Shown here: one piece after another, positions 1-64,000 of the stretch
How the letters are laid out: each line of letters opens with the position of its first letter
How positions within the stretch are numbered: the first letter of the stretch is position 1
Assembly: GCA_051362555.1 (NCBI GenBank)
Contig: CM120640.1
Location: 53,298,788-53,362,787 of the forward strand
Direction of reading: 5' to 3'
Length of the DNA: 64,000 bases
From: Lingula anatina
Taxonomy: Eukaryota; Animalia; Brachiopoda
The notes under the pieces: model-generated
Seen by the model: only the letters and a program-made list of their open reading frames with translations
Told to the model about the DNA's origin: nothing
Database searches by the model: none
Made by a program: the position numbers and the translations under genes

Positions 1-2130
1 AGATGCACTAGCTACTTTCCAACCCCGCAGAGAATCATCACGTACTAGGCAAGAGCGGTGTCACGTCTGATACTTCGAAGCGTGTACTGACACACACCTT
101 GAAAAAGGGGAGTGAGGTCCGATCTACTGGTAAATTCTGGATCATCCGGTGATTTTAGGATCATTCTGTGCCAAGTCTGGTAGTTGGATAGGCCTGTAGC
201 CTATAGAGAATAATCCTTGTATTTAACGTAGTCAACTGTTACACTCTGTACAGAGACATAAAAGGAAACAAGTAATGATTAAGGTACATCATATTTCATA
301 TATAAGAAATTAAATCATTATTCAGCTTTGCTGAGTGTATACCAGTATTGCTTTAAATTTTGTAAACACAGAAGTAGTGTAACAATGAAATTCATGTTGT
401 AAAATTAAAAATACGAACAATTATATCTGTAAGGTGTTAAAAAATAAGTGCATGTACGTAGGTTATAGTAAGACATTTTTGTAAACAGAAAAAAAATTTG
501 TAACTGAAAAGAAAACCTACCAAGACCCACATACAAGTAAACATGATTTTGGTCTTTGGTCAAATAGCCAAAATTGGGGCAGTGCTGAATGTTTTTGTGA
601 TCAGATATATATAACTGGGGGATAAAAAATTAATTGACTTACAATTTACATATGTTTGAAATGAGTTAAAATTGATTTGTGGATTAGTTAAATTGAACAT
701 TATAGTTCACAAGCTGATATGTATTTGATGTAAGCCTAATGCTTGTCTGGCAGCAACTTCATCCCTTCTCAGTTACTGTATAATGTGCTTTGTTGTGTGA
801 AATAGTTACACAACACTGCAGTATTTACACAAGTGAGAAGTGAGGAAAACTACCACCAGAACTGTAAAATACAAAGAAGGATTGAATTTCTGAAACTAAC
901 TCCACCTTGGCGCAGTAACAATAGTAATTAGGGGAAAATCAATTTCAGTTCTGTAAGCTTTTGCCTTATCAGCTGCTTTGAGATACTTGCACGAAAAGTT
1001 AATTAGATTTTGTTTTCCCTCTAGTATTACTTTCCAAGTTTAATGGCCAATTACTTGTGCCCTGTCTCAGAAATTATCAAATTGAACAATGAATGACAGT
1101 GTCTTTGTTCAAAAGGCAGATGAAGCTTTTATTGTCTGAAGATGGGAAATAATTCATCTGCAAGAACTGAACAAGTTAGCATATGGCTCATGTCTTCAAT
1201 TCACAGACCAGTGACTACTATTTTTTAATAAAATGCCACTCCTTGAAAGAATTGTGAAAATGATGCGTGTTGCTGTTTTGATATATAATGAAGTGTGCAA
1301 ATCGAGTTAAGATTAACTTTCCACTTCTGAGATGAATAACATTGTGAACAGTTTGTCATATCTCATTCACTTTATCAAATAAAATCAGGTCCTGTTCATG
1401 TGGCATGATACCAACTATTTCCCATATCCCCCTCTGAAGCTTACTGAATAATTAGGAGTATTAGAAAAGCAACTCCATGCTGTCATGATGTTAACAGTTT
1501 CAGTTGAGGAATTTATAAACTTTTCATAGTGGAAGAAAAAATGTGGATACCATGCAAGTTAATAGTTTCAATTATCCCGTTCTAATATCAACTGAAAAAT
1601 TCCACCGTGAGAAAGAAAGGGGAAAATACTTAAATGTACACTCACTTCACACAAAGAAACAGTATTTTTTCTCTCACCCCAGGTGGGAAATGGGAATTTA
1701 AAAAGGGCATTCATAAATAATCATCTCTCATATCAGGGTGTGATATGATTGCTTGGCAATTTAACCAGAATAAAAAAGTTCTGTAGGCTGAGATCTTGTG
1801 AAATAGGTTCGCCATTGAAGGAAAACTAATTTTGTGTGTTGGCAAGATTGAGAGAGCTAAAGCATAAGATTACAAATGTGGCAAGCTACATGTGAGGGTG
1901 GAAACTGAGAAGAAATCTATTTTATTTTTTGTTATATGTTGTATGGTTTCAATGTGGCTGTACAATTATTATGCTTCAGAAGTAGATTTCAATGAAGGAC
2001 AAAAATTGCAAAGGGTCATTCTGATGGTTTGTTCTAAGTTTTAAGCTGACCTTTGAGTTTTTAGGGTAAGCAGGGTTCTGAGAAAGTGGCGCACTATTGT
2101 TTTGATTTGAGCGTTGTTGCTCTTTCACAG

Positions 2131-2289
2131 CAGCTTGGTGTGAGTGAATTGATTAAGGGATTGCAGGTCTTCATAGATCTGGCACACAGGTGTGGAGGAT
2201 GCATCTTGGACAGCCACATAAGATGAAAAACTGTGGTTTAATCCTATTAGAGACACTGTTGAGACCTTAGTCAGTTCAAGGTGAGGAAA
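2131..2289 (+). other. Candidate non-coding 5' UTR exon of the connexin-like/NB-ARC gene
   Basis: Good acceptor ctctttcacag| at 2130 and donors caag|gtgagg (2280) and aaa|gtaagt (2289). The exon at 10861 needs an upstream exon. Splice-signal evidence only. Confidence 0.25.
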
Positions 2290-4563
2290 GTAAGTTGTAC
2301 TCTTTCAATAGTTATAGAACAGAATGTTGTGCAGAAAACATTGAATATAAGTCTTTGTTAATCATATTTAGTCTTGCTGCTGAACCTATGTCAATTTAAC
2401 TGATTTAAAGTTAGATTTGTTTTCAAATAGCAAGAGGTGAAGGTGAAATGTGAGGAAAAAAATACATAGTCCGTTTACTTTGATGGTCTGAGAATTGTGC
2501 AAATCTGTCCGCCTCTGCATATTTAAAAAAATCGTTAATAGCTTTCTGCAAGCCGAAACAAAACTTTGTTAGAAAACATTTATTTTTTAAATACTTTAGA
2601 CAGATATGTGTTGAGAAATTAATGGGTTATTACAAATCTTACTATTGCATTTGAGTTTACTATATCCATTTACAATAGATCAATTTAGTTATTGATGAAT
2701 AGGTATAGGATTGGGAGCTTTTTGTTTGCTGTGATATAAGGTTACCTGTGTGTAGACAGACTGCAGGTGTGCCAGTGGCAGAAGAAATAGAGAAGCAGGC
2801 AGATTTAGAGGACATAGATAAAATGTTATGTCCCATACTACTTTTTAAAGTGTTTTTGATGTAGCATTTGCATAATATGTTTGTAAACTTTTATTCCTCG
2901 TTTACATAATTGATAGATTAATATCATTATTAGAAACTGAAAGAATCAAGAACACATTAGACTCCAAATGAGGTGATACAACAATAGAATGATGAAGCGA
3001 TAAAATTATAATAGTGTAAGGAGTCAAGTGCACAGAGATGGTTAAGATAAGTCTTACCAACTGTCCACAGAGTAACCAGCCATTTCATGGACAAAACTAA
3101 ATTTTAAAACTGATCCCAGTCGCCATTTTTCTCCAAATTTTTCTACACATGCCTTTTATAGGGGACAACACTGAGGATTATTGAAGAGAGAGCAGTTCTA
3201 CATAAATAGCTCAGATATCTAGATCAGATATGTAACATGGATATAAAAGGACCCAGCATTACTGCATACATCTCAGTACGATACCAGTCAATATATCAGC
3301 AAGGAACCTTCTATTCTGGGACGATCTGTTTAAAAAATACAACAGAACAGCTCACAGTTGTAAGCTGCAAACACTTGTGTTTCTCTGTATGATAAAATAG
3401 TATGCCACATGGTAAGTTGCACCTGTGCTTTACCTGGTCATGCAGTAAGGTAAGAAATTACCAAGAGAGCCCTACTGTGAAGTGTAGAGATTTGGTGCAA
3501 GTAGAATTTAGGTAAGACTTTGTTCTTGAGCCTTGTTAACCTAATAGTTTGTTCATTTATCTCTTTGAACAGCATATATACCTGGTAACACATTTACAGA
3601 ATCATGAATGCAATTTTTATGAAAAATTTGTATCATGTTTTAAATTATCAAAGCATGCAATACCACAAAATGAAAGATATGTGAATACATTCGCATGAAT
3701 TGAAAGATGCATCTTTCATTTGAAGGAATCCCGTTTTCATGAAAAGCACTAATTGAAGTTGCAAAATGTCCCGTTTCTTTTTTCCCATTTGTTAGTATTT
3801 GTTCTGAATGCAGTGATACAAGGGATTTGCACAGAGATTTGAGATAGTTTTGACCAAAAAGCTATATGATGAAAATGTTGAGTAAGAAAATGTCTCTGTG
3901 ATGAAAAGCACTGGATGTCCAGGCAGTTTGAAAATGCACCTGAAACTGTGCCATAATTTCACATCATATTCTGTCTTTGGAAAAATTCCATCCCAAGTTT
4001 CACCCCACTGATAGGGAGGCCTTGTCTATCATCTACAGTTATGAGTCATTGTTTGTATCATCTTGCTATCCTCCAGAGGCTGTTCTGTTCAGTTGTTAAT
4101 CAATTGAGGATTAGAAAAACTGTCTGCAGAATGTGTAGAAGGTAAAAAAAATGCATATAGTAATTGCAGAACTTTTTCTTTATTCGTGAATTTTCATACA
4201 AAGAATTTTTGCAATGTCAAATAGTGGAATGTGGTCTATGTTTTTATTGAAATTATCAACATATTGAGTCAGATGTTTTCTGATGTTATTTGACCCTTTT
4301 TGGCTTAGTTGTCAAAATCAGGTGGGAATTGAAACTTTTCCTGCTCCTGTCTTTCAATAGTGTCTTGTTCCTCTACATGAGTGTGAGAAAATAGGGAATA
4401 TTTTGCTTCTGTGGTTGAACCATTTGCTTAGCATTAAATCCAAGTGGGGTTTCTACCCAGTTCTCTTTTCTCAAGAGAGTCCAAGAAACTGGTGCAGACT
4501 TTGTACCTTTTTAAAAATGCCACTAGCTAATTGGAGCTTAGGCTTAATGAAGTTGCATGCATG

Positions 4564-4566
<3 letters not shown>

Positions 4567-4632
<66 letters not shown>
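4567..4632. repeat. (TA)n microsatellite
   Basis: Direct reading, 33 units. Confidence 0.98.
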
Positions 4633-4636
<4 letters not shown>

Positions 4637-7600
4637 AAGAAATGGAATGAGTAAGACCAATGTGTTGACACAGTTGCAAAAAACTGACAATCTGCCAAGG
4701 ATGATAATCCCATGACCTTTACAGGAATTTCATTTATGGAACATGTAGGTCTGGAAGATCTGTAGATATCCTCTAGCTGATGTTCAGTTTCCATAGTGAT
4801 ACATATGTGAGTAAATTGGCAATTTGTCAGATTTTGACAGGTAGCTTGTGACATTTAGTGGTGACACGTGGTGCTTTCATTTGTAATTGGCTTTTTGCGT
4901 ATTTTTCATGAATGTAGGTTTGTTTTGACCATTGAACATATGAGGGCAGGCAGTAAGAACTGGATTATGAACTTAGCAAACAATAACCTATGGTATCTAA
5001 CATTACTGCAGTAAAAATGCATTTTGGTATTACCTTTTGTAAGTCTGCTTGAGGTAGCTTTTTAAAAAAAAAAAGGCAAACAGTTATGAGAGTTTACCCA
5101 ACTGGCATTCATTACAAATCTAATTTCTTCCCTTTGAACAACATTGTTCTGGGAGTGAAGACAGTTCATTATTTCTAGCTGTCTGCCAAAGAAAGCGAGA
5201 TAATCTCTCTCTCCTTATGTACATGTGGTGATATTAAACAATTGTATACTATGATAAAGAAAAAAAGAAGAAATGCCAAGAGGATGGGATGAGAAAACTG
5301 CAGCATTAACCGGCTTCACTTAGAATTAATATGGATTTGAAGGGTATTTTTTTAATGTTTACAGTGCATGCATAAGCAAAGGAGAACTTGTTTTTCTGAT
5401 CCAGGTTTGGATAATGTGATTTTTTTGTATCATAATTCTTCTTTGTGAAAGAACTGCGTGCCTGGTGATGAATACTTGACTTTGTGGTAAAAGTGCTGGT
5501 ACATGTAGTATGACTTTAAGCTAGAATAGCTGTTGTTATTTTTTTACAAGACATTTTCTAAAGGTTAAGCCTTGCACTGCCAAGTTCAACAATGGATAAA
5601 TGTGTTGGTTGCAGTTGTTTGATTTGAAAGTTTTTTTTTTTTTGTCTGAAAAAAAAGCAGCCAGTTAAATGATTTGCCAGGAAGTAGTTATAAGATGATC
5701 ATGTGTTTACTTGTTGACAGAATATTTTCATGGACTATAGCCCAGTATTTTCAGCTTTTGTAACATATTTTTTACTTTATAAAACTGTTTAATCACTACA
5801 TATTACTTGACAAAGTAGTGAAAATTGTAGACGTACCTCATCTGTCTTTTCTTGAACAGGATTGGTTGCAAAAAAGTGGCAAAGGTTTAATGCAAGGAAA
5901 AAAAAGTAAGAAGATTGACCCTTTTCTGATTTAATCAAATACTGGCAAATTTAGATGACTGTTCTCAACATGCAAGTTCCATGTTGATGTTGAAATGAAA
6001 ATTTTGTAGAAGAATGCAAGATTTTGATTCACTATTGAGTTTGTGAGTTGTTACTGATTGGTGATTTCTTTGCAAGGCAGTCTTTCTCTGTGTAAGCCAT
6101 TTTACTAAAACTGATCAGAAGTGGTGTACATAATGATAAGGATAGATTCAAGATTGAATAGTCTCTAGCACTCATAACTTGAATGTGGCTTGGACCACCC
6201 TTATGTATAGAAATTTTTTTGAATATGAGAGCTGTTTTTACCTAAAAATATTTAACTTATTTTGTCCAAATTTGACATTTGAATTATGTTACAACATTTT
6301 GGCTTTTAGCAATATGCCCTAGCAAAAAATATGTTAAGCATTGCATAAAATATAAAAATAAAGTGAATAATCATTCTAAAAAAAGTAATGAAAATGGATA
6401 GACAAAAAACAAGAAAAATAAAAGTAATAAACAAGCAGCCAATAAAATTATTATAGCATTACCTTAATCTGCATTTTATTGGCTGCTTGGTTATTCTTTA
6501 TTCTTTCCTCTTTAGCATAGACAACTTTTTTTCACAATTTGTGAAACCTTTTATGGAAAGGTTTATCTTCGTTATTCTGAAAGAAAGTAAGGGATATTTT
6601 GCAAGAGGGTCTGTTAAAGTACTTGTCAGAGAAAAATGCACAGGCATTGGCAAGAAGATGAGTGCTGAACCTGTGCCCTGTTGCAGATCAGCAGGGCCGA
6701 CCCAAAAAAGTCTCAGGTGAAGTGGAAATCTATTGTTAGGATATGTTCCCATCCATCCACATCTTGGCATAGAAATCTCCCACATGTATGAAGTATGTAC
6801 CAGTAATGTGTGTGCTTCTGCTCTTCCTTTAGGCCACATTTCCTTAATAAACTGATTAACAGACCTTTTGCTCTTCTAATGGAATTAAACCTTTTATAAC
6901 CTTCAAAAGGTGCTGTGATTTGGATTAATACCTAGGATTTCTACTCAAGTAAAGTTTTGTATACAGATATGGTCCAGGTGGGATACATTGATTGTGAAAA
7001 TGTTGCTATCTTGTCAGATTCAATAGAGAGTTATATGCTAAATTAAATCTAGCTGTCTCAACATGAGGATTATTTTCAGGGCCTCTTCATCACTCAATCC
7101 AAGCATGATAGACAGTCTTGGCATCAAATTGCATTAAGTGACACATGCATAAGGTCAGGTTTTCTATTGGTATTTATCTGGTAATGCCAGTCATTCTTTT
7201 GATTATGAGTGCATTCTGTGGATTTTATTTGAGAGACTATCACACAGATGCTTAAAGTGTAACATTAAAAGATATGTTAAGTAGTTTGATCTTCGTAAAC
7301 TGTAGCAGGTGATTAATTAATACAGCATGAGAAAGAAGCCTGATTACGGCATGAAGATTCCAAATTACTTGCTTTGAGATTTGATATCCATCTACCTGAG
7401 AACATATTTAGTTTGAAAAATGAATGTAATACAAAGTGATATACAAGGAAATATGATAAGGAATGCTTTACACTGAACTGGCATGTGCTAAAGAAAAAAA
7501 CATTTTAAAAGAGTGATTGGAGAGATCCTCACGCTAAACCATGTTGTGCCCTTTGAAATTGAATAGAATAACACGGATGATCACAAGAGATTATTTCAGC

Positions 7601-9894
7601 AACATTATTATTCATAATTCTGCCCCCCCCTCCTCTCCAAAAGGGATACCCTCTGATATCAGGGTCCTCTAAAATAGTATACAAAATTAAAGTGTAGACC
7701 ACTGTGGGCACTCACCAATCAACTCGTCTGCACTTACATAACTACCCTTCCCCTACCTGCTCCTTAAACAGTAGATAATTGTGGTGTTGGGTGTAATCAC
7801 ATAGCTGAGCATCTGGAGTGGAGGGGGGGGGCTACTGCATTTAAATTTACTGTCCTGTTGTCTGAGTCTGCTGTCTGTGTTTAGTTGCATTTTCATAAGA
7901 CTTAAATAAAGTTTTGTTGGGTTCTAAGCGTTTCTTAAAGGAGTGGGCTGTTTCACAGAACCTACTTCTAATACATTATCATGCTTGCTGAGTTACCACC
8001 TGGCTCTGATACTACCTAGGGGATTTGATATGATGTTAGATGGGCATTATAATCCTTGAGTCTTGTCATAGTGAGATAACCTTAAATATGAAGTTTTTAA
8101 GTGTACGTGTACACAACAGGATAGTCTGTAGGGGACCTATCTGTAGGGGATAATATTGTAGAGCTGTTCAGTGTATGCAGTCATCATATAGAACAGATTT
8201 ACTGGTAACTAAGTTTGTGAGATAATGTGTTTTACACTTAATTTTTGCATTCATATCAGATATGTTTTTAATGCTAGAAATACATTTATTTTTCTAGGTT
8301 TATTTGATTTGATTGTTGGTACAACTTAAAACATTGTTATAAGACTAATTATTATGAAGCAAAATCTCATGGAAAGATACTGTAATGTTCTTTTGATAAT
8401 CAGTGCATATTCAAAACAAATAAAGAGAGGTTGAGTTAAACTTCATTGAAGGCTAGTTCAAACTTCACATGTAGTAATATTATGCCTTCCAGTATTTATA
8501 GTTGCTATATTGAAGGAGAGGAAGAAATTATTTTCTCAATTCAATAATTGGTTGGTGTTGGTGGCAAGAACGGGAGTCACCCTGTGTTGCTCGAGCAAGA
8601 ACACCTTGACGACAGAGTGCCTCGATAAATTGATAAAATTCTGAGATAGATACTTGAACGTGGTTAGTAATTTTCCAGTATATACTTTAGATTTGATAAT
8701 TGTTTAAGATTATCTTTCATGGTAAGTATGTTATCAATAAGATGCACAGTGATAACAAATCGGGTAAATGCACTGGCATGTCTGATTTGGCAAAACATAA
8801 ATATGCATAAATATGTATACTGATGTTATATCCGTGAGATAACATAATTTTGGAATTTTACACTTAGCTGCATGCAGTTTTTCAGAAAGGAACAAAGCCA
8901 TTAATCTATACCCTATTGTCAGATTGTTTCTGCAGTCAGACTATATTATATAAATAATCAGCAGTACAGAATTGTAAGATGAAACAATGAGCTAACTACT
9001 GCTTTTGTAATGTGTATCTCCTTCACATGCCATACATCAGTTTAAAAGCTAAAGCTTTTTAACTAACAGACTAGAATGCGATTTTTGAAGTTGATAGTAG
9101 GATAGTAAGCTGTCATTATATGAACTTGCATGCCTGTTCATTTAATTGACCGAGTAGCTTTATTGGATCTTCTTTATAGGATACATGATGTCAACCACAT
9201 AAGTCAAAAAGATATGGGGCTAATCTTGAGACATATAATGCTTTAATACATACACTTGCTTTTTATGTATGTTTTGATGGTATTGGAAACTTAGTGGAGA
9301 AAAGATGTGAATAGAATTTAGATTATGAACATGTATGTGGTGGAAGTGGGGAATGTCCTACTGGTGCTCTAAGATGTATGTCATAGTAAGCCAAGCATCA
9401 TTTTATCAGTCTGGTCATGGTATTCTGAATAGTAGTGCATAATAAAGTATCCATTGAATGAAAGATGCACCAAGTACCACAGATGAAATATCAGGCATAT
9501 GTTTGTAAAATATATACATGGATTGGGTGCTGAGTTGATGGTATGAGATTAAAGATATTTCATTTGGTATTTGCTTAGATTTAAACTAATATAGACTTAT
9601 ATAGTATCGTAACACGTACAAATACAGATAAGAAAAAAGGTTCTCTTTTGGCTCTGATTTATTTAGAAAAATGTAATAGGACCATATGATATAATTCCTT
9701 GATAGGACATACAGCTGATTTGGTATTAAGGCTAAATCAGGTTTTTAGGTCTTCACACAATTTCTTAAAGTGATGGAATTGCTTGGTACATTCTTGTTGT
9801 AAAACAACATGATAAATGGTTTTAACCATATGGACCTAGTTTAATCTTTGATTCTGTTATTGTAAGTTGTCTGCAGTGTCTAGTGGTGGTATAC

Positions 9895-10190
9895 TGTAAA
9901 AATCTGACTCTCCTAAAAGGTGACTCCCCAGTCAAAATTTCAATGCATTTATGAAATTTTGACTCCCCCACGAAACTTCATAAATCTAATTTTATTTGAG
10001 TATATGACTTTTATCTTGTAGTATGCATAATGGAGGATACATTGGCACTTTTTTGTTAGTTTGCAGGTTAGGGTTAGGGTTAGGGTCAGCCCCTTTGGGA
10101 GTCAAGATTTCATGGGGGAAGTCAGATTTTCATAATGAAATCTTGACTCTGGGAGTCAGATTTTTATGGGAGTCGTATTTTCGTGTTACA
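9895..10190. mobile_element. Fold-back MITE-like element with repeated subterminal (tctgactccc) units and central (TTAGGG)3
   Basis: Left arm tgactc(t/c)cc units mirror right-arm gggagtca units; termini tgtaa...ttaca; ggttagggttagggttaggg at ~10066-10086. Confidence 0.65.
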
Positions 10191-10876
10191 TTGGGGATGG
10201 GGAGACATGTTATTCACATAGAGTTTGCTTGGATAGACTGATACTAAGTTAAACTTTCACAGTTGGACTAAAAATGTGCCTTTAGTGCATGGAATAAATG
10301 TATTTAATATGCTCTCAAGAGTTGCATTCAATCTTCACCCAGCTGTGTTGACATTTCCCCATCTCAGAGTGACAATGATCAGTATTGATTGAGAAATCAG
10401 ATGCAATAATCTCACTTTGCTGAAGTGTCATACTGGAATGATATTAATAGTGGGGAATTTAAATTGGCTACAAGTAAGGCATGGCATGTGCAGACTGGTG
10501 GTATTTCCCTCCAAGTCTGTTCACTGTGCTTGATGTCTTTTGAGGAGTACAGTAATTTCCTCTACAGGGAATTCATAGTGATAGAGCAGAGTACTACCAG
10601 AGACAGCTAATCTAAGTTACACACTCAGACTTCAGTGGGCATCCCTTTGATAGTACAAAAGTATGATAAGGACAGTTTGTTTTCACTGATCTAATATTTA
10701 ATGCTGCTGTGAATTGGTTTTCTCCTTTCTGTATTTTGATTAGCCAAGCCCTTTGTTCTTACTTGTCTTTTCTCCAATCTTGTCATGTCAGTTATATGGT
10801 GTCATTAAATTTGAATTTAACTGGTCATGCTTAATGATTATCTTTTCTTTTAATTTCTAGGTTACCAGTCATTACA

Positions 10877-10894
10877 ATGAGGACACTAACATAA
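10877..10894 (+). promoter_or_regulatory. Short uORF (MRTLT*) 24 nt upstream of the main ATG
   Basis: atg agg aca cta aca taa lies between the acceptor at 10860 and ATG 10919, in the same frame. Confidence 0.5.
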
Positions 10895-10918
10895 AGCAGT
10901 CCCCAGGAACTTAGGGCG

Positions 10919-11708
10919 ATGCCGAAGGCTAAGAGGTTAGAGGCCTTGGTATCCATACTGCGATATCCAGGGGAAGTTCTAACATGGCTGGGGCTTATAC
11001 AGTTCTTCGTCTTTGCTCTGTTCCGTTTCCCAGCAGTAGGGATCACAAAGGAGATTCTGTATGATGGTGAGGAGGAGGGGTTCAAATGTAACCTTACTGG
11101 GTACTATGCTACACCAACGGCAGCCACACCTAAAGAGACCCTGGCATGTTATAAGATATACAAGGGGCCAGTGACAGTATCGATATTGTTGGCAGTACAA
11201 GCAATAGCCATTTTGGTTATGTGGGGAGGATACTTCATCTATGCCAGGTTTTGTAATGAGGTTCTAGAACACTCCAACTTGTCAGTTCTTTACGGAGGAT
11301 GCCATGATAGACGGGCCCGCCTCGTCACTCTGTATAGGATACAGACATTTTGCAGGGTTCTTACCGAGATATTATTTGTATCAATAAAAGTCAGTAACAT
11401 CAATGTGAATGTCCGGAGTTACCATGTCTGTTCAAGCACTTTTAACCAGTTTGTCCATGAAGAAGATGACCACACCAATCTTACAACACCAACTTTAATA
11501 TGTTCAGTGACACGATTCCATGACAAGACAGTATTTCTCCATGCCCTGTTAGTTATTGATATTGTAAGCTTAATTCTGGCCCTGATTGACTTAACGGTGG
11601 TGTGTATCCATGACCCAGACTATTTGTTCCCAGGACATCGAAAGATGCAAGTTGATGATGATAGTGCTAACCAGAGTCTGACTTCCATGAGATATACCTC
11701 TACACCAG
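10919..11708 (+). CDS. Coding exon 1 of connexin-like/NB-ARC/TPR gene: connexin-like four-TM domain (aa ~20-228) plus linker
   Basis: Acceptor tttctag|g at 10860/10861; in-frame stop (10892-10894) upstream of ATG 10919; donor CCAG|gtacag at 11708/11709 (phase 1). Translation follows connexin motifs in order: FFVFALFR-x-ILYDGEEEGFKCN-x-CY-x-LLAVQ (cf. LFIFR-x-VWGDEQSDFxCN-x-CY-x-WVLQ) and LY-x-FCRVLTEILF-x-C-x-CSVTRFHDKTVF-x-VSLILALIDL (cf. Y-x-FKxxFEVxF-x-C-x-CFVSRPTEKTVF-x-VSLxLNxxEL). Confidence 0.85.
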
Positions 11709-14700
11709 GTACAGTAAAATACAATAATTATTTGCAAATATTAAAAAGATATAAAAGCAGCATACATATGTACGTATGTACAGACATACATGCCTACATG
11801 CATACTAGTACTCCTTGCATACTTGTTCCCCCCTTTCCTTTTATATTCCTTTTTTTAGAAAGTTGGAAAATGTGAGTGATCATTACCTAAGGATATATTT
11901 CAGTAAAGAAACCAATTTTATTTAAGAATGCTATTTTTAATTGGCCTTTCTTTATTTTTCATGTAACATATTCTTCATCATTTCTAGCTGTCATGAATAA
12001 TAAACTCATCCACTTCTCAATTGAGTTAAGCAAAACAGTCAGTTGCATCAGTGTATAATTTATAGGTTTCAAGTTGTGAGTTGAATGTTAAATAAAGGTC
12101 TTTTTTAGTAGATATGATGGTTTTCTGAAGATAAGATTTAGAGAAGGTGATCGATCCTTTGCATTTCAGAGGATAAAAGATTTCAATCAAACATTAAAAT
12201 AAAACTTGGTCTTTTCTGAAATGAATCTGATGCTTTGAAGCATTCAGTTTTACTAAGAAAATGGTAATGTAGGGATTTTTTTTTTTTTTTTGCAATGCTT
12301 GTATCCTTCCTTCTCTGCCTTAACTTGGACATGATAAGTCTTTGATGTCTACATTAGCTTTATCCTCAAAGGTTAACTGATGCTCTTTATGGGAATTGTG
12401 TGTACAGCATATGTGCGGTTTGGTTGCAGAAAACAAGGGTAATACTACTGTGCTGGCTGGATGTGAGAGACATGGGCTGGCACAGAGAATGTGAACAAAA
12501 TGTTACATTTTGTGTTATGGTGTCATCTTTCTCTTTAATAACTTAAAATTGATATAACAGAAATGTTATGAAAACGCCATAAAGATGTATGGCTTCATAA
12601 TTCCTAGTATGGATATTTTGTTTCCCCATGTCTTACCTAACAACCAGAGAGGCTTCTTTGACCTTTTGTCTTTTAATGCAACATAGTCATTTGCAAGCAC
12701 CTAGGTAATCAAAACAACCACCAATGGTTTAAAGTTTCTTAGAAAAATAACAAGTAACCAGGAGCCTTGCAAGATGGTGAGGAAATTGTGTCTGATTTGT
12801 ATACATTAAAGCTAGAACAGTTTTTCAGCTATAAAATTTATGAAACTGATGTATGTTCGTATAGACAATAGCATTGCACAAGTAGAAAAAAATGCGCTAG
12901 CATTGGGTTATCTTGACGTCTATTTTTACATAGCATAATTACAATGTATGATAATGAGCCATCATGCAAATTAACTTTCACAGTGCAATATAATGGGGAA
13001 CAAAGAATTGTGCTTTTTTTGCTCAGGGAGTTGTGTATTTTCTCATCTCTTAGGATGCTGCATATCATACTCATTTCTGTAACAGAGCTTATAGCAGAGA
13101 GTGGCTCTCTCTTTCATTATGAGATTCATTAAGTCATGATTTGATGCATTTCAAACTAAATTTCCTGGTTTTCTCTTCCATGGTACAATAGAATGAAAAT
13201 AAATTTGACTCCTTACATACAGCCATATTGCCATATTATTTAGACCTTAAAATTTCTTATAATATAATATGTGAAGTGTGAAATAGCATCAGAATAGATT
13301 TATGCACAAGCTCATATAATCTAAATTCCATTAGTGGGCCTATAGGTTTAAAATAAGGCTGCAGCAATCCAAGGAGAACACCCTGCAAACCTGCTTACAG
13401 TTAACAGGGCTTGTGTTTGCTTTGTTCAGCATATACTGCAAAATAAGGTCTACTACCTGCATTTGGGTGCATAATACAAAGGTGTTTATCTTGTCTGGGT
13501 TTGATTTGAAAGAAGTGAGTGAGGAAAAGCTATAGAATAACACACCTGGAGAGAGACTGGGAATGGGCCCCTATGCTTTGAGAAAGATCTTTTGTAAAAT
13601 CTGTTTGTCGTAGTGGGGAGTCTCAAGCAGGTTTTTCTTGAAAGTTTAATCGGCCAAATTAGGGGCCACCAGAAATATTTGACCATGCCCTTGACAGAGG
13701 TCAGAAGGCAATTTACATAGAGTAATGAGGTGAAGTGACAAGAATGAACTCCCTTTTTACTGTAAAAACATTATGACAAAAGTAAATCATAACAAGAAGG
13801 TAAGGTTAGGTATAGTACAAAATGTACCAAGTAAATAAGGCTCTTTTCCTACTTTGTAAATGTACATGAAAAAAGGACTTCGTACAATTTGAAACTTCAG
13901 TTAAGAAGATGGTTATTATATATATGCAAGTAAAAATGTAAAAAAATATATATATATATATATTTTAGTACAGCATCTACAGTTAATAAACTGTTTTGTC
14001 CATAATACACTTTTGCTTCAAAGATGGATATTCAGTGACATTCAGTCTTGATGGCTTATTTTATCTACAACAGACTGATTTGAATTTATAAGACAAACAG
14101 TACATTTATCAGTAACTATTGAAACTCTTCAGAATATAGAAAACACAAAGCTAAATTTGTTTAAAATATGATAATTAAAAAAGCAAAACAAAAAAGTTAT
14201 TCACAAATAAATTCTTTCTCCTAAAAGCACATCACAAAGTACCCAACATTTGATATAGGCTTACTGTTTCTCAAGACCACAGCATAATCAGATCTGATTC
14301 AACCTAACGGAAGTCGGTGATTGCATTGTGGAGCAGAAAAGTCCATTAAAATGCTATTAAATGTCAATAAATGTATCAATACGGTAATGCAGCCTGACAT
14401 TAACAACACTGTCTTCAGGAAGAAACTTAACAATTGAACTTTGTAAGTCTGATGTTGGTAGCATTCCCTGCAACAATTTCCATTTGCAAACTTTAGTTAA
14501 ATAATTGTTATGCTGAATTATCATATCAGAACCATCTTTGTGTGTTTTCCAAACATTTGCATTATTATTTCTGTTAATTCAGTTTATAATTCACCCTCAA
14601 GCTATTAGGGACTCTTTACAAATGCCCTGTTATATCCAGATAATTGTGCACATGAACAACAGATCATATACATTTTTTTTTTTTTTTTGCAATCTCCATT

Positions 14701-16177
14701 GAGAACATAAATTTATATTAGTTTTCAAGATAATGGCAATTTATTTGATTATATGAGTAAGTACATCACCTGGTCTTTAGCAGGATATATTGTTTTCCTA
14801 AATCTTTACCCATTCAATTATGCTCTGTTTAGAGCATATTATTTAGTAATTTCCATTATGGATCACAGTGGTTCTGATGAAACTGGACTGTTTGAATTTC
14901 TTGAAATCTATTAACTAAGTAACTATAATTTGCAATTTAGTGAACAGAGTTGGGGGTGGCACGTTGGTTTTTAGCTAACTTTCAGTTTCTGCTGGAATAG
15001 TTATATTAACAAATGGCAGTTTACCTAAAGCACTGCTACTTTGATCCTAACCCTCATGTCCCTCACATAACCCAAATAGAGTAGAAGAAGTGCCATTTTT
15101 AAATGCGAGTCATGCACCAGCATAGCGTTTTGTATGAAGCTGAATGTTTTTTTTTTCTGCTGCAAGGTACGTACGTGCCTAATAAAGGTGTTTTGGGCCA
15201 TAACACCTTTGAGAAATTGTCCAGGCCCTTCCTAAACCCCAGTTAATTATAAGGTGTATGAAACTAAACCTGTGGCTTTAACAGAGGAACAGCAGGACAG
15301 GCATATGTGGAATTTTTTAACCAAAATTAAAGCTGATGCCAAATGTTAAAAAGATTTAATGACATTTTACTGCTTGACAAAATCTATTTGTTGTTTTAAT
15401 CCTGTTTCTGACCCAAACCACAGGAAATATGATTTTCTATAACAATTTCATGTTGGCTTGTTGAACAAAAGAATGACTAGTTTCTTAGAAGCAATAATAG
15501 CAAAATATTTTTCTTCCTGTGCACCTGTCATATCTAAAACAAGGCACTGTATGGTTTTAAGATCGATAATGTATTCTTGATAATATATGTAATTATTTTT
15601 TAAGCACCTACAGTAACACAGGGCATTGTTAAGGTTTCCACATGAAGAAAAAAGGATTTACTGTATACATTTTAACCAGTGTCTAATCAGCTATGTTAAC
15701 ACTGGTCTCGTGGCAAATTGAAGAGAAAATAAAGTTGAGTACAAAAAAATTTTGTTCATCTTACAGGACAGTATTTCTGCTAAAACTGGTGTCCTAAAGA
15801 GAAACATGTTAAAAGTCAGAGAAAAATTTTATCAGCTGTGTTATATTATAAGAAAAAAGTAAAATTTTCCTTCAATCAACAACTTAATATTGAAATAGTT
15901 TACCTCCAATATTTCGATGTCTAACAGTACATCTTCATCCCTGAAGACATGCTAAAAGTTTTTTCTCACAGACTAAGATAAATGCACAAGGAGTATACAT
16001 ATTCATTTATTGTTCACAGTGATTTTCAAAGCTTTGTTAAGATGCAAAAGTGCTTAGTGCTGCAAGGTGTCATAAGTTCTGAGCTTTAAAAAACAAAACA
16101 AAACAAAACATCCAATTTAGAAGTGTGGTAATGGTAGAGTTGTTTTGACAGCCCAATGCTGAGGGATGGGTAGCATG

Positions 16178-16214
<37 letters not shown>

Positions 16215-16221
16215 AGGGAGA
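16178..16221. repeat. Imperfect (AG)n microsatellite
   Basis: Direct reading. Confidence 0.9.
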
Positions 16222-17442
16222 ATTCTAACTGTAACATAAAGCAATATATTATGCTTTGCCCAGTTCTAACCCTGTTGGTGTATTGTATGTAGTATCTGTA
16301 CAATTATGCCTGTGCCTTATGTCCTGATACATGTTTTCTCCCAGGCACTCATCCATATAGTATTAGCTCTGTGTTTACTGTTATGAGATGGCAGGGGTTT
16401 ACCACATCAATTACACTGGAAGAAGACATGTCACAGCATAGGATGATGTATGACAGGTTGAATTAGGTTCATATTTACTGTACCAGGTTGGACACTGTTA
16501 TGTGTATACATGACTAAATTGATATAGAAAATAGTTTGCTTTCATTCTCATGGCTTATAACAAAGTACATGTCCAATATGTGTCTCACAAGCAACTTAGA
16601 ATATTTTAATAAGGTACCCTGTCCTACAAATAGGGCTTTTATCTGTCTCTTCTAGCTGATACTGTCTTGCACATTTTGTGTGTACATCGATTTATATACC
16701 TATGTGACGTGAGTCAGTGGGTGGTTACATATTTCATGCCAAAGGACAGGTCTACTTTCACCATACATGAGGTTTATGTCATAATTTACTCCATGTCTGT
16801 GGGTTTAACTTTTCCCTGGTTGATGAATTACCATATGTTGAAGTATCACAGTGATGTCCGTGCCTCATACCAACTAATGGTTGAGTACATACATGAGTCC
16901 ATCTGAGCCATAATTTTTTTTCTTAACATGGTTAGGCACACAATTTGACTTTGGAGATTTTTAAGTGACTGATTTGCATTTTGGAGTGGTCCTAAAATGG
17001 ATAGGCTACCAAGTGTGCTGCCTGGGGAAAGGTTTTAGTACTTGCACCACATGCCTTTTTTCCCACATAAGATTTTAAAAGTGGGATTATGTTATCAATA
17101 GCTTTAGACACATCTAAGCCCCTTTTCAAATCAGTGTACAGAATAACTGAGAAGGCTGTAAAAAACACTTATAAGTGGATGTGATTGCTCAGGCTCATCA
17201 TGTTTGTTATGCAACTGTTTTAGTGATTGAAAATGAAGAGATAAGGATGATTGATTTAGAATTGAAGCAGTCTGTGTATCTGTAAACAGAAATTTTGGCA
17301 AATTCAATTAATAAACAATGAATTTTCTTTTTAATAAACAGACCATTTGATTAAAGTTGTTTTTTAAATATAATTATAATTTACATTTTTTAAAATGATT
17401 TTAGTACATAGATTTAAGGGCATATTTTGTTCTTGTTTTCAG

Positions 17443-17553
17443 TAGCTCCCCCAGTGATCCATGTTCCCCAACCCGTGCCATATTTCTATCACAGCCATCA
17501 CATGGGCAGCCTGACCAAGGCCCTTGAGAAACACAGCTTTGTGGCTGTCACAG
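17443..17553 (+). CDS. Coding exon 2 of connexin-like/NB-ARC/TPR gene (pre-P-loop segment VAPPVIHVPQPVPYFYHSHHMGSLTKALEKHSFVAVT)
   Basis: Polypyrimidine tract and ttttcag| acceptor at 17442; ACAG|gtaaat donor at 17553; 111 nt, phase 1-1, open frame. It supplies the hydrophobic strand FVAVT just before the Walker A motif of the next exon. Not in the ORF track. Confidence 0.8.
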
Positions 17554-17995
17554 GTAAATGTACAATAAAATTTAATGGTGAAAATTTTGAAAAGACACCA
17601 TGAAGAATATTGGGGTGTTTCAAAAGCTCTCAACTAGACTGGTGTTAAACTATATAAACTGTTGAGAAAAACATTTCCTAACTCACAAACGAACCCATTT
17701 TTGATGACATTTATTGCCTTGTATGGACAAATAATTCAGCTTTCAATAAAAGTAATTTATTCAACACTTTCTACTGGTAAAAATGAAAAAGAGTAATATT
17801 TTAGTACAGCTTCTTCAGTGAGTAAACTATTTTGTCCATAAACATTTTCAAACATATAATATTATAAATTGTTTCACACAAAGATGTGCACTGCTTTAAA
17901 ATAGGGAAAGATCTTAATCAGTTAAATGAATGGAGGATTATCAGGATCAATGTAACCTTTTATTGTTGTAAATAATTCATTTTCTATTTCCCTAG

Positions 17996-20364
17996 GTCCC
18001 CATGGATGTGGTAAGACCCAACTAGCCTTGAACTTTGCACAAAGTCAACAAAAAGAGTATGGCATAACACTGGCATGGTGGCTACCTGGAACATCTGCAT
18101 CTGCCTTGGAGCACAGTCTGTATATACTGCACGAACGCATGCATCTGAATATGCCTTTTGCAGCTGAGGAAAATGCCAATGTACGTGTCGAGGGCCTATT
18201 GACTGGAACCATTGCACAGTTGTCCAAGCGATTTGGGAGAATCTTGCTGATATTTGAAGATGTCAATGAGTTGGGTGCCATGATAGAGAATGCTTTTAGC
18301 AGAAGGGATAAATTTATTGTGATTCTGACATCCAATAACCCTGCTGTCATTCAAGATGAAGATCTGGTGGTAAGGATAGAGGGGTTCTCTGATAACGAAA
18401 CCATGGACTTCTTCAAAATGGAGGATTCATTTCAAAATGCTGCAGACAACGATATTGTAGATGTTGGACAGACTCTAGGGAATCTCCCATTTGGCCTGGC
18501 CGTGGCCCGCTCTTACATATCACACGCAGAATCTGATATCCAAGATTACGTACACAACATCAGTGACATGAGTAACACTGGCACCATGCAGACTATTCAA
18601 AAGAAATTCCTTGGTCAGCATCATAAGAAAACTCTGGTCCAGGCATTGTTATTGTCATTTGACCGCATGCGCCATGGTGGGTACAAAGAGGCCATGAAAG
18701 CTTTTGAAATTGTTGCTTATTTCTCCCCACAAGATATCCCTAGTTTCTTGCTCCACAATGGGCAAAACGACAAGATGGATGACTTCCTGACCAAGCTTAA
18801 AAAATATTCCCTGGTGGCTAGGGATGATATTGATGGGATTCAAATGCTGTCTGTTCACAAAGCAGTACAATTGGCCCTGATGATGGAAATACAAAAGCAG
18901 GACCCCAATCATGCTTTGAAAAGGGCAATCTTTGCCTTACTGGGGCACATGGAAAGAGACATGAGGTGTGCTCAACATTACAAAATCAGCACACTGTTGT
19001 TGCCACATTTAGAATCAGTATTAAAACACTGTTTAAGCATGGAGCTGGATTTTGAAGGCTCCATAGGGAGAATTTGTCTCCTGAATATGCTGGGGAATTT
19101 GTATGCCAAAAAGGGAATGGTCATAATGGCTGAAGCTGAGCTCAAGAGAGCCAAGCAGCTGGTATTTGATCTGCTCCGGACGTCAGAGGATCAGCTGTAT
19201 GCAGAGGCAATAAGCCGTATAATGGTGCGCAGGCGCATGAGTTTCCGTGAGGTCACAAGTGACTTAATGACAAGCACCAAGGCAGACTTGCTGATGAACA
19301 TGCTGTCTGAAACCAGTTACAACAGTATGGATGAAAATGATCTTCTGAAACTATTGTGTACCCAGGTATTCAAACATCCTGATATTAAAGCACTTCAGGC
19401 CAAGCTGGGTCCAGTGGTGGTTGAACTTCACACACAACTTACCCCTGAGATGTACCTTGATCTTGTAGAAGAACAGGTGGGGACTCCTCTTGGGAAGATG
19501 AGGAGAATCTACCTAGCAGAGATATTCATCTCCATACTGTATTCTTATGGTTCCCTGTATTTCTGTCAGAATCCGAGCAGTGTTAGAAATGATCAGAAGC
19601 AGCTGTACATCAGTGATTTGAGGTTAGCCAAGAGATTATGCCAACTTCTCGACTCTGCCTTTCATTACAAAAGCATATATTTAATAGTGGCAGATCGCAA
19701 TGCTTTACTGTGTCTTGATTTTGAATACAGTAAGCTTACCCAGAAAGAACTTATCAAGAACTTGGAGCATGCCAAGGCAAGGTATGGGGACTTGCTTCAT
19801 GATCATGATGACTACTACTATGCTGGTGTTCTCAAACTGACAAGTCTTCACAGTGACCCATATCACAGAGTGTTCTGTCACCGACAAATAGTACGCTGCT
19901 ATATCCTGTTCATCAATCTGGAGACCTATGCAGACATACCCCAACTTCTGCGTGAAGGGCAGAAGCATTGCGACAGGATGCTGCAGATAGTGGAGGAGGC
20001 TCAAGAGGCTGGGTACAAAATTCCGCAGACTAGTTTGTTTTACAATACAGCTGCTGAGTTTGTATTGCTTCACAATACTCCAGGTTACACTGAGATGAGT
20101 ATTGAATACTATAACCAGTCGTATGAGGCAGAAGTCGTAAAGGCCAAGGTCACAGGAGCTCTATTAGAAGCAGTGTTGGGACTGACCAAGATATACAAGC
20201 AAGAGGGAAAGCATGAGGATGCTTTTGCCTATGCCCAAGAAGGTTTGAGGTTTGCTAAGCGACAGCCACTTTTTGCTAAATATCAAGACGAAGCCTTACG
20301 GCTTGTGAGGCAAATAAAGATAGAACATCCCTCTGTAAGCCGTGGTGTCTGTGCTGTTAGATAA
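17996..20364 (+). CDS. Coding exon 3 (terminal): NB-ARC-type STAND NTPase followed by TPR-like alpha-helical region
   Basis: Acceptor ttccctag|gt at 17995; frame gives G-PHGCGKTQLA (Walker A), ILLIFEDV (Walker B), FIVILTSN (sensor-1 position), LGNLPFGLAVARSYI (GxP/GLPL motif), LKKYSLV...MLSVHKAVQ (MHD-type motif), then TPR-like helices (LLNMLGNLYAKKGMVIMAEAELKRA; VLGLTKIYKQEGKHEDAFAYAQEGL). Continuous ORF to TAA at 20364. Confidence 0.9.
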
Positions 20365-23300
20365 AGATGCAAGATGGTTTAGACCATAAGACTATCCCTA
20401 TGGAGTGACACTACCCTGGCTTTTGTTTGCATTAAATGAATTTATTCTTTGATTGAGATATTCAGCACATATCAGTTGCCTGGTTTATGGCAAACATATA
20501 ATCTTTAAAAAGATTCTGTACAGATTCTTTTATTTAAATGGCATTTTTAGTATAATAAATACAGGGCAGCTGCTCTTTACATAAATATAGGGTGTAATGA
20601 TAACAATGATGCTGTACTACTATAAGTATTGAGACAGGAAATAATGTACTAAAAAAGAAAAAGAACCCTTTCATAACCTTGCTATTGCTTACTGTTCACA
20701 TGTGTTAAACCTTGTGTTTACTAAACAGCAAGTGCTAATGTGCATGAATGTGATCACCCCAAAGCTATGTATCACTGAAAATTCGATTACTAGGGCCTTG
20801 GAGGGCAAACTACCAGCCTTCATTTTCACTTTAATGGTATAATGTTATTAAATTGGAGGTTTAATGCTAGCTCAAGAAAATCAAAAAGCTAAAGAACTTA
20901 TGCACTGTTCAACAGTGGCTCTATATTTTTGTCTGATGCTAGTTTCTTTTCATAAACAGTTTTCTTGTACAAGGTATAACCATGGGTTTGAAGTCCAACA
21001 TTTTTTTGGCTGTTATGTAGTAACTGGTGACTTAGTCAAGATAAGAAATTAAAATATTAATAGATACGTGTAAAAGTGTCTGATTAAGATAAATTTGCAC
21101 GTATATTTATGTCCATAATCTGTATGTTGCACTAACCATTTTTTTTTTTTTTTTTTTAGAATTTTCAAATACTTGTAACAGTGGCTGGTTAATGTAACTG
21201 AATGTCCATTATTATTAGATTAGGTTTTTCCCAGAGTAACTATTTTATACTTACATTTTTAAATTTATTTCTATCATGTATTTGAACAAGATTCATAAAG
21301 TTACAGTGGTTAGTCTTATGACTGAAGATCTCTCAGACAGGATCACAGCTGTTTTTTTTTTTTTTTTTTTTTTTTTGAAATATTGCATTTATTGTTTTTT
21401 ATTATTTTTAAGCATTTAAAGGTATGTTGGACATGTCTGCTCTGTAGAAGAAAAGTAAATTTTAAAGGTCAGATTACTTAAATAATATATTGTGCTTAAA
21501 TATACAGTTTTAAGCATTGTTAACTGTTATGTTAAATGCTATCAGGCAGATATAACATGAACATTCCCATGAATTTCTTACCTCATGTTTATTCCACCCA
21601 GTAACCATATTGCCATGGAAACCAGAACAACAAATATATATTTTGCATTTTACTACAGTCTCAGCAACACCTCTTGTTTGGATATAGAAAGTTCAAGGCT
21701 GAGAAATGTATTTTGTGGTTCTCTGTGTCAAAGGCAGCTTTCAGTGATTGCATATAGAAATTCAGAGTAGAGTTGTACTCTACATATTATTTTGTCAGGT
21801 TTTATGTATGTATATTTTAACCTGCATGATTGTATGAGCTGGCAAAATGGAATAATTAAGCAAAGTGACTGTGTGTAAAATGCACAATGTTTTAAATGTG
21901 CACCCAAGATATTTAAGTTTTATTGTACAGTGGAAATGTTTGAAATGGTTAAAATTTAGACAGGTTTTCTCTTTAAGAGGAATTTTGTAAAAAGTGTACA
22001 TTTTTTACATATTGTTTTAGTGACTTTCTGCTGTCAAAAATGACACTGAAGCTGTTAATGTATTAATTAGATGTTTGGCATGTATACTGCCTCATTAAAT
22101 GAGAAAAAGTATTTGGCTCTTCACTGATCGTATGTGGTATCTTGCCAAGGCTTCCCATGCATAACTGCATATGTTGTAGTTGTCAGTTTGTTTATATTGA
22201 TTTTTAAGCATATTAGTGATATTGTTGTCAAGATGCATATAATCTTTTTAAATGTCAATTAAGTATCAAATCTCCCCAACTTTCTGGAAAAAAAAAGTGA
22301 AAAAGCTGTCACATTTAGCATGGAGTTTGACTCTACATATCTGATTCCCAAAGTCAAATGAGAGTTGTTTCTTTATAATGGAACATTTCATGGTGCACAT
22401 AATCTTATGCCTTCCATTATTTGTCTCTTATTTACTAGGAGTATATTTGTTTTGGTTAAGGATAAGGGAAATCAAAATGTAATCATTATTCCACAGCCTG
22501 CTTTCATTTTCAACACGCAGCTCTAAAATCTGAGAGAAAACCCATATATTTTATGAATATTATTCATTAAGGAGAATCAGCTTCTTTGCTTGTAGAAATA
22601 CAATAACAGGCACATTGCTGCAATTTCAGAAAGATGAATAACTATTTTTATTTTAAAATGGTCATTTTCTAAAGAAAATAGATGAAAGGTTACTTTAGAA
22701 TGATACATCATTTATCTTTCACAGTGAAAGTAACTTAATCTTTTGTTACCATTTCTCTTATAAATAACACCCAAGAACTAGAGCTAGACCAGAAATTACA
22801 TCAGTACTTGTTATATTGGTCATGCAGCGCAGATCTATTTACTGTAAGTAACCCAAGGTTGCCAATAGATATATGGTGTATTTGTCATTGGCAATGAAAT
22901 AACAGTTGAGAGAAATAGAAATTATATTGACATATGCTTAAAATATGTGTAAATGCATGAAATTGGAACCCCCACACAAAACCTATTCATAATGTGCATG
23001 GTGTTTCCTCGTTCTGAAAATGTGCTGCTTGGCAACCCTTTCTGTACAATAAACAGTCTGTTTATACCTTGCTCACAGTGATTTTTGTCAAATTAATCAG
23101 TTGGGTGCTTTAATAAATGATGACACAGAGCAGGAAACCTAGCATAAAGGTGGCAGGATGTTTGATTAAATACTATCTTAATTGCACAGTGAAATGTTAA
23201 ACTTCAGTGTTGTCCACAATGGAACACTCTTCCCGACTGGCAGATGTTGGAATTCCCAGAACATCAGGAGCAAAAAGAGTGTTCAGCAGAACAAGATCAA

Positions 23301-23985
23301 GTACTCTGGAGCAGAAGTATATTATAAATATACAATCAAGCAAAACCCCAATTTCTGATACTGCATATTACTTTCTTTTTCAATTCTTTTAGCTTGTAAT
23401 GGGACATTTCAATGTTGCTTTTGTACAAAGCAATTGTAAAATTTTCTTTTTTAAAATGTGAAGAAGATAAACATAATTGGTTCAAGTTTTCTTAATACAG
23501 TATGAAATCTTTTGGGTTGCTGCTTGTGTCTACAACATCAGATATCACGAATATAAGACCTTGCTGGTTGTACTGCTGTCTTTAAATTTACAAAATAATT
23601 TCAACTGTAATTTCTCTTTGACTGAAATTATACTGTGTATGTGTGCTCTGTTTGAAACACCTTAGTGGATTTTAATTTTATTGCATTAAACAAATTTATG
23701 GTAATGTGTAGTGGCAAATCTCAACTTACATGAAATACTGTGTCACTGTTTATCTGCTTATTATGAACAATAAATCACTTGTACAAGCGATGTGTAAGTA
23801 GTTTATTTTATTTTCTGATTCTCTTAGAAAATATGAATTAACACAATCTGACATATCACTCAAAATTGTTTAAAGTATATAAATGTGTAACAAACTATCC
23901 TTTTCCGAACTGATTGCACAACTGCTTTCTCAAAAGCTGATTTATGCTTTCTTTGATCCTTATGCTTAAAACAGCTATACTCTAA

Positions 23986-24169
23986 AGGCCTGTTCAGAAC
24001 CAGTTGATCTGCGAACTAACTAGTCTGACCCACTTGAAAACATGCCGAGATTTAACTGCTCTGCCCTCCAGGGACTGCACATGGGAGGTGGGAACCCACT
24101 GTCAAGTGGGAGCCATATCTGATCTATGTACTACTTAGTCTGCAGATCAAACTGGTTCTGAACAGGTCC
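23986..24169. mobile_element. MITE, probably PIF/Harbinger-type
   Basis: TIRs cctgttcagaaccagt-tgatctgc / gcagatcaaactggttctgaacagg; TAA on both flanks (candidate TSD). Confidence 0.7.
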
Positions 24170-24570
24170 TAAAAATGCAGTAGCTGTAGATATTATTGAT
24201 GATACAGAACTAAATAAAATTACAGCAAGTCCTCATTTTTGTCAATTCAACACCACTAAAACGGCTGATAGAATCTCGTAAAACATTGCCATGATAATAA
24301 GTTTTGAATCATACAAATTGATTGTAAAATGGTGCAGGTATGCAGTTTTATCTTATTAATTAAAATGTGCAACATAAGTATCAAACCTCTATTAAATGGT
24401 TTGTACCATAGCCTCATTTAAAAATCCTTTCATATCAAAAACTTCATGAACACTACTTTTATCACAATTATTTTTTTCTTGGCAGCACAATTTTAATATG
24501 AACAATGCAATTAGAACATAGACTGTGTTGACATGCTGCAACTGAATGTTCATATCTCTGCCCAGCAATG

Positions 24571-27500
24571 CTATGCTGATACCATTGGTGCAACTCCCAG
24601 CTCTTTGGCCAAATCTTCCTATAATACAATAAAAGAAATATGTCTCAAATCATAACAATCATGAACGATTTATAAATAATTAAATAATTTCCTCTACTTA
24701 ACTCAAAATATCTAAAACACTTGAATATGAAGACATACTGATAACTATGAATAATACATAAACTGGAAATAATACACTGTAAGTTTAAATATTAACCTGT
24801 GGTCCATCATCACTTCACAAAGGATGCATATATTATTATTAGCAGGTGACGCAAAGACCTTGTATTCTAAATATTGTGTATACAAACTAAAGCAATTGCT
24901 AATGGAATTACTTTAACAAAGGTTAAGAATTTAAAAAGAGAGGTAAAAGCATATTGTGATACAGATTGTTAAAAACAATCCAGCCAGCCTACCAGATAAG
25001 CAATTTGGTTTGGATGGTATCTTATCCCACCTTCCCTATCACATTGTGACATGTGTTTTCTCTCAGGGTCCCCAGCAACAAGGACTTCACTCTCACCTTC
25101 TGCCTGGAGAGCAATAATAAAAATATGTGAGAGACTGCAAAGAAATGTTGGCACCCAATAAAACCTTGTTAATTTTTTAAAATAAGATGGTTTCCACAGC
25201 AAATAAAGAATAACTTCATAGTTACACATAAAAAATTGCATTTAAACATAAGCTTACTGTTGTTTCTCATCAATGAAACAATGTCTAACAATGTCCTGGC
25301 TTGGAATTTTCATTACTCGGCAAGGGGGGGGGATACTAAATTGGAAAACTGAGAAGGCTTGGATTCAACTATTGATTGTTTATATCCCTTACAAACATCT
25401 TCCTAGTTAGACATGCAAATATACTTCTTTGCAGGTATAATTTTTTCTTACTGGTTCTAGATTTCTACAAGTATCCATCAATTCCTGCATCCTGTCAGTA
25501 AAGCCACTTGCAAAGTTCTCTGGGTTTATTGCTATAAAACACTGCCCCTAAAAAAGGAAAGAAACTACACAAAGTAAGCAAACAAATAAAATGACACCGC
25601 CTTTCTTCTTTCCAAAAACACCCTTTAACACAAAATATAAAGAAGCTCAAAACTTCTGATTATGATGTCTTTCATTGCTACAGTGAATCTTACAATCCAA
25701 CCATTTTCTATTAATGCCTCCTTGAATGCAGTCCCCTTTTCTGTATGGACTGGCGTATCTATAAAATGCTAATCTAAACCCACCACATAATGAACTTACC
25801 AGATTGGCAACTCTGTCAGTTTTCATCCATTTGCGAATATTTGGACCCCACTCTGCACCACTGAGAATTCCACAGAATATTTCCACCAACATGGCCAGCC
25901 CATACCCCTTATAGCCACCTAAAATATAGGAGTATCTTAATTTACCCATTTTTGTCGTGTGTGGGGGGTACAAGTAACAATGCAACAAGCAAATGAAAGC
26001 TATGTGGTTCAAGTAAACGCATAACAATAGCTCATACTGATACTTCTTACCACACTCTTCTGATCCTCCCAATGGCATCAGTCCACCTCCTTCCAAAACC
26101 TCATCTGGATTGGTGGTTTCCTACCAAAATGTGTAATATACCCCATGTTTTCATTTGAATCTACACTTGCATTCCTAAATGCATCCTGACAATTTAATTT
26201 CTCAGAATTCCAATTGATCTATTATACAAATGCACATCATCCAAAGTTTAATACTATAATGTTAAAATACAGAACTTGATTATACTTTATATCATCTTGT
26301 TCAGAAAATGTATAAAATGAGGAAAAAATGTTGCAAAACAAAAAAATCAAAAACAAAAATCTGTCTATAATTTGTATATTTGCTTTTACCTTTCCTGCCT
26401 GGTCTACACCCCAACCTTTTGGCATGTTTGTTCCTTTTCTTTGACAGATTTCGACCTGTAGTCAACAAACACAGTATAAGAATTTTTTCTATACATTGTG
26501 ATTTGAATATTCTTATACAATTATAGTAATAAATAAATGTTAAATTATAAGATGATTATGAAAAATCATCTTGCAAAATATCAGAGTATTTCAAACATTA
26601 TTTTCGCATCTTACAAACTATTACTTTAGATCACAAAAATTGACATTTCACTAACCATTACTTTAGATCACAAAATTTAATTGATTGTTATTCCTGGAAG
26701 GATATTCACCCCAAAGTAAAAACTTTTTTTCTTTTATATTGTGTTGTTCACACTTGCATGCTACAGTTTCACTTTCATATATGAATCAGTCACATTTATT
26801 GCTGTTTCCACATGATTTTAGTTTTACTTATGTTTTTACACTTCAATTAAATATTGGGCCAACCAACTGATATTCCACATGTATAACCACTTATAAAAAT
26901 ATATATTGGGTTTGTTGTACAGAATTTATCTGTATATTATAACAATTAGTCATCAGATGTGTGGAACATTGGTAATGGCATGCAGTAGTTACTGGGTAGG
27001 CAGGCCCGAATTTACCTTTCCATAGGCCACAGTGGTGGTAGCCATGTCTAATACAAAACTATCCCCTTCTTTTCCTGGGGCAGCCAAAGTCAGTGCATTT
27101 GTGCCCAAATGGGCCTATTTAAAATATAATCATTTGATTCATAAAGAGATTATTCAAATCATGCCCATTTCTAATTTTGTTTATAAGCAATCCAGCATTC
27201 TCATGAAAAAATCCTTCTATTCTTGACATTATACATGTATATCAGTGTACATGTTTTTCTGATGGTAGGGTGCCAGAAACTGAAATAAAAAGGTGGGGGT
27301 GGGGGGCAAAGCAACAGAGCATGCATGTAACTCTACCACATTTTTCTGAAACACAAAAAAAAAAAAAAATCAAACAAATGAATCAAAACACATAAACTAA
27401 ACAAATCAGATCACAGCACACCAACCAAAGTCCTCTATAAAGGCTCCTCTGTCACAGCAATCAATATTTATCTCACCTTCCCAACTGCAGCAGTGGAAGT

Positions 27501-30500
27501 TGCCATATCAAGCACAAAACTGTCTCCATTCTTGCCTGGAGCAGCAAGAGTTATGGGGTTAGTTCCTAAAGTTGGCTATTGTAAATTAAAGGAGAAAGTA
27601 AATAGAAGGTCATTATCAAATTTATGATTCTAACATATTTATTACATACTCTTTAAAACTGTATAAACAAAAGAATTTCCATTTAATTTTTGGAAAATAA
27701 AATCACAACCAGACATACCATGTATGTTGTAAAGGAAATATGGTATTATGGTAATGACTCGATCTTTTCCATGGGCAAAAATTATCAAATTTTCAGATAC
27801 ATCATTTTAAAATCATAAAAATTCTATTTTGTAACATTTATGGTGCTTTTGCTTTTAATGCATAGAATAGAACTATAAGGTAGTCTGCTTTTCAATTTTG
27901 TTGTTACCACTCAATAGAATTGCTCTTATTTTAAGAAATTAAGACTTAAAAAATACAGCATCTGTTAATTTCACAATTTTCCCCATTGAAAAGATCGAGT
28001 CATTACCTTATTCCAAGGAAATGAGAATTTCTTCATCTCACTATCATCAAATCATGAAAATAATGCGTCACAATAAATTCGTTAATATATTAAAATAGGA
28101 AATGATTATGACAATCATGTTTAATACTCACTTTCTATATAATTACTGCCAATTTATGACACCTTGTTCATCATCTACATAAATATTCTGCTGTAAAAGC
28201 CACTGACTACAATTTACATTGGAAAACGTGTCTTCTTTTGTTTTATAAAATTATGTTGAAATCTTGACAGATCTGTTAGTTACCATAATGATGACATGTT
28301 ATATTGTTAAGTTAAACAGCTGAATAACATAGATGAAGGTTAAACAGTTAAACAAAAATTACTGCAATGATTTTAAAACAAGGCACCGAAGCTGTCAAAT
28401 GTACAGACAAAAAGAAAATAATTAAATAAAAAATAGGATAATTTGTCAACTTTGTTGCAATATTATTTTAATACATATTTTTTTAAAAATTAGTGTGGAT
28501 TTTTCTGTTAAGCATTACAATGCTTATTCAAGTTTAATAGTAACTATGGGTGTATCTTTGCCAGTTTTTCAGATATGAATATAGTAGTATCTGTTTCAGT
28601 TGTAGAGATATAGGGGCTAGTAAATGTGTGAAGTGCATTTCATGTAGAAAAGTAGGTCAAAGGTAAAATTCCAGGTGAGATTAATATGCCCAGTATATGA
28701 TTTCCTATTCAAGTTGAATAGTAACTACGGGTCTATCTCTGTTATTTTTGGAGCTATACAGGCTGGAAAATTCAAAAACTGCATTTCATGGTGAAAAGTA
28801 GGTCAAAGGTCAAATACAAGGCCACATGCCTATATATGGGTTGCTGTATTCAAGTTTAATAGTAACTATGGGTGTATCTTTGCCAGTTTTTCAGATATAT
28901 GGCTGGAAAATTAGCAACGATCAGTTCAGGGTGAAAAATAGGTCAAAGGTCAAATTCAAGGTCGCATTAAGATTGCCAATGTGTTTTTAAAGGAGACCAC
29001 AAGTGTCATTTCTCACCATAATATTGCAGCAAATCAGCACAAACAAATATTTTTCCACAGAAAATTAAAATTTTTACAACATTTTGGCCACTTTGACCTT
29101 GAAATATAGGTCAAATGTCAACTCCAAGCTCATATTTGAAATCTTCATATATAACTTTCTGACAGACTTCTATAGTAACTTTTCCAATAATTCCAATGGT
29201 TTGGGAGATATTTAGCATTTAATTTTCAAAATATGCTTTAAAAGTAAAAAAAAAATAACAGCATAACCTTTTAAAAAATGGTCTGATTTTCAAACTCGAC
29301 CTGTATTTTATGAATATTCAGTTCTGTAGCTCTGGTTTTACACTTAGTGTTATCTCTGATGGCGACAGACCCAGGTGACGGCTGTATGTACAAACATAAT
29401 GTGTCTGTACATAAAAATACCACATACCTTTTTGGCTCTAGTTGGTACTTGTAATGGTGAAGTGTTAGTGAAAGACATGCCCTAAAAAAGAATAAAAAAG
29501 CTCACATCAATATGCAGACAAGATGTTTTGAAAAAAATAAAATGATGAATATAATGACTTTAAATAGTTGCACAATAAAGTTTATTTGGGTAAATATAGA
29601 AAACAGAAACACTGAAGATTTTCACTCGCTATCTTTTTAATAAACAATTGAAGTTTCATTTTTCAATAGCTATAGAAAAATTAACTGAGATTTACCACCA
29701 ATATTTTGTCTGCTGACAGTCAGACTTTATCAGGAAAATGGGGGCTTTAATAGGTCATTTTGTCCATACAAAATGTTCACATTTGTTCTGAGAAACAATT
29801 TCAATTCAGAAACAAAAAAGTGAATTTGGCTGTGCCTGTCTCCTACTCTGTAAGCTTGTTCCACTAATATTTACTCACAAGGGAATCTTCAATTTTTCTT
29901 TGACTATGCATGAAAAAAAGTACTAAGCCAAATAAAAGCTACATGTAGTACTTTAGAAAACTCAGAAAACACTGTCCCATCCTTATGATGACAGACAAAT
30001 GTACATGTAGATATGGTTCATACAGTATATAGCCAAAGAGCAAATAATATGCATAATGAGGATGCCATAAGTACTTTTTTCTTCATGCCCATTGTCAACT
30101 TCAATGTGGAATTTTGTTTAATCTAAACACATTTCTTTATTTGGATATTTTAAAGCTTCTCAAATATAAATGTTTCATCAAAAAGTGTCAACAAAATGTG
30201 CAACTTTTAGGTTGATCTGTTTTTGCAACAAACAATGTCTCTAGATTTTACAATGCATCTTACTAATTGTCTATTTTGACCTTAATAAAAAAGGTCAATG
30301 GTCAAGTCTACAGTCACATTGGAAACACACTGCACTGATGTTGAATCTTGGTCAGTGCACACAATGACTGGCAAAAAGTATATATTCTAATATAAAAGGT
30401 GTTGGGTAAACTGTTATCTTAATTTCTTTTGGTCTAAGTAAATGTAGATGTGGCAAGATTTTTTTTAGCAAATTAAAATCCACATTGCTTTCAGCTCTGT

Positions 30501-32027
30501 AAGCTTGTGGTACTAGGACAAAATATGCTACTGGTATTACCATCATTCCCTCTTCCAATGCTTGCAAACTGTAAAACCCAGCAATTCCATAGTGGTTAGA
30601 ACCTACAAGAACAATGAGATCATAGCTTGGCTGATGAAATACAGATTGAGGAAGCAAACGGAAAATTTAAAGACATATAAAAAATTATTTTTCAAATAAA
30701 ATAGTGATAATTTGTTGATTGTTTTTTCAAAATCAATTCAGAATTGGATATATTGTGCATATCTTTTCCAAATGAGGACATTCAGTCTTGATTAAAGTTA
30801 AATGTTGGCTGGGATGAAGCCGAAGAGGTGGGTTTATATGGATTATCAATGTGTTTACCTTTAAAAGAAATTACTGATAGAACCACAGTTGGCTGTTAAA
30901 AGCAGTCAAAATTGCTAGGTACCACGAATAGGTTTAATGACTCCATAGAACAGAGGGCCAAAGAGAAAAAGAACCTACCTCTGGCAACTACCCATCCAAC
31001 TCCAGTTTCCTTAGCTTTCTGTATTGCTATCTTCATACAGTAGTTTCCAACAACTGGGCCCAATACATTCTGCCCATCCACCAGAGCTGTGGCCGCCGAT
31101 TCTTTTACTGTTACCGGTTCCATATCATGAACTGTGATGCCAGACTTTATGTCCTTTACATACATATCTGAAATATTATTAAGGACTGAAAGGTTTTTTC
31201 TGATAACAATAAATTTCATTAAAATAACATATAATAATAGCAAATAAACAAAGTAATCTTAATTATTTTTTTTTTTTTTTAAATTAAAAATACAGTTGTT
31301 TCATGTGGTTTTAAGATTCAACAACCGAGTGGGTACACGCCCCCCGGGTACAGTACTGGTACGTACTAGAAGTACCACCTCTAAACACCCGTCTTTCTAT
31401 TCTAAGTTAGTCTTTCTGTATAATAACATACAGTGCAATATTGCATATACACTTCATTTAACCACTTATAAATGAAACAGGGATATTCATGTCCCTACGT
31501 AGTCGGTTAATTCCATGGCTATAATGTCCTCGGTAGTCGGCTTTAATTAGGGCATCTGCCAGCTGACTCGCGTGCTCCTTTTTTGTACCAACTGTTGCCA
31601 TGCAACGTTCTACAAAAGGCTTGATCTCCGTGAATTGGATCAACTTCCATCCCTCCTCTGATGCACTAGAAGAAAACCTTGTTTTGGGGTTATATGTTCT
31701 TAAACGATGTAAAAAATTCATACAAAATAAAAAATTTCTGCCCCTTCCAACCATGTTGGAATTCCCTTTTCAAGGACCAATCAGAATATGTTACTAAAAA
31801 AATTATGAACTTTTTTCATAAGTTTTATTTTTGTCACCAATAAACATAGGTCATGGACATTGACACTGTGAAAGAACTTAGACTATAGTTCTTTTGATTT
31901 CGATATTAAAGAAAACCTCTAAACGAGAAAAATTGACTGAAATACTAACTCGCCTCGATCTAAAATGACCTAGACAAGTGCGTGATGCAGCATACACTCC
32001 GTGAAATAGCCTCTTGATCGAAAGCAT
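24571..32027 (-). CDS. Ldh_2 family (type-2 malate/L-lactate dehydrogenase-like, YjmC/AllD-like) oxidoreductase, multi-exon, probably mitochondrial
   Basis: Exons (minus strand): 32027-31954, 31665-31499, 31167-30979, 30602-30541, 29481-29428, [27575-27477 or 27114-27016], 26455-26390, 26120-26051, 25918-25800, 25547-25452, 25103-24993, 24618-24571 (TAG). All phases are compatible. Family motifs ADYRGHYSHGINRL, VDGQNVLG, GSNHYGIAG, GTNP, DMATS, PLGG..GGYKGYGLAMLVEIFCGIL, VAGDPE. Confidence 0.93.
27016..27114 (-). CDS. Ldh_2 gene alternative exon B (AHLGTNALTLAAPGKEGDSFVLDMATTTVAYGK)
   Basis: 99 nt, tag| acceptor, AAG|gtaaat donor, phase 0-0, 25/33 aa identical to exon A, no stops. Confidence 0.8.
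27477..27575 (-). CDS. Ldh_2 gene alternative exon A (PTLGTNPITLAAPGKNGDSFVLDMATSTAAVGK)
   Basis: 99 nt, tag| acceptor, AAG|gtgaga donor, phase 0-0, canonical GTNP/DMATS motifs. Confidence 0.9.
27750..28007. mobile_element. MITE-like inverted-repeat element in an Ldh_2 intron
   Basis: ggtaatgactcgatctttt...aaaagatcgagtcattacc termini with degenerate inner arms. Confidence 0.7.
28525..29120. repeat. Degenerate tandem repeat (~140-180 bp units with caagtttaatagtaactatggg...taggtcaaaggtcaa)
   Basis: Three recognisable units starting ~28530, ~28710 and ~28851, plus a partial fourth. Confidence 0.75.
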
Positions 32028-32570
32028 ATTATGTATCAACGCTGCTTAAAAGCGAGGTTACCTTCTATTTGGATTTTACACGAGAAAAGTCGATGGCATA
32101 ATATTTTACAGGAAAATCGTGTTCAAGGTAAAACGAATAATGTTGTGCCATTCCATTTGGACGCACATGGTGCATGTAAACTTTCATCATGGCTCTTTTC
32201 ACTGGGTTACAGATTATAAAGTCTTACATGATAAGTTATAACGTTTTAAAGGACCATATAATTACATGAATACTGTACATGCCTGGCAAAGCAGAAACCG
32301 ACCGGGTGCACAACAATCGAGGCTATAATGGACACCGCCTACTGAACGGCTCTAAGCAGATACATTAATTCTTTCTTTGTAAAACTGTGGCAGTAATATC
32401 TTAATTTAAACTTGGGTGAAAACGACAACCAATCTTGTCTATCGTTATCTACGTGAATATTTAAGATAAAAGTCCACCTACCCCTTAGTTGCCATTTTAT
32501 GTCGCCGCTCCTGTTCAACTTGGTGTACACAGTGTGGACAAAGTATCTGACATACTGACCTAAATCTTAC

Positions 32571-33140
32571 CTTGCGACTTTATCTGTAAGGTGCTTTTGT
32601 TATTGTATTGCTTAAAGTGTATAGTTTTGAGGCAATCTGTCTTTTCCTGTCATCAAATATCTTCAAAGCTTCTAGTGAAATTTAAGTTGTACCCAACTTG
32701 AAATAAAATTTAGTGTATTGATGATTTGTATTGAAATGCATGTATTGACCCATTAGAGCCTGCGTCATCAAAACAAACGGCAGCCATACTGGAGGGAGAC
32801 CGGAATCGTCTGCTGCGCATGAACAAGCCATGTCTGTAGTTCAGTTTTCGTTTTCTGTATTTTTTTCATATTTAACCGAGCAAAATGATTAATTACTGCA
32901 GGGTATTTGATCGAGAGAAGGTAACTTACTTTACAAGCGTTCACAGACTGCCTGCAGTGGTAAAAATCCATGGTGAAGGAACTAAAACCATAAACGGAGG
33001 AGAGACGGCGAGGTGGCTTTGAATCAAGACTCTTCGGAAAAGTAAAGGATAAAACTAATTTATTTTATAGCAAAGAATGAAGAGCCAACTGTGCAGATTT
33101 ACCATAAAAGAAAAAACAGTAGAACACCAAAGACCTAGGT
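32571..33140. promoter_or_regulatory. Probable bidirectional promoter and first non-coding exons shared by the Ldh_2 gene (-) and IPP (+)
   Basis: Local CpG enrichment between divergent genes; minus-strand donor AAG|gtaaga at 32571; plus-strand donors at 32920 (GAAG|gtaact) and 33138 (CTAG|gtgtgt); tgcgcatg (NRF1-like) near 32815 and tgcgtca (CRE-like) at 32761. Confidence 0.55.
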
Positions 33141-33732
33141 GTGTACGTTTGGGGCGCACGTATATATTTAAAGTAGTGCCCAAAAAGTGTGGATGGAGAG
33201 TGTGTTAATTTGTTAAAAAGTGTGGAAATACCCAGACAGGGTTTCGACTTTTATAATGAAGACTCACCTATTGCCTTGGGTGTAATTTGTTATCAGTTAC
33301 GGTGCTCTCTAGATTTTATCGGCTGTCACCTACATGTACCTCTTTTATACCTGGTTAGCATTATTCCCAATTAGTGTCAAGGCTATATTTGTACTGTACA
33401 CAGCTGAGCTGGGCCAATTAAATCAATTACCTGTATGAAGTGTATTTGGAAGTTAGTGGCTTAATTTTCGATTTGGTGTAGTGATAAGAGTAATTTTATT
33501 TTGCAAGTAAATTCTACCTCAGGTGTAATTGACATATAACTTTAATAACCTCATGAAATAATTTTGCACTTTCCTCTGTAAAAATGTTAAATTCTGCTCC
33601 TTTCAACTGTAATGTTGTAAGTTATAATATGAATAAAAATCATTATTGTTATCTTTCTATTAATTTAGATTTACATGTAGGAAATTGATCAGGCATTTCC
33701 CACCAAGCCACACTGATTGGGTGCAAGTAAAT

Positions 33733-33736
<4 letters not shown>

Positions 33737-33788
<52 letters not shown>
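33737..33788. repeat. Poly(A) tract (52 nt)
   Basis: Direct reading. Confidence 0.95.
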
Positions 33789-33789
<1 letters not shown>

Positions 33790-34084
33790 GGAAGCTTTTG
33801 ATGACAGGTACAAAAGGCAGCTAGATGACACACAAGGTAGAAGCAGCAAAAAATATTCCTAGATCTCTGTGACCAGCTGAGGAGACAGGATCTGAACATC
33901 AGGAGAGTGAAATCCAGTGCATGACAGGAGTTATTTAATTGAACTCAGCATTTCATGTTCACTTTTATTCATACAAAATGTGCACTTTTCCTATATGTTT
34001 AAGCAAATGGTTGCAGAAATCAATTCATGAACTGAATTATTATTTTACATTGGACATCATAAATACATGATTGTGAAAAATGCC

Positions 34085-35070
34085 TTGCTTCTGTGAATGA
34101 CTGAATAATAATAAAATCCTAACAATGTTGCTTATATGAATGGTTGCATTCATGGTGAATATTAAACTCTCTCAAACAACAGTCTCGTTACATGTACTTT
34201 CTAATGAACCAAAATGAAGTACAAGAATGCTGAAATAATTTAAAAAGTTGATGATGGTATAGAGCAAATGTTCTGCATACTTTACTTCTGTACTGTATAA
34301 ACAATAGCATCTGAAAATCCCCAATATAGTTAGGCTTTACATTAAAAAAAGAGAACAACAAATACCTGATATTGCAGTTTTAAAGTTAATTTAAAATACA
34401 TGAATTTTGTTCACTGAATACCTAGCAAAATATTCTCAATGCAAATGGTATATAAAATTTTATAAAATCAGTTTGATACAATACTTTTTATGACAGTAGA
34501 TGTATTTTGAAAACTTATTTACAACACAACTCACCAGCTTTATTTTGATACAAAGGACACGTCTTTTTCATCATTGACACAGTTTCTATTGCTCCATTGA
34601 TATCAAGTGTATAGTCCCATGGCAAATTCCCATTCTCTTAGCCCCACTTAAACTGAGGTTTGAGGATATTTGTAGTGCCTAACAAATGCTTCTGTGAATG
34701 ACTGAACTAATAATAAAATGCTAGCAATGCTGCTTATATGAATGAACAACAGTCTTGTTACATGTACCTACTTTCTAATGAACCAATATGAAGTACAAGA
34801 ATGCTGAAATAATTTCTGACAGCTTCACGATGTAAAGATAAGTCATAACTAACAGAAATATTTCATGTCATAAGACAATCATACATTCTTCCTTGAATCC
34901 ACAAGGGTTTATCCTAATGATCAGCTCAAATGTTTTATATCTATCCTTTATGAAAACAGTTGCTTCTATTTATGGTTAAACTTATGATTACACATTAAAC
35001 TCTCTCAAACTATAACTGTTATTACCCAATGAACAAGAAAAATGAAGTACAAGATAACTGAACTATCTTC
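34085..35070. repeat. Local degenerate duplication in the IPP 5' intron
   Basis: tgcttctgtgaatgactgaa...atgaagtacaagaatgctgaaataattt at ~34087-34241 and ~34687-34815; partial third copy ~34994-35060. Confidence 0.7.
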
Positions 35071-35982
35071 TGACAACACGATGTTGGGTAAGTAGCATTT
35101 AGTAGGATTTCACGTATTTAGACTGTCTTGAGTTCATATCGGTCGATCCCGCTGATCAGCTGAAGCCTCAGCTTGTATATATCCTTTTCCCTTTGGTGTC
35201 CTTGATCGTGATATGAAGTTTACTTTATTTTATTTGGTTTACCTATATTTACGCTACTATTCCCCGTCGTTCATTCCCTCCAGCATGGCCGCGGGACTAG
35301 TGTTACGGAGCAAATATGACGTCACTGTAATCGGTTAATATTGTACAAGAACCTGGTAGGTTCTCCATCCTTATGTGGAGACTGTCCTATATGCTATTGA
35401 CTGCTTTCCATCCATTGAGAAGAGAAATATGTCCTTGATTGATGAAAAAACATACATATTGATCCAAAAACTGTTCACTCAGGAACTTATGCCTGGACTT
35501 TATTTTTTTTAAGTACATAAAGCTTATGCAGGATCAATTATTCCAAAGGTGTCATGATGTGAAAAAATATATAAATAACTAATAGTATTTAAATTATATA
35601 GAATTTTATGTGTTCACAAATCCATGCACTCGTTATTCCATAAAAACATCTCAGTGTGCTGCTTCTCCATTAATTACCCAAATGGCCTAATACTTTGCTG
35701 TAATACCATTTTGACTGGCAGACTTTCAGAGTAATGGCATTTTGGAGTTATGGATCTTAGAAATTATAGTAATTCATAGTAATAGGACTGGTCCACCCTC
35801 ACCCCCAATTTGAAGTACTGGGTCACAGCAATACTAATGGAATGTGTGTGGATGTTTTCAAGTAAAAAATTTGAAACTACTATAAATATTTTTAAATAAT
35901 TGAAATTCCATGTTGTGTCAGTAACGTACTTACATACAACCTATTTTAATCTATTTTCAGACACTAAGAGGTTCCTGACAAA

Positions 35983-38900
35983 ATGTCAACAAAGGACCAC
36001 CTTAATTTTAAGTCACCGAACCATGCGGAAGACCTACTGAAAAAACTCCAGGAGTTGTGGTGCAATGGAAGGTTCTGTGATGTACAGCTGGCTGTCCAGG
36101 AGAAGCAGTTTAGTGCACACAGGAATGTGTTGTCTGCCTGCAGTCCATATTTCCAGGCCATGTTTGCTGGGGGGCTGGCTGAGGAAGGGATGGCCAAAGT
36201 AGAGCTGCATGAAGTGGATTTGGAGATTTTCTCTATTTTGTTAGATTTTATGTATACTGGTAAGTTTTTTGATGGTGCATTTTCATGTACAACTGTTCTA
36301 AATTGTACAGATTCACAGTCACTTGTTAAAGGAATATTGTTAATAAATTAAACTTATTAGCTAGATATCTAATAGTGCTCTTTATATGTATCATTCCAGG
36401 TGTCCATCATCAACTAGATTAGTTCAATAAAGTTGAAGATATACATATTTATCTATGACGGACACCAGATTTCCCTTGCCACTGTGTCAATAACCGAGTT
36501 AGATTTTCAGCCAAAATTTGTAGAGTCTTCAAAACAAACAGGATGCCCCAACTGCAATGTCCTGTGGTGGGTTGTGACTGGCAGTCACAGGACCCATGTT
36601 CACAAACTTTAAAAGCTCCCCAGGGGAGGAGACAGAGGACTTTAAAAAAGAGGAATGAGGACTGGCATATAAGTGACGTTTTATACATGCCCGTATAAAA
36701 CTTCCCCTGGGGAAGGATATAGCTAGATATCTAATAGTGCTCTTTATATGTATCATTCCAGGTGTCCATCATCAACTAGATTAGTTCAATAAAGTTGAAG
36801 ATATACATATTATAGTATATTACTATTTATTAATTAGTGAAATATATATAAGATGGTCTTGCTGATTATTGCAGTATTATTAGTCATAATGGTTTTAAGG
36901 GGTAATGTTATTTATGCAGGATATCGACAGAAGTTTTCATCCTTTAAAAGAAGGTGTGAAAGTTTGATGTATAAAAATTAAGAAGATGGAGACAATTTAG
37001 TGGAGGAGATGGATGTTGAGATCATCCCCTCTTTGTGCAATCTCTGTTGCCATATGAATACTTGGAAGTGATACAAATAGAACCATTATTGTAGTTGCTA
37101 TATCTGGTACCATGTTTTAAGTTACATTGTATCATTTTTTAAATTTCTTCACTAAAAAACTTTTATTGATTTTCATAATTTTTCAGGTGAGGTAGATGTG
37201 AGGAATGATAACTGTCAAGATTTGCTGGCAGCAGCAGATATGTTTGGCTTGCCTGAGGTCATGACTGCATGCTGTGAATTTATGAAACAGCAAATTCATC
37301 CATCAAACTGTTTAGGTTTGTTTGCCTTACTCAACATACTAAGAATTTGGAAAAATCCAGTTACGAATATTTATTTAATAGCAACTGCAGATTGGCAAAA
37401 CAAGATTTATTAATTGCAAATTTTATACACCTGTGGCAGATTGTATGATATTTTGGAATACTTGAATTGCAGGTATTTATGACTTTGCTGATGCACATGC
37501 TTGCCAGGATTTGAAGAAATACACTGAAAAATATATTCACAAACATTTTCTGGATGTAGTGAAAGAAGAAGAATTTTTCTTGCTTCCAAAAGAAACAGTA
37601 ATCAAAATCTTCCAGAGTGAGGAACTCCGCATAGAAAATGAGTTTCAGGTCTTCTCTGCTGCAATGGACTGGATCAATCATGATATCAAGGCAAGGAGAC
37701 CAAGTGTGTTTGATGTGCTAAACCCAGTGCGTTTGTCCATTATTTCACCAGCACAACTAGAGAAACACATCATCATGTGTGAAGATCTGAGTCTAAAAGT
37801 TGCTCTGAGAAAAATCATCCAAGACATAAAAACTGATAGAGATATAACCTCTTTTGGTTTAAAACCCCATAAGTTGAATTATTACCAAAAACATCATGTG
37901 CAGCCTCGGAGGTGTGCTAGAAAGATGATATATGTGATTGGTGGCTTCAGTCGCCTTCCGGGGGGAAGATGGAGTGACAGTCAAACCCTTAACACTGTAG
38001 AATGTTTTGATTCATTCAGACAACAGTGGAAAACAGTACCTTCCATAAAATTTTGCAGAAGCGGCCATGGGGTCACTGTCTTGGATGGCAATATTTATGT
38101 GATAGGTGGAGAAAGTGACTCCTTGATTTTTGACACAGCTGAACACCTTGATCCAGTGAGCAATCATTGGTCCATGCTGCCCAGTATGACGGTACCAAGG
38201 TGTGGGCTGGGGGTGTGTACAGTGGATGACTTTATATATGCCCTTGGTGGTTGGGTTGGCTCTGAAATAGGAGACACCATAGAGTGCTACAATCCCACAC
38301 TCAATGTGTGGAGCAAAGTTGGAAAACTGGTGACTCTTAGATTTGCCATGGGAGTTGTGGAGCATGAAGGTAAGCATATATATGTGTCTTTAACATTTAA
38401 CATGATGATAGTAAGGGTTTTTTGTGTGAATATGAATTCCCCTTTGAGCTTGCTCTATTTTTTTAACATTGTGATTACTCGTATGTTTTTGATTGTACCT
38501 GTGTACAAGTTTTTAATTGACATTTTTAATTTTTTTGGTATACATCAAACATCTTAAATTTTCATTATTGCCTTATTTTGTACAACACAACACTATAAAA
38601 TATATTTGGTTGGATGTTGTCTAACATTTGAATTTAACTTATCATAATAATGAGAATAACTTTATTTCAGCACAACTACATATACAATGACTATGACCCA
38701 ATATATATATAATTTTGTTAATAAAGTTAACAGAAGGATATATTGCTAGACTGGATAAGCATAAAACATTTTGCCTGTTAAAAGCTACCTTAGAGCTTGC
38801 ATGCCAAGCAGTCTATAATTTTATAAATTATGTGTATTAAAGTACATGCACAGACATGACTGTATACATTGAGGAGAAGGTTCAGGATGAATAAGGAGAG

Positions 38901-41900
38901 CATTTGTATGTACAATTAATATTTTTATAATTTAATAATAATAAAATGATATTATAACACTACCTAGATTTGTCAACCAGGATCGGTCCATCTCCAAGGG
39001 GTTTCTCACTAAATTGCTTTCAGCTTAAGCTGCTTAGATGTCAGACACGCCTTCTGAAGCCGTTAAACAATAATTAATTACCCCCAAAATTAGTACATTA
39101 GGGTCTGGGAATGGTCCCTAAGACTGGGTTCCTACCTAGACTGATCTAACAGGATCGATCCATCTCCTAGGGTCTTAGATGTCTGGCACGCCTACTGAAG
39201 CTGCTTAACAATAATTAATTACCCCCTAGTTGATTGCAATTTAGCAAGAATCCCCTTGGAGATGGATTGATCCACAGTTGGTACAATAGGGTCTGGGAAT
39301 GGTCCCTAAGACCCCATTCCCACAGATTTTAGATCGATCTATCCCTGTGGGGAGTCACTAGATTACTGCCGACTAAAAGCTGTAAGGGGGTAATTAACTA
39401 CCGTGCACACTCGGCTGACATCAATTTAGCATGAACCCCCAGGGAGTTAGGTCGATCTAGATGGATGATTGCCAATAATTATTGAGCAGAATTCATGTAT
39501 TTTTTACTCTACTTTAGAAATAAATAGTAGGCAAATGCAGTTCATTTAGTGATATCACCCTTGTCAAGTTGTCCTGTGAGTTCAAAATTATTCAAGATTC
39601 ATTTGACAGGATTTCACAAACAACCATTTGCTGAAATTATTATCTCTCAGCTGAGTATGTTGGAGATTATAAAGATTTCAGTCTTTTAACACCCACAATT
39701 TACTGTTCTGAATGTTACAGCATGTATTTTTTTATATGCCTTAGATTTGTGTTTGATCTGACAGTTAATTCCAGGAAAAGCACTCAAAGTTGCATGTGCT
39801 ATATGGCAATGAGCAACTAATGAAGTTTCCGTGTGAAGAGCTTTTAAAACATAAGTGGGATATTTTAAAGAGGTTATGATCGAATATATCTGGCTCATTT
39901 GATCCTAGAACCCATGTTTCAAGTATTTTTACGTTAAAGCATTGAAGAGACACAATACAATTATTAATGGAACATGTTTTAGTACATCCTGCAATATGTA
40001 GTATGGGCACTTAGAGATCCAGTATAGATAGGAAGTCATTGGTGTATAGTTATTAGATTTTGTTATCTTTGTGGTTATTGATTAGATTCTAATATAAGGG
40101 TGTATTTCCTGCATTTTATTTCCTTTGAGGATTGTGGGGGTGGTGTAGACCCTTATGTGCTGTACTTAATTAATTATCCTGAGTAGCTTAAGTAATAAGT
40201 ACTGAACCACAGACATTTATTTATAGCAGATACACATGGTGTAAACTACATTATAACTCATACTTAGAGTGTGTCTAGCTTTGCCAGACAGTTTTTCCAG
40301 ACTCATTTTTCCTTATTGAGTGGTGATTATCTTCTAAGTGTATTTTCTTCTAGGTGGTTTTATCCATTAGGAACCAACTTCCTCATATGCTGTAACAGTT
40401 GAGAGTGATTAGATAATATTTTCTTAGCAAAAAAAAAAAAAAAAGCATCTGTTCCATTACACATTTTAACTGTGTCAAGTTACAAAAAAAGAAGTCTAGC
40501 TTTCACAAGTTTTTGCTCATTTTAATCCCCCTGGATACAATGAAAGCTATTATTGACAATAGAGACAGTCGTAGACCTTTAAAAAGTTAATGGAATTAGT
40601 GAACAGGAGGATGGAGAGAGAGATGGGTGTAGTGGTAACTTTGGTCAAAATTAGTTTTCTATATTAGGACAGAAACATGAAAGGTGGCAACCTCCCTCCA
40701 GCCTTGACTGTAGTTCATCAGTTCAAAAATAAAGTCATAAACAGGAATTGTTTGCTTATCTTGGTAAAGGGATGCAAGAATTAAGTTTGAACTTGTTTCC
40801 ATTATAATGCTGTGATATGTTGTTATGGTATTTAAAACACTAAGGTTGTTTTATGTTTTTATGGTCTATAAAACATCACAATTTATAAATGGCATTCAAT
40901 TGTGTGAAGGAATTTACTACATGGAAAATTTTCTCTAGAACACGGAATGCAAATTGAAGATTTTGTCAAATTTCAAGGTAGTTAAATTTGTTTTTTTTTT
41001 ATTGGTATTACATTTGTTCTATATGCAATCAAGAGCTGTGTATTTAGACATTTATTTACAGAACTGACAAATATTCATGAAATACAGGTCAAAGTCAAAC
41101 ATCATCTTGATTGGACCATTTTTCCCAAAGTAATAATTTTTTTCTTCCTCTTTTTTCTGCAGATAAAATGAAAGCCATTTCACCTTCTTCAAACTTACAG
41201 AACAGATGGATTTTCATAAAATACAGGTCAAGTTAAAAAATCAGCCTGATCAGGCCATTTTTTCCAAAAGTTATGGTCTTTTATTTATTCTTTTTTCAGC
41301 ATATTTCATCCACTATTATACAAATAAAATGAAAACCGTTTTACCTTTTGTCTTTAAACTTACAGAACATAAAGTACAGGTCAAGTTTGAAAATCAGCCT
41401 GATCGGATCATTGACGATCAGTTATCGTGTATTATATAATAAAAAGTCAAAAATGGATAAACTCAAATCTTTGCAGTTTGTCATAATCAATCCCTCACAG
41501 AATCTCAGAATGGAGTAAATTGGACTTTTACATTGTTCTACTGATATTTTTTCCATCTTAACTTTGAATTTCCATAGGCCTGAAGACCTTTGCTAGTCAC
41601 ATTTTCTAAATATCTGTGTTACCTGCAGTGCATAATTTACTAATTTAATAATCGATGGTGATTATAAGCTGTTAAGCATTAAGTAACATTGCATCAAAAC
41701 TGATAATAAGATTTTTATGTACTGCCACTACGAATGCTGTAAAAATAAAATTGTGGTACTTATTATTTTGTAACTTACAAGAATAATTGACATACAGCTC
41801 AAATTGGCAAACCAGCTTTATTGGATTATATTTCTTTCTTTGATGCCTTGTTTATTTTTACTGCAATAAGCTTCATTTAGTACAAGTGAATGTCTACATG

Positions 41901-44900
41901 ATGCAGTTCACTAAGTTGGTGATTATATTTCCCAAAATTGTTCTGATAGTGGCATGATAAATAGGCAGTTACCAAGCCAACAAGGGTCCACTGCAATGAT
42001 TTGAAGCTGGGCACTTGTGGGCTTCTGCAGAGTTGAGATTCACAATGATGTCATTGATATATAGTTTCTGCTTTAGAACATTTTGTTAAGTGGGCACCAG
42101 AAAAGTAAAAAAAAAAAATAATTTTTTAGCATCACTTTTAAAATAAAAAGTGTGATATTTTACAAAATACCCATGTGATTTTGTATTTATAGAAATTGAC
42201 TATAGTGATGATTACCAGGGACTGGAGCTTAATGATGAGCATATCTAGTATGATAGATAACCTTCAACATTCATTGAGTGATTCTTCCAATTCCCAGGGC
42301 AGTCCTATAGTTTGAACATCTGATTGAAAAATGAGCTACTAATACCCATGATTCACTGGTAGTACTGAAATAGGTATAAGGTAATTGCTAGTGAATTTTG
42401 ACCTACCATATTTTTAATGGAATAAAAGAATTTGTATCGTTACATGACATCATTATTGCCTTCAAAAAAAGCATGCACTTACATGAGTACAAACATGCAC
42501 ATGATGTAGTGGCAAGTGACATGTGCTGACACTCCTATTGAAGTTTTATTTTTGGATAAAAGGGAAAAATCAGTAAATTTGGAACTTATGGGGGCTTTCA
42601 GAACAGATGATCCCTGGATCAAGTAGAGCTGACCCCACTAGAAAGCAATGCTGGTAATCCCCTAATGATGTCCCCTCCTACCACATGTCCTGCCCTGCAA
42701 GGGCCTAGCAATTAAACCCCAGAGCCTAAATTTAATCTGTTTTTTAAATTGCTTGGTCCCTGCAGGGATTAGTGGCATTGCTCTCAAATGGGTTGGCCAT
42801 ATTTGATCCATGGACCATTTAATTTGGGATTATCTGTTCTGAATGCTGCCAAATATATACATGTAGTTAAGATTACATGTAGTTAAGGCAATTTGTTGTG
42901 CTCACTAATAAGAATAGATCAACAGTGATTAGTTGAATTTTTTTAACTCCTCGGCTGTTGCCTTTTTTGTTACATGTAGGTGCCTGACTGATTATTTCTG
43001 GAAAGACATTTTTTGTAGATAAACCAGTGACCTTTGAGATCAGTCTAACATGTTAGTACTAGTGCTTTGGCTATACATTATCTTATAATTTATAGAAAAT
43101 TTGAGAGGAGTTCAATATCCTAATCAGCAACGCAGACACATAAGTTAGAGAATCATGTTTGGTAAAGACATAAAGACAGATATTAAAAGGTTATGAATGA
43201 TCAAAACTCCCAGGTTTTTAGGGCCTTAATTTGGTTCTTATTGTGTGTGACTCAAATTCCCCATCAGCAAGCTTATGCTTGCAAATGAAAGAGTGCAGTA
43301 AAAGACCAATAGTTTTATACAGAGAGAAATACTGAGATACGAACATGTGATAGTTGGCATGATACTATGTATTAGATTTAATTATATTTTAATGTTTGTT
43401 TTACTTGCAAATTTCTTATCATGGCCAAAGACGTTCGTTAGAGGTTATTTTCACCTCACTTGGCATATACAGTACATGTAGGATGAGCAACGGTCACATG
43501 TCACTTCAAGGGAAATAACAAATTTTCAGCATTTAGCAGGTGGCAATAATTTCATTTCTTGGAAGGACTTAAATATGCCTTTGGACATAATTACAGATAC
43601 AGGATTTCTTAATATAAATTATGAAGATTATTAACACCTGGTCTAGTTGATTCTGAATGATGTTTATGTGTAAGTTGCTGCATGTTACATTTCATATGGC
43701 CTTTTGTTGGATGACCTTTGTCCTATTTCATGAAAAAAATGTGGGAAGTTGGTTATAACTTTTGACTGAAATACTAGGCGGAGCATGCTTTGTGGCAGGT
43801 TTTATAAGTAGTACAAATGAAGATATTTGTCCAGTTTCACATCAGGAAATGAAAGGTTTTGAATTTATTGTTATTTCTACTTTAATAGAATACATTATGC
43901 TGCCATTCCTGTGGAAGATCCTGTGCTTCCCATATTGGGCTTGTCTCCCAAAAGAAAAGTTACTGTTGTCATACTCTTAATGAGTAACAGCAGATGATTA
44001 ACATCCTTGGTCAGACATGTTTGATTTGTTTTACCTCTAAATTGTGAACAGATGTATGAGACATGTACCAGTACATAGCATTTAATATACATTTTGATTC
44101 AGATCCATATAATTTAATTATTATGCAAATGTTTTCCCCTAGGCTTTATTTATGTCCTCGGTGGAATGAGTGATTTGGGAACAGAAATGAAAACAGTAGA
44201 AAGATATAACCCAGCCACCAATGAATGGACAAAGCTTGCCAGCATGAAAGAGAAACGTGCCTACATTGGGGTGACTGTCCTTGATGAGTACATATATGCT
44301 GTGGGAGGCTGGAATGAACATCATGGTGCTTTGAAAACTGTGGAGCGGTATTATCCCAGAAAGGTACAATAATTTATTTTACTTTACTGATTTTTACATA
44401 GTATTGTTCAGCTTATTTTGTTGGGTTTATACCAGTCTTTATAAGATCTCCCTTAACAGCAGAAGTGAGTCCCAAACCCTTCACCTCAGTGTCTAATTCT
44501 TTGACTTATGTTGAGGATATGTTGCTTGTCATTAGGATCATAACATTCCAAATTGAAATGCATTTAACAGACTTGGGGGGGGGGGGGGGGGGGCAAACTA
44601 TAAGTGATTTATAAAGTTTATTGCAATGAAGTGTGACACCTTCATTATAACTTCCAAAATAAACATTGATGTTATAGTGCAGTTTTTTGAAGTTGACATT
44701 TTACCCAATTTTTTACCATATAATACACATACCAAGTATGATTATTCCTCAGTATATTTATAAAAGTAACAAGATATTCTTGTTCTGATAACATATATAT
44801 GAATATGTGTGAACTCTAGAACATGACAGACTTTATGGATTGAAAATTTACACTATTTCTCATTGCAAGATTAATGGAAACTTGTAAGAAAATTACTGAT

Positions 44901-45370
44901 TGTGAGCACCTTTTTCTATGAGGATTCATGTATGTGACTGAAAATATTTTAAAGGTGTTATGTTGATCTAATTTTGAATGCCACCTTGTTATTGTTGACT
45001 AATTTTAAAGTCAATTTGTGCTTGCAATATATAATCAAAAACCAGTATATGTATCTTTTGAATATATATGACTCAAAGATTAATCCAATTAAAATTGCTT
45101 TATTATCTCATAATAATCGTCTGTCTAAAATGACATCTATTTCAGAATGAATGGACATCCCTCCCGACCATGTCTGAGCCACGCGCTGGTGCCTCAGTGG
45201 CTGCAGTAAATGGACTTGTGTTTGTGATCGGTGGAAGAACAAGTAGCAATGAGTTCACAGCTCCAGCCACCTTGGACACAGTGGAGTGCTTTGATCCCCA
45301 TACCTGGACTTGGATTGAGATTGGTAAAATGCCCACAAGTAGATGTGAGGCAGGCATTGCTGTACTGTAG
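35983..45370 (+). CDS. IPP: Actin-binding protein IPP / kelch-like 27 (BTB-BACK-6 Kelch)
   Basis: Exons 35983-36259, 37187-37315, 37473-38369, 44143-44363, 45146-45370 with GT-AG sites and compatible phases. BTB (FCDVQL..FSAHRNVLSACSPYFQAMF), BACK and six Kelch repeats; IPP-typical GGRWSDS, GGWVGSEIG and C-terminal SRCEAGIAVL. Confidence 0.93.
36358..36811 (+). repeat. Perfect 92-bp direct repeat (36358-36449, 36720-36811) flanking a 270-bp unrelated insert
   Basis: tagctagatatctaatagtgctc...gaagatatacatatt occurs twice, identically. Confidence 0.85.
38960..39475. mobile_element. Tandem degenerate copies of the palindromic element found at 50979-51243
   Basis: Shared tacctaga..ctaacaggatcg, gcttagatgtc..cacgcctactgaagc, ataattaattacccc and tagggtctgggaatggtccctaagac; head-to-tail junction at ~39118-39125. 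Confidence 0.75.
41070..41420. repeat. Degenerate tandem interspersed repeat (tacaggtcaag..aaaatcagcctgatc units)
   Basis: Three units at ~41080, ~41220 and ~41375. Confidence 0.6.
42591..42850. mobile_element. Degenerate MITE related to 23986-24169; further fragment at ~47808-47870
   Basis: Termini ttcagaacagatgatccc...gggattatctgttctgaa; 47808-47870 matches the reverse complement of ~42757-42815. Confidence 0.6.
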
Positions 45371-47119
45371 CACCAGCATTAATTACTTGATCTGGCATAT
45401 TGTGTTTCACAATGGCGGGTCCAGGGCAGGGCTCAGACCCTTCTCTTTGCTTGGGAGGTGCCACCTTCTTCCCTGTTCCAAAATATTATAACAAGGAAAA
45501 GAGAAAAAGTATTTTCAGTCTTTGTGCCTGACAAAGACTGCTGTACTGTTTCATATTGGTCTTGCTTCACCTGGCATCACTTAGCAAAAACCTTGGTCCC
45601 CACCAGTGCTTTGATACAGTTTTGCACTTTCGGCAAAGCATTTCATCATCTGTGTTGTGCACTCAAACTTACAATAATAAATTCTACCATCAGTAGCTAA
45701 ACTTCAGACTTATTTCACTTGAATATTTTTAAGTCTCACCTACAAGAGACTTTTATCGGGGAATGAGGATTTTTACCTTTTGTTGGATGAATCTATTATT
45801 GTAACTTTCAGTTATGCATTTTTAAAAATAACATATATGGAAAACTTTGCATAATTACAAATTTAGGCTGAATGTAGTCATTCAAAATATGATTAAATGA
45901 TCATCTATTGTGGACTTGGATGATATCACGAAAAAACATAAAACTTGCTGTTGACTTGAAATTTTGTTTTATTGCCTTTGTTACTGAGGAAAAAACAATA
46001 TGATCCTTTCAGATGAATCCTCATTAAAGTAAATAATTTAATTTAAAAGAAGTATATGTTACCAACTAGCAAATGTGTATGCTTGGCTGATGAACCAAGA
46101 ATACTGTTATTTATCATTTAGGGGTCAGAAAAAAGGGAAATCAATAAGTCAAGCATTGATGGAAGAAAAATGTTTGAAGTTGCAAATTCAGTCCCCTCTC
46201 AATGTAGTTATAGAACATCAATTGGTGCTCCTAAAGAGAAAATTTATTTTAAAATATGGTAACTTGTTAAATAACTCAATGAAAATGATGATAACAATTT
46301 AACTTTGTTGTCAGTGAATGGTGGATTAAGCTATGTGATAATATTAAATTTAATGTATGTGCAATGGTGCAATTTGCTTTTTGCTGCATTATTTATGAAC
46401 CCTAAGGGCAATCCTTTTGGATTGGTTTGTTCTCTGTTAACTTCCTATTTGTATGGAATTTTTTAACTTTTTGGCACCAAGATTAAAAAGATTTAAGCAT
46501 ACTTTTTCACTTACCTCTTGCACATGTAATCTGAGAATCGGAATACAATGCATACTGTTATATAAACCAGTGTCCTTTCTGTGTTCAAGGAAGACTACCA
46601 TAGTAATATTCACCTTTCCACCAACTATGTTATGCATGCAGCATTCTGGTCTATACATGTGCACTGCTGTTTTCAAGTTGCAGCTTCTAAGTGCCACTGG
46701 ATATTGGGCATGCAATCACCACCAGCAGAAATGGGTTGACCATGCATGCCTGTCATTATCTTTGGAAAGGTGAATTGTACTTCCTGCTGGTTGACAAATC
46801 TATGCTAGTATCTGAAACTTTGTTTGGATATATATAAATCATGTCTCAGAAATGAAATAGTAAAAAGTAAAGTTCAGTTCTTATATACTGCATTACATGT
46901 GTGCCTTAGCACAATTTTCAGTGGACGCCTGGTGGTCCTTTTTGGCACTAATACAGACTGGGTGTTTACACTCTCACCTCCCAATTTGGGATTTCTGTTC
47001 AATTATGGATGGCATGTTGCAAACACATCAGTAATAAGTCGCATGTTTTCTATGAAAACAAATAAGTTATTCCAATTTAAATAATTAAGAAATCATTGGG
47101 GACAGACTTGCTTTTACTT

Positions 47120-47271
47120 GCTAATCCTGTAATGGTCTCTCCGCCTCTGACACGCCTCCCCCTCGTTGTCCCTCGACCGGTTGAATTGAGCCGAGATTTA
47201 ATTACTTTGCCCCAGCAGGGATGACGCGTGGGGAGGCGTGTGAGAGGCGGAGAGACCATTACAGGATTAGC
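47120..47271. mobile_element. Young MITE / hairpin element with ~42-bp near-perfect TIRs
   Basis: gctaatcctgtaatggtctctccgcctctgacacgcctcccc ... ggggaggcgtgtgagaggcggagagaccattacaggattagc; CpGs retained in a CpG-poor context. Confidence 0.8.
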
Positions 47272-48106
47272 GGTCTTCCTTTCATGTAGGTACGCCATGT
47301 TTAGGCCGTGGCCTTACTAGCACTCAGCTTTTCTCAATCTGATCAATGTTCAAATGAAAAATGAGGAATTTTGTAACAAAGGTTAGGTAAAATGCATCCA
47401 TATTTGTTTTAATTATTTAAGCTAAAAGCTTACTTTAGAAGCAGAATTCTGGATTTGTGGCATTACAAATATAACATTATAAAATTGTGAAATGAATATA
47501 AATGTTTATTCAAGTCAACAAATTGTTACAAAAAGGTGTTTTGCTTACTTTTCAAGAAATATAAAGGAGATTCTGTACTATATACATATAATTATATTTA
47601 CCACTACACCTGTACTGGACACTTTTCATCGCAGATATGTTGAACCATGCGTCTATAGAATTCACACTCCACATTTTAACCAAATTCCCTTTTGATATTT
47701 TCTTAGTATAGTAAGGGAGGTTAGGTAAAACTGTGTTCTGTCATTTAAAAACCATTGAAAGTGTCTAAAGATACTGTAAAGCTACATTCACAACAGCAGA
47801 CCTACAAGTCCACGGATCAAACTATGGCCAACCCACTTGAATGCTTATTGGGTAATCCCTGCAGGGAATCTATGCAGTGGCTCTTAGGGGATAAGATTGC
47901 AGTCTTTAACTAGTGTGTGAGCTTTAAGTGGCTCACCATATTTGACTAGTTAGTCAGCTGTTCTGAGTGTGGCCTTAAACAACACTTGCTGTTCCCAGAG
48001 CAAGATGGATCTTGTAGTTTCTAGAGAATGTTTTCAGAACTGTAATACTTCCTTAATGGCCTCCTTTCTTTTGACCTGAATCTTTTCTTCAGACCAACAG
48101 GTTACA

Positions 48107-48396
48107 TCCCTATACTTCCCTGCACCGATACTCCCCCGCACCAATACTCCCCCACATCGATACTTTCCCTCAGTATCGATGCAGGGAAGCAATGATGTGG
48201 GGGAGTAACGGTGCGCCTACATCAGCAATTTTACTGGGGATGTATCGATGCGGGGATCTATCGATGTGGGGGATTATTGATGTGCATAATACACAGAAAT
48301 TTACTAAGGGGGGATAATTGGTGCAGGGGAGTATCGGTGCAGGGGAGTAACGGTGCGGGGGAGTATAGGTGCGGGGGAGTATCGACATGACCCCGA
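48107..48396. mobile_element. Fold-back element built of inverted 15-bp tandem units (gatactcccccgcacc)
   Basis: Left arm (atactcccccgcacc)n, right arm (ggtgcgggggagta)n ending gtatcgacatgacccc. Confidence 0.7.
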
Positions 48397-48399
48397 CCA

Positions 48400-49975
48400 A
48401 CACCACGTGGCAGTGAGAGTCAAATGCCAGAGGTGTCTGTGGCAGTTCTTTCATGTCATCTATACTGCTGATCAACATCTTAAAATGATCTGATTAGGCT
48501 AAATTGCTTACCTGGAATGAGTTCTACGTTCTGCTAGAGCAGAAGGGGCCACACAGCACATCTTGGGGACCAATTCCAGTTGCAGGATCTGAGGAAGCTG
48601 GTGATGCAAGCCACTACACTACCCCCTCTTCTGAATAAACATTCGGGGCATACTGAGACTGTTGTTGCTTCAGCTCACTAAACATGTTAAACAGCTTGCC
48701 ATGGTGTGCCCTGCTTTGACCACATGGCATGGCCAGAGAGGGCCCTTGGCAAACATCCAGCACTGTGGAACTCTGCAAGGACCCTGAAAGTGGTGTAGGT
48801 GGATCAGCTGATCCCTCCTCCCCAGAATGCACTGGATGAGTATCAGGAAGGAGAACTGGGTGTGGTTCTCACCTGGCAACACTGCAGTACAGCACAAGGA
48901 CCTGTGCTGCACTTCTCCAGCCTTTGACTCCCTCAGGCCTGGGGGACCATGCGGTCAATCCCCACCTCCCAGAGTGGTGACATCTGGAGAGGACAGGAGG
49001 GCCTCTTTGTGCAGATATGACGCGTCCCTCACCTGCTTCTTAAGGTGAAGCCCCATAGCTCGGCATAGGCTCATTTTTTTGAGAATGGGCAGTTCCTTGG
49101 GTCCTGGGCCAGATGTCATGTAGAACACTGCTGTTTGCCCCATGAGCCTGAATGGATAGCAGACTCATTGTCCCTGCCATTCACCTCTTCAGTGAGGAAG
49201 AGAAACCCCTTGCCCATACGCAGGGAGGCTTGATCTAGGTAGAAATGGGAGTCAAGCCCTTCAGGGAGGCTGGACAAATGACTGCTCTTCTCTTTGAAGG
49301 GAGTAAATGGGTCCCATCAATCAACTCTGAGGCTGTTCCAGGAGGACGGCCATCCTGAGCAGGAACCTCCAATGGAGGAGGGCATGTAGCCCATTGCCCC
49401 TGGCCTTGACCCGAAAAGGACCCTCTGAACTTCCAAATAAAATGCTACTTAACTCCCACATGGCCAGCTCCAGCTAGGGACTGATCTCCTTATTTCGCTG
49501 TGGGAAACCCAATGGCCCATTGTACCTCAGGAGCTGAACCAGGGTGGAATCTGGAATTTCAGCTCCTTCTGTTAACAGCAACCCTGCCAGTCAAACTGTC
49601 CAGAAAGATGTGAGGCAGGTGATTTACAAAGACCCGATTCTTCATTTTATGGCCACCACAGTTAGGAGCAGTGCAGCTGCCGCCGTCATGGTGACACAAC
49701 ACGGAGACGATGGTACCGCCACCTGCCGCTGTGCTGGCTTACCGCATATTGTTAGAGGAAGTGGCCACATCAGATGGAATCGCTTCCTTAGTGACTGCAG
49801 ATTTAAGTCTCGAGTATCTACCATGCTCTGTCCTTCTGGCGGGCCGATATCTTAACTCCACCTACTATGTCCACTCCACCAGAGGACACGAGGAGTAGGG
49901 TGGCGGCGCCCCTTAGCATATGTCCCACGCCTCACAAGATGTCGCGCACCTCTCGTGAGACTTGTCTTGAGAGAC
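48400..49975. mobile_element. GC-rich decayed coding-like insertion (possible retroelement remnant)
   Basis: Abrupt rise in GC, many short fragmented ORFs, no intact long frame and no recognisable RT/integrase/recombinase motif. Class not determined. Confidence 0.3.
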
Positions 49976-50481
49976 AAGATAATACCTTAACTTTATAGGT
50001 AATATTTAAATAAGACATTTAAGGTAGATCTTGGTATAAGTAGGACAGGTGAAGGGTAGATTAGGCACCTATGACTCGGGACTTAAAAACTAAGGCAGTG
50101 GGAATAAAGCTGTTTGGATCTTCTCCATCTGTGAACATAAAATCGAACCTTACACCAGCAAGCAGAGTGGATGGTACACAGCATCTTGGACCACAATATC
50201 CCTTTCGCTTATCAAAATTTGGCAAAAAAAAAATGCATATTTTTCATTCTGGAATCAATTTGATCATGGAAGCTTTCCGTCAAATCCCCTAAAACCTTGA
50301 CACAAAAAGTTCTTGAATATTCATTCCCCAAGCTACATTTATGCGTAGTAAACTTAAAATCAGTGCACTTTTTTAGCTAGGCTACGTTAGACCTCCGCTC
50401 TGCTGCCTCTGCAATTTGATAGTTGTATGTTTTTTTACAGTTTTTATGTAATTTTTGTTTGCCTTTCTTTCTGTAAATGTA

Positions 50482-50586
50482 CTTGAAAGATGCCACAATG
50501 CTCTACCTCCAATAGAGCTGGTGCTTTTGGTGTTCTTCTCAAAGCACCAGCTCTATTGGAGGTAGAGCATTGTGGCATCTTTCAAG
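50482..50586. repeat. Perfect 46-bp inverted repeat with 13-nt loop
   Basis: 50482-50527 is the exact reverse complement of 50541-50586. Confidence 0.9.
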
Positions 50587-50978
50587 CATATGTTTGAGCA
50601 GTGATGTGATAGCCTGATCTGATACCTATAGTTTGAGGGGTATTGCAGTTTGTCTTATTTTTTCCGACAAGTGTCATTCCTCCCAATCAATGTTAGTATT
50701 TCCTTTCGTTCATCCTGAGGCATAGGTAATGAGTCTGACATCTTTGGAGGTGAAGGATTGGTTTTGTGCGATTCTCGACCTGAAAATTTTATTGACTGTT
50801 TTTGTCAACTTTCTGTGCAATCACGATCAGCAATGATCAAGAGGTGATCATATTTTTTAATAATATTTGTTTCATGTAACACAGGTGATAGTGCTGGTGC
50901 GTTAATTTGTGATACCAATAAAAAATAAAAGCTTGTGCTTCTAGTGAAAATAGTTCTCATTGCTCCTGCTTAATCACT

Positions 50979-51243
50979 TAAGACTGGGTTCCCATACCTA
51001 GATCGATCTAACAGGATTGATTCATCTCTGAGGGGTTTCTCGCTAAATTGCTTTCAGTTAAAGCGGCTTAGATGTCTGCCACGCCTACTGAAGCTGCTAA
51101 ACGATAATTAATTACCCCCTAGCAGCTTTAGTAGGCGTGAGAGACATCTAAGCCGCTTAAGTTGATTGCAATTTAGTGAGGATCCCCTTGGAGATAGAGT
51201 GATCCACAGTTAGACCGATAGGGTCTGGAAACGGTCCCTTAGA
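50979..51243. mobile_element. Non-autonomous palindromic element, possibly Helentron-associated (HINE-like)
   Basis: Internal ~68-bp inverted arms (~51031-51098 / ~51120-51188), subterminal IRs (ttcccataccta / tagggtctggaa), asymmetric ends, other copies at 38960-39475. Confidence 0.7.
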
Positions 51244-54200
51244 TTAACATATGCCATTATTGCAGTATCCTTTATTTTAGAAAAAGTGATAGAACCAATT
51301 AAGATTATTATTATAAAACTGCTTGTATGAAGTACAGCCTTAATTGATTCACGTTTGTTTTGTTGCAACTGCTCGTTCTGTTTATTATTTTTTTTCAAAT
51401 TTTACAAATTATGAATTGCAGTAGCCAAATATTTACATTTCGACTATCTACAATAAAAGTCATTCCAGCCTTTTGTAATGAGGATATGAGCTTATTATTC
51501 ATGCTTTTACATATCTAAACTTAAACTATCTTGAACACAAGGATACACAAACTTGCCGATAAGACGGGATAATTCCCCATGTTTTCAGAACTTTCGAAAA
51601 TCCAATAACAAAACGGCTTATCCTGACAAATACTGTGTACTAATTCACATTCGTAGCGAAGTGGTACCCTTTCTCCAGGGTTGCTTGCGGACGACCAGTT
51701 GACCTTGTGCCAAAACGCAATCTTAATTCAGTAAATACTTAAGCCAATTTACGTTCCCTTTGCCTTGTAAAATAATTTCGGAAACTGTCTCCGCTGCACT
51801 TGTTTTACTTGATTAATTTTACGGAAAAGGAAATAATGGGACATTCCGCGCCGCATTTGTTTGGTACAGTCGTCTGCTTTTGCGTTGATGTTGATCGAAG
51901 CCCCGGATATCGTCTGAAAGGGATTTCTCCAGGGGCAAGACCTAAATTCAAAGTTTTATTTCCCAATTTCTGCATTGATTTCACGTTGTTGTTGTGTTTA
52001 GTTATATGTTGAGAAAAAAATCGATTCAACAAAACTGTTAATGCGTAAAAAGTTCCAGGGTCTAAGATGTCAGGGGATTTGAGAGACGCAAGTCTCTTCT
52101 CCTAGATTTTAGAGCAGGAGGCCACTGGAACTTTTACATAACGCAAAATCTGATTTGACCTAGAACCGAATCAGGAACACATTTGGACCAATTGTACCAA
52201 TTAAATAATACAAAGAAAATTCTGTGATGCCAAATCTTCAGTGTACACGAGCCTTGTGTACCATTGGTATTTTGAAAAATCCAAAGAAAAGTCGAAGACT
52301 ATCAGACTCGAAGTGTTTCAAGCATGTCGTCCTCAATATATAGATGCAGTATCCCAATTATCCTTATGTATGATGGTGACATTCTTCTTTCATTCCCAAG
52401 AAACCTGAGAGTGATAAATCGTGAAATGATTTTCCTTAGAAGATTATCCTAGAAGATTGCTAGTACCTTTCAAACCGCAAATAAGGAAATGACTCCGTTA
52501 TTGCTTACACGCAGTTTTTTTCTCCCTAATTGAACCTGCCTTTGCAATTGACTGCATGTTATAAGAGAAGTGCAATTGTCCCGAGGAGGAAATTCCTTAT
52601 TAAGTGGAGTAATTTTAATCATAATTTCATAATCTTCAAAGGCGATTCTTAAAACTCTGTTCCCGTTCATTTATTAATGCTAAAATTAAACAAACATAAG
52701 ACACTTCCAAAAAACAAACTACTTTAACTCTGAACGATTAGTCAAAACAAAGCAAAACAACGACCGTGAAGGTAATCAGACTCTCTGTCCAGGTGCCTTC
52801 CACCTATTTCTACAACTAACTAGAATGTTTCGTGATGTAATCGGCAAGAGAAACAGCAAAAACAGTTGTGCCTCAACTGTAGTACGCCATTGCCGAACTC
52901 TGGTGTAGAATTCATGTCAAGAAAATGTATCCCGTTGGTTATGTGTAGCTACATCCAGAAAATTTGGAAACCTTGGAAAGGAAGATTTTAGGGCAGATTC
53001 GCCTTTAAAAGATTTTTACTGATTGACCTTCTGTATTTATTGATATCTTTTGTTTAAGGAAGTTAGAGGTGAAGATGTGGCGATTTACTGTAAAGTTATA
53101 GCAAAGAAAAAATAGAAGGCATCTTAAACAAAGACACGTTCTGTACTTCCTTGTAACATATAATAGTCTTGAATTTTATTTGAAAAGCAAGCAATTTTCT
53201 ATTAAGGAAAATGCGAAAAACTTTTAGAAATACCACAAGCCCTGCTTTAAATTGGCAGATAAATTTGGCAGATACCAAAAGGATTGCCTAAAGTTCTTGC
53301 GACTATCCTAGTCTGTACTTGTCGGACTTGTACTTTTGTATAAAACTTGCAACCCGCTGGCCCGCTAACGCAATCAAGAGACCTGTTTTGCCTCTTCTAT
53401 AGCCAACTCTGCGGCCATCGATCATCGCCCCGGTGTTACGCCAACGTTGGTCACGTAGTAGACATCCGGGTATCTGCACTCCGACAGACGCTCCATTGTT
53501 TATTGTTAATGACATAACTCTTTGTAGACCTAGGGCCCACGTCAAAACCAGTTAACACTAAGCGTTCTTCTTTTAACAATAGAAATATAGATGTGTTATA
53601 AAAGCCGACTCAATTATTGTCAGTATAAAACTTACAAAAACATATTGAAGCAGAAGTCGTTTTCCTTTTATTGCTAACGCTTTAGTCGTTTGAAACAGCA
53701 GGTCAGTCGTCGCGGAGAAGTTTTAACGTAATATCACCAGTTGCTTAAACTATCCCGAGGAAAGCAAATACCAACTGGACCTTCTAAATAAGATCGGAAA
53801 AAAGACAAGTCACTTACTTAGGACATTAGAAGAAATGGTGATAAACATTTGGCATAAACAAAGAAGTTGAAAGAAAAACAATCTTGGACAACTGTGCGCA
53901 ATAGATGGAACGTACCAAATCTTGCTGAGAATTGATCGCCAATGCCGTGAAGCAGGGGGCATGGTGAAAATAATGATGATGAACATTTGAGAAATTTTCA
54001 AAAGATTCAACGGGGTGTATGCATTGAATCTGTATAAAGTACATCAAAGTCTTCAAAAGAGACCGGAACAAAATTACCAGTGTCTTCTAGGCGTAGGCCC
54101 TACCACTTCACTAGGTCTAACAAGAAAATAATTTATTTGAAGTTCTGCTGAACCATATTGACAAAGCCATTAGTAATTCAACTTTTGTATTTTTCACTCG

Positions 54201-54721
54201 TTTATAAACCCAGAGCCTTCCCCTTTTCACAAAGAGAGACAAGAATTTTTACCCATAAGTTTCCCCACCCTCTCCCGAAAACTCTACGTGTACCATTGAA
54301 ATTTGTAGCTTTATACGTAGGCAAGTCCTGACATGGTCACTGGAGCAAGGTCTGAAAAGGGCATGTCTACCTGCTTTGCCGTACACCTATTGTAACATCA
54401 ACATTCCAAAATGTCGTCCATACTGCAGGTTTATATACGGAAATAATGTTCATACTGCATTTAAGAAAATTGTTTACATTTTTTACAGATGTCATTGGTC
54501 CGTTTTACTGTCATATTATCGGTTCATTATAAGTGACATCATGTGGCAGTCAAAATTTGGGATAGATATTGAGTACAGTAAGGATATGTGGTTACAACAT
54601 TGATGGTTACAACAAAGGAGGGCATCCGTAAGCATGGAACCCGACGATGACACTGATGATGACGGTACTTCTTTGCTCGCGCGTGCACACACCCACACAC
54701 CAGCACACACGCCACACAATC

Positions 54722-54722
54722 T

Positions 54723-54813
<91 letters not shown>
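54722..54813. repeat. Compound microsatellite C-run-(CT)n-(CA)n-(GA)n
   Basis: Direct reading. Confidence 0.95.
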
Positions 54814-54816
<3 letters not shown>

Positions 54817-57339
54817 GACTCAAGTAATAGGTTAGATTAGTGAGAAAGCCATCATCAGGACTTAGCTGAGACATCAGGCAGGTACTATTAAGCTACCAAA
54901 ATCAATGTAAGCCCCGGAAGACCTATTTATAAGTTTAAGTAGAACTAACTATATTGTCGTCTATGTATTTATAAAAAAAAAAAAAGCATATTGACAACAG
55001 CTTGAAGGACCGCATAACCAATGTGTTGTTTACTACAAGTAGCATTCCAGCTAAATTCGAATGTGTTATTAAACTGTATTAACTACAGATAAACGTTAAC
55101 TGACAAGACGTGCCGCACCGCTACTTGACCGCGAGATGCACTAGAGAAAACCGCAAATAACCTAGACACATGGAATGGCATTTATATTTTCGCTTACATA
55201 ATTGATGCAAAAATCGAAGCTTTGAACGTCACTGTAACAGTCTATGCTCATTTGTACAGAAAAAAACTTCCATGACACTTTTACGCTATGCATTACCACG
55301 CGGAAGCGGATTAAATTAAATCTCTTGTTTATGCTTATCACAAGATTCTAATATTTTTCCAATATCTTCCGATAGAGCGACAGGATAAAAGAAGAATAAA
55401 GAGGCTTCATTTTGTTCTGATTGAACCCTATTCATTTGAGGTGTTCACGATAGACGCCATGACAAACAAACAAACAAACAGACAACCTTTCTTCGCCAAA
55501 TACAGATTGGCGATGTGGAACACAAAATGAAACGAGTTTGTAGAAATCTAATTCTTTTCCATCAAATAAACACCCAGTAAAAACCCATTTATTCAGCCGT
55601 GCTCATCTGATGATGCTCGCCTTCTATTGTTACAGACCAACAGGCACTCGTTTTCTTTTTCATCTTCACATTTTTCAGAGAATGATTAACATTCAAAAGC
55701 TACACTCTCTGACGTCAGTCAAAACTTGTTCTTAGGGATGTCTGAGTGGCACCTGTACTGGGTCAATTTGTCTCAGGGTTCATCAGCACTCATATTCACA
55801 ATAACATTTGATTCCACTGTGCCTATTCTGGTTTTTATGTGGCCATGAAGCGATGGAGGTTTTTTGAAAATGGCCAAGAGTACGTGGTGAGGGGCTGTAT
55901 GGACGGGAACATTCTGCCCAGGTTCCACTTCATTGTTCTTATCACTTACCTGATCTAACCTGTGCCTGCAAAAATGGGTGGGGGGGGGGGGGTATTAAAA
56001 AGATTTTTAAGATTTTTGTACTGAGTTTTGATTTGCAAGGCATCTTCACAGTTTGTTAAACACGAGTGAGGTGGGGGGATGGGGACAGGTGCTTGTCCTT
56101 TATTACACGGCAAAGGAATATAAAATGGACATACTCATATAATGAAAGAAAAGGTTCGCATTAAAGACTACTGTTAAAAACGACCCAGTAAGGGTTAATG
56201 CGATACGTGCACACACTTTTTCTTTTGTATAAAAATCTTTATCTACATGAGAACTCTCTCGCCCATCAGCCATTTTTGCGAAAGGGAAGTGGACTTATCT
56301 TGAAGATAAAAAGGGGCGAACTGCTACTCAGAAAAAAATCTAAGCCAGACTTTGGCCGCATTTTCGATACTTTTTCTTCTTTACCATCTTTACAATTTCC
56401 ACCTATTCAAGACAATGCAGTCAAAATGATGTATAGAAAATAGTTTTCTAGATCAATTTTGGTATGGCAGTGGACCCTACGGGAATTCACTGGCGTCTCA
56501 TTAAGAAACTCCTTGAGTGATCTCGCATCTTATTCATTTTATTACTATTCCGATTAAGATATCTTTATTTTACGTACTCTGTTAATTTTGCAATAATCTG
56601 CTATTAGTTCAGATAAGTAAGACGCAAAATTTGATAGTGTGGTTGTATGAGTGTGTTGGGGAGGGGGGAGGACTTACCATTCAAAAAGAAAATATAGGAA
56701 CGGTGTAGGGGGGGGAGATAACAATTATGGTTGGACATTGGTTGACTGGTGGCTCGGTGCATAGATATAAGAGGCAATGCAATTACATAGATGTATGACT
56801 GACGTGGTTAAAGAATAATTTTGAGGGGGCGGGTGGGAGCAGGGGATACCCCCCTCCTCCGGTTTCTACACATGTGCACTGATTACTACAGCGGCATTTT
56901 TTTTTTCAGAAACACAATAACACTCACATTGAGGTTGAATAAATGTACCCAAAGATTGTATATGATGCAGAACTCAGCTCGTTTCTCAAAACTAACGATT
57001 TTAAATACCATATTATTGCTCTAAGGAGTGCAGTCTCTTGTCCGGTTTTCCATAATAATTATTAGATCAGCGACTCTACATTTATTTAACCTGTATTTTA
57101 TTTAGTAATCACCCCACTGCTAACTATATTCAAATGTTTTTTACTTCCTTTACGTGAGCCATGGCTTGGTTTCCGTAAGCTTTTTTTCCGCGGTATTATA
57201 GCTATTTTTATCATAGCGTATCCGACGGGGTCCACAATTAGCGTTTTCGGAATATTTAAGGGGGTAAAGCTCCGGCGGGTAAGAACAATAACATTTAAAC
57301 GACACCAGCATCTCTGAATCATTGAGATGCACCTCTTCA

Positions 57340-57620
57340 CGCAACGCTGTGCTCACTAATCGTTAATCGCCAATTACTGATAAAACTGATTGATTGCCAA
57401 GGAATAGTGTGTAACATTGCAGAATCTACTCTACACCCAGTCAATATTTGCTCATTGGTATCCTTTGGCCTGCCGGAGCACTACGTCATCGCAGTCGGGG
57501 TTCCAACCTCCACACGAGTAACCGGCTCATGATTTGATTGGTCGATGTAGCCTCCACACGCCCGAATCAGCTGATTGCTACAACGGGTTAAAAATCAAGG
57601 AGAGAGACTGCTCGTCCCTA
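57340..57620 (+). promoter_or_regulatory. Proximal promoter of the TGF-beta family gene
   Basis: CpG-rich; two inverted CCAAT boxes (attgg ~57454, ~57536), CRE-like tacgtca 57482-57488, TGATTGAT at 57387, TATA-like ttaaaa ~57588, about 120 bp upstream of the ATG. Confidence 0.5.
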
Positions 57621-57706
57621 TACCCTGCCTACACTGCAGTTGAGAGAACTATAACTTGTTTTAGTCACTGCAGTCTAGGCCAGAGAGGTATCTAGCATTG
57701 AGTAGG

Positions 57707-58157
57707 ATGCATTCAATGCAGTACTGCGTTTCTGTTGTTATAGTGGCGTGCGTACATTTGGCTTGCCGGGAGCCAGCTCGGGCTATGACAGTTAGGGGAA
57801 CAACAGAAGAGGACTTTCGTTTTCCTCATCAAAATAGTTATTCAGATACTCACCAGAACGCTGCAATGACTTCATCATCCGCTAGTGCAAATCAGGGCCA
57901 AGCACAGCCTAAAAATTACATTTTAACCGACCAACAATTACACGATTTAAGACTAGAGATGATAAAGAAACAAATTTTAGACAAACTTCAAATGACTCAC
58001 AGGCCAAATATCACAACGAACAGGAATAAACTCCTGCCCGCCCCCTTAGCTCAGAGACTGTTTAAGGACCCGGACTTCCAAGCCACCGAAGCAGTAGAGA
58101 GCGAGGGAGATGATTTCTACGGAAAAACAACAGAAATGGTGGTTTTTGCAGATCAAG
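57707..58157 (+). CDS. First coding exon of a TGF-beta superfamily ligand precursor (activin/inhibin-beta/myostatin-like prodomain); gene continues beyond the window
   Basis: Signal-peptide-like N-terminus (YCVSVVIVACVHLAC..PARA), prodomain helix LRLEMIKKQILDKLQMTHRPNIT, acidic DDFYGKTTEMVVFAD, strong donor CAAG|gtaagt at 58157. No mature cystine-knot exon recognised in the window, so the subfamily is unresolved. Confidence 0.85.
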
Positions 58158-60781
58158 GTAAGTGTAACAGGCGGGTGCAAAGCATCCTGCAGCATACAGA
58201 CACCTACTATATGAAACGGTAGACTACCCGAGGTTTGTCCCACACATTGTTTGGAATGAAGTGGCGATTATGAGTTCACTGAACGCAAAACACTGTTGTT
58301 TGCCGGAATGAAATACATACTGTTAGTTTTCAATGTAATGAAATATGTGGATAAATTATTGACCCTCTAATGCAGTCTCATGCGGTAAAGGGTAGTAGCA
58401 TTTTCGACTGTAATACATGTACAATAAGAAATATATTTAAGGTTTGCATGACCTTATCAGAGTGGTAAATGCACTTAAAATTAAATTGTCTCAATTCTAA
58501 ACGGTAATTTTTGATGCCTGGGATTGATGCCCGTAATGCACGAATTTTACGAGATGCAAATGGCAAATATTCGGACATTTTGTTTTTATCGTCAGGTGAA
58601 TAACACCCAAAAAATGCATAAACGGATTTCCTGCAATTCATTATTGCAGGCATATATAAGCCTCTTAATTACACAAGTTGATATTTAAGAAACTGTTTTC
58701 AGATACTTTTTAATTGTTCTCTCCTACATTTTTTAGTTGCAACCTGTTTGCTGAACAGTTCTTCGTGTTGATGGCATTTAAGACGAACTGTCCTGAAAAA
58801 TGTGTGTTACGTTTAAGCAGGTGCATTAATACTGATAAAATTTTGGTTTCTCAATATATAGCTATAAAACTCGCGATCTGTCACTCTACCGACACTTTGC
58901 ACCCTGTTATCAATGCACGTGGAGTGTTCTAAAAATAACTCGCGTTGGCAACAGCAATTTATGCAAACTGAATGCGCTATCTGTTTTTGCATATTGCATC
59001 TTTTCTCGAAAATATTGCCAAAAAATACGAATTGAGACCGGGTAAATAGTTTAGGGAAAATACATGCTTTGATGTTTAGCAATAAAGTTGGAAGATCCCT
59101 GGACGGATTGGACGGATCGATACCAATAGTCTGGAGCGCTGACCTATTTGAAGGCAGCTGACTTACTTTTCTCCTTACCACTCCCATTTGGATGAAAAAG
59201 GACAGCATAGACGAATAAAACGTTCTGCTTAAATATCAGATTAACACCTCCATATGACCGCTGTTTCAGATTGATAGGAGTCTAGGTCTACTAAATTGCG
59301 ATCAGACTAATTTTCTCCTATAATTTAAAAACAAAAAGCCTGTCATGCGAAAGCGATTATAGAGTGTGTTCTAGACTACAAAACGGTTTAAGGCAATCAG
59401 AGGGACAGTGAGTAGGGGTGAGACAGGGTAACTTAATTACCAGTGGAACAGAGTGCGTCTGTATTAGAGCCCTAGGGAAGAAAGCGACGCTTATTCCCCA
59501 ATCAGTGTATCGACAAGCAAAGTTAGTAGCTGACTGACGGGAATCAAACAGAAGCTACATAGCTACGGTCGTTTGTGTGGTTTTCAAAACAATTGCATAA
59601 GAACGAGCGAAACGACGAGAAGTAATATTTGTTTAAATACCATGCTAAGTAACTGAAACTTTCAAAAGTGGCTACAGTAAGCACCACTAAGCCGGCTAAA
59701 TGCCGGCCGGCTTTTCTACTTCTGACGTTATTCGATAACCTGAGTGATTGACAAGTAGGGAGATCTAGGGGTGCAAGACTGGACGCTGTCATTTTCTGCA
59801 ACAGTGCGCACGTTTCATATTGTGCAGGGGCTCATACACTGTATGTCTGTGCCTTCTTCGCCAGTAGAGCGCATACAGCAGTCCCATGATGTAAAAATAG
59901 GTGCAATGTGTTTGATGTTTATAAATCGAACTTTTGGGTACAATCGTCGAAAGAACTAGAAAAATACTTTTAACTTGCCTCATTTGACTTACTCTCCTCT
60001 CCCCCTCTTGTGAATGACCCATTCATCCTTGACTTTCATGAAAATATTTCAAAGCGGATGTACAATTGTATCAAGCAGTGTTTTAGCTATCGCCAATGAT
60101 TACCTGATAAGCATGCTCTAGCTATTGCCACTTTATTTGATTTTAATGGTTAATGGACCTAAGTAAAGGCCCATAATGTTAGGATAAAGTTTGAAATATG
60201 ACGTCATTTTTACTTAAGTTTTGTATCTACTTGTGCTTTTCGAGGAATAGAAATTTCTTCCTTTTCCAAATAGCAAAAACGAAAGCCTACATGCGGTGGT
60301 CTATGTATATTTCATAAGTGAAAAAAATTGCCAATAAGTTTCGAAATTTTGCTCCATTTTAAGACATTTTATCTTGACCCAGGTCTCGACTCTATTTTCA
60401 TCAGACGATGAAGGGCATGGCGGCAAATTATTGACTCAAAATACTTACTCCACTAAAACGAAATACCCCACTAAAATGGATTTCAATTGCATTTGGGATA
60501 CTTTTGTTTAATTCCCAATGTGTCCTTTCTCTTCGTATTAAAAAGCTGTCTCTGAACACGTCTTCCTGATCAATTTTCGATCGTAATAAGAATAATTTTT
60601 GTCTTCACTAATAAAGCCTCCGTGCTTCATATCGAATTTTGATGTTCTCAAATTGGAATTTTTACAATTAAAGCACCTTAAACGATGTGAAAGTATGTCT
60701 CTTTCTCCCTGTGCATTCGATTAACCAACCGGGTTGCGATATCTGCCCGTGGAAGTTCAGGGGGAAAATGATGAAAATTAT

Positions 60782-60812
60782 ACACACACGCACGCACACA
60801 TAAAAACACACA

Positions 60813-60887
<75 letters not shown>

Positions 60888-60892
60888 AGAGA
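60782..60892. repeat. Compound (CA)n-(GA)n microsatellite
   Basis: Direct reading. Confidence 0.95.
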
Positions 60893-63710
60893 ATAAATAC
60901 GTATACATGTATGCTTTGGGTAATGGAAGATAAAAAGCATTCCCCGAGTTCAGTAGGCCACAATAGTCTACAATTAACAGTTGCAACAGCATGGAATTTT
61001 AGCAGTTTTATTGGTGATGGGAGGCGTTATCTTGTTATTATTAGGAAAAAAGACAAGGTCAGCTAGCCCATATTGTACATTGCATGTCGAAATCGACCCG
61101 TTGAGTCAACTTCCTTTTCATCCCACATATAATGCTTGAATACGCTAACTACATATGTCATCCTTGTTTGAGTAAAGTGGAGCCGTATCCTCACGATAAT
61201 CATAGTTCGTACACTAAGAGGCATCTGTAATCATTTTGTCTCTCACTTTTGGTTGTAATTTCTAAATATATTATAATTAGTATTATCATTATTATTATTA
61301 TAGAGAATAATCAAACCCAAGGACTTGCGTGACATGAATTTCATTATCTAGTTGAGAGGCCGTGTTTCAGCTATCGCTCTAGTATATTTGATAACCAGGG
61401 TTTTCAGTTAATAGGGCTAATATATTATATTCTGCTGATTCCGTGTTAATATTCATGTCTTCCTATAGTAATTACCATTGTTTTTTTTGTTTGTTTGTTT
61501 GTTTTTTTAATCTGTGGCGCAACTAAGCAGTTCTAATGGTTATCCAATACGCCCTCTTGTTTTGAATGTGCACGTGTAAAGAAAATGTCCTAGCATCCGA
61601 TTGTTATGAATGTGCGGATTTATAGGAGAAAATATGGATTCATTGATCGATAACAACTCTAGCGACTCCCATCCTGGGTTTTAGTCACTACATCGTATGT
61701 TGATTCTGGTTATATGCAACCATCCTTTATTACTGTTTTCAAGAAAAAAATAATTTGGTAAAAATCCACCGCCTATTTCTCCTTCACCCATTTAAATAAG
61801 ATGAATGAATGAAATGTAATAAAATCGCAACAACGAAAGTGATTGAGAAAGGGGGGGGGGGAGAAGATTAAAAGAAAGAAAAAAGAGGAAAACAGAGCAA
61901 GTATGAATGAAGGAAATACCCACATCAATCAATACTTGCATCAGAAAAAGGGCCTGCTTTGTCTCTAGAAATCCTGGCGAGAATTTTTACCAGGGGTGCC
62001 CGTTTCCGTCACACGTACTAAATGTCAGTTGTAACTATTCTCAAAAACTTTTTTTTTCAAAACAAAGACTGCTTCTATCGTATTCAATCGGCACCTTTTT
62101 GACAATGCCTCGGTGGCACGGAACAACGTCCAATTATTCCTGGGTGTGAGCCACAGCAGTTTTGCCCTTTTGTCATAAAAGATACGGCCTTGTATGTGGT
62201 TGGATTCATTCCCACATCGTAGTTCCCCATGAAGTTTACAGGGTTATAGTAGAGATATTAAGATATAATATGGAGTTCAATTCTTTGAGGTGGTTAGTTT
62301 TTCCGTCTGGATTTAGTTTTATCAAATTGAAATTTCCGTATGAAACAATCTTTTGAGGCTATCTATTAGCCATTCGGTCATTTAATAAGGCTTTGTGCGA
62401 TATACCACAAAGTAAATAATCGTCGTGAAACCTCCCAGCAAGTAATTGTACTACCAGTTGTAAATGTGTTTCTTCTTTGGCAGTTTACCACTAGACGACA
62501 CAGTACAATGAAAAATATGTATGTCGTTTATGCAACTCTGTTTCCAATCTCAAAATGAATAACTTGATATCTGAATAAAGACGTAACCAATGTTTTGGTA
62601 ATTTATTTGATCAAAATAATGAAAACCGCTCACTGTCTTATATGTGCGTGAGTTAGGATGAATTAAATAAAGAAACGGATAAAGAAAACACATTAATTTG
62701 TAAATAGACTAATAAATAATCAAATAGGCAGACGACTTTGTGAACTTTGAAATAAAATATTTTGCTCTCGTCTGAGACATTATGACAACAGTGCATCAGT
62801 CGTTCAAGTGATAATGTTAATGATAATTAATTGCCATAGACCGATAGTAGATTTATCATATCGGATCATGTCTTCTCCAATTGTTTCAAATGAATATGAT
62901 TTCCTGTGCTCTAACTTTCTAATGTTATTATCGAGATTTAAAGAAATTTGTCTGAAGGTTATTCCAGATACAAAAGGTTATTAATTCAACAATGAAAGTC
63001 CATTGTAGCTTTTAAGTATCAACAGGTTTTGATTAATTTTAGCTACTGAAGTGGTTTTTCTCGAATGTTAACACCAGGACAGAAAGAATAAAAAAAAACC
63101 CGAAAAAAAGTCCCAGATTGTTTCAGACGCAAAATGACATTTATCCCAGAAAACCTCGGTGCAGTGACCTAAATACATGTAGCCAATCAAGTCGTCTGAG
63201 TTCTTGTGCTGAAACAACCTAGCGTAATCCACCCTCGCGTTGGCTATCTTATCACACGCAGACAGTATATACTCCTAACCACAAAATTACATCGATATTG
63301 TCTGAAACAGCATGTTGTACTTGAACTCGAAATGTCTGTTCTTCTCCAAGGCATGTTTTTACAAACAGAAGGTCAAAGGAAACTGCGAACCGTCTGTTCT
63401 TTTGATCAATTGAAACAAACTTTAGGAGAAGGTTGGCTTGCCTGGGGGTTATTTAAGATGGAAAATATTGAGCTTCGTAAAACCAACAACACAAGCAAAA
63501 TTCTACATCACAAAAACAATTGTGAAACATTAATTTTAAGTCCATCGACATACACCTGAGCAATAGAGCCATACTTCTCTAATAAGTTTTCTGGGGCAGA
63601 GGGTTGGTTTTGTGTTTGTATGAAAGGAAAGGGATATCCTCCCGTTGTTTCCCATCTGTGATCATCACTTTTTTTGCATCTTTAGTCACGTACACAAGGA
63701 AACGTCGTTA

Positions 63711-63711
<1 letters not shown>

Positions 63712-63745
<34 letters not shown>
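63712..63745. repeat. (TG)n microsatellite
   Basis: Direct reading. Confidence 0.95.
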
Positions 63746-63747
<2 letters not shown>

Positions 63748-64000
63748 GCAATATGGCTGCCACATTAATAGTGCCCGCATGACAAAAGGTGGCATTAATA
63801 GAATTGTCAGTTATAAATACATGCAAAGGTTTTTGACATCTTGATGACATCTTTGTTGTATTTTTTACAGCTATTGTCAGATTTTTCACAGCCTAATGAC
63901 AAAAAACATTACTTTCTTAAACACCGAAGACTGTAATATGCCTTATAAGTAATGGTGATTATGCAAACTTGTCTGTATATGTTTGTACCGCAAATGTTTA

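Follow-up and report, generated by a model that had tools for sequence, protein, structure and literature searches.

The window analysed here is a 64,000-nucleotide stretch of the genome of the brachiopod (lamp shell) Lingula anatina (GenBank GCA_051362555.1, contig CM120640.1, positions 53,298,788-53,362,787), and the coordinates below count from its first letter. It holds a spliced gene, LOC106159679, whose three coding exons (790, 111 and 2369 nt) encode 1089 amino acids with zero internal stops. A connexin-like membrane domain lies in exon 1, and an NB-ARC NTPase followed by helical repeats is encoded by exons 2 and 3. The gene is laid out as follows.

10861..10918, plus strand: 5' UTR part of the first coding exon, with an acceptor AG at 10859-10860 read from the sequence
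10919..11708, plus strand: coding exon 1, aa 1-263, with the connexin-like domain (aa ~1-230) and the start of the linker
11709..17442, plus strand: intron 1, GT..AG, phase 1, with a tandem CAG/TAG acceptor (exon start at 17443 or 17446)
17443..17553, plus strand: exon 2, 111 nt, with a Pro-rich linker and the first helix and first strand of NB-ARC, up to the first P-loop Gly
17554..17995, plus strand: intron 2, GT..AG, phase 1, interrupting the codon of the first P-loop Gly (G301)
17996..20364, plus strand: coding exon 3, with the NB-ARC core, the winged-helix region and ~440 residues of helical, probably TPR-like repeats
20365..20800, plus strand: 3' UTR, which may run further; read depth in runs X1, X4 (first bin only, 0.1) and X7

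The initial annotation had joined two separate open reading frames, through a hidden 111-nt exon and two phase-1 introns, into a 1089-residue protein, and the gene model bears this out. All four splice sites are canonical (GT 11709, AG 17441-17442, GT 17554, AG 17994-17995) and both introns are in phase 1. The spliced product is identical, letter for letter, to P0002 (RefSeq XP_013391495.1-498.1, L. anatina LOC106159679 isoform X1). Shifting the acceptor of exon 2 by 3 nt, to 17446, gives an exact match to P0001, the 1088-residue isoform X2, and this tandem-acceptor (NAGNAG) variant is supported by RNA reads. The ATG at 10919 is taken as the start, because the stop of an in-frame upstream ORF (5 codons, 10877-10894, inside the 5' UTR part of exon 1) precedes it; the RefSeq proteins begin at the same methionine.

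RNA reads from four of nine runs of the same species label, with ~6-25% of each run read, were placed on positions 16400-20800. Junction 17553^17996 (GT..AG) is spanned by nine reads and is present in all four runs. The other junction predicted earlier, 11708^17443, appears as loose read ends 5' of exon 2 whose letters come from the 3' end of exon 1 (11676-11706); within the window the 24-mer that ends at 11705 is unique. Ten loose-end reads with exon-1 letters stop at acceptor 17443 (three from run X1, seven from run X3) and three, from run X1, at acceptor 17446. At the listing threshold of 3 reads, runs X4 and X7 have no exon-1 loose ends before exon 2. Read depth over exon 2 is 1.1-3.8 in all four runs (bin 17429-17575) and falls to zero in intron 2 (bins 17576-17869). 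The RNA strand is plus in the three stranded-looking runs, and expression is low and steady (40-93 reads from 9.5-12.4 million records in each of the four runs). The connexin-like domain and the NB-ARC module are encoded by one spliced gene and carried by a fusion transcript. The junction reads rule out two unrelated genes merged by a faulty model. A long alternative coding exon within intron 1 was also considered and rejected, as the longest stop-free plus-strand stretch there is only 90 codons.

Exon 1 alone exceeds the cut-off of Pfam Connexin (PF00029; E 3e-8, 34.1 bits against 31.3), in agreement with the connexin-like N-terminus recognised in the initial annotation; with the whole 1089-residue protein as query the score is 28.9 bits, under the cut-off. 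In the Atlas comparison the top match is a connexin cluster (0.92), and connexin rows score 0.90-0.92 against 0.76-0.79 for pannexin and innexin rows. Innexin or pannexin identity was rejected on these grounds, and Pfam returns Connexin only. In a PDB sequence search the best 16 rows are connexins without exception (E 0.09-0.67), and no single one reaches significance. The best of them, Cx36/GJD2 and Cx43/GJA1, match colinearly over TM1-EL1 (aa 20-59) and EL2-TM4 (aa 194-228). Four transmembrane helices are predicted by hydropathy, with peaks of 1.89, 2.25, 1.30 and 2.75 at aa 24-42, 85-103, 147-165 and 205-223. The third peak is weak, and TM3 of connexins is usually weak in hydropathy.

AlphaFold2 without an alignment places a helix, TM, strand, TM, TM, strand pair and TM in aa 1-240, an order that fits connexins in a model too poor for fold comparison (pLDDT 48). 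Searches with this single-sequence model returned nothing at E under 0.001 in Foldseek and only generic helical bundles in VIA-align (best Z 7.4; no connexin among 50 rows). A four-copy complex prediction of aa 1-238 scored 0.00 and gave no usable verdict. Each of the two outer loops contains two cysteines (C57/C77 and C171/C195) and one N-glycosylation sequon (N58 and N187). The typical chordate connexin has three cysteines in each outer loop. Compared with vertebrate connexins, the outer loops of the Lingula protein are also longer and carry these sequons, and a STAND tail of ~860 residues is added.

The predicted NTPase motifs occur in the order expected (aa 301, 384, 462 and 586 for Walker A, Walker B, GxP and MHD-equivalent) and are colinear with those of P0004, a bacterial TIR-NB-ARC-TPR protein that is 24% identical across 456 columns. 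SVHKAVQ is taken here as the equivalent of the MHD motif, and its histidine is kept.

17996..18018, plus strand: Walker A GPHGCGKT, aa 301-308, intact, with its first base in exon 2
18244..18264, plus strand: Walker B LLIFEDV, aa 384-390, with Glu replacing the first Asp (Asp in P0004)
18319..18339, plus strand: sensor-1 strand VILTSNN, aa 409-415, with Asn414 in place of the Arg of P0004's TSR
18478..18498, plus strand: GxP motif GNLPFGL, aa 462-468, aligned with GDLPLAL of P0004
18850..18870, plus strand: MHD-equivalent motif SVHKAVQ, aa 586-592, aligned with SLHRLVQ of P0004

In the whole protein, aa 287-523 match Pfam NB-ARC above its cut-off (E 7.2e-8, 32.4 bits against 23.5). The NACHT profile reaches 15.5 bits against a cut-off of 26.7, and the 18 Pfam families that match at E up to 1 include no LRR family. 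By these profiles the module is a STAND NTPase of the NB-ARC class rather than the NACHT class, as had been proposed, and a NACHT-LRR assignment was rejected. Exon 2 aligns with the P/NF motif ahead of the P-loop in P0004. The sensor-1 (TT/SR) arginine is missing. Its substitution occurs in functional NLRs and is compatible with active resistosomes (RefPlantNLR, PMC8559963), so its loss does not exclude membership of the STAND/NB-ARC group.

The C-terminal repeats are probably TPR-like. The earlier assignment to TPR-like helices holds insofar as NCBIfam NF040586 (FxSxx_TPR) and the Atlas neighbours point to TPR, and falls short in that Pfam TPR families miss their cut-offs (E 0.15-0.5). The NF040586 match covers aa 284-641 with E 1.4e-29 and is itself below cut-off (103.2 bits against 300). 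For aa 265-1089, the ten Atlas rows shown all score 0.97-0.98, and they include TPR families in eight and NB-ARC in five. The whole-protein AlphaFold2 model without an alignment (pLDDT 40) is mostly helical in the repeat region, and Foldseek with it returned only solenoid proteins at high rmsd; like the models and searches for aa 1-240, we regard this as uninformative. The only match of the whole protein in a phmmer search of PDB sequences was Cdc6, at E 0.04.

The domain order of the protein resembles that of bacterial and fungal NB-ARC-TPR STAND proteins, in which NB-ARC, winged-helix and repeat modules follow an exchangeable N-terminal slot; the Lingula repeats are much diverged and the sensor-1 arginine is missing. 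NB-ARC/TPR NLRs are known in fungi, and the N-terminal slot of STAND proteins holds the effector (PMC4986451). Placozoans have NB-ARC proteins with TPR or WD40 repeats (PMC6321704). In P0004 the slot contains a TIR-like domain (aa 7-85, weak matches to NCBIfam TIR families), which agrees with the earlier placement of the connexin domain in the effector position. In NB-ARC-TPR proteins the slot is filled by TIR, HET, PNP_UDP or death domains, whereas in Lingula it is filled by a four-helix membrane channel.

Strong purifying selection acts on exon 3, which encodes the NTPase and the repeats (25 synonymous against 5 non-synonymous codon changes; pN/pS 0.054). Protein searches detected no paralogue, and the gene is apparently single-copy. 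The connexin domain matched only this gene among longer proteins (1 of 5579 candidates) and nothing among proteins of similar length with E up to 10 (926 candidates). A phmmer search over 1.84 billion representatives returned this gene and one Cys/Thr-rich repeat protein (E 7.9e-4), which was rejected as unrelated. The NTPase region matched this gene and P0004 only (2 of 5492). The known anthozoan and Owenia CxLs likewise escaped these single-sequence searches, which therefore say little about whether relatives are absent. They yielded no relative with which the connexin domain could be aligned, placed in a tree or compared by profile.

Connexins were long considered restricted to chordates. 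In June 2026, connexin-like (CxL) proteins and connexin-NLRs of invertebrates were described in a preprint (Butler et al., bioRxiv 10.64898/2026.06.13.731801), the only report on connexins with NLR domains in invertebrates among the literature matches listed. It describes CxL domains as non-chordate, distinct from innexins and pannexins, usually N-terminal, and repeatedly joined to immune modules (NACHT-LRR, TIR, caspase, STING and RHIM). LOC106159679 fits this broad class by its Pfam and Atlas matches. Like the anthozoan CxL-NLRs, it has an N-terminal connexin-like domain in one exon, two cysteines per outer loop and a fused STAND NTPase. The four-cysteine pattern is shared by epsilon-clade connexins such as Cx23 (Butler et al., 2026). 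The anthozoan proteins carry NACHT and LRR and are mostly single-exon, whereas the Lingula gene has NB-ARC and helical repeats and three coding exons. The earlier statement that connexin-NLRs occur in cnidarians, with this build differing from them, is supported. The connexin-NLR class is already described, and the channel domain of this gene probably is too. A connexin joined to NB-ARC-TPR was not found in the literature searched, and the terms 'NB-ARC', 'TPR' and 'tetratricopeptide' do not occur in the preprint's main text.

The preprint also provided functional data. A 27-kDa Lingula construct, laCxL27, reached the membrane of HeLa cells and formed depolarisation-opened hemichannels and dye-passing gap junctions; it was insensitive to CO2 (Butler et al., 2026). 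The main text gives no accession for it. The preprint lists two L. anatina UniProt records, matching in number the two isoform proteins, and aa 1-238 have a mass of 27.0 kDa; laCxL27 is therefore probably the connexin domain of LOC106159679. At 27 kDa it is too small to include the NTPase. If it is this domain, the pore forms with the NTPase absent, and this counts against the earlier proposal that the sensor drives assembly. Cnidarian constructs bearing NACHT or caspase domains still opened to voltage or CO2 (Butler et al., 2026), so those fused domains did not keep the channel shut.

Combining these data, we tentatively favour, just short of calling it probable, a connexin-type large-pore channel whose opening is regulated by a cytoplasmic STAND switch, with connexin, NB-ARC and repeats translated from one mRNA. 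The connexin ring would assemble by itself and thereby hold about six NB-ARC-repeat tails close beneath the pore. A putative cytosolic ligand would bind the repeats and release the autoinhibited NB-ARC domains, which could then associate into a ring. Acting through the ~55-residue linker after TM4, this ring may alter the opening of the hemichannel or junction, and either release ATP-sized signals or change coupling with neighbouring cells. The missing sensor-1 arginine suggests that the active state may keep ADP, by analogy with the plant receptor RPP1. Several observations favour such a sensor-gated channel: the effector-NB-ARC-repeat order of STAND proteins, the retained Walker A, GxP and MHD-equivalent histidine, the repeated fusion of connexin-like domains to immune modules in the preprint, and the low pN/pS of exon 3. 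Against it stand the Walker B variant, the lost arginine, the sub-threshold TPR matches and the opening of the NACHT- and caspase-bearing cnidarian constructs. NOD proteins with TPR, WD40 or ANK repeats are also seemingly uninvolved in PAMP recognition (PMC6321704), and the lack of paralogues and the low pN/pS fit a conserved housekeeping role equally well.

The strongest alternative, which we consider possible if rather unlikely, is a conventional voltage-gated gap junction or hemichannel. Its NB-ARC-repeat tail would have lost the switch function and would serve as a scaffold in trafficking, in plaque organisation or in the binding of partners, and the protein would have no immune function. 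The apparent single copy, purifying selection, low steady expression, lost arginine and the gap junctions formed by the Lingula channel domain alone are all in line with it. The retained nucleotide-switch motifs argue otherwise, active plant NLRs tolerate loss of the arginine, and connexin-like domains elsewhere in invertebrates are mostly joined to immune modules.

Signals could also flow in reverse, from a connexin ring that serves as membrane platform or upstream sensor of voltage or small-molecule entry to an NB-ARC-repeat tail that relays them to cytosolic partners. CxL fusions to output domains (caspase, TIR, STING, RHIM) would suit a platform, and the channel opens without help from the STAND domain. 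Pfam recognises no output domain besides connexin in the whole protein, however, and the N-terminal slot of STAND proteins is the effector position, which makes this arrangement improbable. In the stronger form of the earlier proposal, which is very unlikely, the subunits would remain separate until a ligand made their NB-ARC domains oligomerise and so built the pore, as in ZAR1, with cell death as the outcome. The domain order would permit it and the tail of the full-length protein could block assembly, but the 27-kDa Lingula construct and the NACHT-bearing cnidarian constructs assembled into working channels by themselves, and the preprint text reports no cell death. It is barely credible that the main product is a short stand-alone connexin, made when the exon-1 donor is left unspliced and translation continues to the stop at 11875, with the fusion as a minor form. 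The frame is open to that stop, hexamers resembling poly(A) signals occur at 11740, 11999 and 12091, and the placed reads cover 16400-20800. Against this, proteins of 132-420 residues include no such 318-residue product, every loose end listed upstream of exon 2 carries exon-1 letters, and isoforms X1 and X2 are the only members named in the protein cluster.

The sensor-gated channel would resemble the ZAR1 resistosome in linking an NB-ARC switch to a membrane pore. In ZAR1 and other pore-forming NLRs the pore exists only once the soluble receptor oligomerises, whereas the Lingula pore domain is predicted to be integral in the membrane and likely self-assembling. If switch mutations gate the pore, a pre-assembled integral-membrane channel would be a second NLR-like wiring from sensor to membrane beside resistosome-type pores. 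LOC106159679 is a clean test case, being apparently single-copy, expressed and conserved, with a STAND switch of a different class from NACHT and a channel domain that, if it is laCxL27, is already functional in HeLa cells.

Going by domain class, the NB-ARC-TPR partner suggests that connexin was taken up as a STAND effector a second time and independently. A broader proposal, which we regard as doubtful as a whole, is that connexin was recruited at least twice in this way (NACHT-LRR in anthozoans, NB-ARC-TPR in the brachiopod) and that the brachiopod protein is a gap-junction-competent channel under the direct control of its own cytosolic sensor, so that detection of a ligand opens or cuts cell-to-cell coupling. 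The preprint traces connexins back to the common ancestor of cnidarians and bilaterians and proposes that their origin was immune (Butler et al., 2026). The NB-ARC partner would favour repeated, independent coupling over a single ancestral connexin-NLR.

The window holds two long open frames, at 10895-11875 and 17956-20364. The initial annotation had read them as parts of one spliced gene encoding a connexin-like channel domain, an NB-ARC NTPase and a TPR-like sensor. Splicing of 10919-11708, 17443-17553 and 17996-20364, with GT/AG at all four splice sites, yields 1089 codons and a stop. The product is identical to the database protein P0002, which its source labels isoform X1 of Lingula anatina LOC106159679 (XP_013391495.1-498.1). 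When the downstream AG of the CAG-TAG acceptor is used instead, the product is P0001, isoform X2. The gene is therefore already present in RefSeq, as an uncharacterised protein, and its database record carries the precomputed Pfam families PF00029 and PF00931. Features in and upstream of the gene are as follows.

17440-17445, + strand: tandem CAG/TAG acceptor; reads use both sites, and the isoforms differ by one Val in the channel-NTPase linker
10877-10894, + strand: upstream open frame of five codons in the frame of the main start, ending 24 nt upstream of it, which could damp translation
~9890-9990 and ~10090-10200: arms of what is possibly a small inverted repeat element, seeming reverse complements when judged by eye
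~10067-10087: a few TTAGGG units between these arms

Nine raw RNA runs are listed under the same species label. Four of them (X1, X3, X4 and X7, not to be confused with the isoforms) were mapped to 16400-20800, using ~6% each of X1, X3 and X4 and 25% of X7, and gave 57, 52, 40 and 93 reads, respectively. The 17553^17996 junction is crossed by 2, 2, 3 and 2 reads in the same order. Loose read ends before exon 2 carry the end sequence of exon 1 at the first acceptor (3 in run X1, 7 in run X3) and at the second (3 in run X1). Their 30-letter consensus matches 11676-11705 or 11677-11706, and its final 24 bases are unique in the window. No other sequence was found among the loose ends listed for the four runs at 16400-20800. 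Since these ends spell exon 1, splicing of the NTPase exons to a different first exon is unsupported. Within the mapped region, which starts downstream of exon 1, no single read joins all three exons. An additional read-through form of exon 1 may exist, but a search among proteins of 132-420 aa found no product of it. Low intronic depth (<=1.5) at 16694-17428 in runs X1, X3 and X7 may represent unspliced RNA. The splice sites, the reads at both joints and the identity to P0002 together support a single connexin-NB-ARC gene.

Exon 1 scores 34.1 bits against Pfam Connexin (cut-off 31.3), the one family matched at E up to 1. Among 20 PDB sequence rows, connexins take the top 16 places; each match is weak (E 0.09-0.67), and the matches are colinear at aa 20-59 and 194-228. 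Connexin clusters also lead in the Atlas (0.92, 204/256 features), with pannexin/innexin clusters at 0.76-0.79. Four hydrophobic peaks lie at the positions expected for a connexin, as the proposed four-transmembrane N-terminus predicts, and each outer loop has two cysteines instead of three. Structure prediction without an alignment was uninformative, so the assignment of exon 1 to the connexin fold rests on sequence evidence. Both outer loops contain an N-glycosylation sequon, somewhat at odds with the gap junctions published for laCxL27, a 27-kDa Lingula connexin-like construct.

11090-11098, + strand: sequon at N58, aligned with the connexin 'CNT' of the first outer loop (EL1)
11477-11485, + strand: sequon at N187

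The spliced protein scores 32.4 bits against NB-ARC (cut-off 23.5) and 15.5 against NACHT, below its cut-off of 26.7; no LRR family in Pfam matches. Exon 3 by itself has no NB-ARC match at E up to 1, consistent with a P-loop split between exons. Residues 284-641 match NCBIfam FxSxx_TPR (E 1.4e-29, with a score far under the family cut-off), and the NTPase module is 24% identical over 456 aligned columns to P0004, a metagenome protein that combines a TIR-like N-terminal region with NB-ARC and TPRs. Walker A and GxP are retained, as is the His of the winged-helix motif. Glu replaces Asp in Walker B, and Asn replaces the TT/SR arginine; some active plant NLRs with this arginine substituted keep ADP (PMC8559963). 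The NB-ARC part of the proposed architecture stands. Pfam TPR families fall short of significance (E 0.15-0.5), so the C-terminal repeats are graded as probably TPR-like.

Of 45 read-versus-window differences, 40 were available for analysis, and 8 in the 3' UTR were set aside. The 32 in exon 3 coding sequence affect 30 codons (25 synonymous, 5 non-synonymous), giving a pN/pS of 0.054 (503 synonymous and 1861 non-synonymous sites) at shallow depth, with most differences from the more distant run X7 and no matched DNA run. The binomial P of 7e-13 is overstated for these reasons and because transition bias is ignored in the site count. The NTPase-repeat exon is clearly conserved, neither decaying nor diversifying.

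The fusion is real and belongs to a known class. The 170 non-chordate connexin-domain proteins in UniProt comprise 158 from anthozoans, chiefly NACHT-LRR NLRs, 10 from Owenia, with STING, RHIM or P-loop NTPase domains, and 2 from L. anatina (Butler et al., bioRxiv 10.64898/2026.06.13.731801). Whereas most anthozoan proteins are of the NACHT-LRR type, the Lingula protein matches NB-ARC and no LRR family. NB-ARC proteins with TPR repeats are described in fungi (PMC4986451) and placozoans (PMC6321704), and such a partner for a connexin is unreported in the literature searched. This suggests that connexin was drawn more than once into the effector slot of STAND proteins, in Lingula in a form that may make gap junctions.

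Part of the gene has probably already been assayed as a construct. The brachiopod laCxL27 is opened by depolarisation and insensitive to CO2, and when expressed in HeLa cells it forms plaques as well as gap junctions that pass dye (Butler et al.). Construct names in that study encode mass in kDa, aa 1-238 of the spliced protein are 27.0 kDa, LOC106159679 has two isoform proteins, as many as the L. anatina records counted in UniProt, and single-sequence protein database searches found no second Lingula connexin-like protein; laCxL27 is thus very likely the connexin domain of this gene. The main text of the preprint contains no accession and none of the terms 'NB-ARC', 'TPR' and 'tetratricopeptide', and its supplement may give the architecture. 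If the two are the same, the EL1 sequon is compatible with docking in HeLa cells.

The reading we tentatively favor is a pre-assembled connexin ring that would form first and keep the STAND tails together beneath the pore; ligand binding would switch the tails, altering gating through the linker after TM4. The main rival, a conventional junction or hemichannel whose tail would be a scaffold, is somewhat less probable, but a low pN/pS and a gene that appears to be single-copy are equally consistent with it. Of the forms of the idea first envisaged, ligand-driven, resistosome-like pore assembly ranks as the least likely, because the channel domain probably assembles unaided.

Other features of the window are the following.

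~25650-31770, - strand: Ldh_2-family (malate/L-lactate dehydrogenase) gene with multiple exons, three of them matching PF02615
~35968-38557, + strand: BTB-BACK-Kelch gene (PF00651, PF07707, PF01344)
57665-58222, + strand: open frame with a signal-peptide-like start, no Pfam match at E 0.001 and a motif reminiscent of a TGF-beta family propeptide
48001-50000: GC of 0.51-0.52, against ~0.35 in the surroundings

Follow-up and report, generated by a model that had tools for sequence, protein, structure and literature searches.

A connexin-like domain at the N-terminus of a predicted NB-ARC protein in the brachiopod Lingula anatina

The genome of Lingula anatina, a brachiopod and lophotrochozoan protostome, carries a connexin-like domain in the exon at 10919-11708 of the 64,000-nucleotide stretch of DNA analysed here (the window), and profile and motif comparisons confirm, at the level of sequence, that this domain is real. 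It is predicted to be the first part of a spliced gene encoding, in order, the connexin-like domain, an NB-ARC NTPase and TPR-like helices. Connexins have long been viewed as a chordate invention: a passage of PMC8769644 recounts that earlier work found none in non-chordates, a chordate-only view repeated in part of PMC6543705, and in a section of PMC6391747 Lingula is entered as having one family and lacking one. The connexin-like result is an independent rediscovery, from raw sequence, of a class of invertebrate connexin-like proteins that is already known from a 2026 preprint, including its proposed immune origin (Butler et al., bioRxiv 10.64898/2026.06.13.731801). The Lingula connexin/NB-ARC gene itself was probably described there too, and what may be new is its NB-ARC-TPR partner, where corals use NACHT-LRR. 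The gene comprises the following parts:

10861..10918, + strand: probably the 5' untranslated stretch at the head of the first coding exon, its start placed from the position of the acceptor
10919..11708, + strand: coding exon 1, encoding the connexin-like domain and a polar linker (from PF00029 and hydropathy), with a phase-1 GT donor at its end
17443..17553, + strand: coding exon 2, encoding the start of the NB-ARC and ending on base one of the codon for the Walker A glycine (GT-AG ends, open frame)
17996..20364, + strand: coding exon 3, encoding the NB-ARC NTPase followed, as far as the stop codon, by a helical TPR-like region (from Pfam, NCBIfam, motifs and the Atlas)

The predicted joining of 10919-11708, 17443-17553 and 17996-20364 at GT-AG ends gives a single open frame of 1089 aa. 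A tandem acceptor at 17436-17446 (+) of the window generates two isoforms differing by one valine, with 17443 yielding 1089 aa and 17446 yielding 1088 aa; these match exactly isoforms X1 (1089 aa) and X2 (1088 aa) in the public records of LOC106159679 (Lingula anatina). The 17446 form is identical, letter for letter, to database protein P0002, with residues 1-242 of which the translation of exon 1 agrees at 100%. The connexin/NB-ARC fusion is present in at least five RefSeq protein records; the locus has two UniRef isoform entries, and the protein has the UniProt accession A0A1S3HZR6. An earlier, sequence-only reading of the window had treated 10976..11602 as a unit, starting at 10976; in fact the connexin-like domain begins at the ATG at 10919, and its exon opens the coding part of a spliced gene that extends to 20364. 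Both introns are in phase 1, and therefore the connexin domain constitutes one exon module. An alternative donor at 11714 was rejected, as the intron would begin with a non-GT dinucleotide. The third member of the protein's cluster, P0004 (55 aa), had neither visible likeness to the Lingula protein nor a Pfam match, and was set aside.

The likely 5' untranslated part is preceded by a pyrimidine-rich AG acceptor at 10859-10860. An N-terminal fusion through the first coding exon was rejected because of an in-frame stop at 10892-10894, upstream of the ATG at 10919; hence nothing is fused ahead of the connexin domain by this route. A short upstream ORF of five codons (10877-10894, +) shares the reading frame of the connexin ATG and stops 24 bases ahead of it; it could dampen translation of a pore-forming protein. 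Over the first 22 kb of the window (1-22000), which takes in the gene and the DNA upstream of it, GC skew stays positive, and no long ORF precedes 10895; this pattern would fit long 5' untranslated introns, with transcription on the + strand.

Several types of evidence identify the domain. Firstly, Connexin (PF00029; E 4.7e-8) was the sole Pfam family matched at E<=10 by the + strand ORF 10895-11875, with a score of 33.5 bits exceeding the curated cut-off of 31.3, and an alignment spanning profile positions 5-224 of 225 (220/225; window 10946-11605); within the 1088-aa full-length protein, the same profile scored 28.9 bits, slightly below this cut-off. Secondly, connexins accounted for 16 of the 19 PDB sequence matches at E<=10 and occupied ranks 1-16, each match being individually weak (best E 0.052). 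Thirdly, connexin clusters were top-ranked in the ESM Atlas (0.91-0.92, with 198-206 of 256 features in common), above pannexin-like/innexin clusters (0.75-0.79), which is support rather than proof, as 4 to 10 of 100 shuffled proteins reach 0.9. Fourthly, five of the six motifs quoted in the sequence-only reading were found as written by regular expression (ExxFxCN at residue 52, CY at 77, Y..RxxxE at 139, CxVTRxxDKTVF at 195 and SLxLxxxDL at 217), although F-x-F-R was absent, the actual residues being F-x-x-F-R at position 32. The TM2 glutamine it described is visible in the translation as Q94. Its statement that the innexin YYQWV motif is missing also held, since a regular expression search did not find YYQW. 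Innexin or pannexin identity was rejected on this absence, on the lack of a match to PF00876 at E<=10 for the exon ORF 10895-11875, and on the lower Atlas similarity (0.75-0.79 versus 0.92 for connexins); claudin identity was rejected as this ORF likewise had no claudin match in Pfam at E<=10. The claim of a connexin-family domain is upheld by a match over nearly the whole profile, and in Pfam at E<=10 no innexin, claudin or other family scored better for this ORF.

The domain occupies approximately residues 1-230, running from an N-terminal helix through TM1, EL1, TM2, a short loop, TM3, EL2 and TM4, after which comes the polar linker. Hydropathy reveals three strong peaks, corresponding to TM1, TM2 and TM4, with TM3 being weaker and amphipathic. 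The N-terminal helix is charged (K3, K5, R6 and E8), the stretch between residues 83 and 156 is free of lysine, and the loops contain N-glycosylation sequons at N58 and N187. There are two cysteines in each extracellular loop (C57 and C77 in EL1, C171 and C195 in EL2), rather than the three per loop of a canonical connexin. Taking the pairing from the Cx26 and Cx43 structures, those absent are presumably the middle cysteine of each loop, and therefore both partners of the middle disulfide. The secondary-structure order in a single-sequence AlphaFold2 model fits the connexin fold, albeit in a poor model (pLDDT 48), with which Foldseek and VIA recovered generic helical bundles (best Z 7.4) and no connexin, a result uninformative on the fold. 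The domain shares the features of the invertebrate CxL domains of Butler et al. 2026, namely a non-chordate host, an N-terminal location, two cysteines per loop and linkage to an immune-type domain. On these sequence features we class it with the invertebrate connexin-like domains, it being neither a canonical six-cysteine connexin nor a NACHT-LRR NLR.

The NTPase is of the NB-ARC (AP-ATPase) STAND type. The NB-ARC profile (PF00931) matched residues 286-522 with an E value of 7.2e-8 and 32.4 bits, above the cut-off of 23.5, whereas the NACHT match in the same 1088-aa protein was far weaker (E 0.015). Searching with consensus patterns located five motifs in the expected order: Walker A (300-307), Walker B (383-388), sensor-1 (408-413), GxP (461-464) and an MHD-like motif (585-591). 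Sensor-1 (window 18319-18336, +) ends T-S-N, without an arginine, and Walker B reads E-D. In many STAND proteins the sensor-1 arginine contacts the gamma-phosphate of ATP, and ATP handling may be atypical in a protein with these motif variants. No LRR family was among the 19 Pfam matches at E<=10 in the full-length protein, in which Pfam also detected no other effector domain (death fold or TIR); with NB-ARC in place of NACHT and no LRR, membership of the anthozoan-type CxL-NLR class was rejected.

The C-terminal tail is named TPR-like. The NCBIfam model FxSxx_TPR matched with an E value of 1.4e-29, yet below its cut-off, and the Pfam TPR matches in the full-length protein were weak (E 0.36-1). 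Nine of the ten ESM Atlas clusters listed for residues 265-1088 (0.97-0.98) had NB-ARC and/or TPR families; these came from bacteria and ascomycetes, a similarity which, according to the tool's own warning, is no sign of gene transfer. A poor single-sequence model of the tail (pLDDT 47) was helical, with TPR proteins (LGN and OGT) as its top Foldseek rows at E ~0.02. A PDB sequence search with the NTPase exon returned just two Cdc6 matches, at chance level.

The sequence-only reading had proposed a protostome host, and suggested checking it with an IPP phylogeny. IPP is a BTB-BACK-Kelch gene at 35968-38557 (+), approximately 25 kb from the connexin gene. In a tree of 27 of the 120 listed rows, comprising the window IPP, 11 named non-vertebrate sequences, 14 vertebrate sequences and one labelled contaminated, the window IPP grouped with all eight of the eight protostome rows with support of 99/99, albeit on a branch marked as long. 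Excluded from this tree were 10 unnamed rows and the rest of the vertebrates, and the list contained no tunicate row with a name. This agrees with the brachiopod source of the DNA, and so the host is not a chordate. The IPP record is 673 aa in length, compared with about 580-620 aa in most relatives. Elsewhere in the window are the exons of an Ldh_2 gene (PF02615; malate/L-lactate dehydrogenase) at 25647-31258 (-), and the first exon of a TGF-beta family gene at 57665-58222 (+), which encodes a hydrophobic leader and matches the propeptide weakly (E 0.0016). A GC-rich island at 48000-50000 (51% versus about 35%), possibly a mobile-element remnant, contains three short 16-base tandem arrays at 48112-48384.

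At E<=0.001, a phmmer search of 1.84 billion representatives with the connexin-like domain found only itself and no chordate connexin; nor did it detect a second connexin-like protein in Lingula, in a set where paralogues more than 50% identical would be hidden in the protein's own cluster. Word-based searches identified no homologue of the domain among 946 candidates (0/946); for the full-length sequence, the 7993 candidates contained no match but the protein itself.

According to Butler et al. (bioRxiv 10.64898/2026.06.13.731801), 170 non-chordate UniProt proteins have a connexin superfamily domain, of which 158 are anthozoan, 10 are from Owenia and 2 are from Lingula anatina. The domains are patchy across bilaterians, and are proposed to have originated, with an immune role, in the cnidarian-bilaterian ancestor. 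The channels reported there are gated by depolarisation, and sometimes by CO2. In HeLa cells, the Lingula representative, laCxL27, was a voltage-gated channel that opened on depolarisation, was insensitive to CO2, and formed plaques and gap junctions passing dye between cells, whereas the three cnidarian domains tested gave hemichannels only (bioRxiv 10.64898/2026.06.13.731801). NACHT-bearing cnidarian constructs still formed channels, which depolarisation opened without ligand, and release of ATP and glutamate persisted in cnidarian constructs with several domains. The same preprint describes abundant innexins in Lingula; its main text contains no occurrence of NB-ARC, and leaves the Lingula architecture and accession unstated. 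Nevertheless, laCxL27 is very probably the connexin-like domain of LOC106159679, because the species is the same, the two Lingula records parallel the two UniRef entries, residues 1-238/240 have a computed mass of 27.0-27.2 kDa, and the lysine pattern agrees: with no lysine between residues 83 and 156, the CO2-sensing lysine is not expected, which fits a CO2-insensitive channel. The openly accessible literature covered contained no other description of a connexin/NB-ARC fusion.

We lean, at slightly better than an even chance, towards the Lingula protein being a membrane-bound innate-immune STAND receptor, in which an NB-ARC ring would control a hexameric or heptameric large connexin pore. The TPR-like repeats would hold the NTPase off until they bound a foreign or damage ligand; nucleotide exchange would then rearrange the NB-ARC ring on the cytoplasmic face of the pore, favouring its opening; and ATP, ions and other small signals would leave the cell, or enter a coupled neighbour. 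This reading builds on the identity of the domain, the open frame across three exons, the NB-ARC motifs and the protostome host, and borrows from the preprint the channel activity of the isolated 27-kDa domain, on the strong presumption that laCxL27 is this domain. It is the architecture that suggests an immune role: the N-terminus is the effector position of STAND proteins, and the connexin domain's location at the true N-terminus supports an immune receptor. Conversely, the opening of the NACHT-bearing constructs by depolarisation without ligand (bioRxiv 10.64898/2026.06.13.731801) speaks against this reading, and a passage of PMC6321704 reports that NLRs with TPR repeats seem uninvolved in PAMP recognition, which counts against a strict immune role.

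A more speculative and rather unlikely version has the full-length protein as a sensor-gated gap junction, with ligand opening the connexin pore to a neighbouring cell, and the connexin exon as a mobile effector module; exon shuffling would have joined this exon to NACHT-LRR in corals and, as a separate event, to NB-ARC-TPR in brachiopods. The sequence-only reading had suggested that gap-junction connexins may derive from an immune-effector domain; the exon layout would be explained just as well by a free ancestral connexin that different STAND proteins took up on separate occasions.

The foremost alternative to an immune receptor, itself rather unlikely, is that the fusion protein works as a genuine channel or gap junction outside immunity, for instance in tissue coupling or development, in which the NB-ARC-TPR would be a scaffold or slow regulator and no pathogen sensor. 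The plaques and dye transfer of laCxL27, in which it differs from the three cnidarian domains, favour this (bioRxiv 10.64898/2026.06.13.731801), as do the missing sensor-1 arginine and the single copy detectable in Lingula, rather than an expanded family; yet the abundant innexins are available for coupling, and docking in vivo might be impeded by the two sequons in the loops. We consider it improbable that the connexin part of the full-length protein is instead mainly a membrane anchor and oligomerisation collar for the NTPase, with signalling through partner proteins rather than a pore. The name laCxL27 would, if it denotes the same gene, mean that only an isolated 27-kDa domain of a 124-kDa protein was tested, and strong divergence leaves the domain without any other match at E<=0.001 among the 1.84 billion representatives; against this, residues typical of the pore family and both retained cysteine pairs are present, the cnidarian multi-domain constructs still released ATP and glutamate (bioRxiv 10.64898/2026.06.13.731801), and the protein has no other detected effector domain.

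There is little likelihood that the connexin exon is a stand-alone gene running to the stop at 11875, with the NB-ARC join being an annotation artefact or minor isoform. The frame does remain open for 167 bases beyond the donor, poly(A)-type hexamers occur at 11740, 11999, 12091 and 12193, and an untranslated exon followed by a single coding exon resembles the layout of stand-alone connexins. However, such hexamers are common in DNA that is 66% A+T, the three exons join in phase 1 at GT-AG ends without a stop, and the records separate two forms differing by one residue at the tandem acceptor, for which pipelines would normally need RNA support. Least credible is chordate contamination or recent horizontal transfer, to which the patchiness of the domains among bilaterians (bioRxiv 10.64898/2026.06.13.731801), the long IPP branch and the list without a named tunicate IPP lend some weight, but recent contamination is very unlikely because no other protein, chordate connexins included, was found at E<=0.001, and both are countered by the setting of the domain, which is spliced into a gene resembling those of the host, on a contig of 1,055,544 bases also carrying the Lingula anatina IPP that clusters with 8/8 protostome rows at 99/99, and by the exon's GC (0.436) and GC3 (0.449) lying inside the range of four other exons measured. 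An ancient transfer is conceivable.

The presence in a brachiopod of a connexin-like domain attached to an NLR-type protein argues for a pre-chordate origin and an early link to innate immunity. With NB-ARC-TPR, the NTPase partners fall into two classes, a point relevant to the question of whether connexins were first fused or first free. The remaining value of this work is practical, as it provides an exact gene model for studying how a STAND protein might gate a large pore, perhaps one that links cells.

Among known systems, the anthozoan connexin-NLRs (CxL-NACHT-LRR; pmCxL30, edCxL50 and pmCxL62) similarly have a single-exon N-terminal connexin-like domain with a STAND NTPase behind it and two cysteines per loop, and in one anthozoan clade, too, the domain ends at an exon boundary. 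They differ in combining NACHT with LRRs, where Lingula has NB-ARC and TPR-like helices; in their abundance, with 4-100 copies per coral genome compared with one detected in Lingula; and in that the three cnidarian domains tested were hemichannels only. Vertebrate Cx23, of the epsilon clade, shares the PF00029 profile and four loop cysteines; part of PMC3920103 describes zebrafish orthologues that form gap junctions, and mouse Cx23 as forming hemichannels only. Unlike in Cx23 and the other vertebrate connexins, to which there was no significant pairwise match (best PDB E 0.052), the Lingula protein has the loop sequons N58 and N187 and an 825-residue NTPase-repeat tail. A passage of PMC8769644 notes that loop glycans block docking in pannexins, yet seven innexins with such sites still form junctions. 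Placozoan NLRs terminate in WD40 or TPR according to a section of PMC6321704. The NB-ARC-TPR STAND proteins of bacteria, fungi and placozoans include no sequence relative of the Lingula protein among the 7993 candidates of the word-based search; nevertheless they have the same ordered NB-ARC motifs, helical repeat tail and N-terminal effector position, which in Lingula is occupied by a connexin-like domain, rather than by a death-fold, TIR or enzyme domain.
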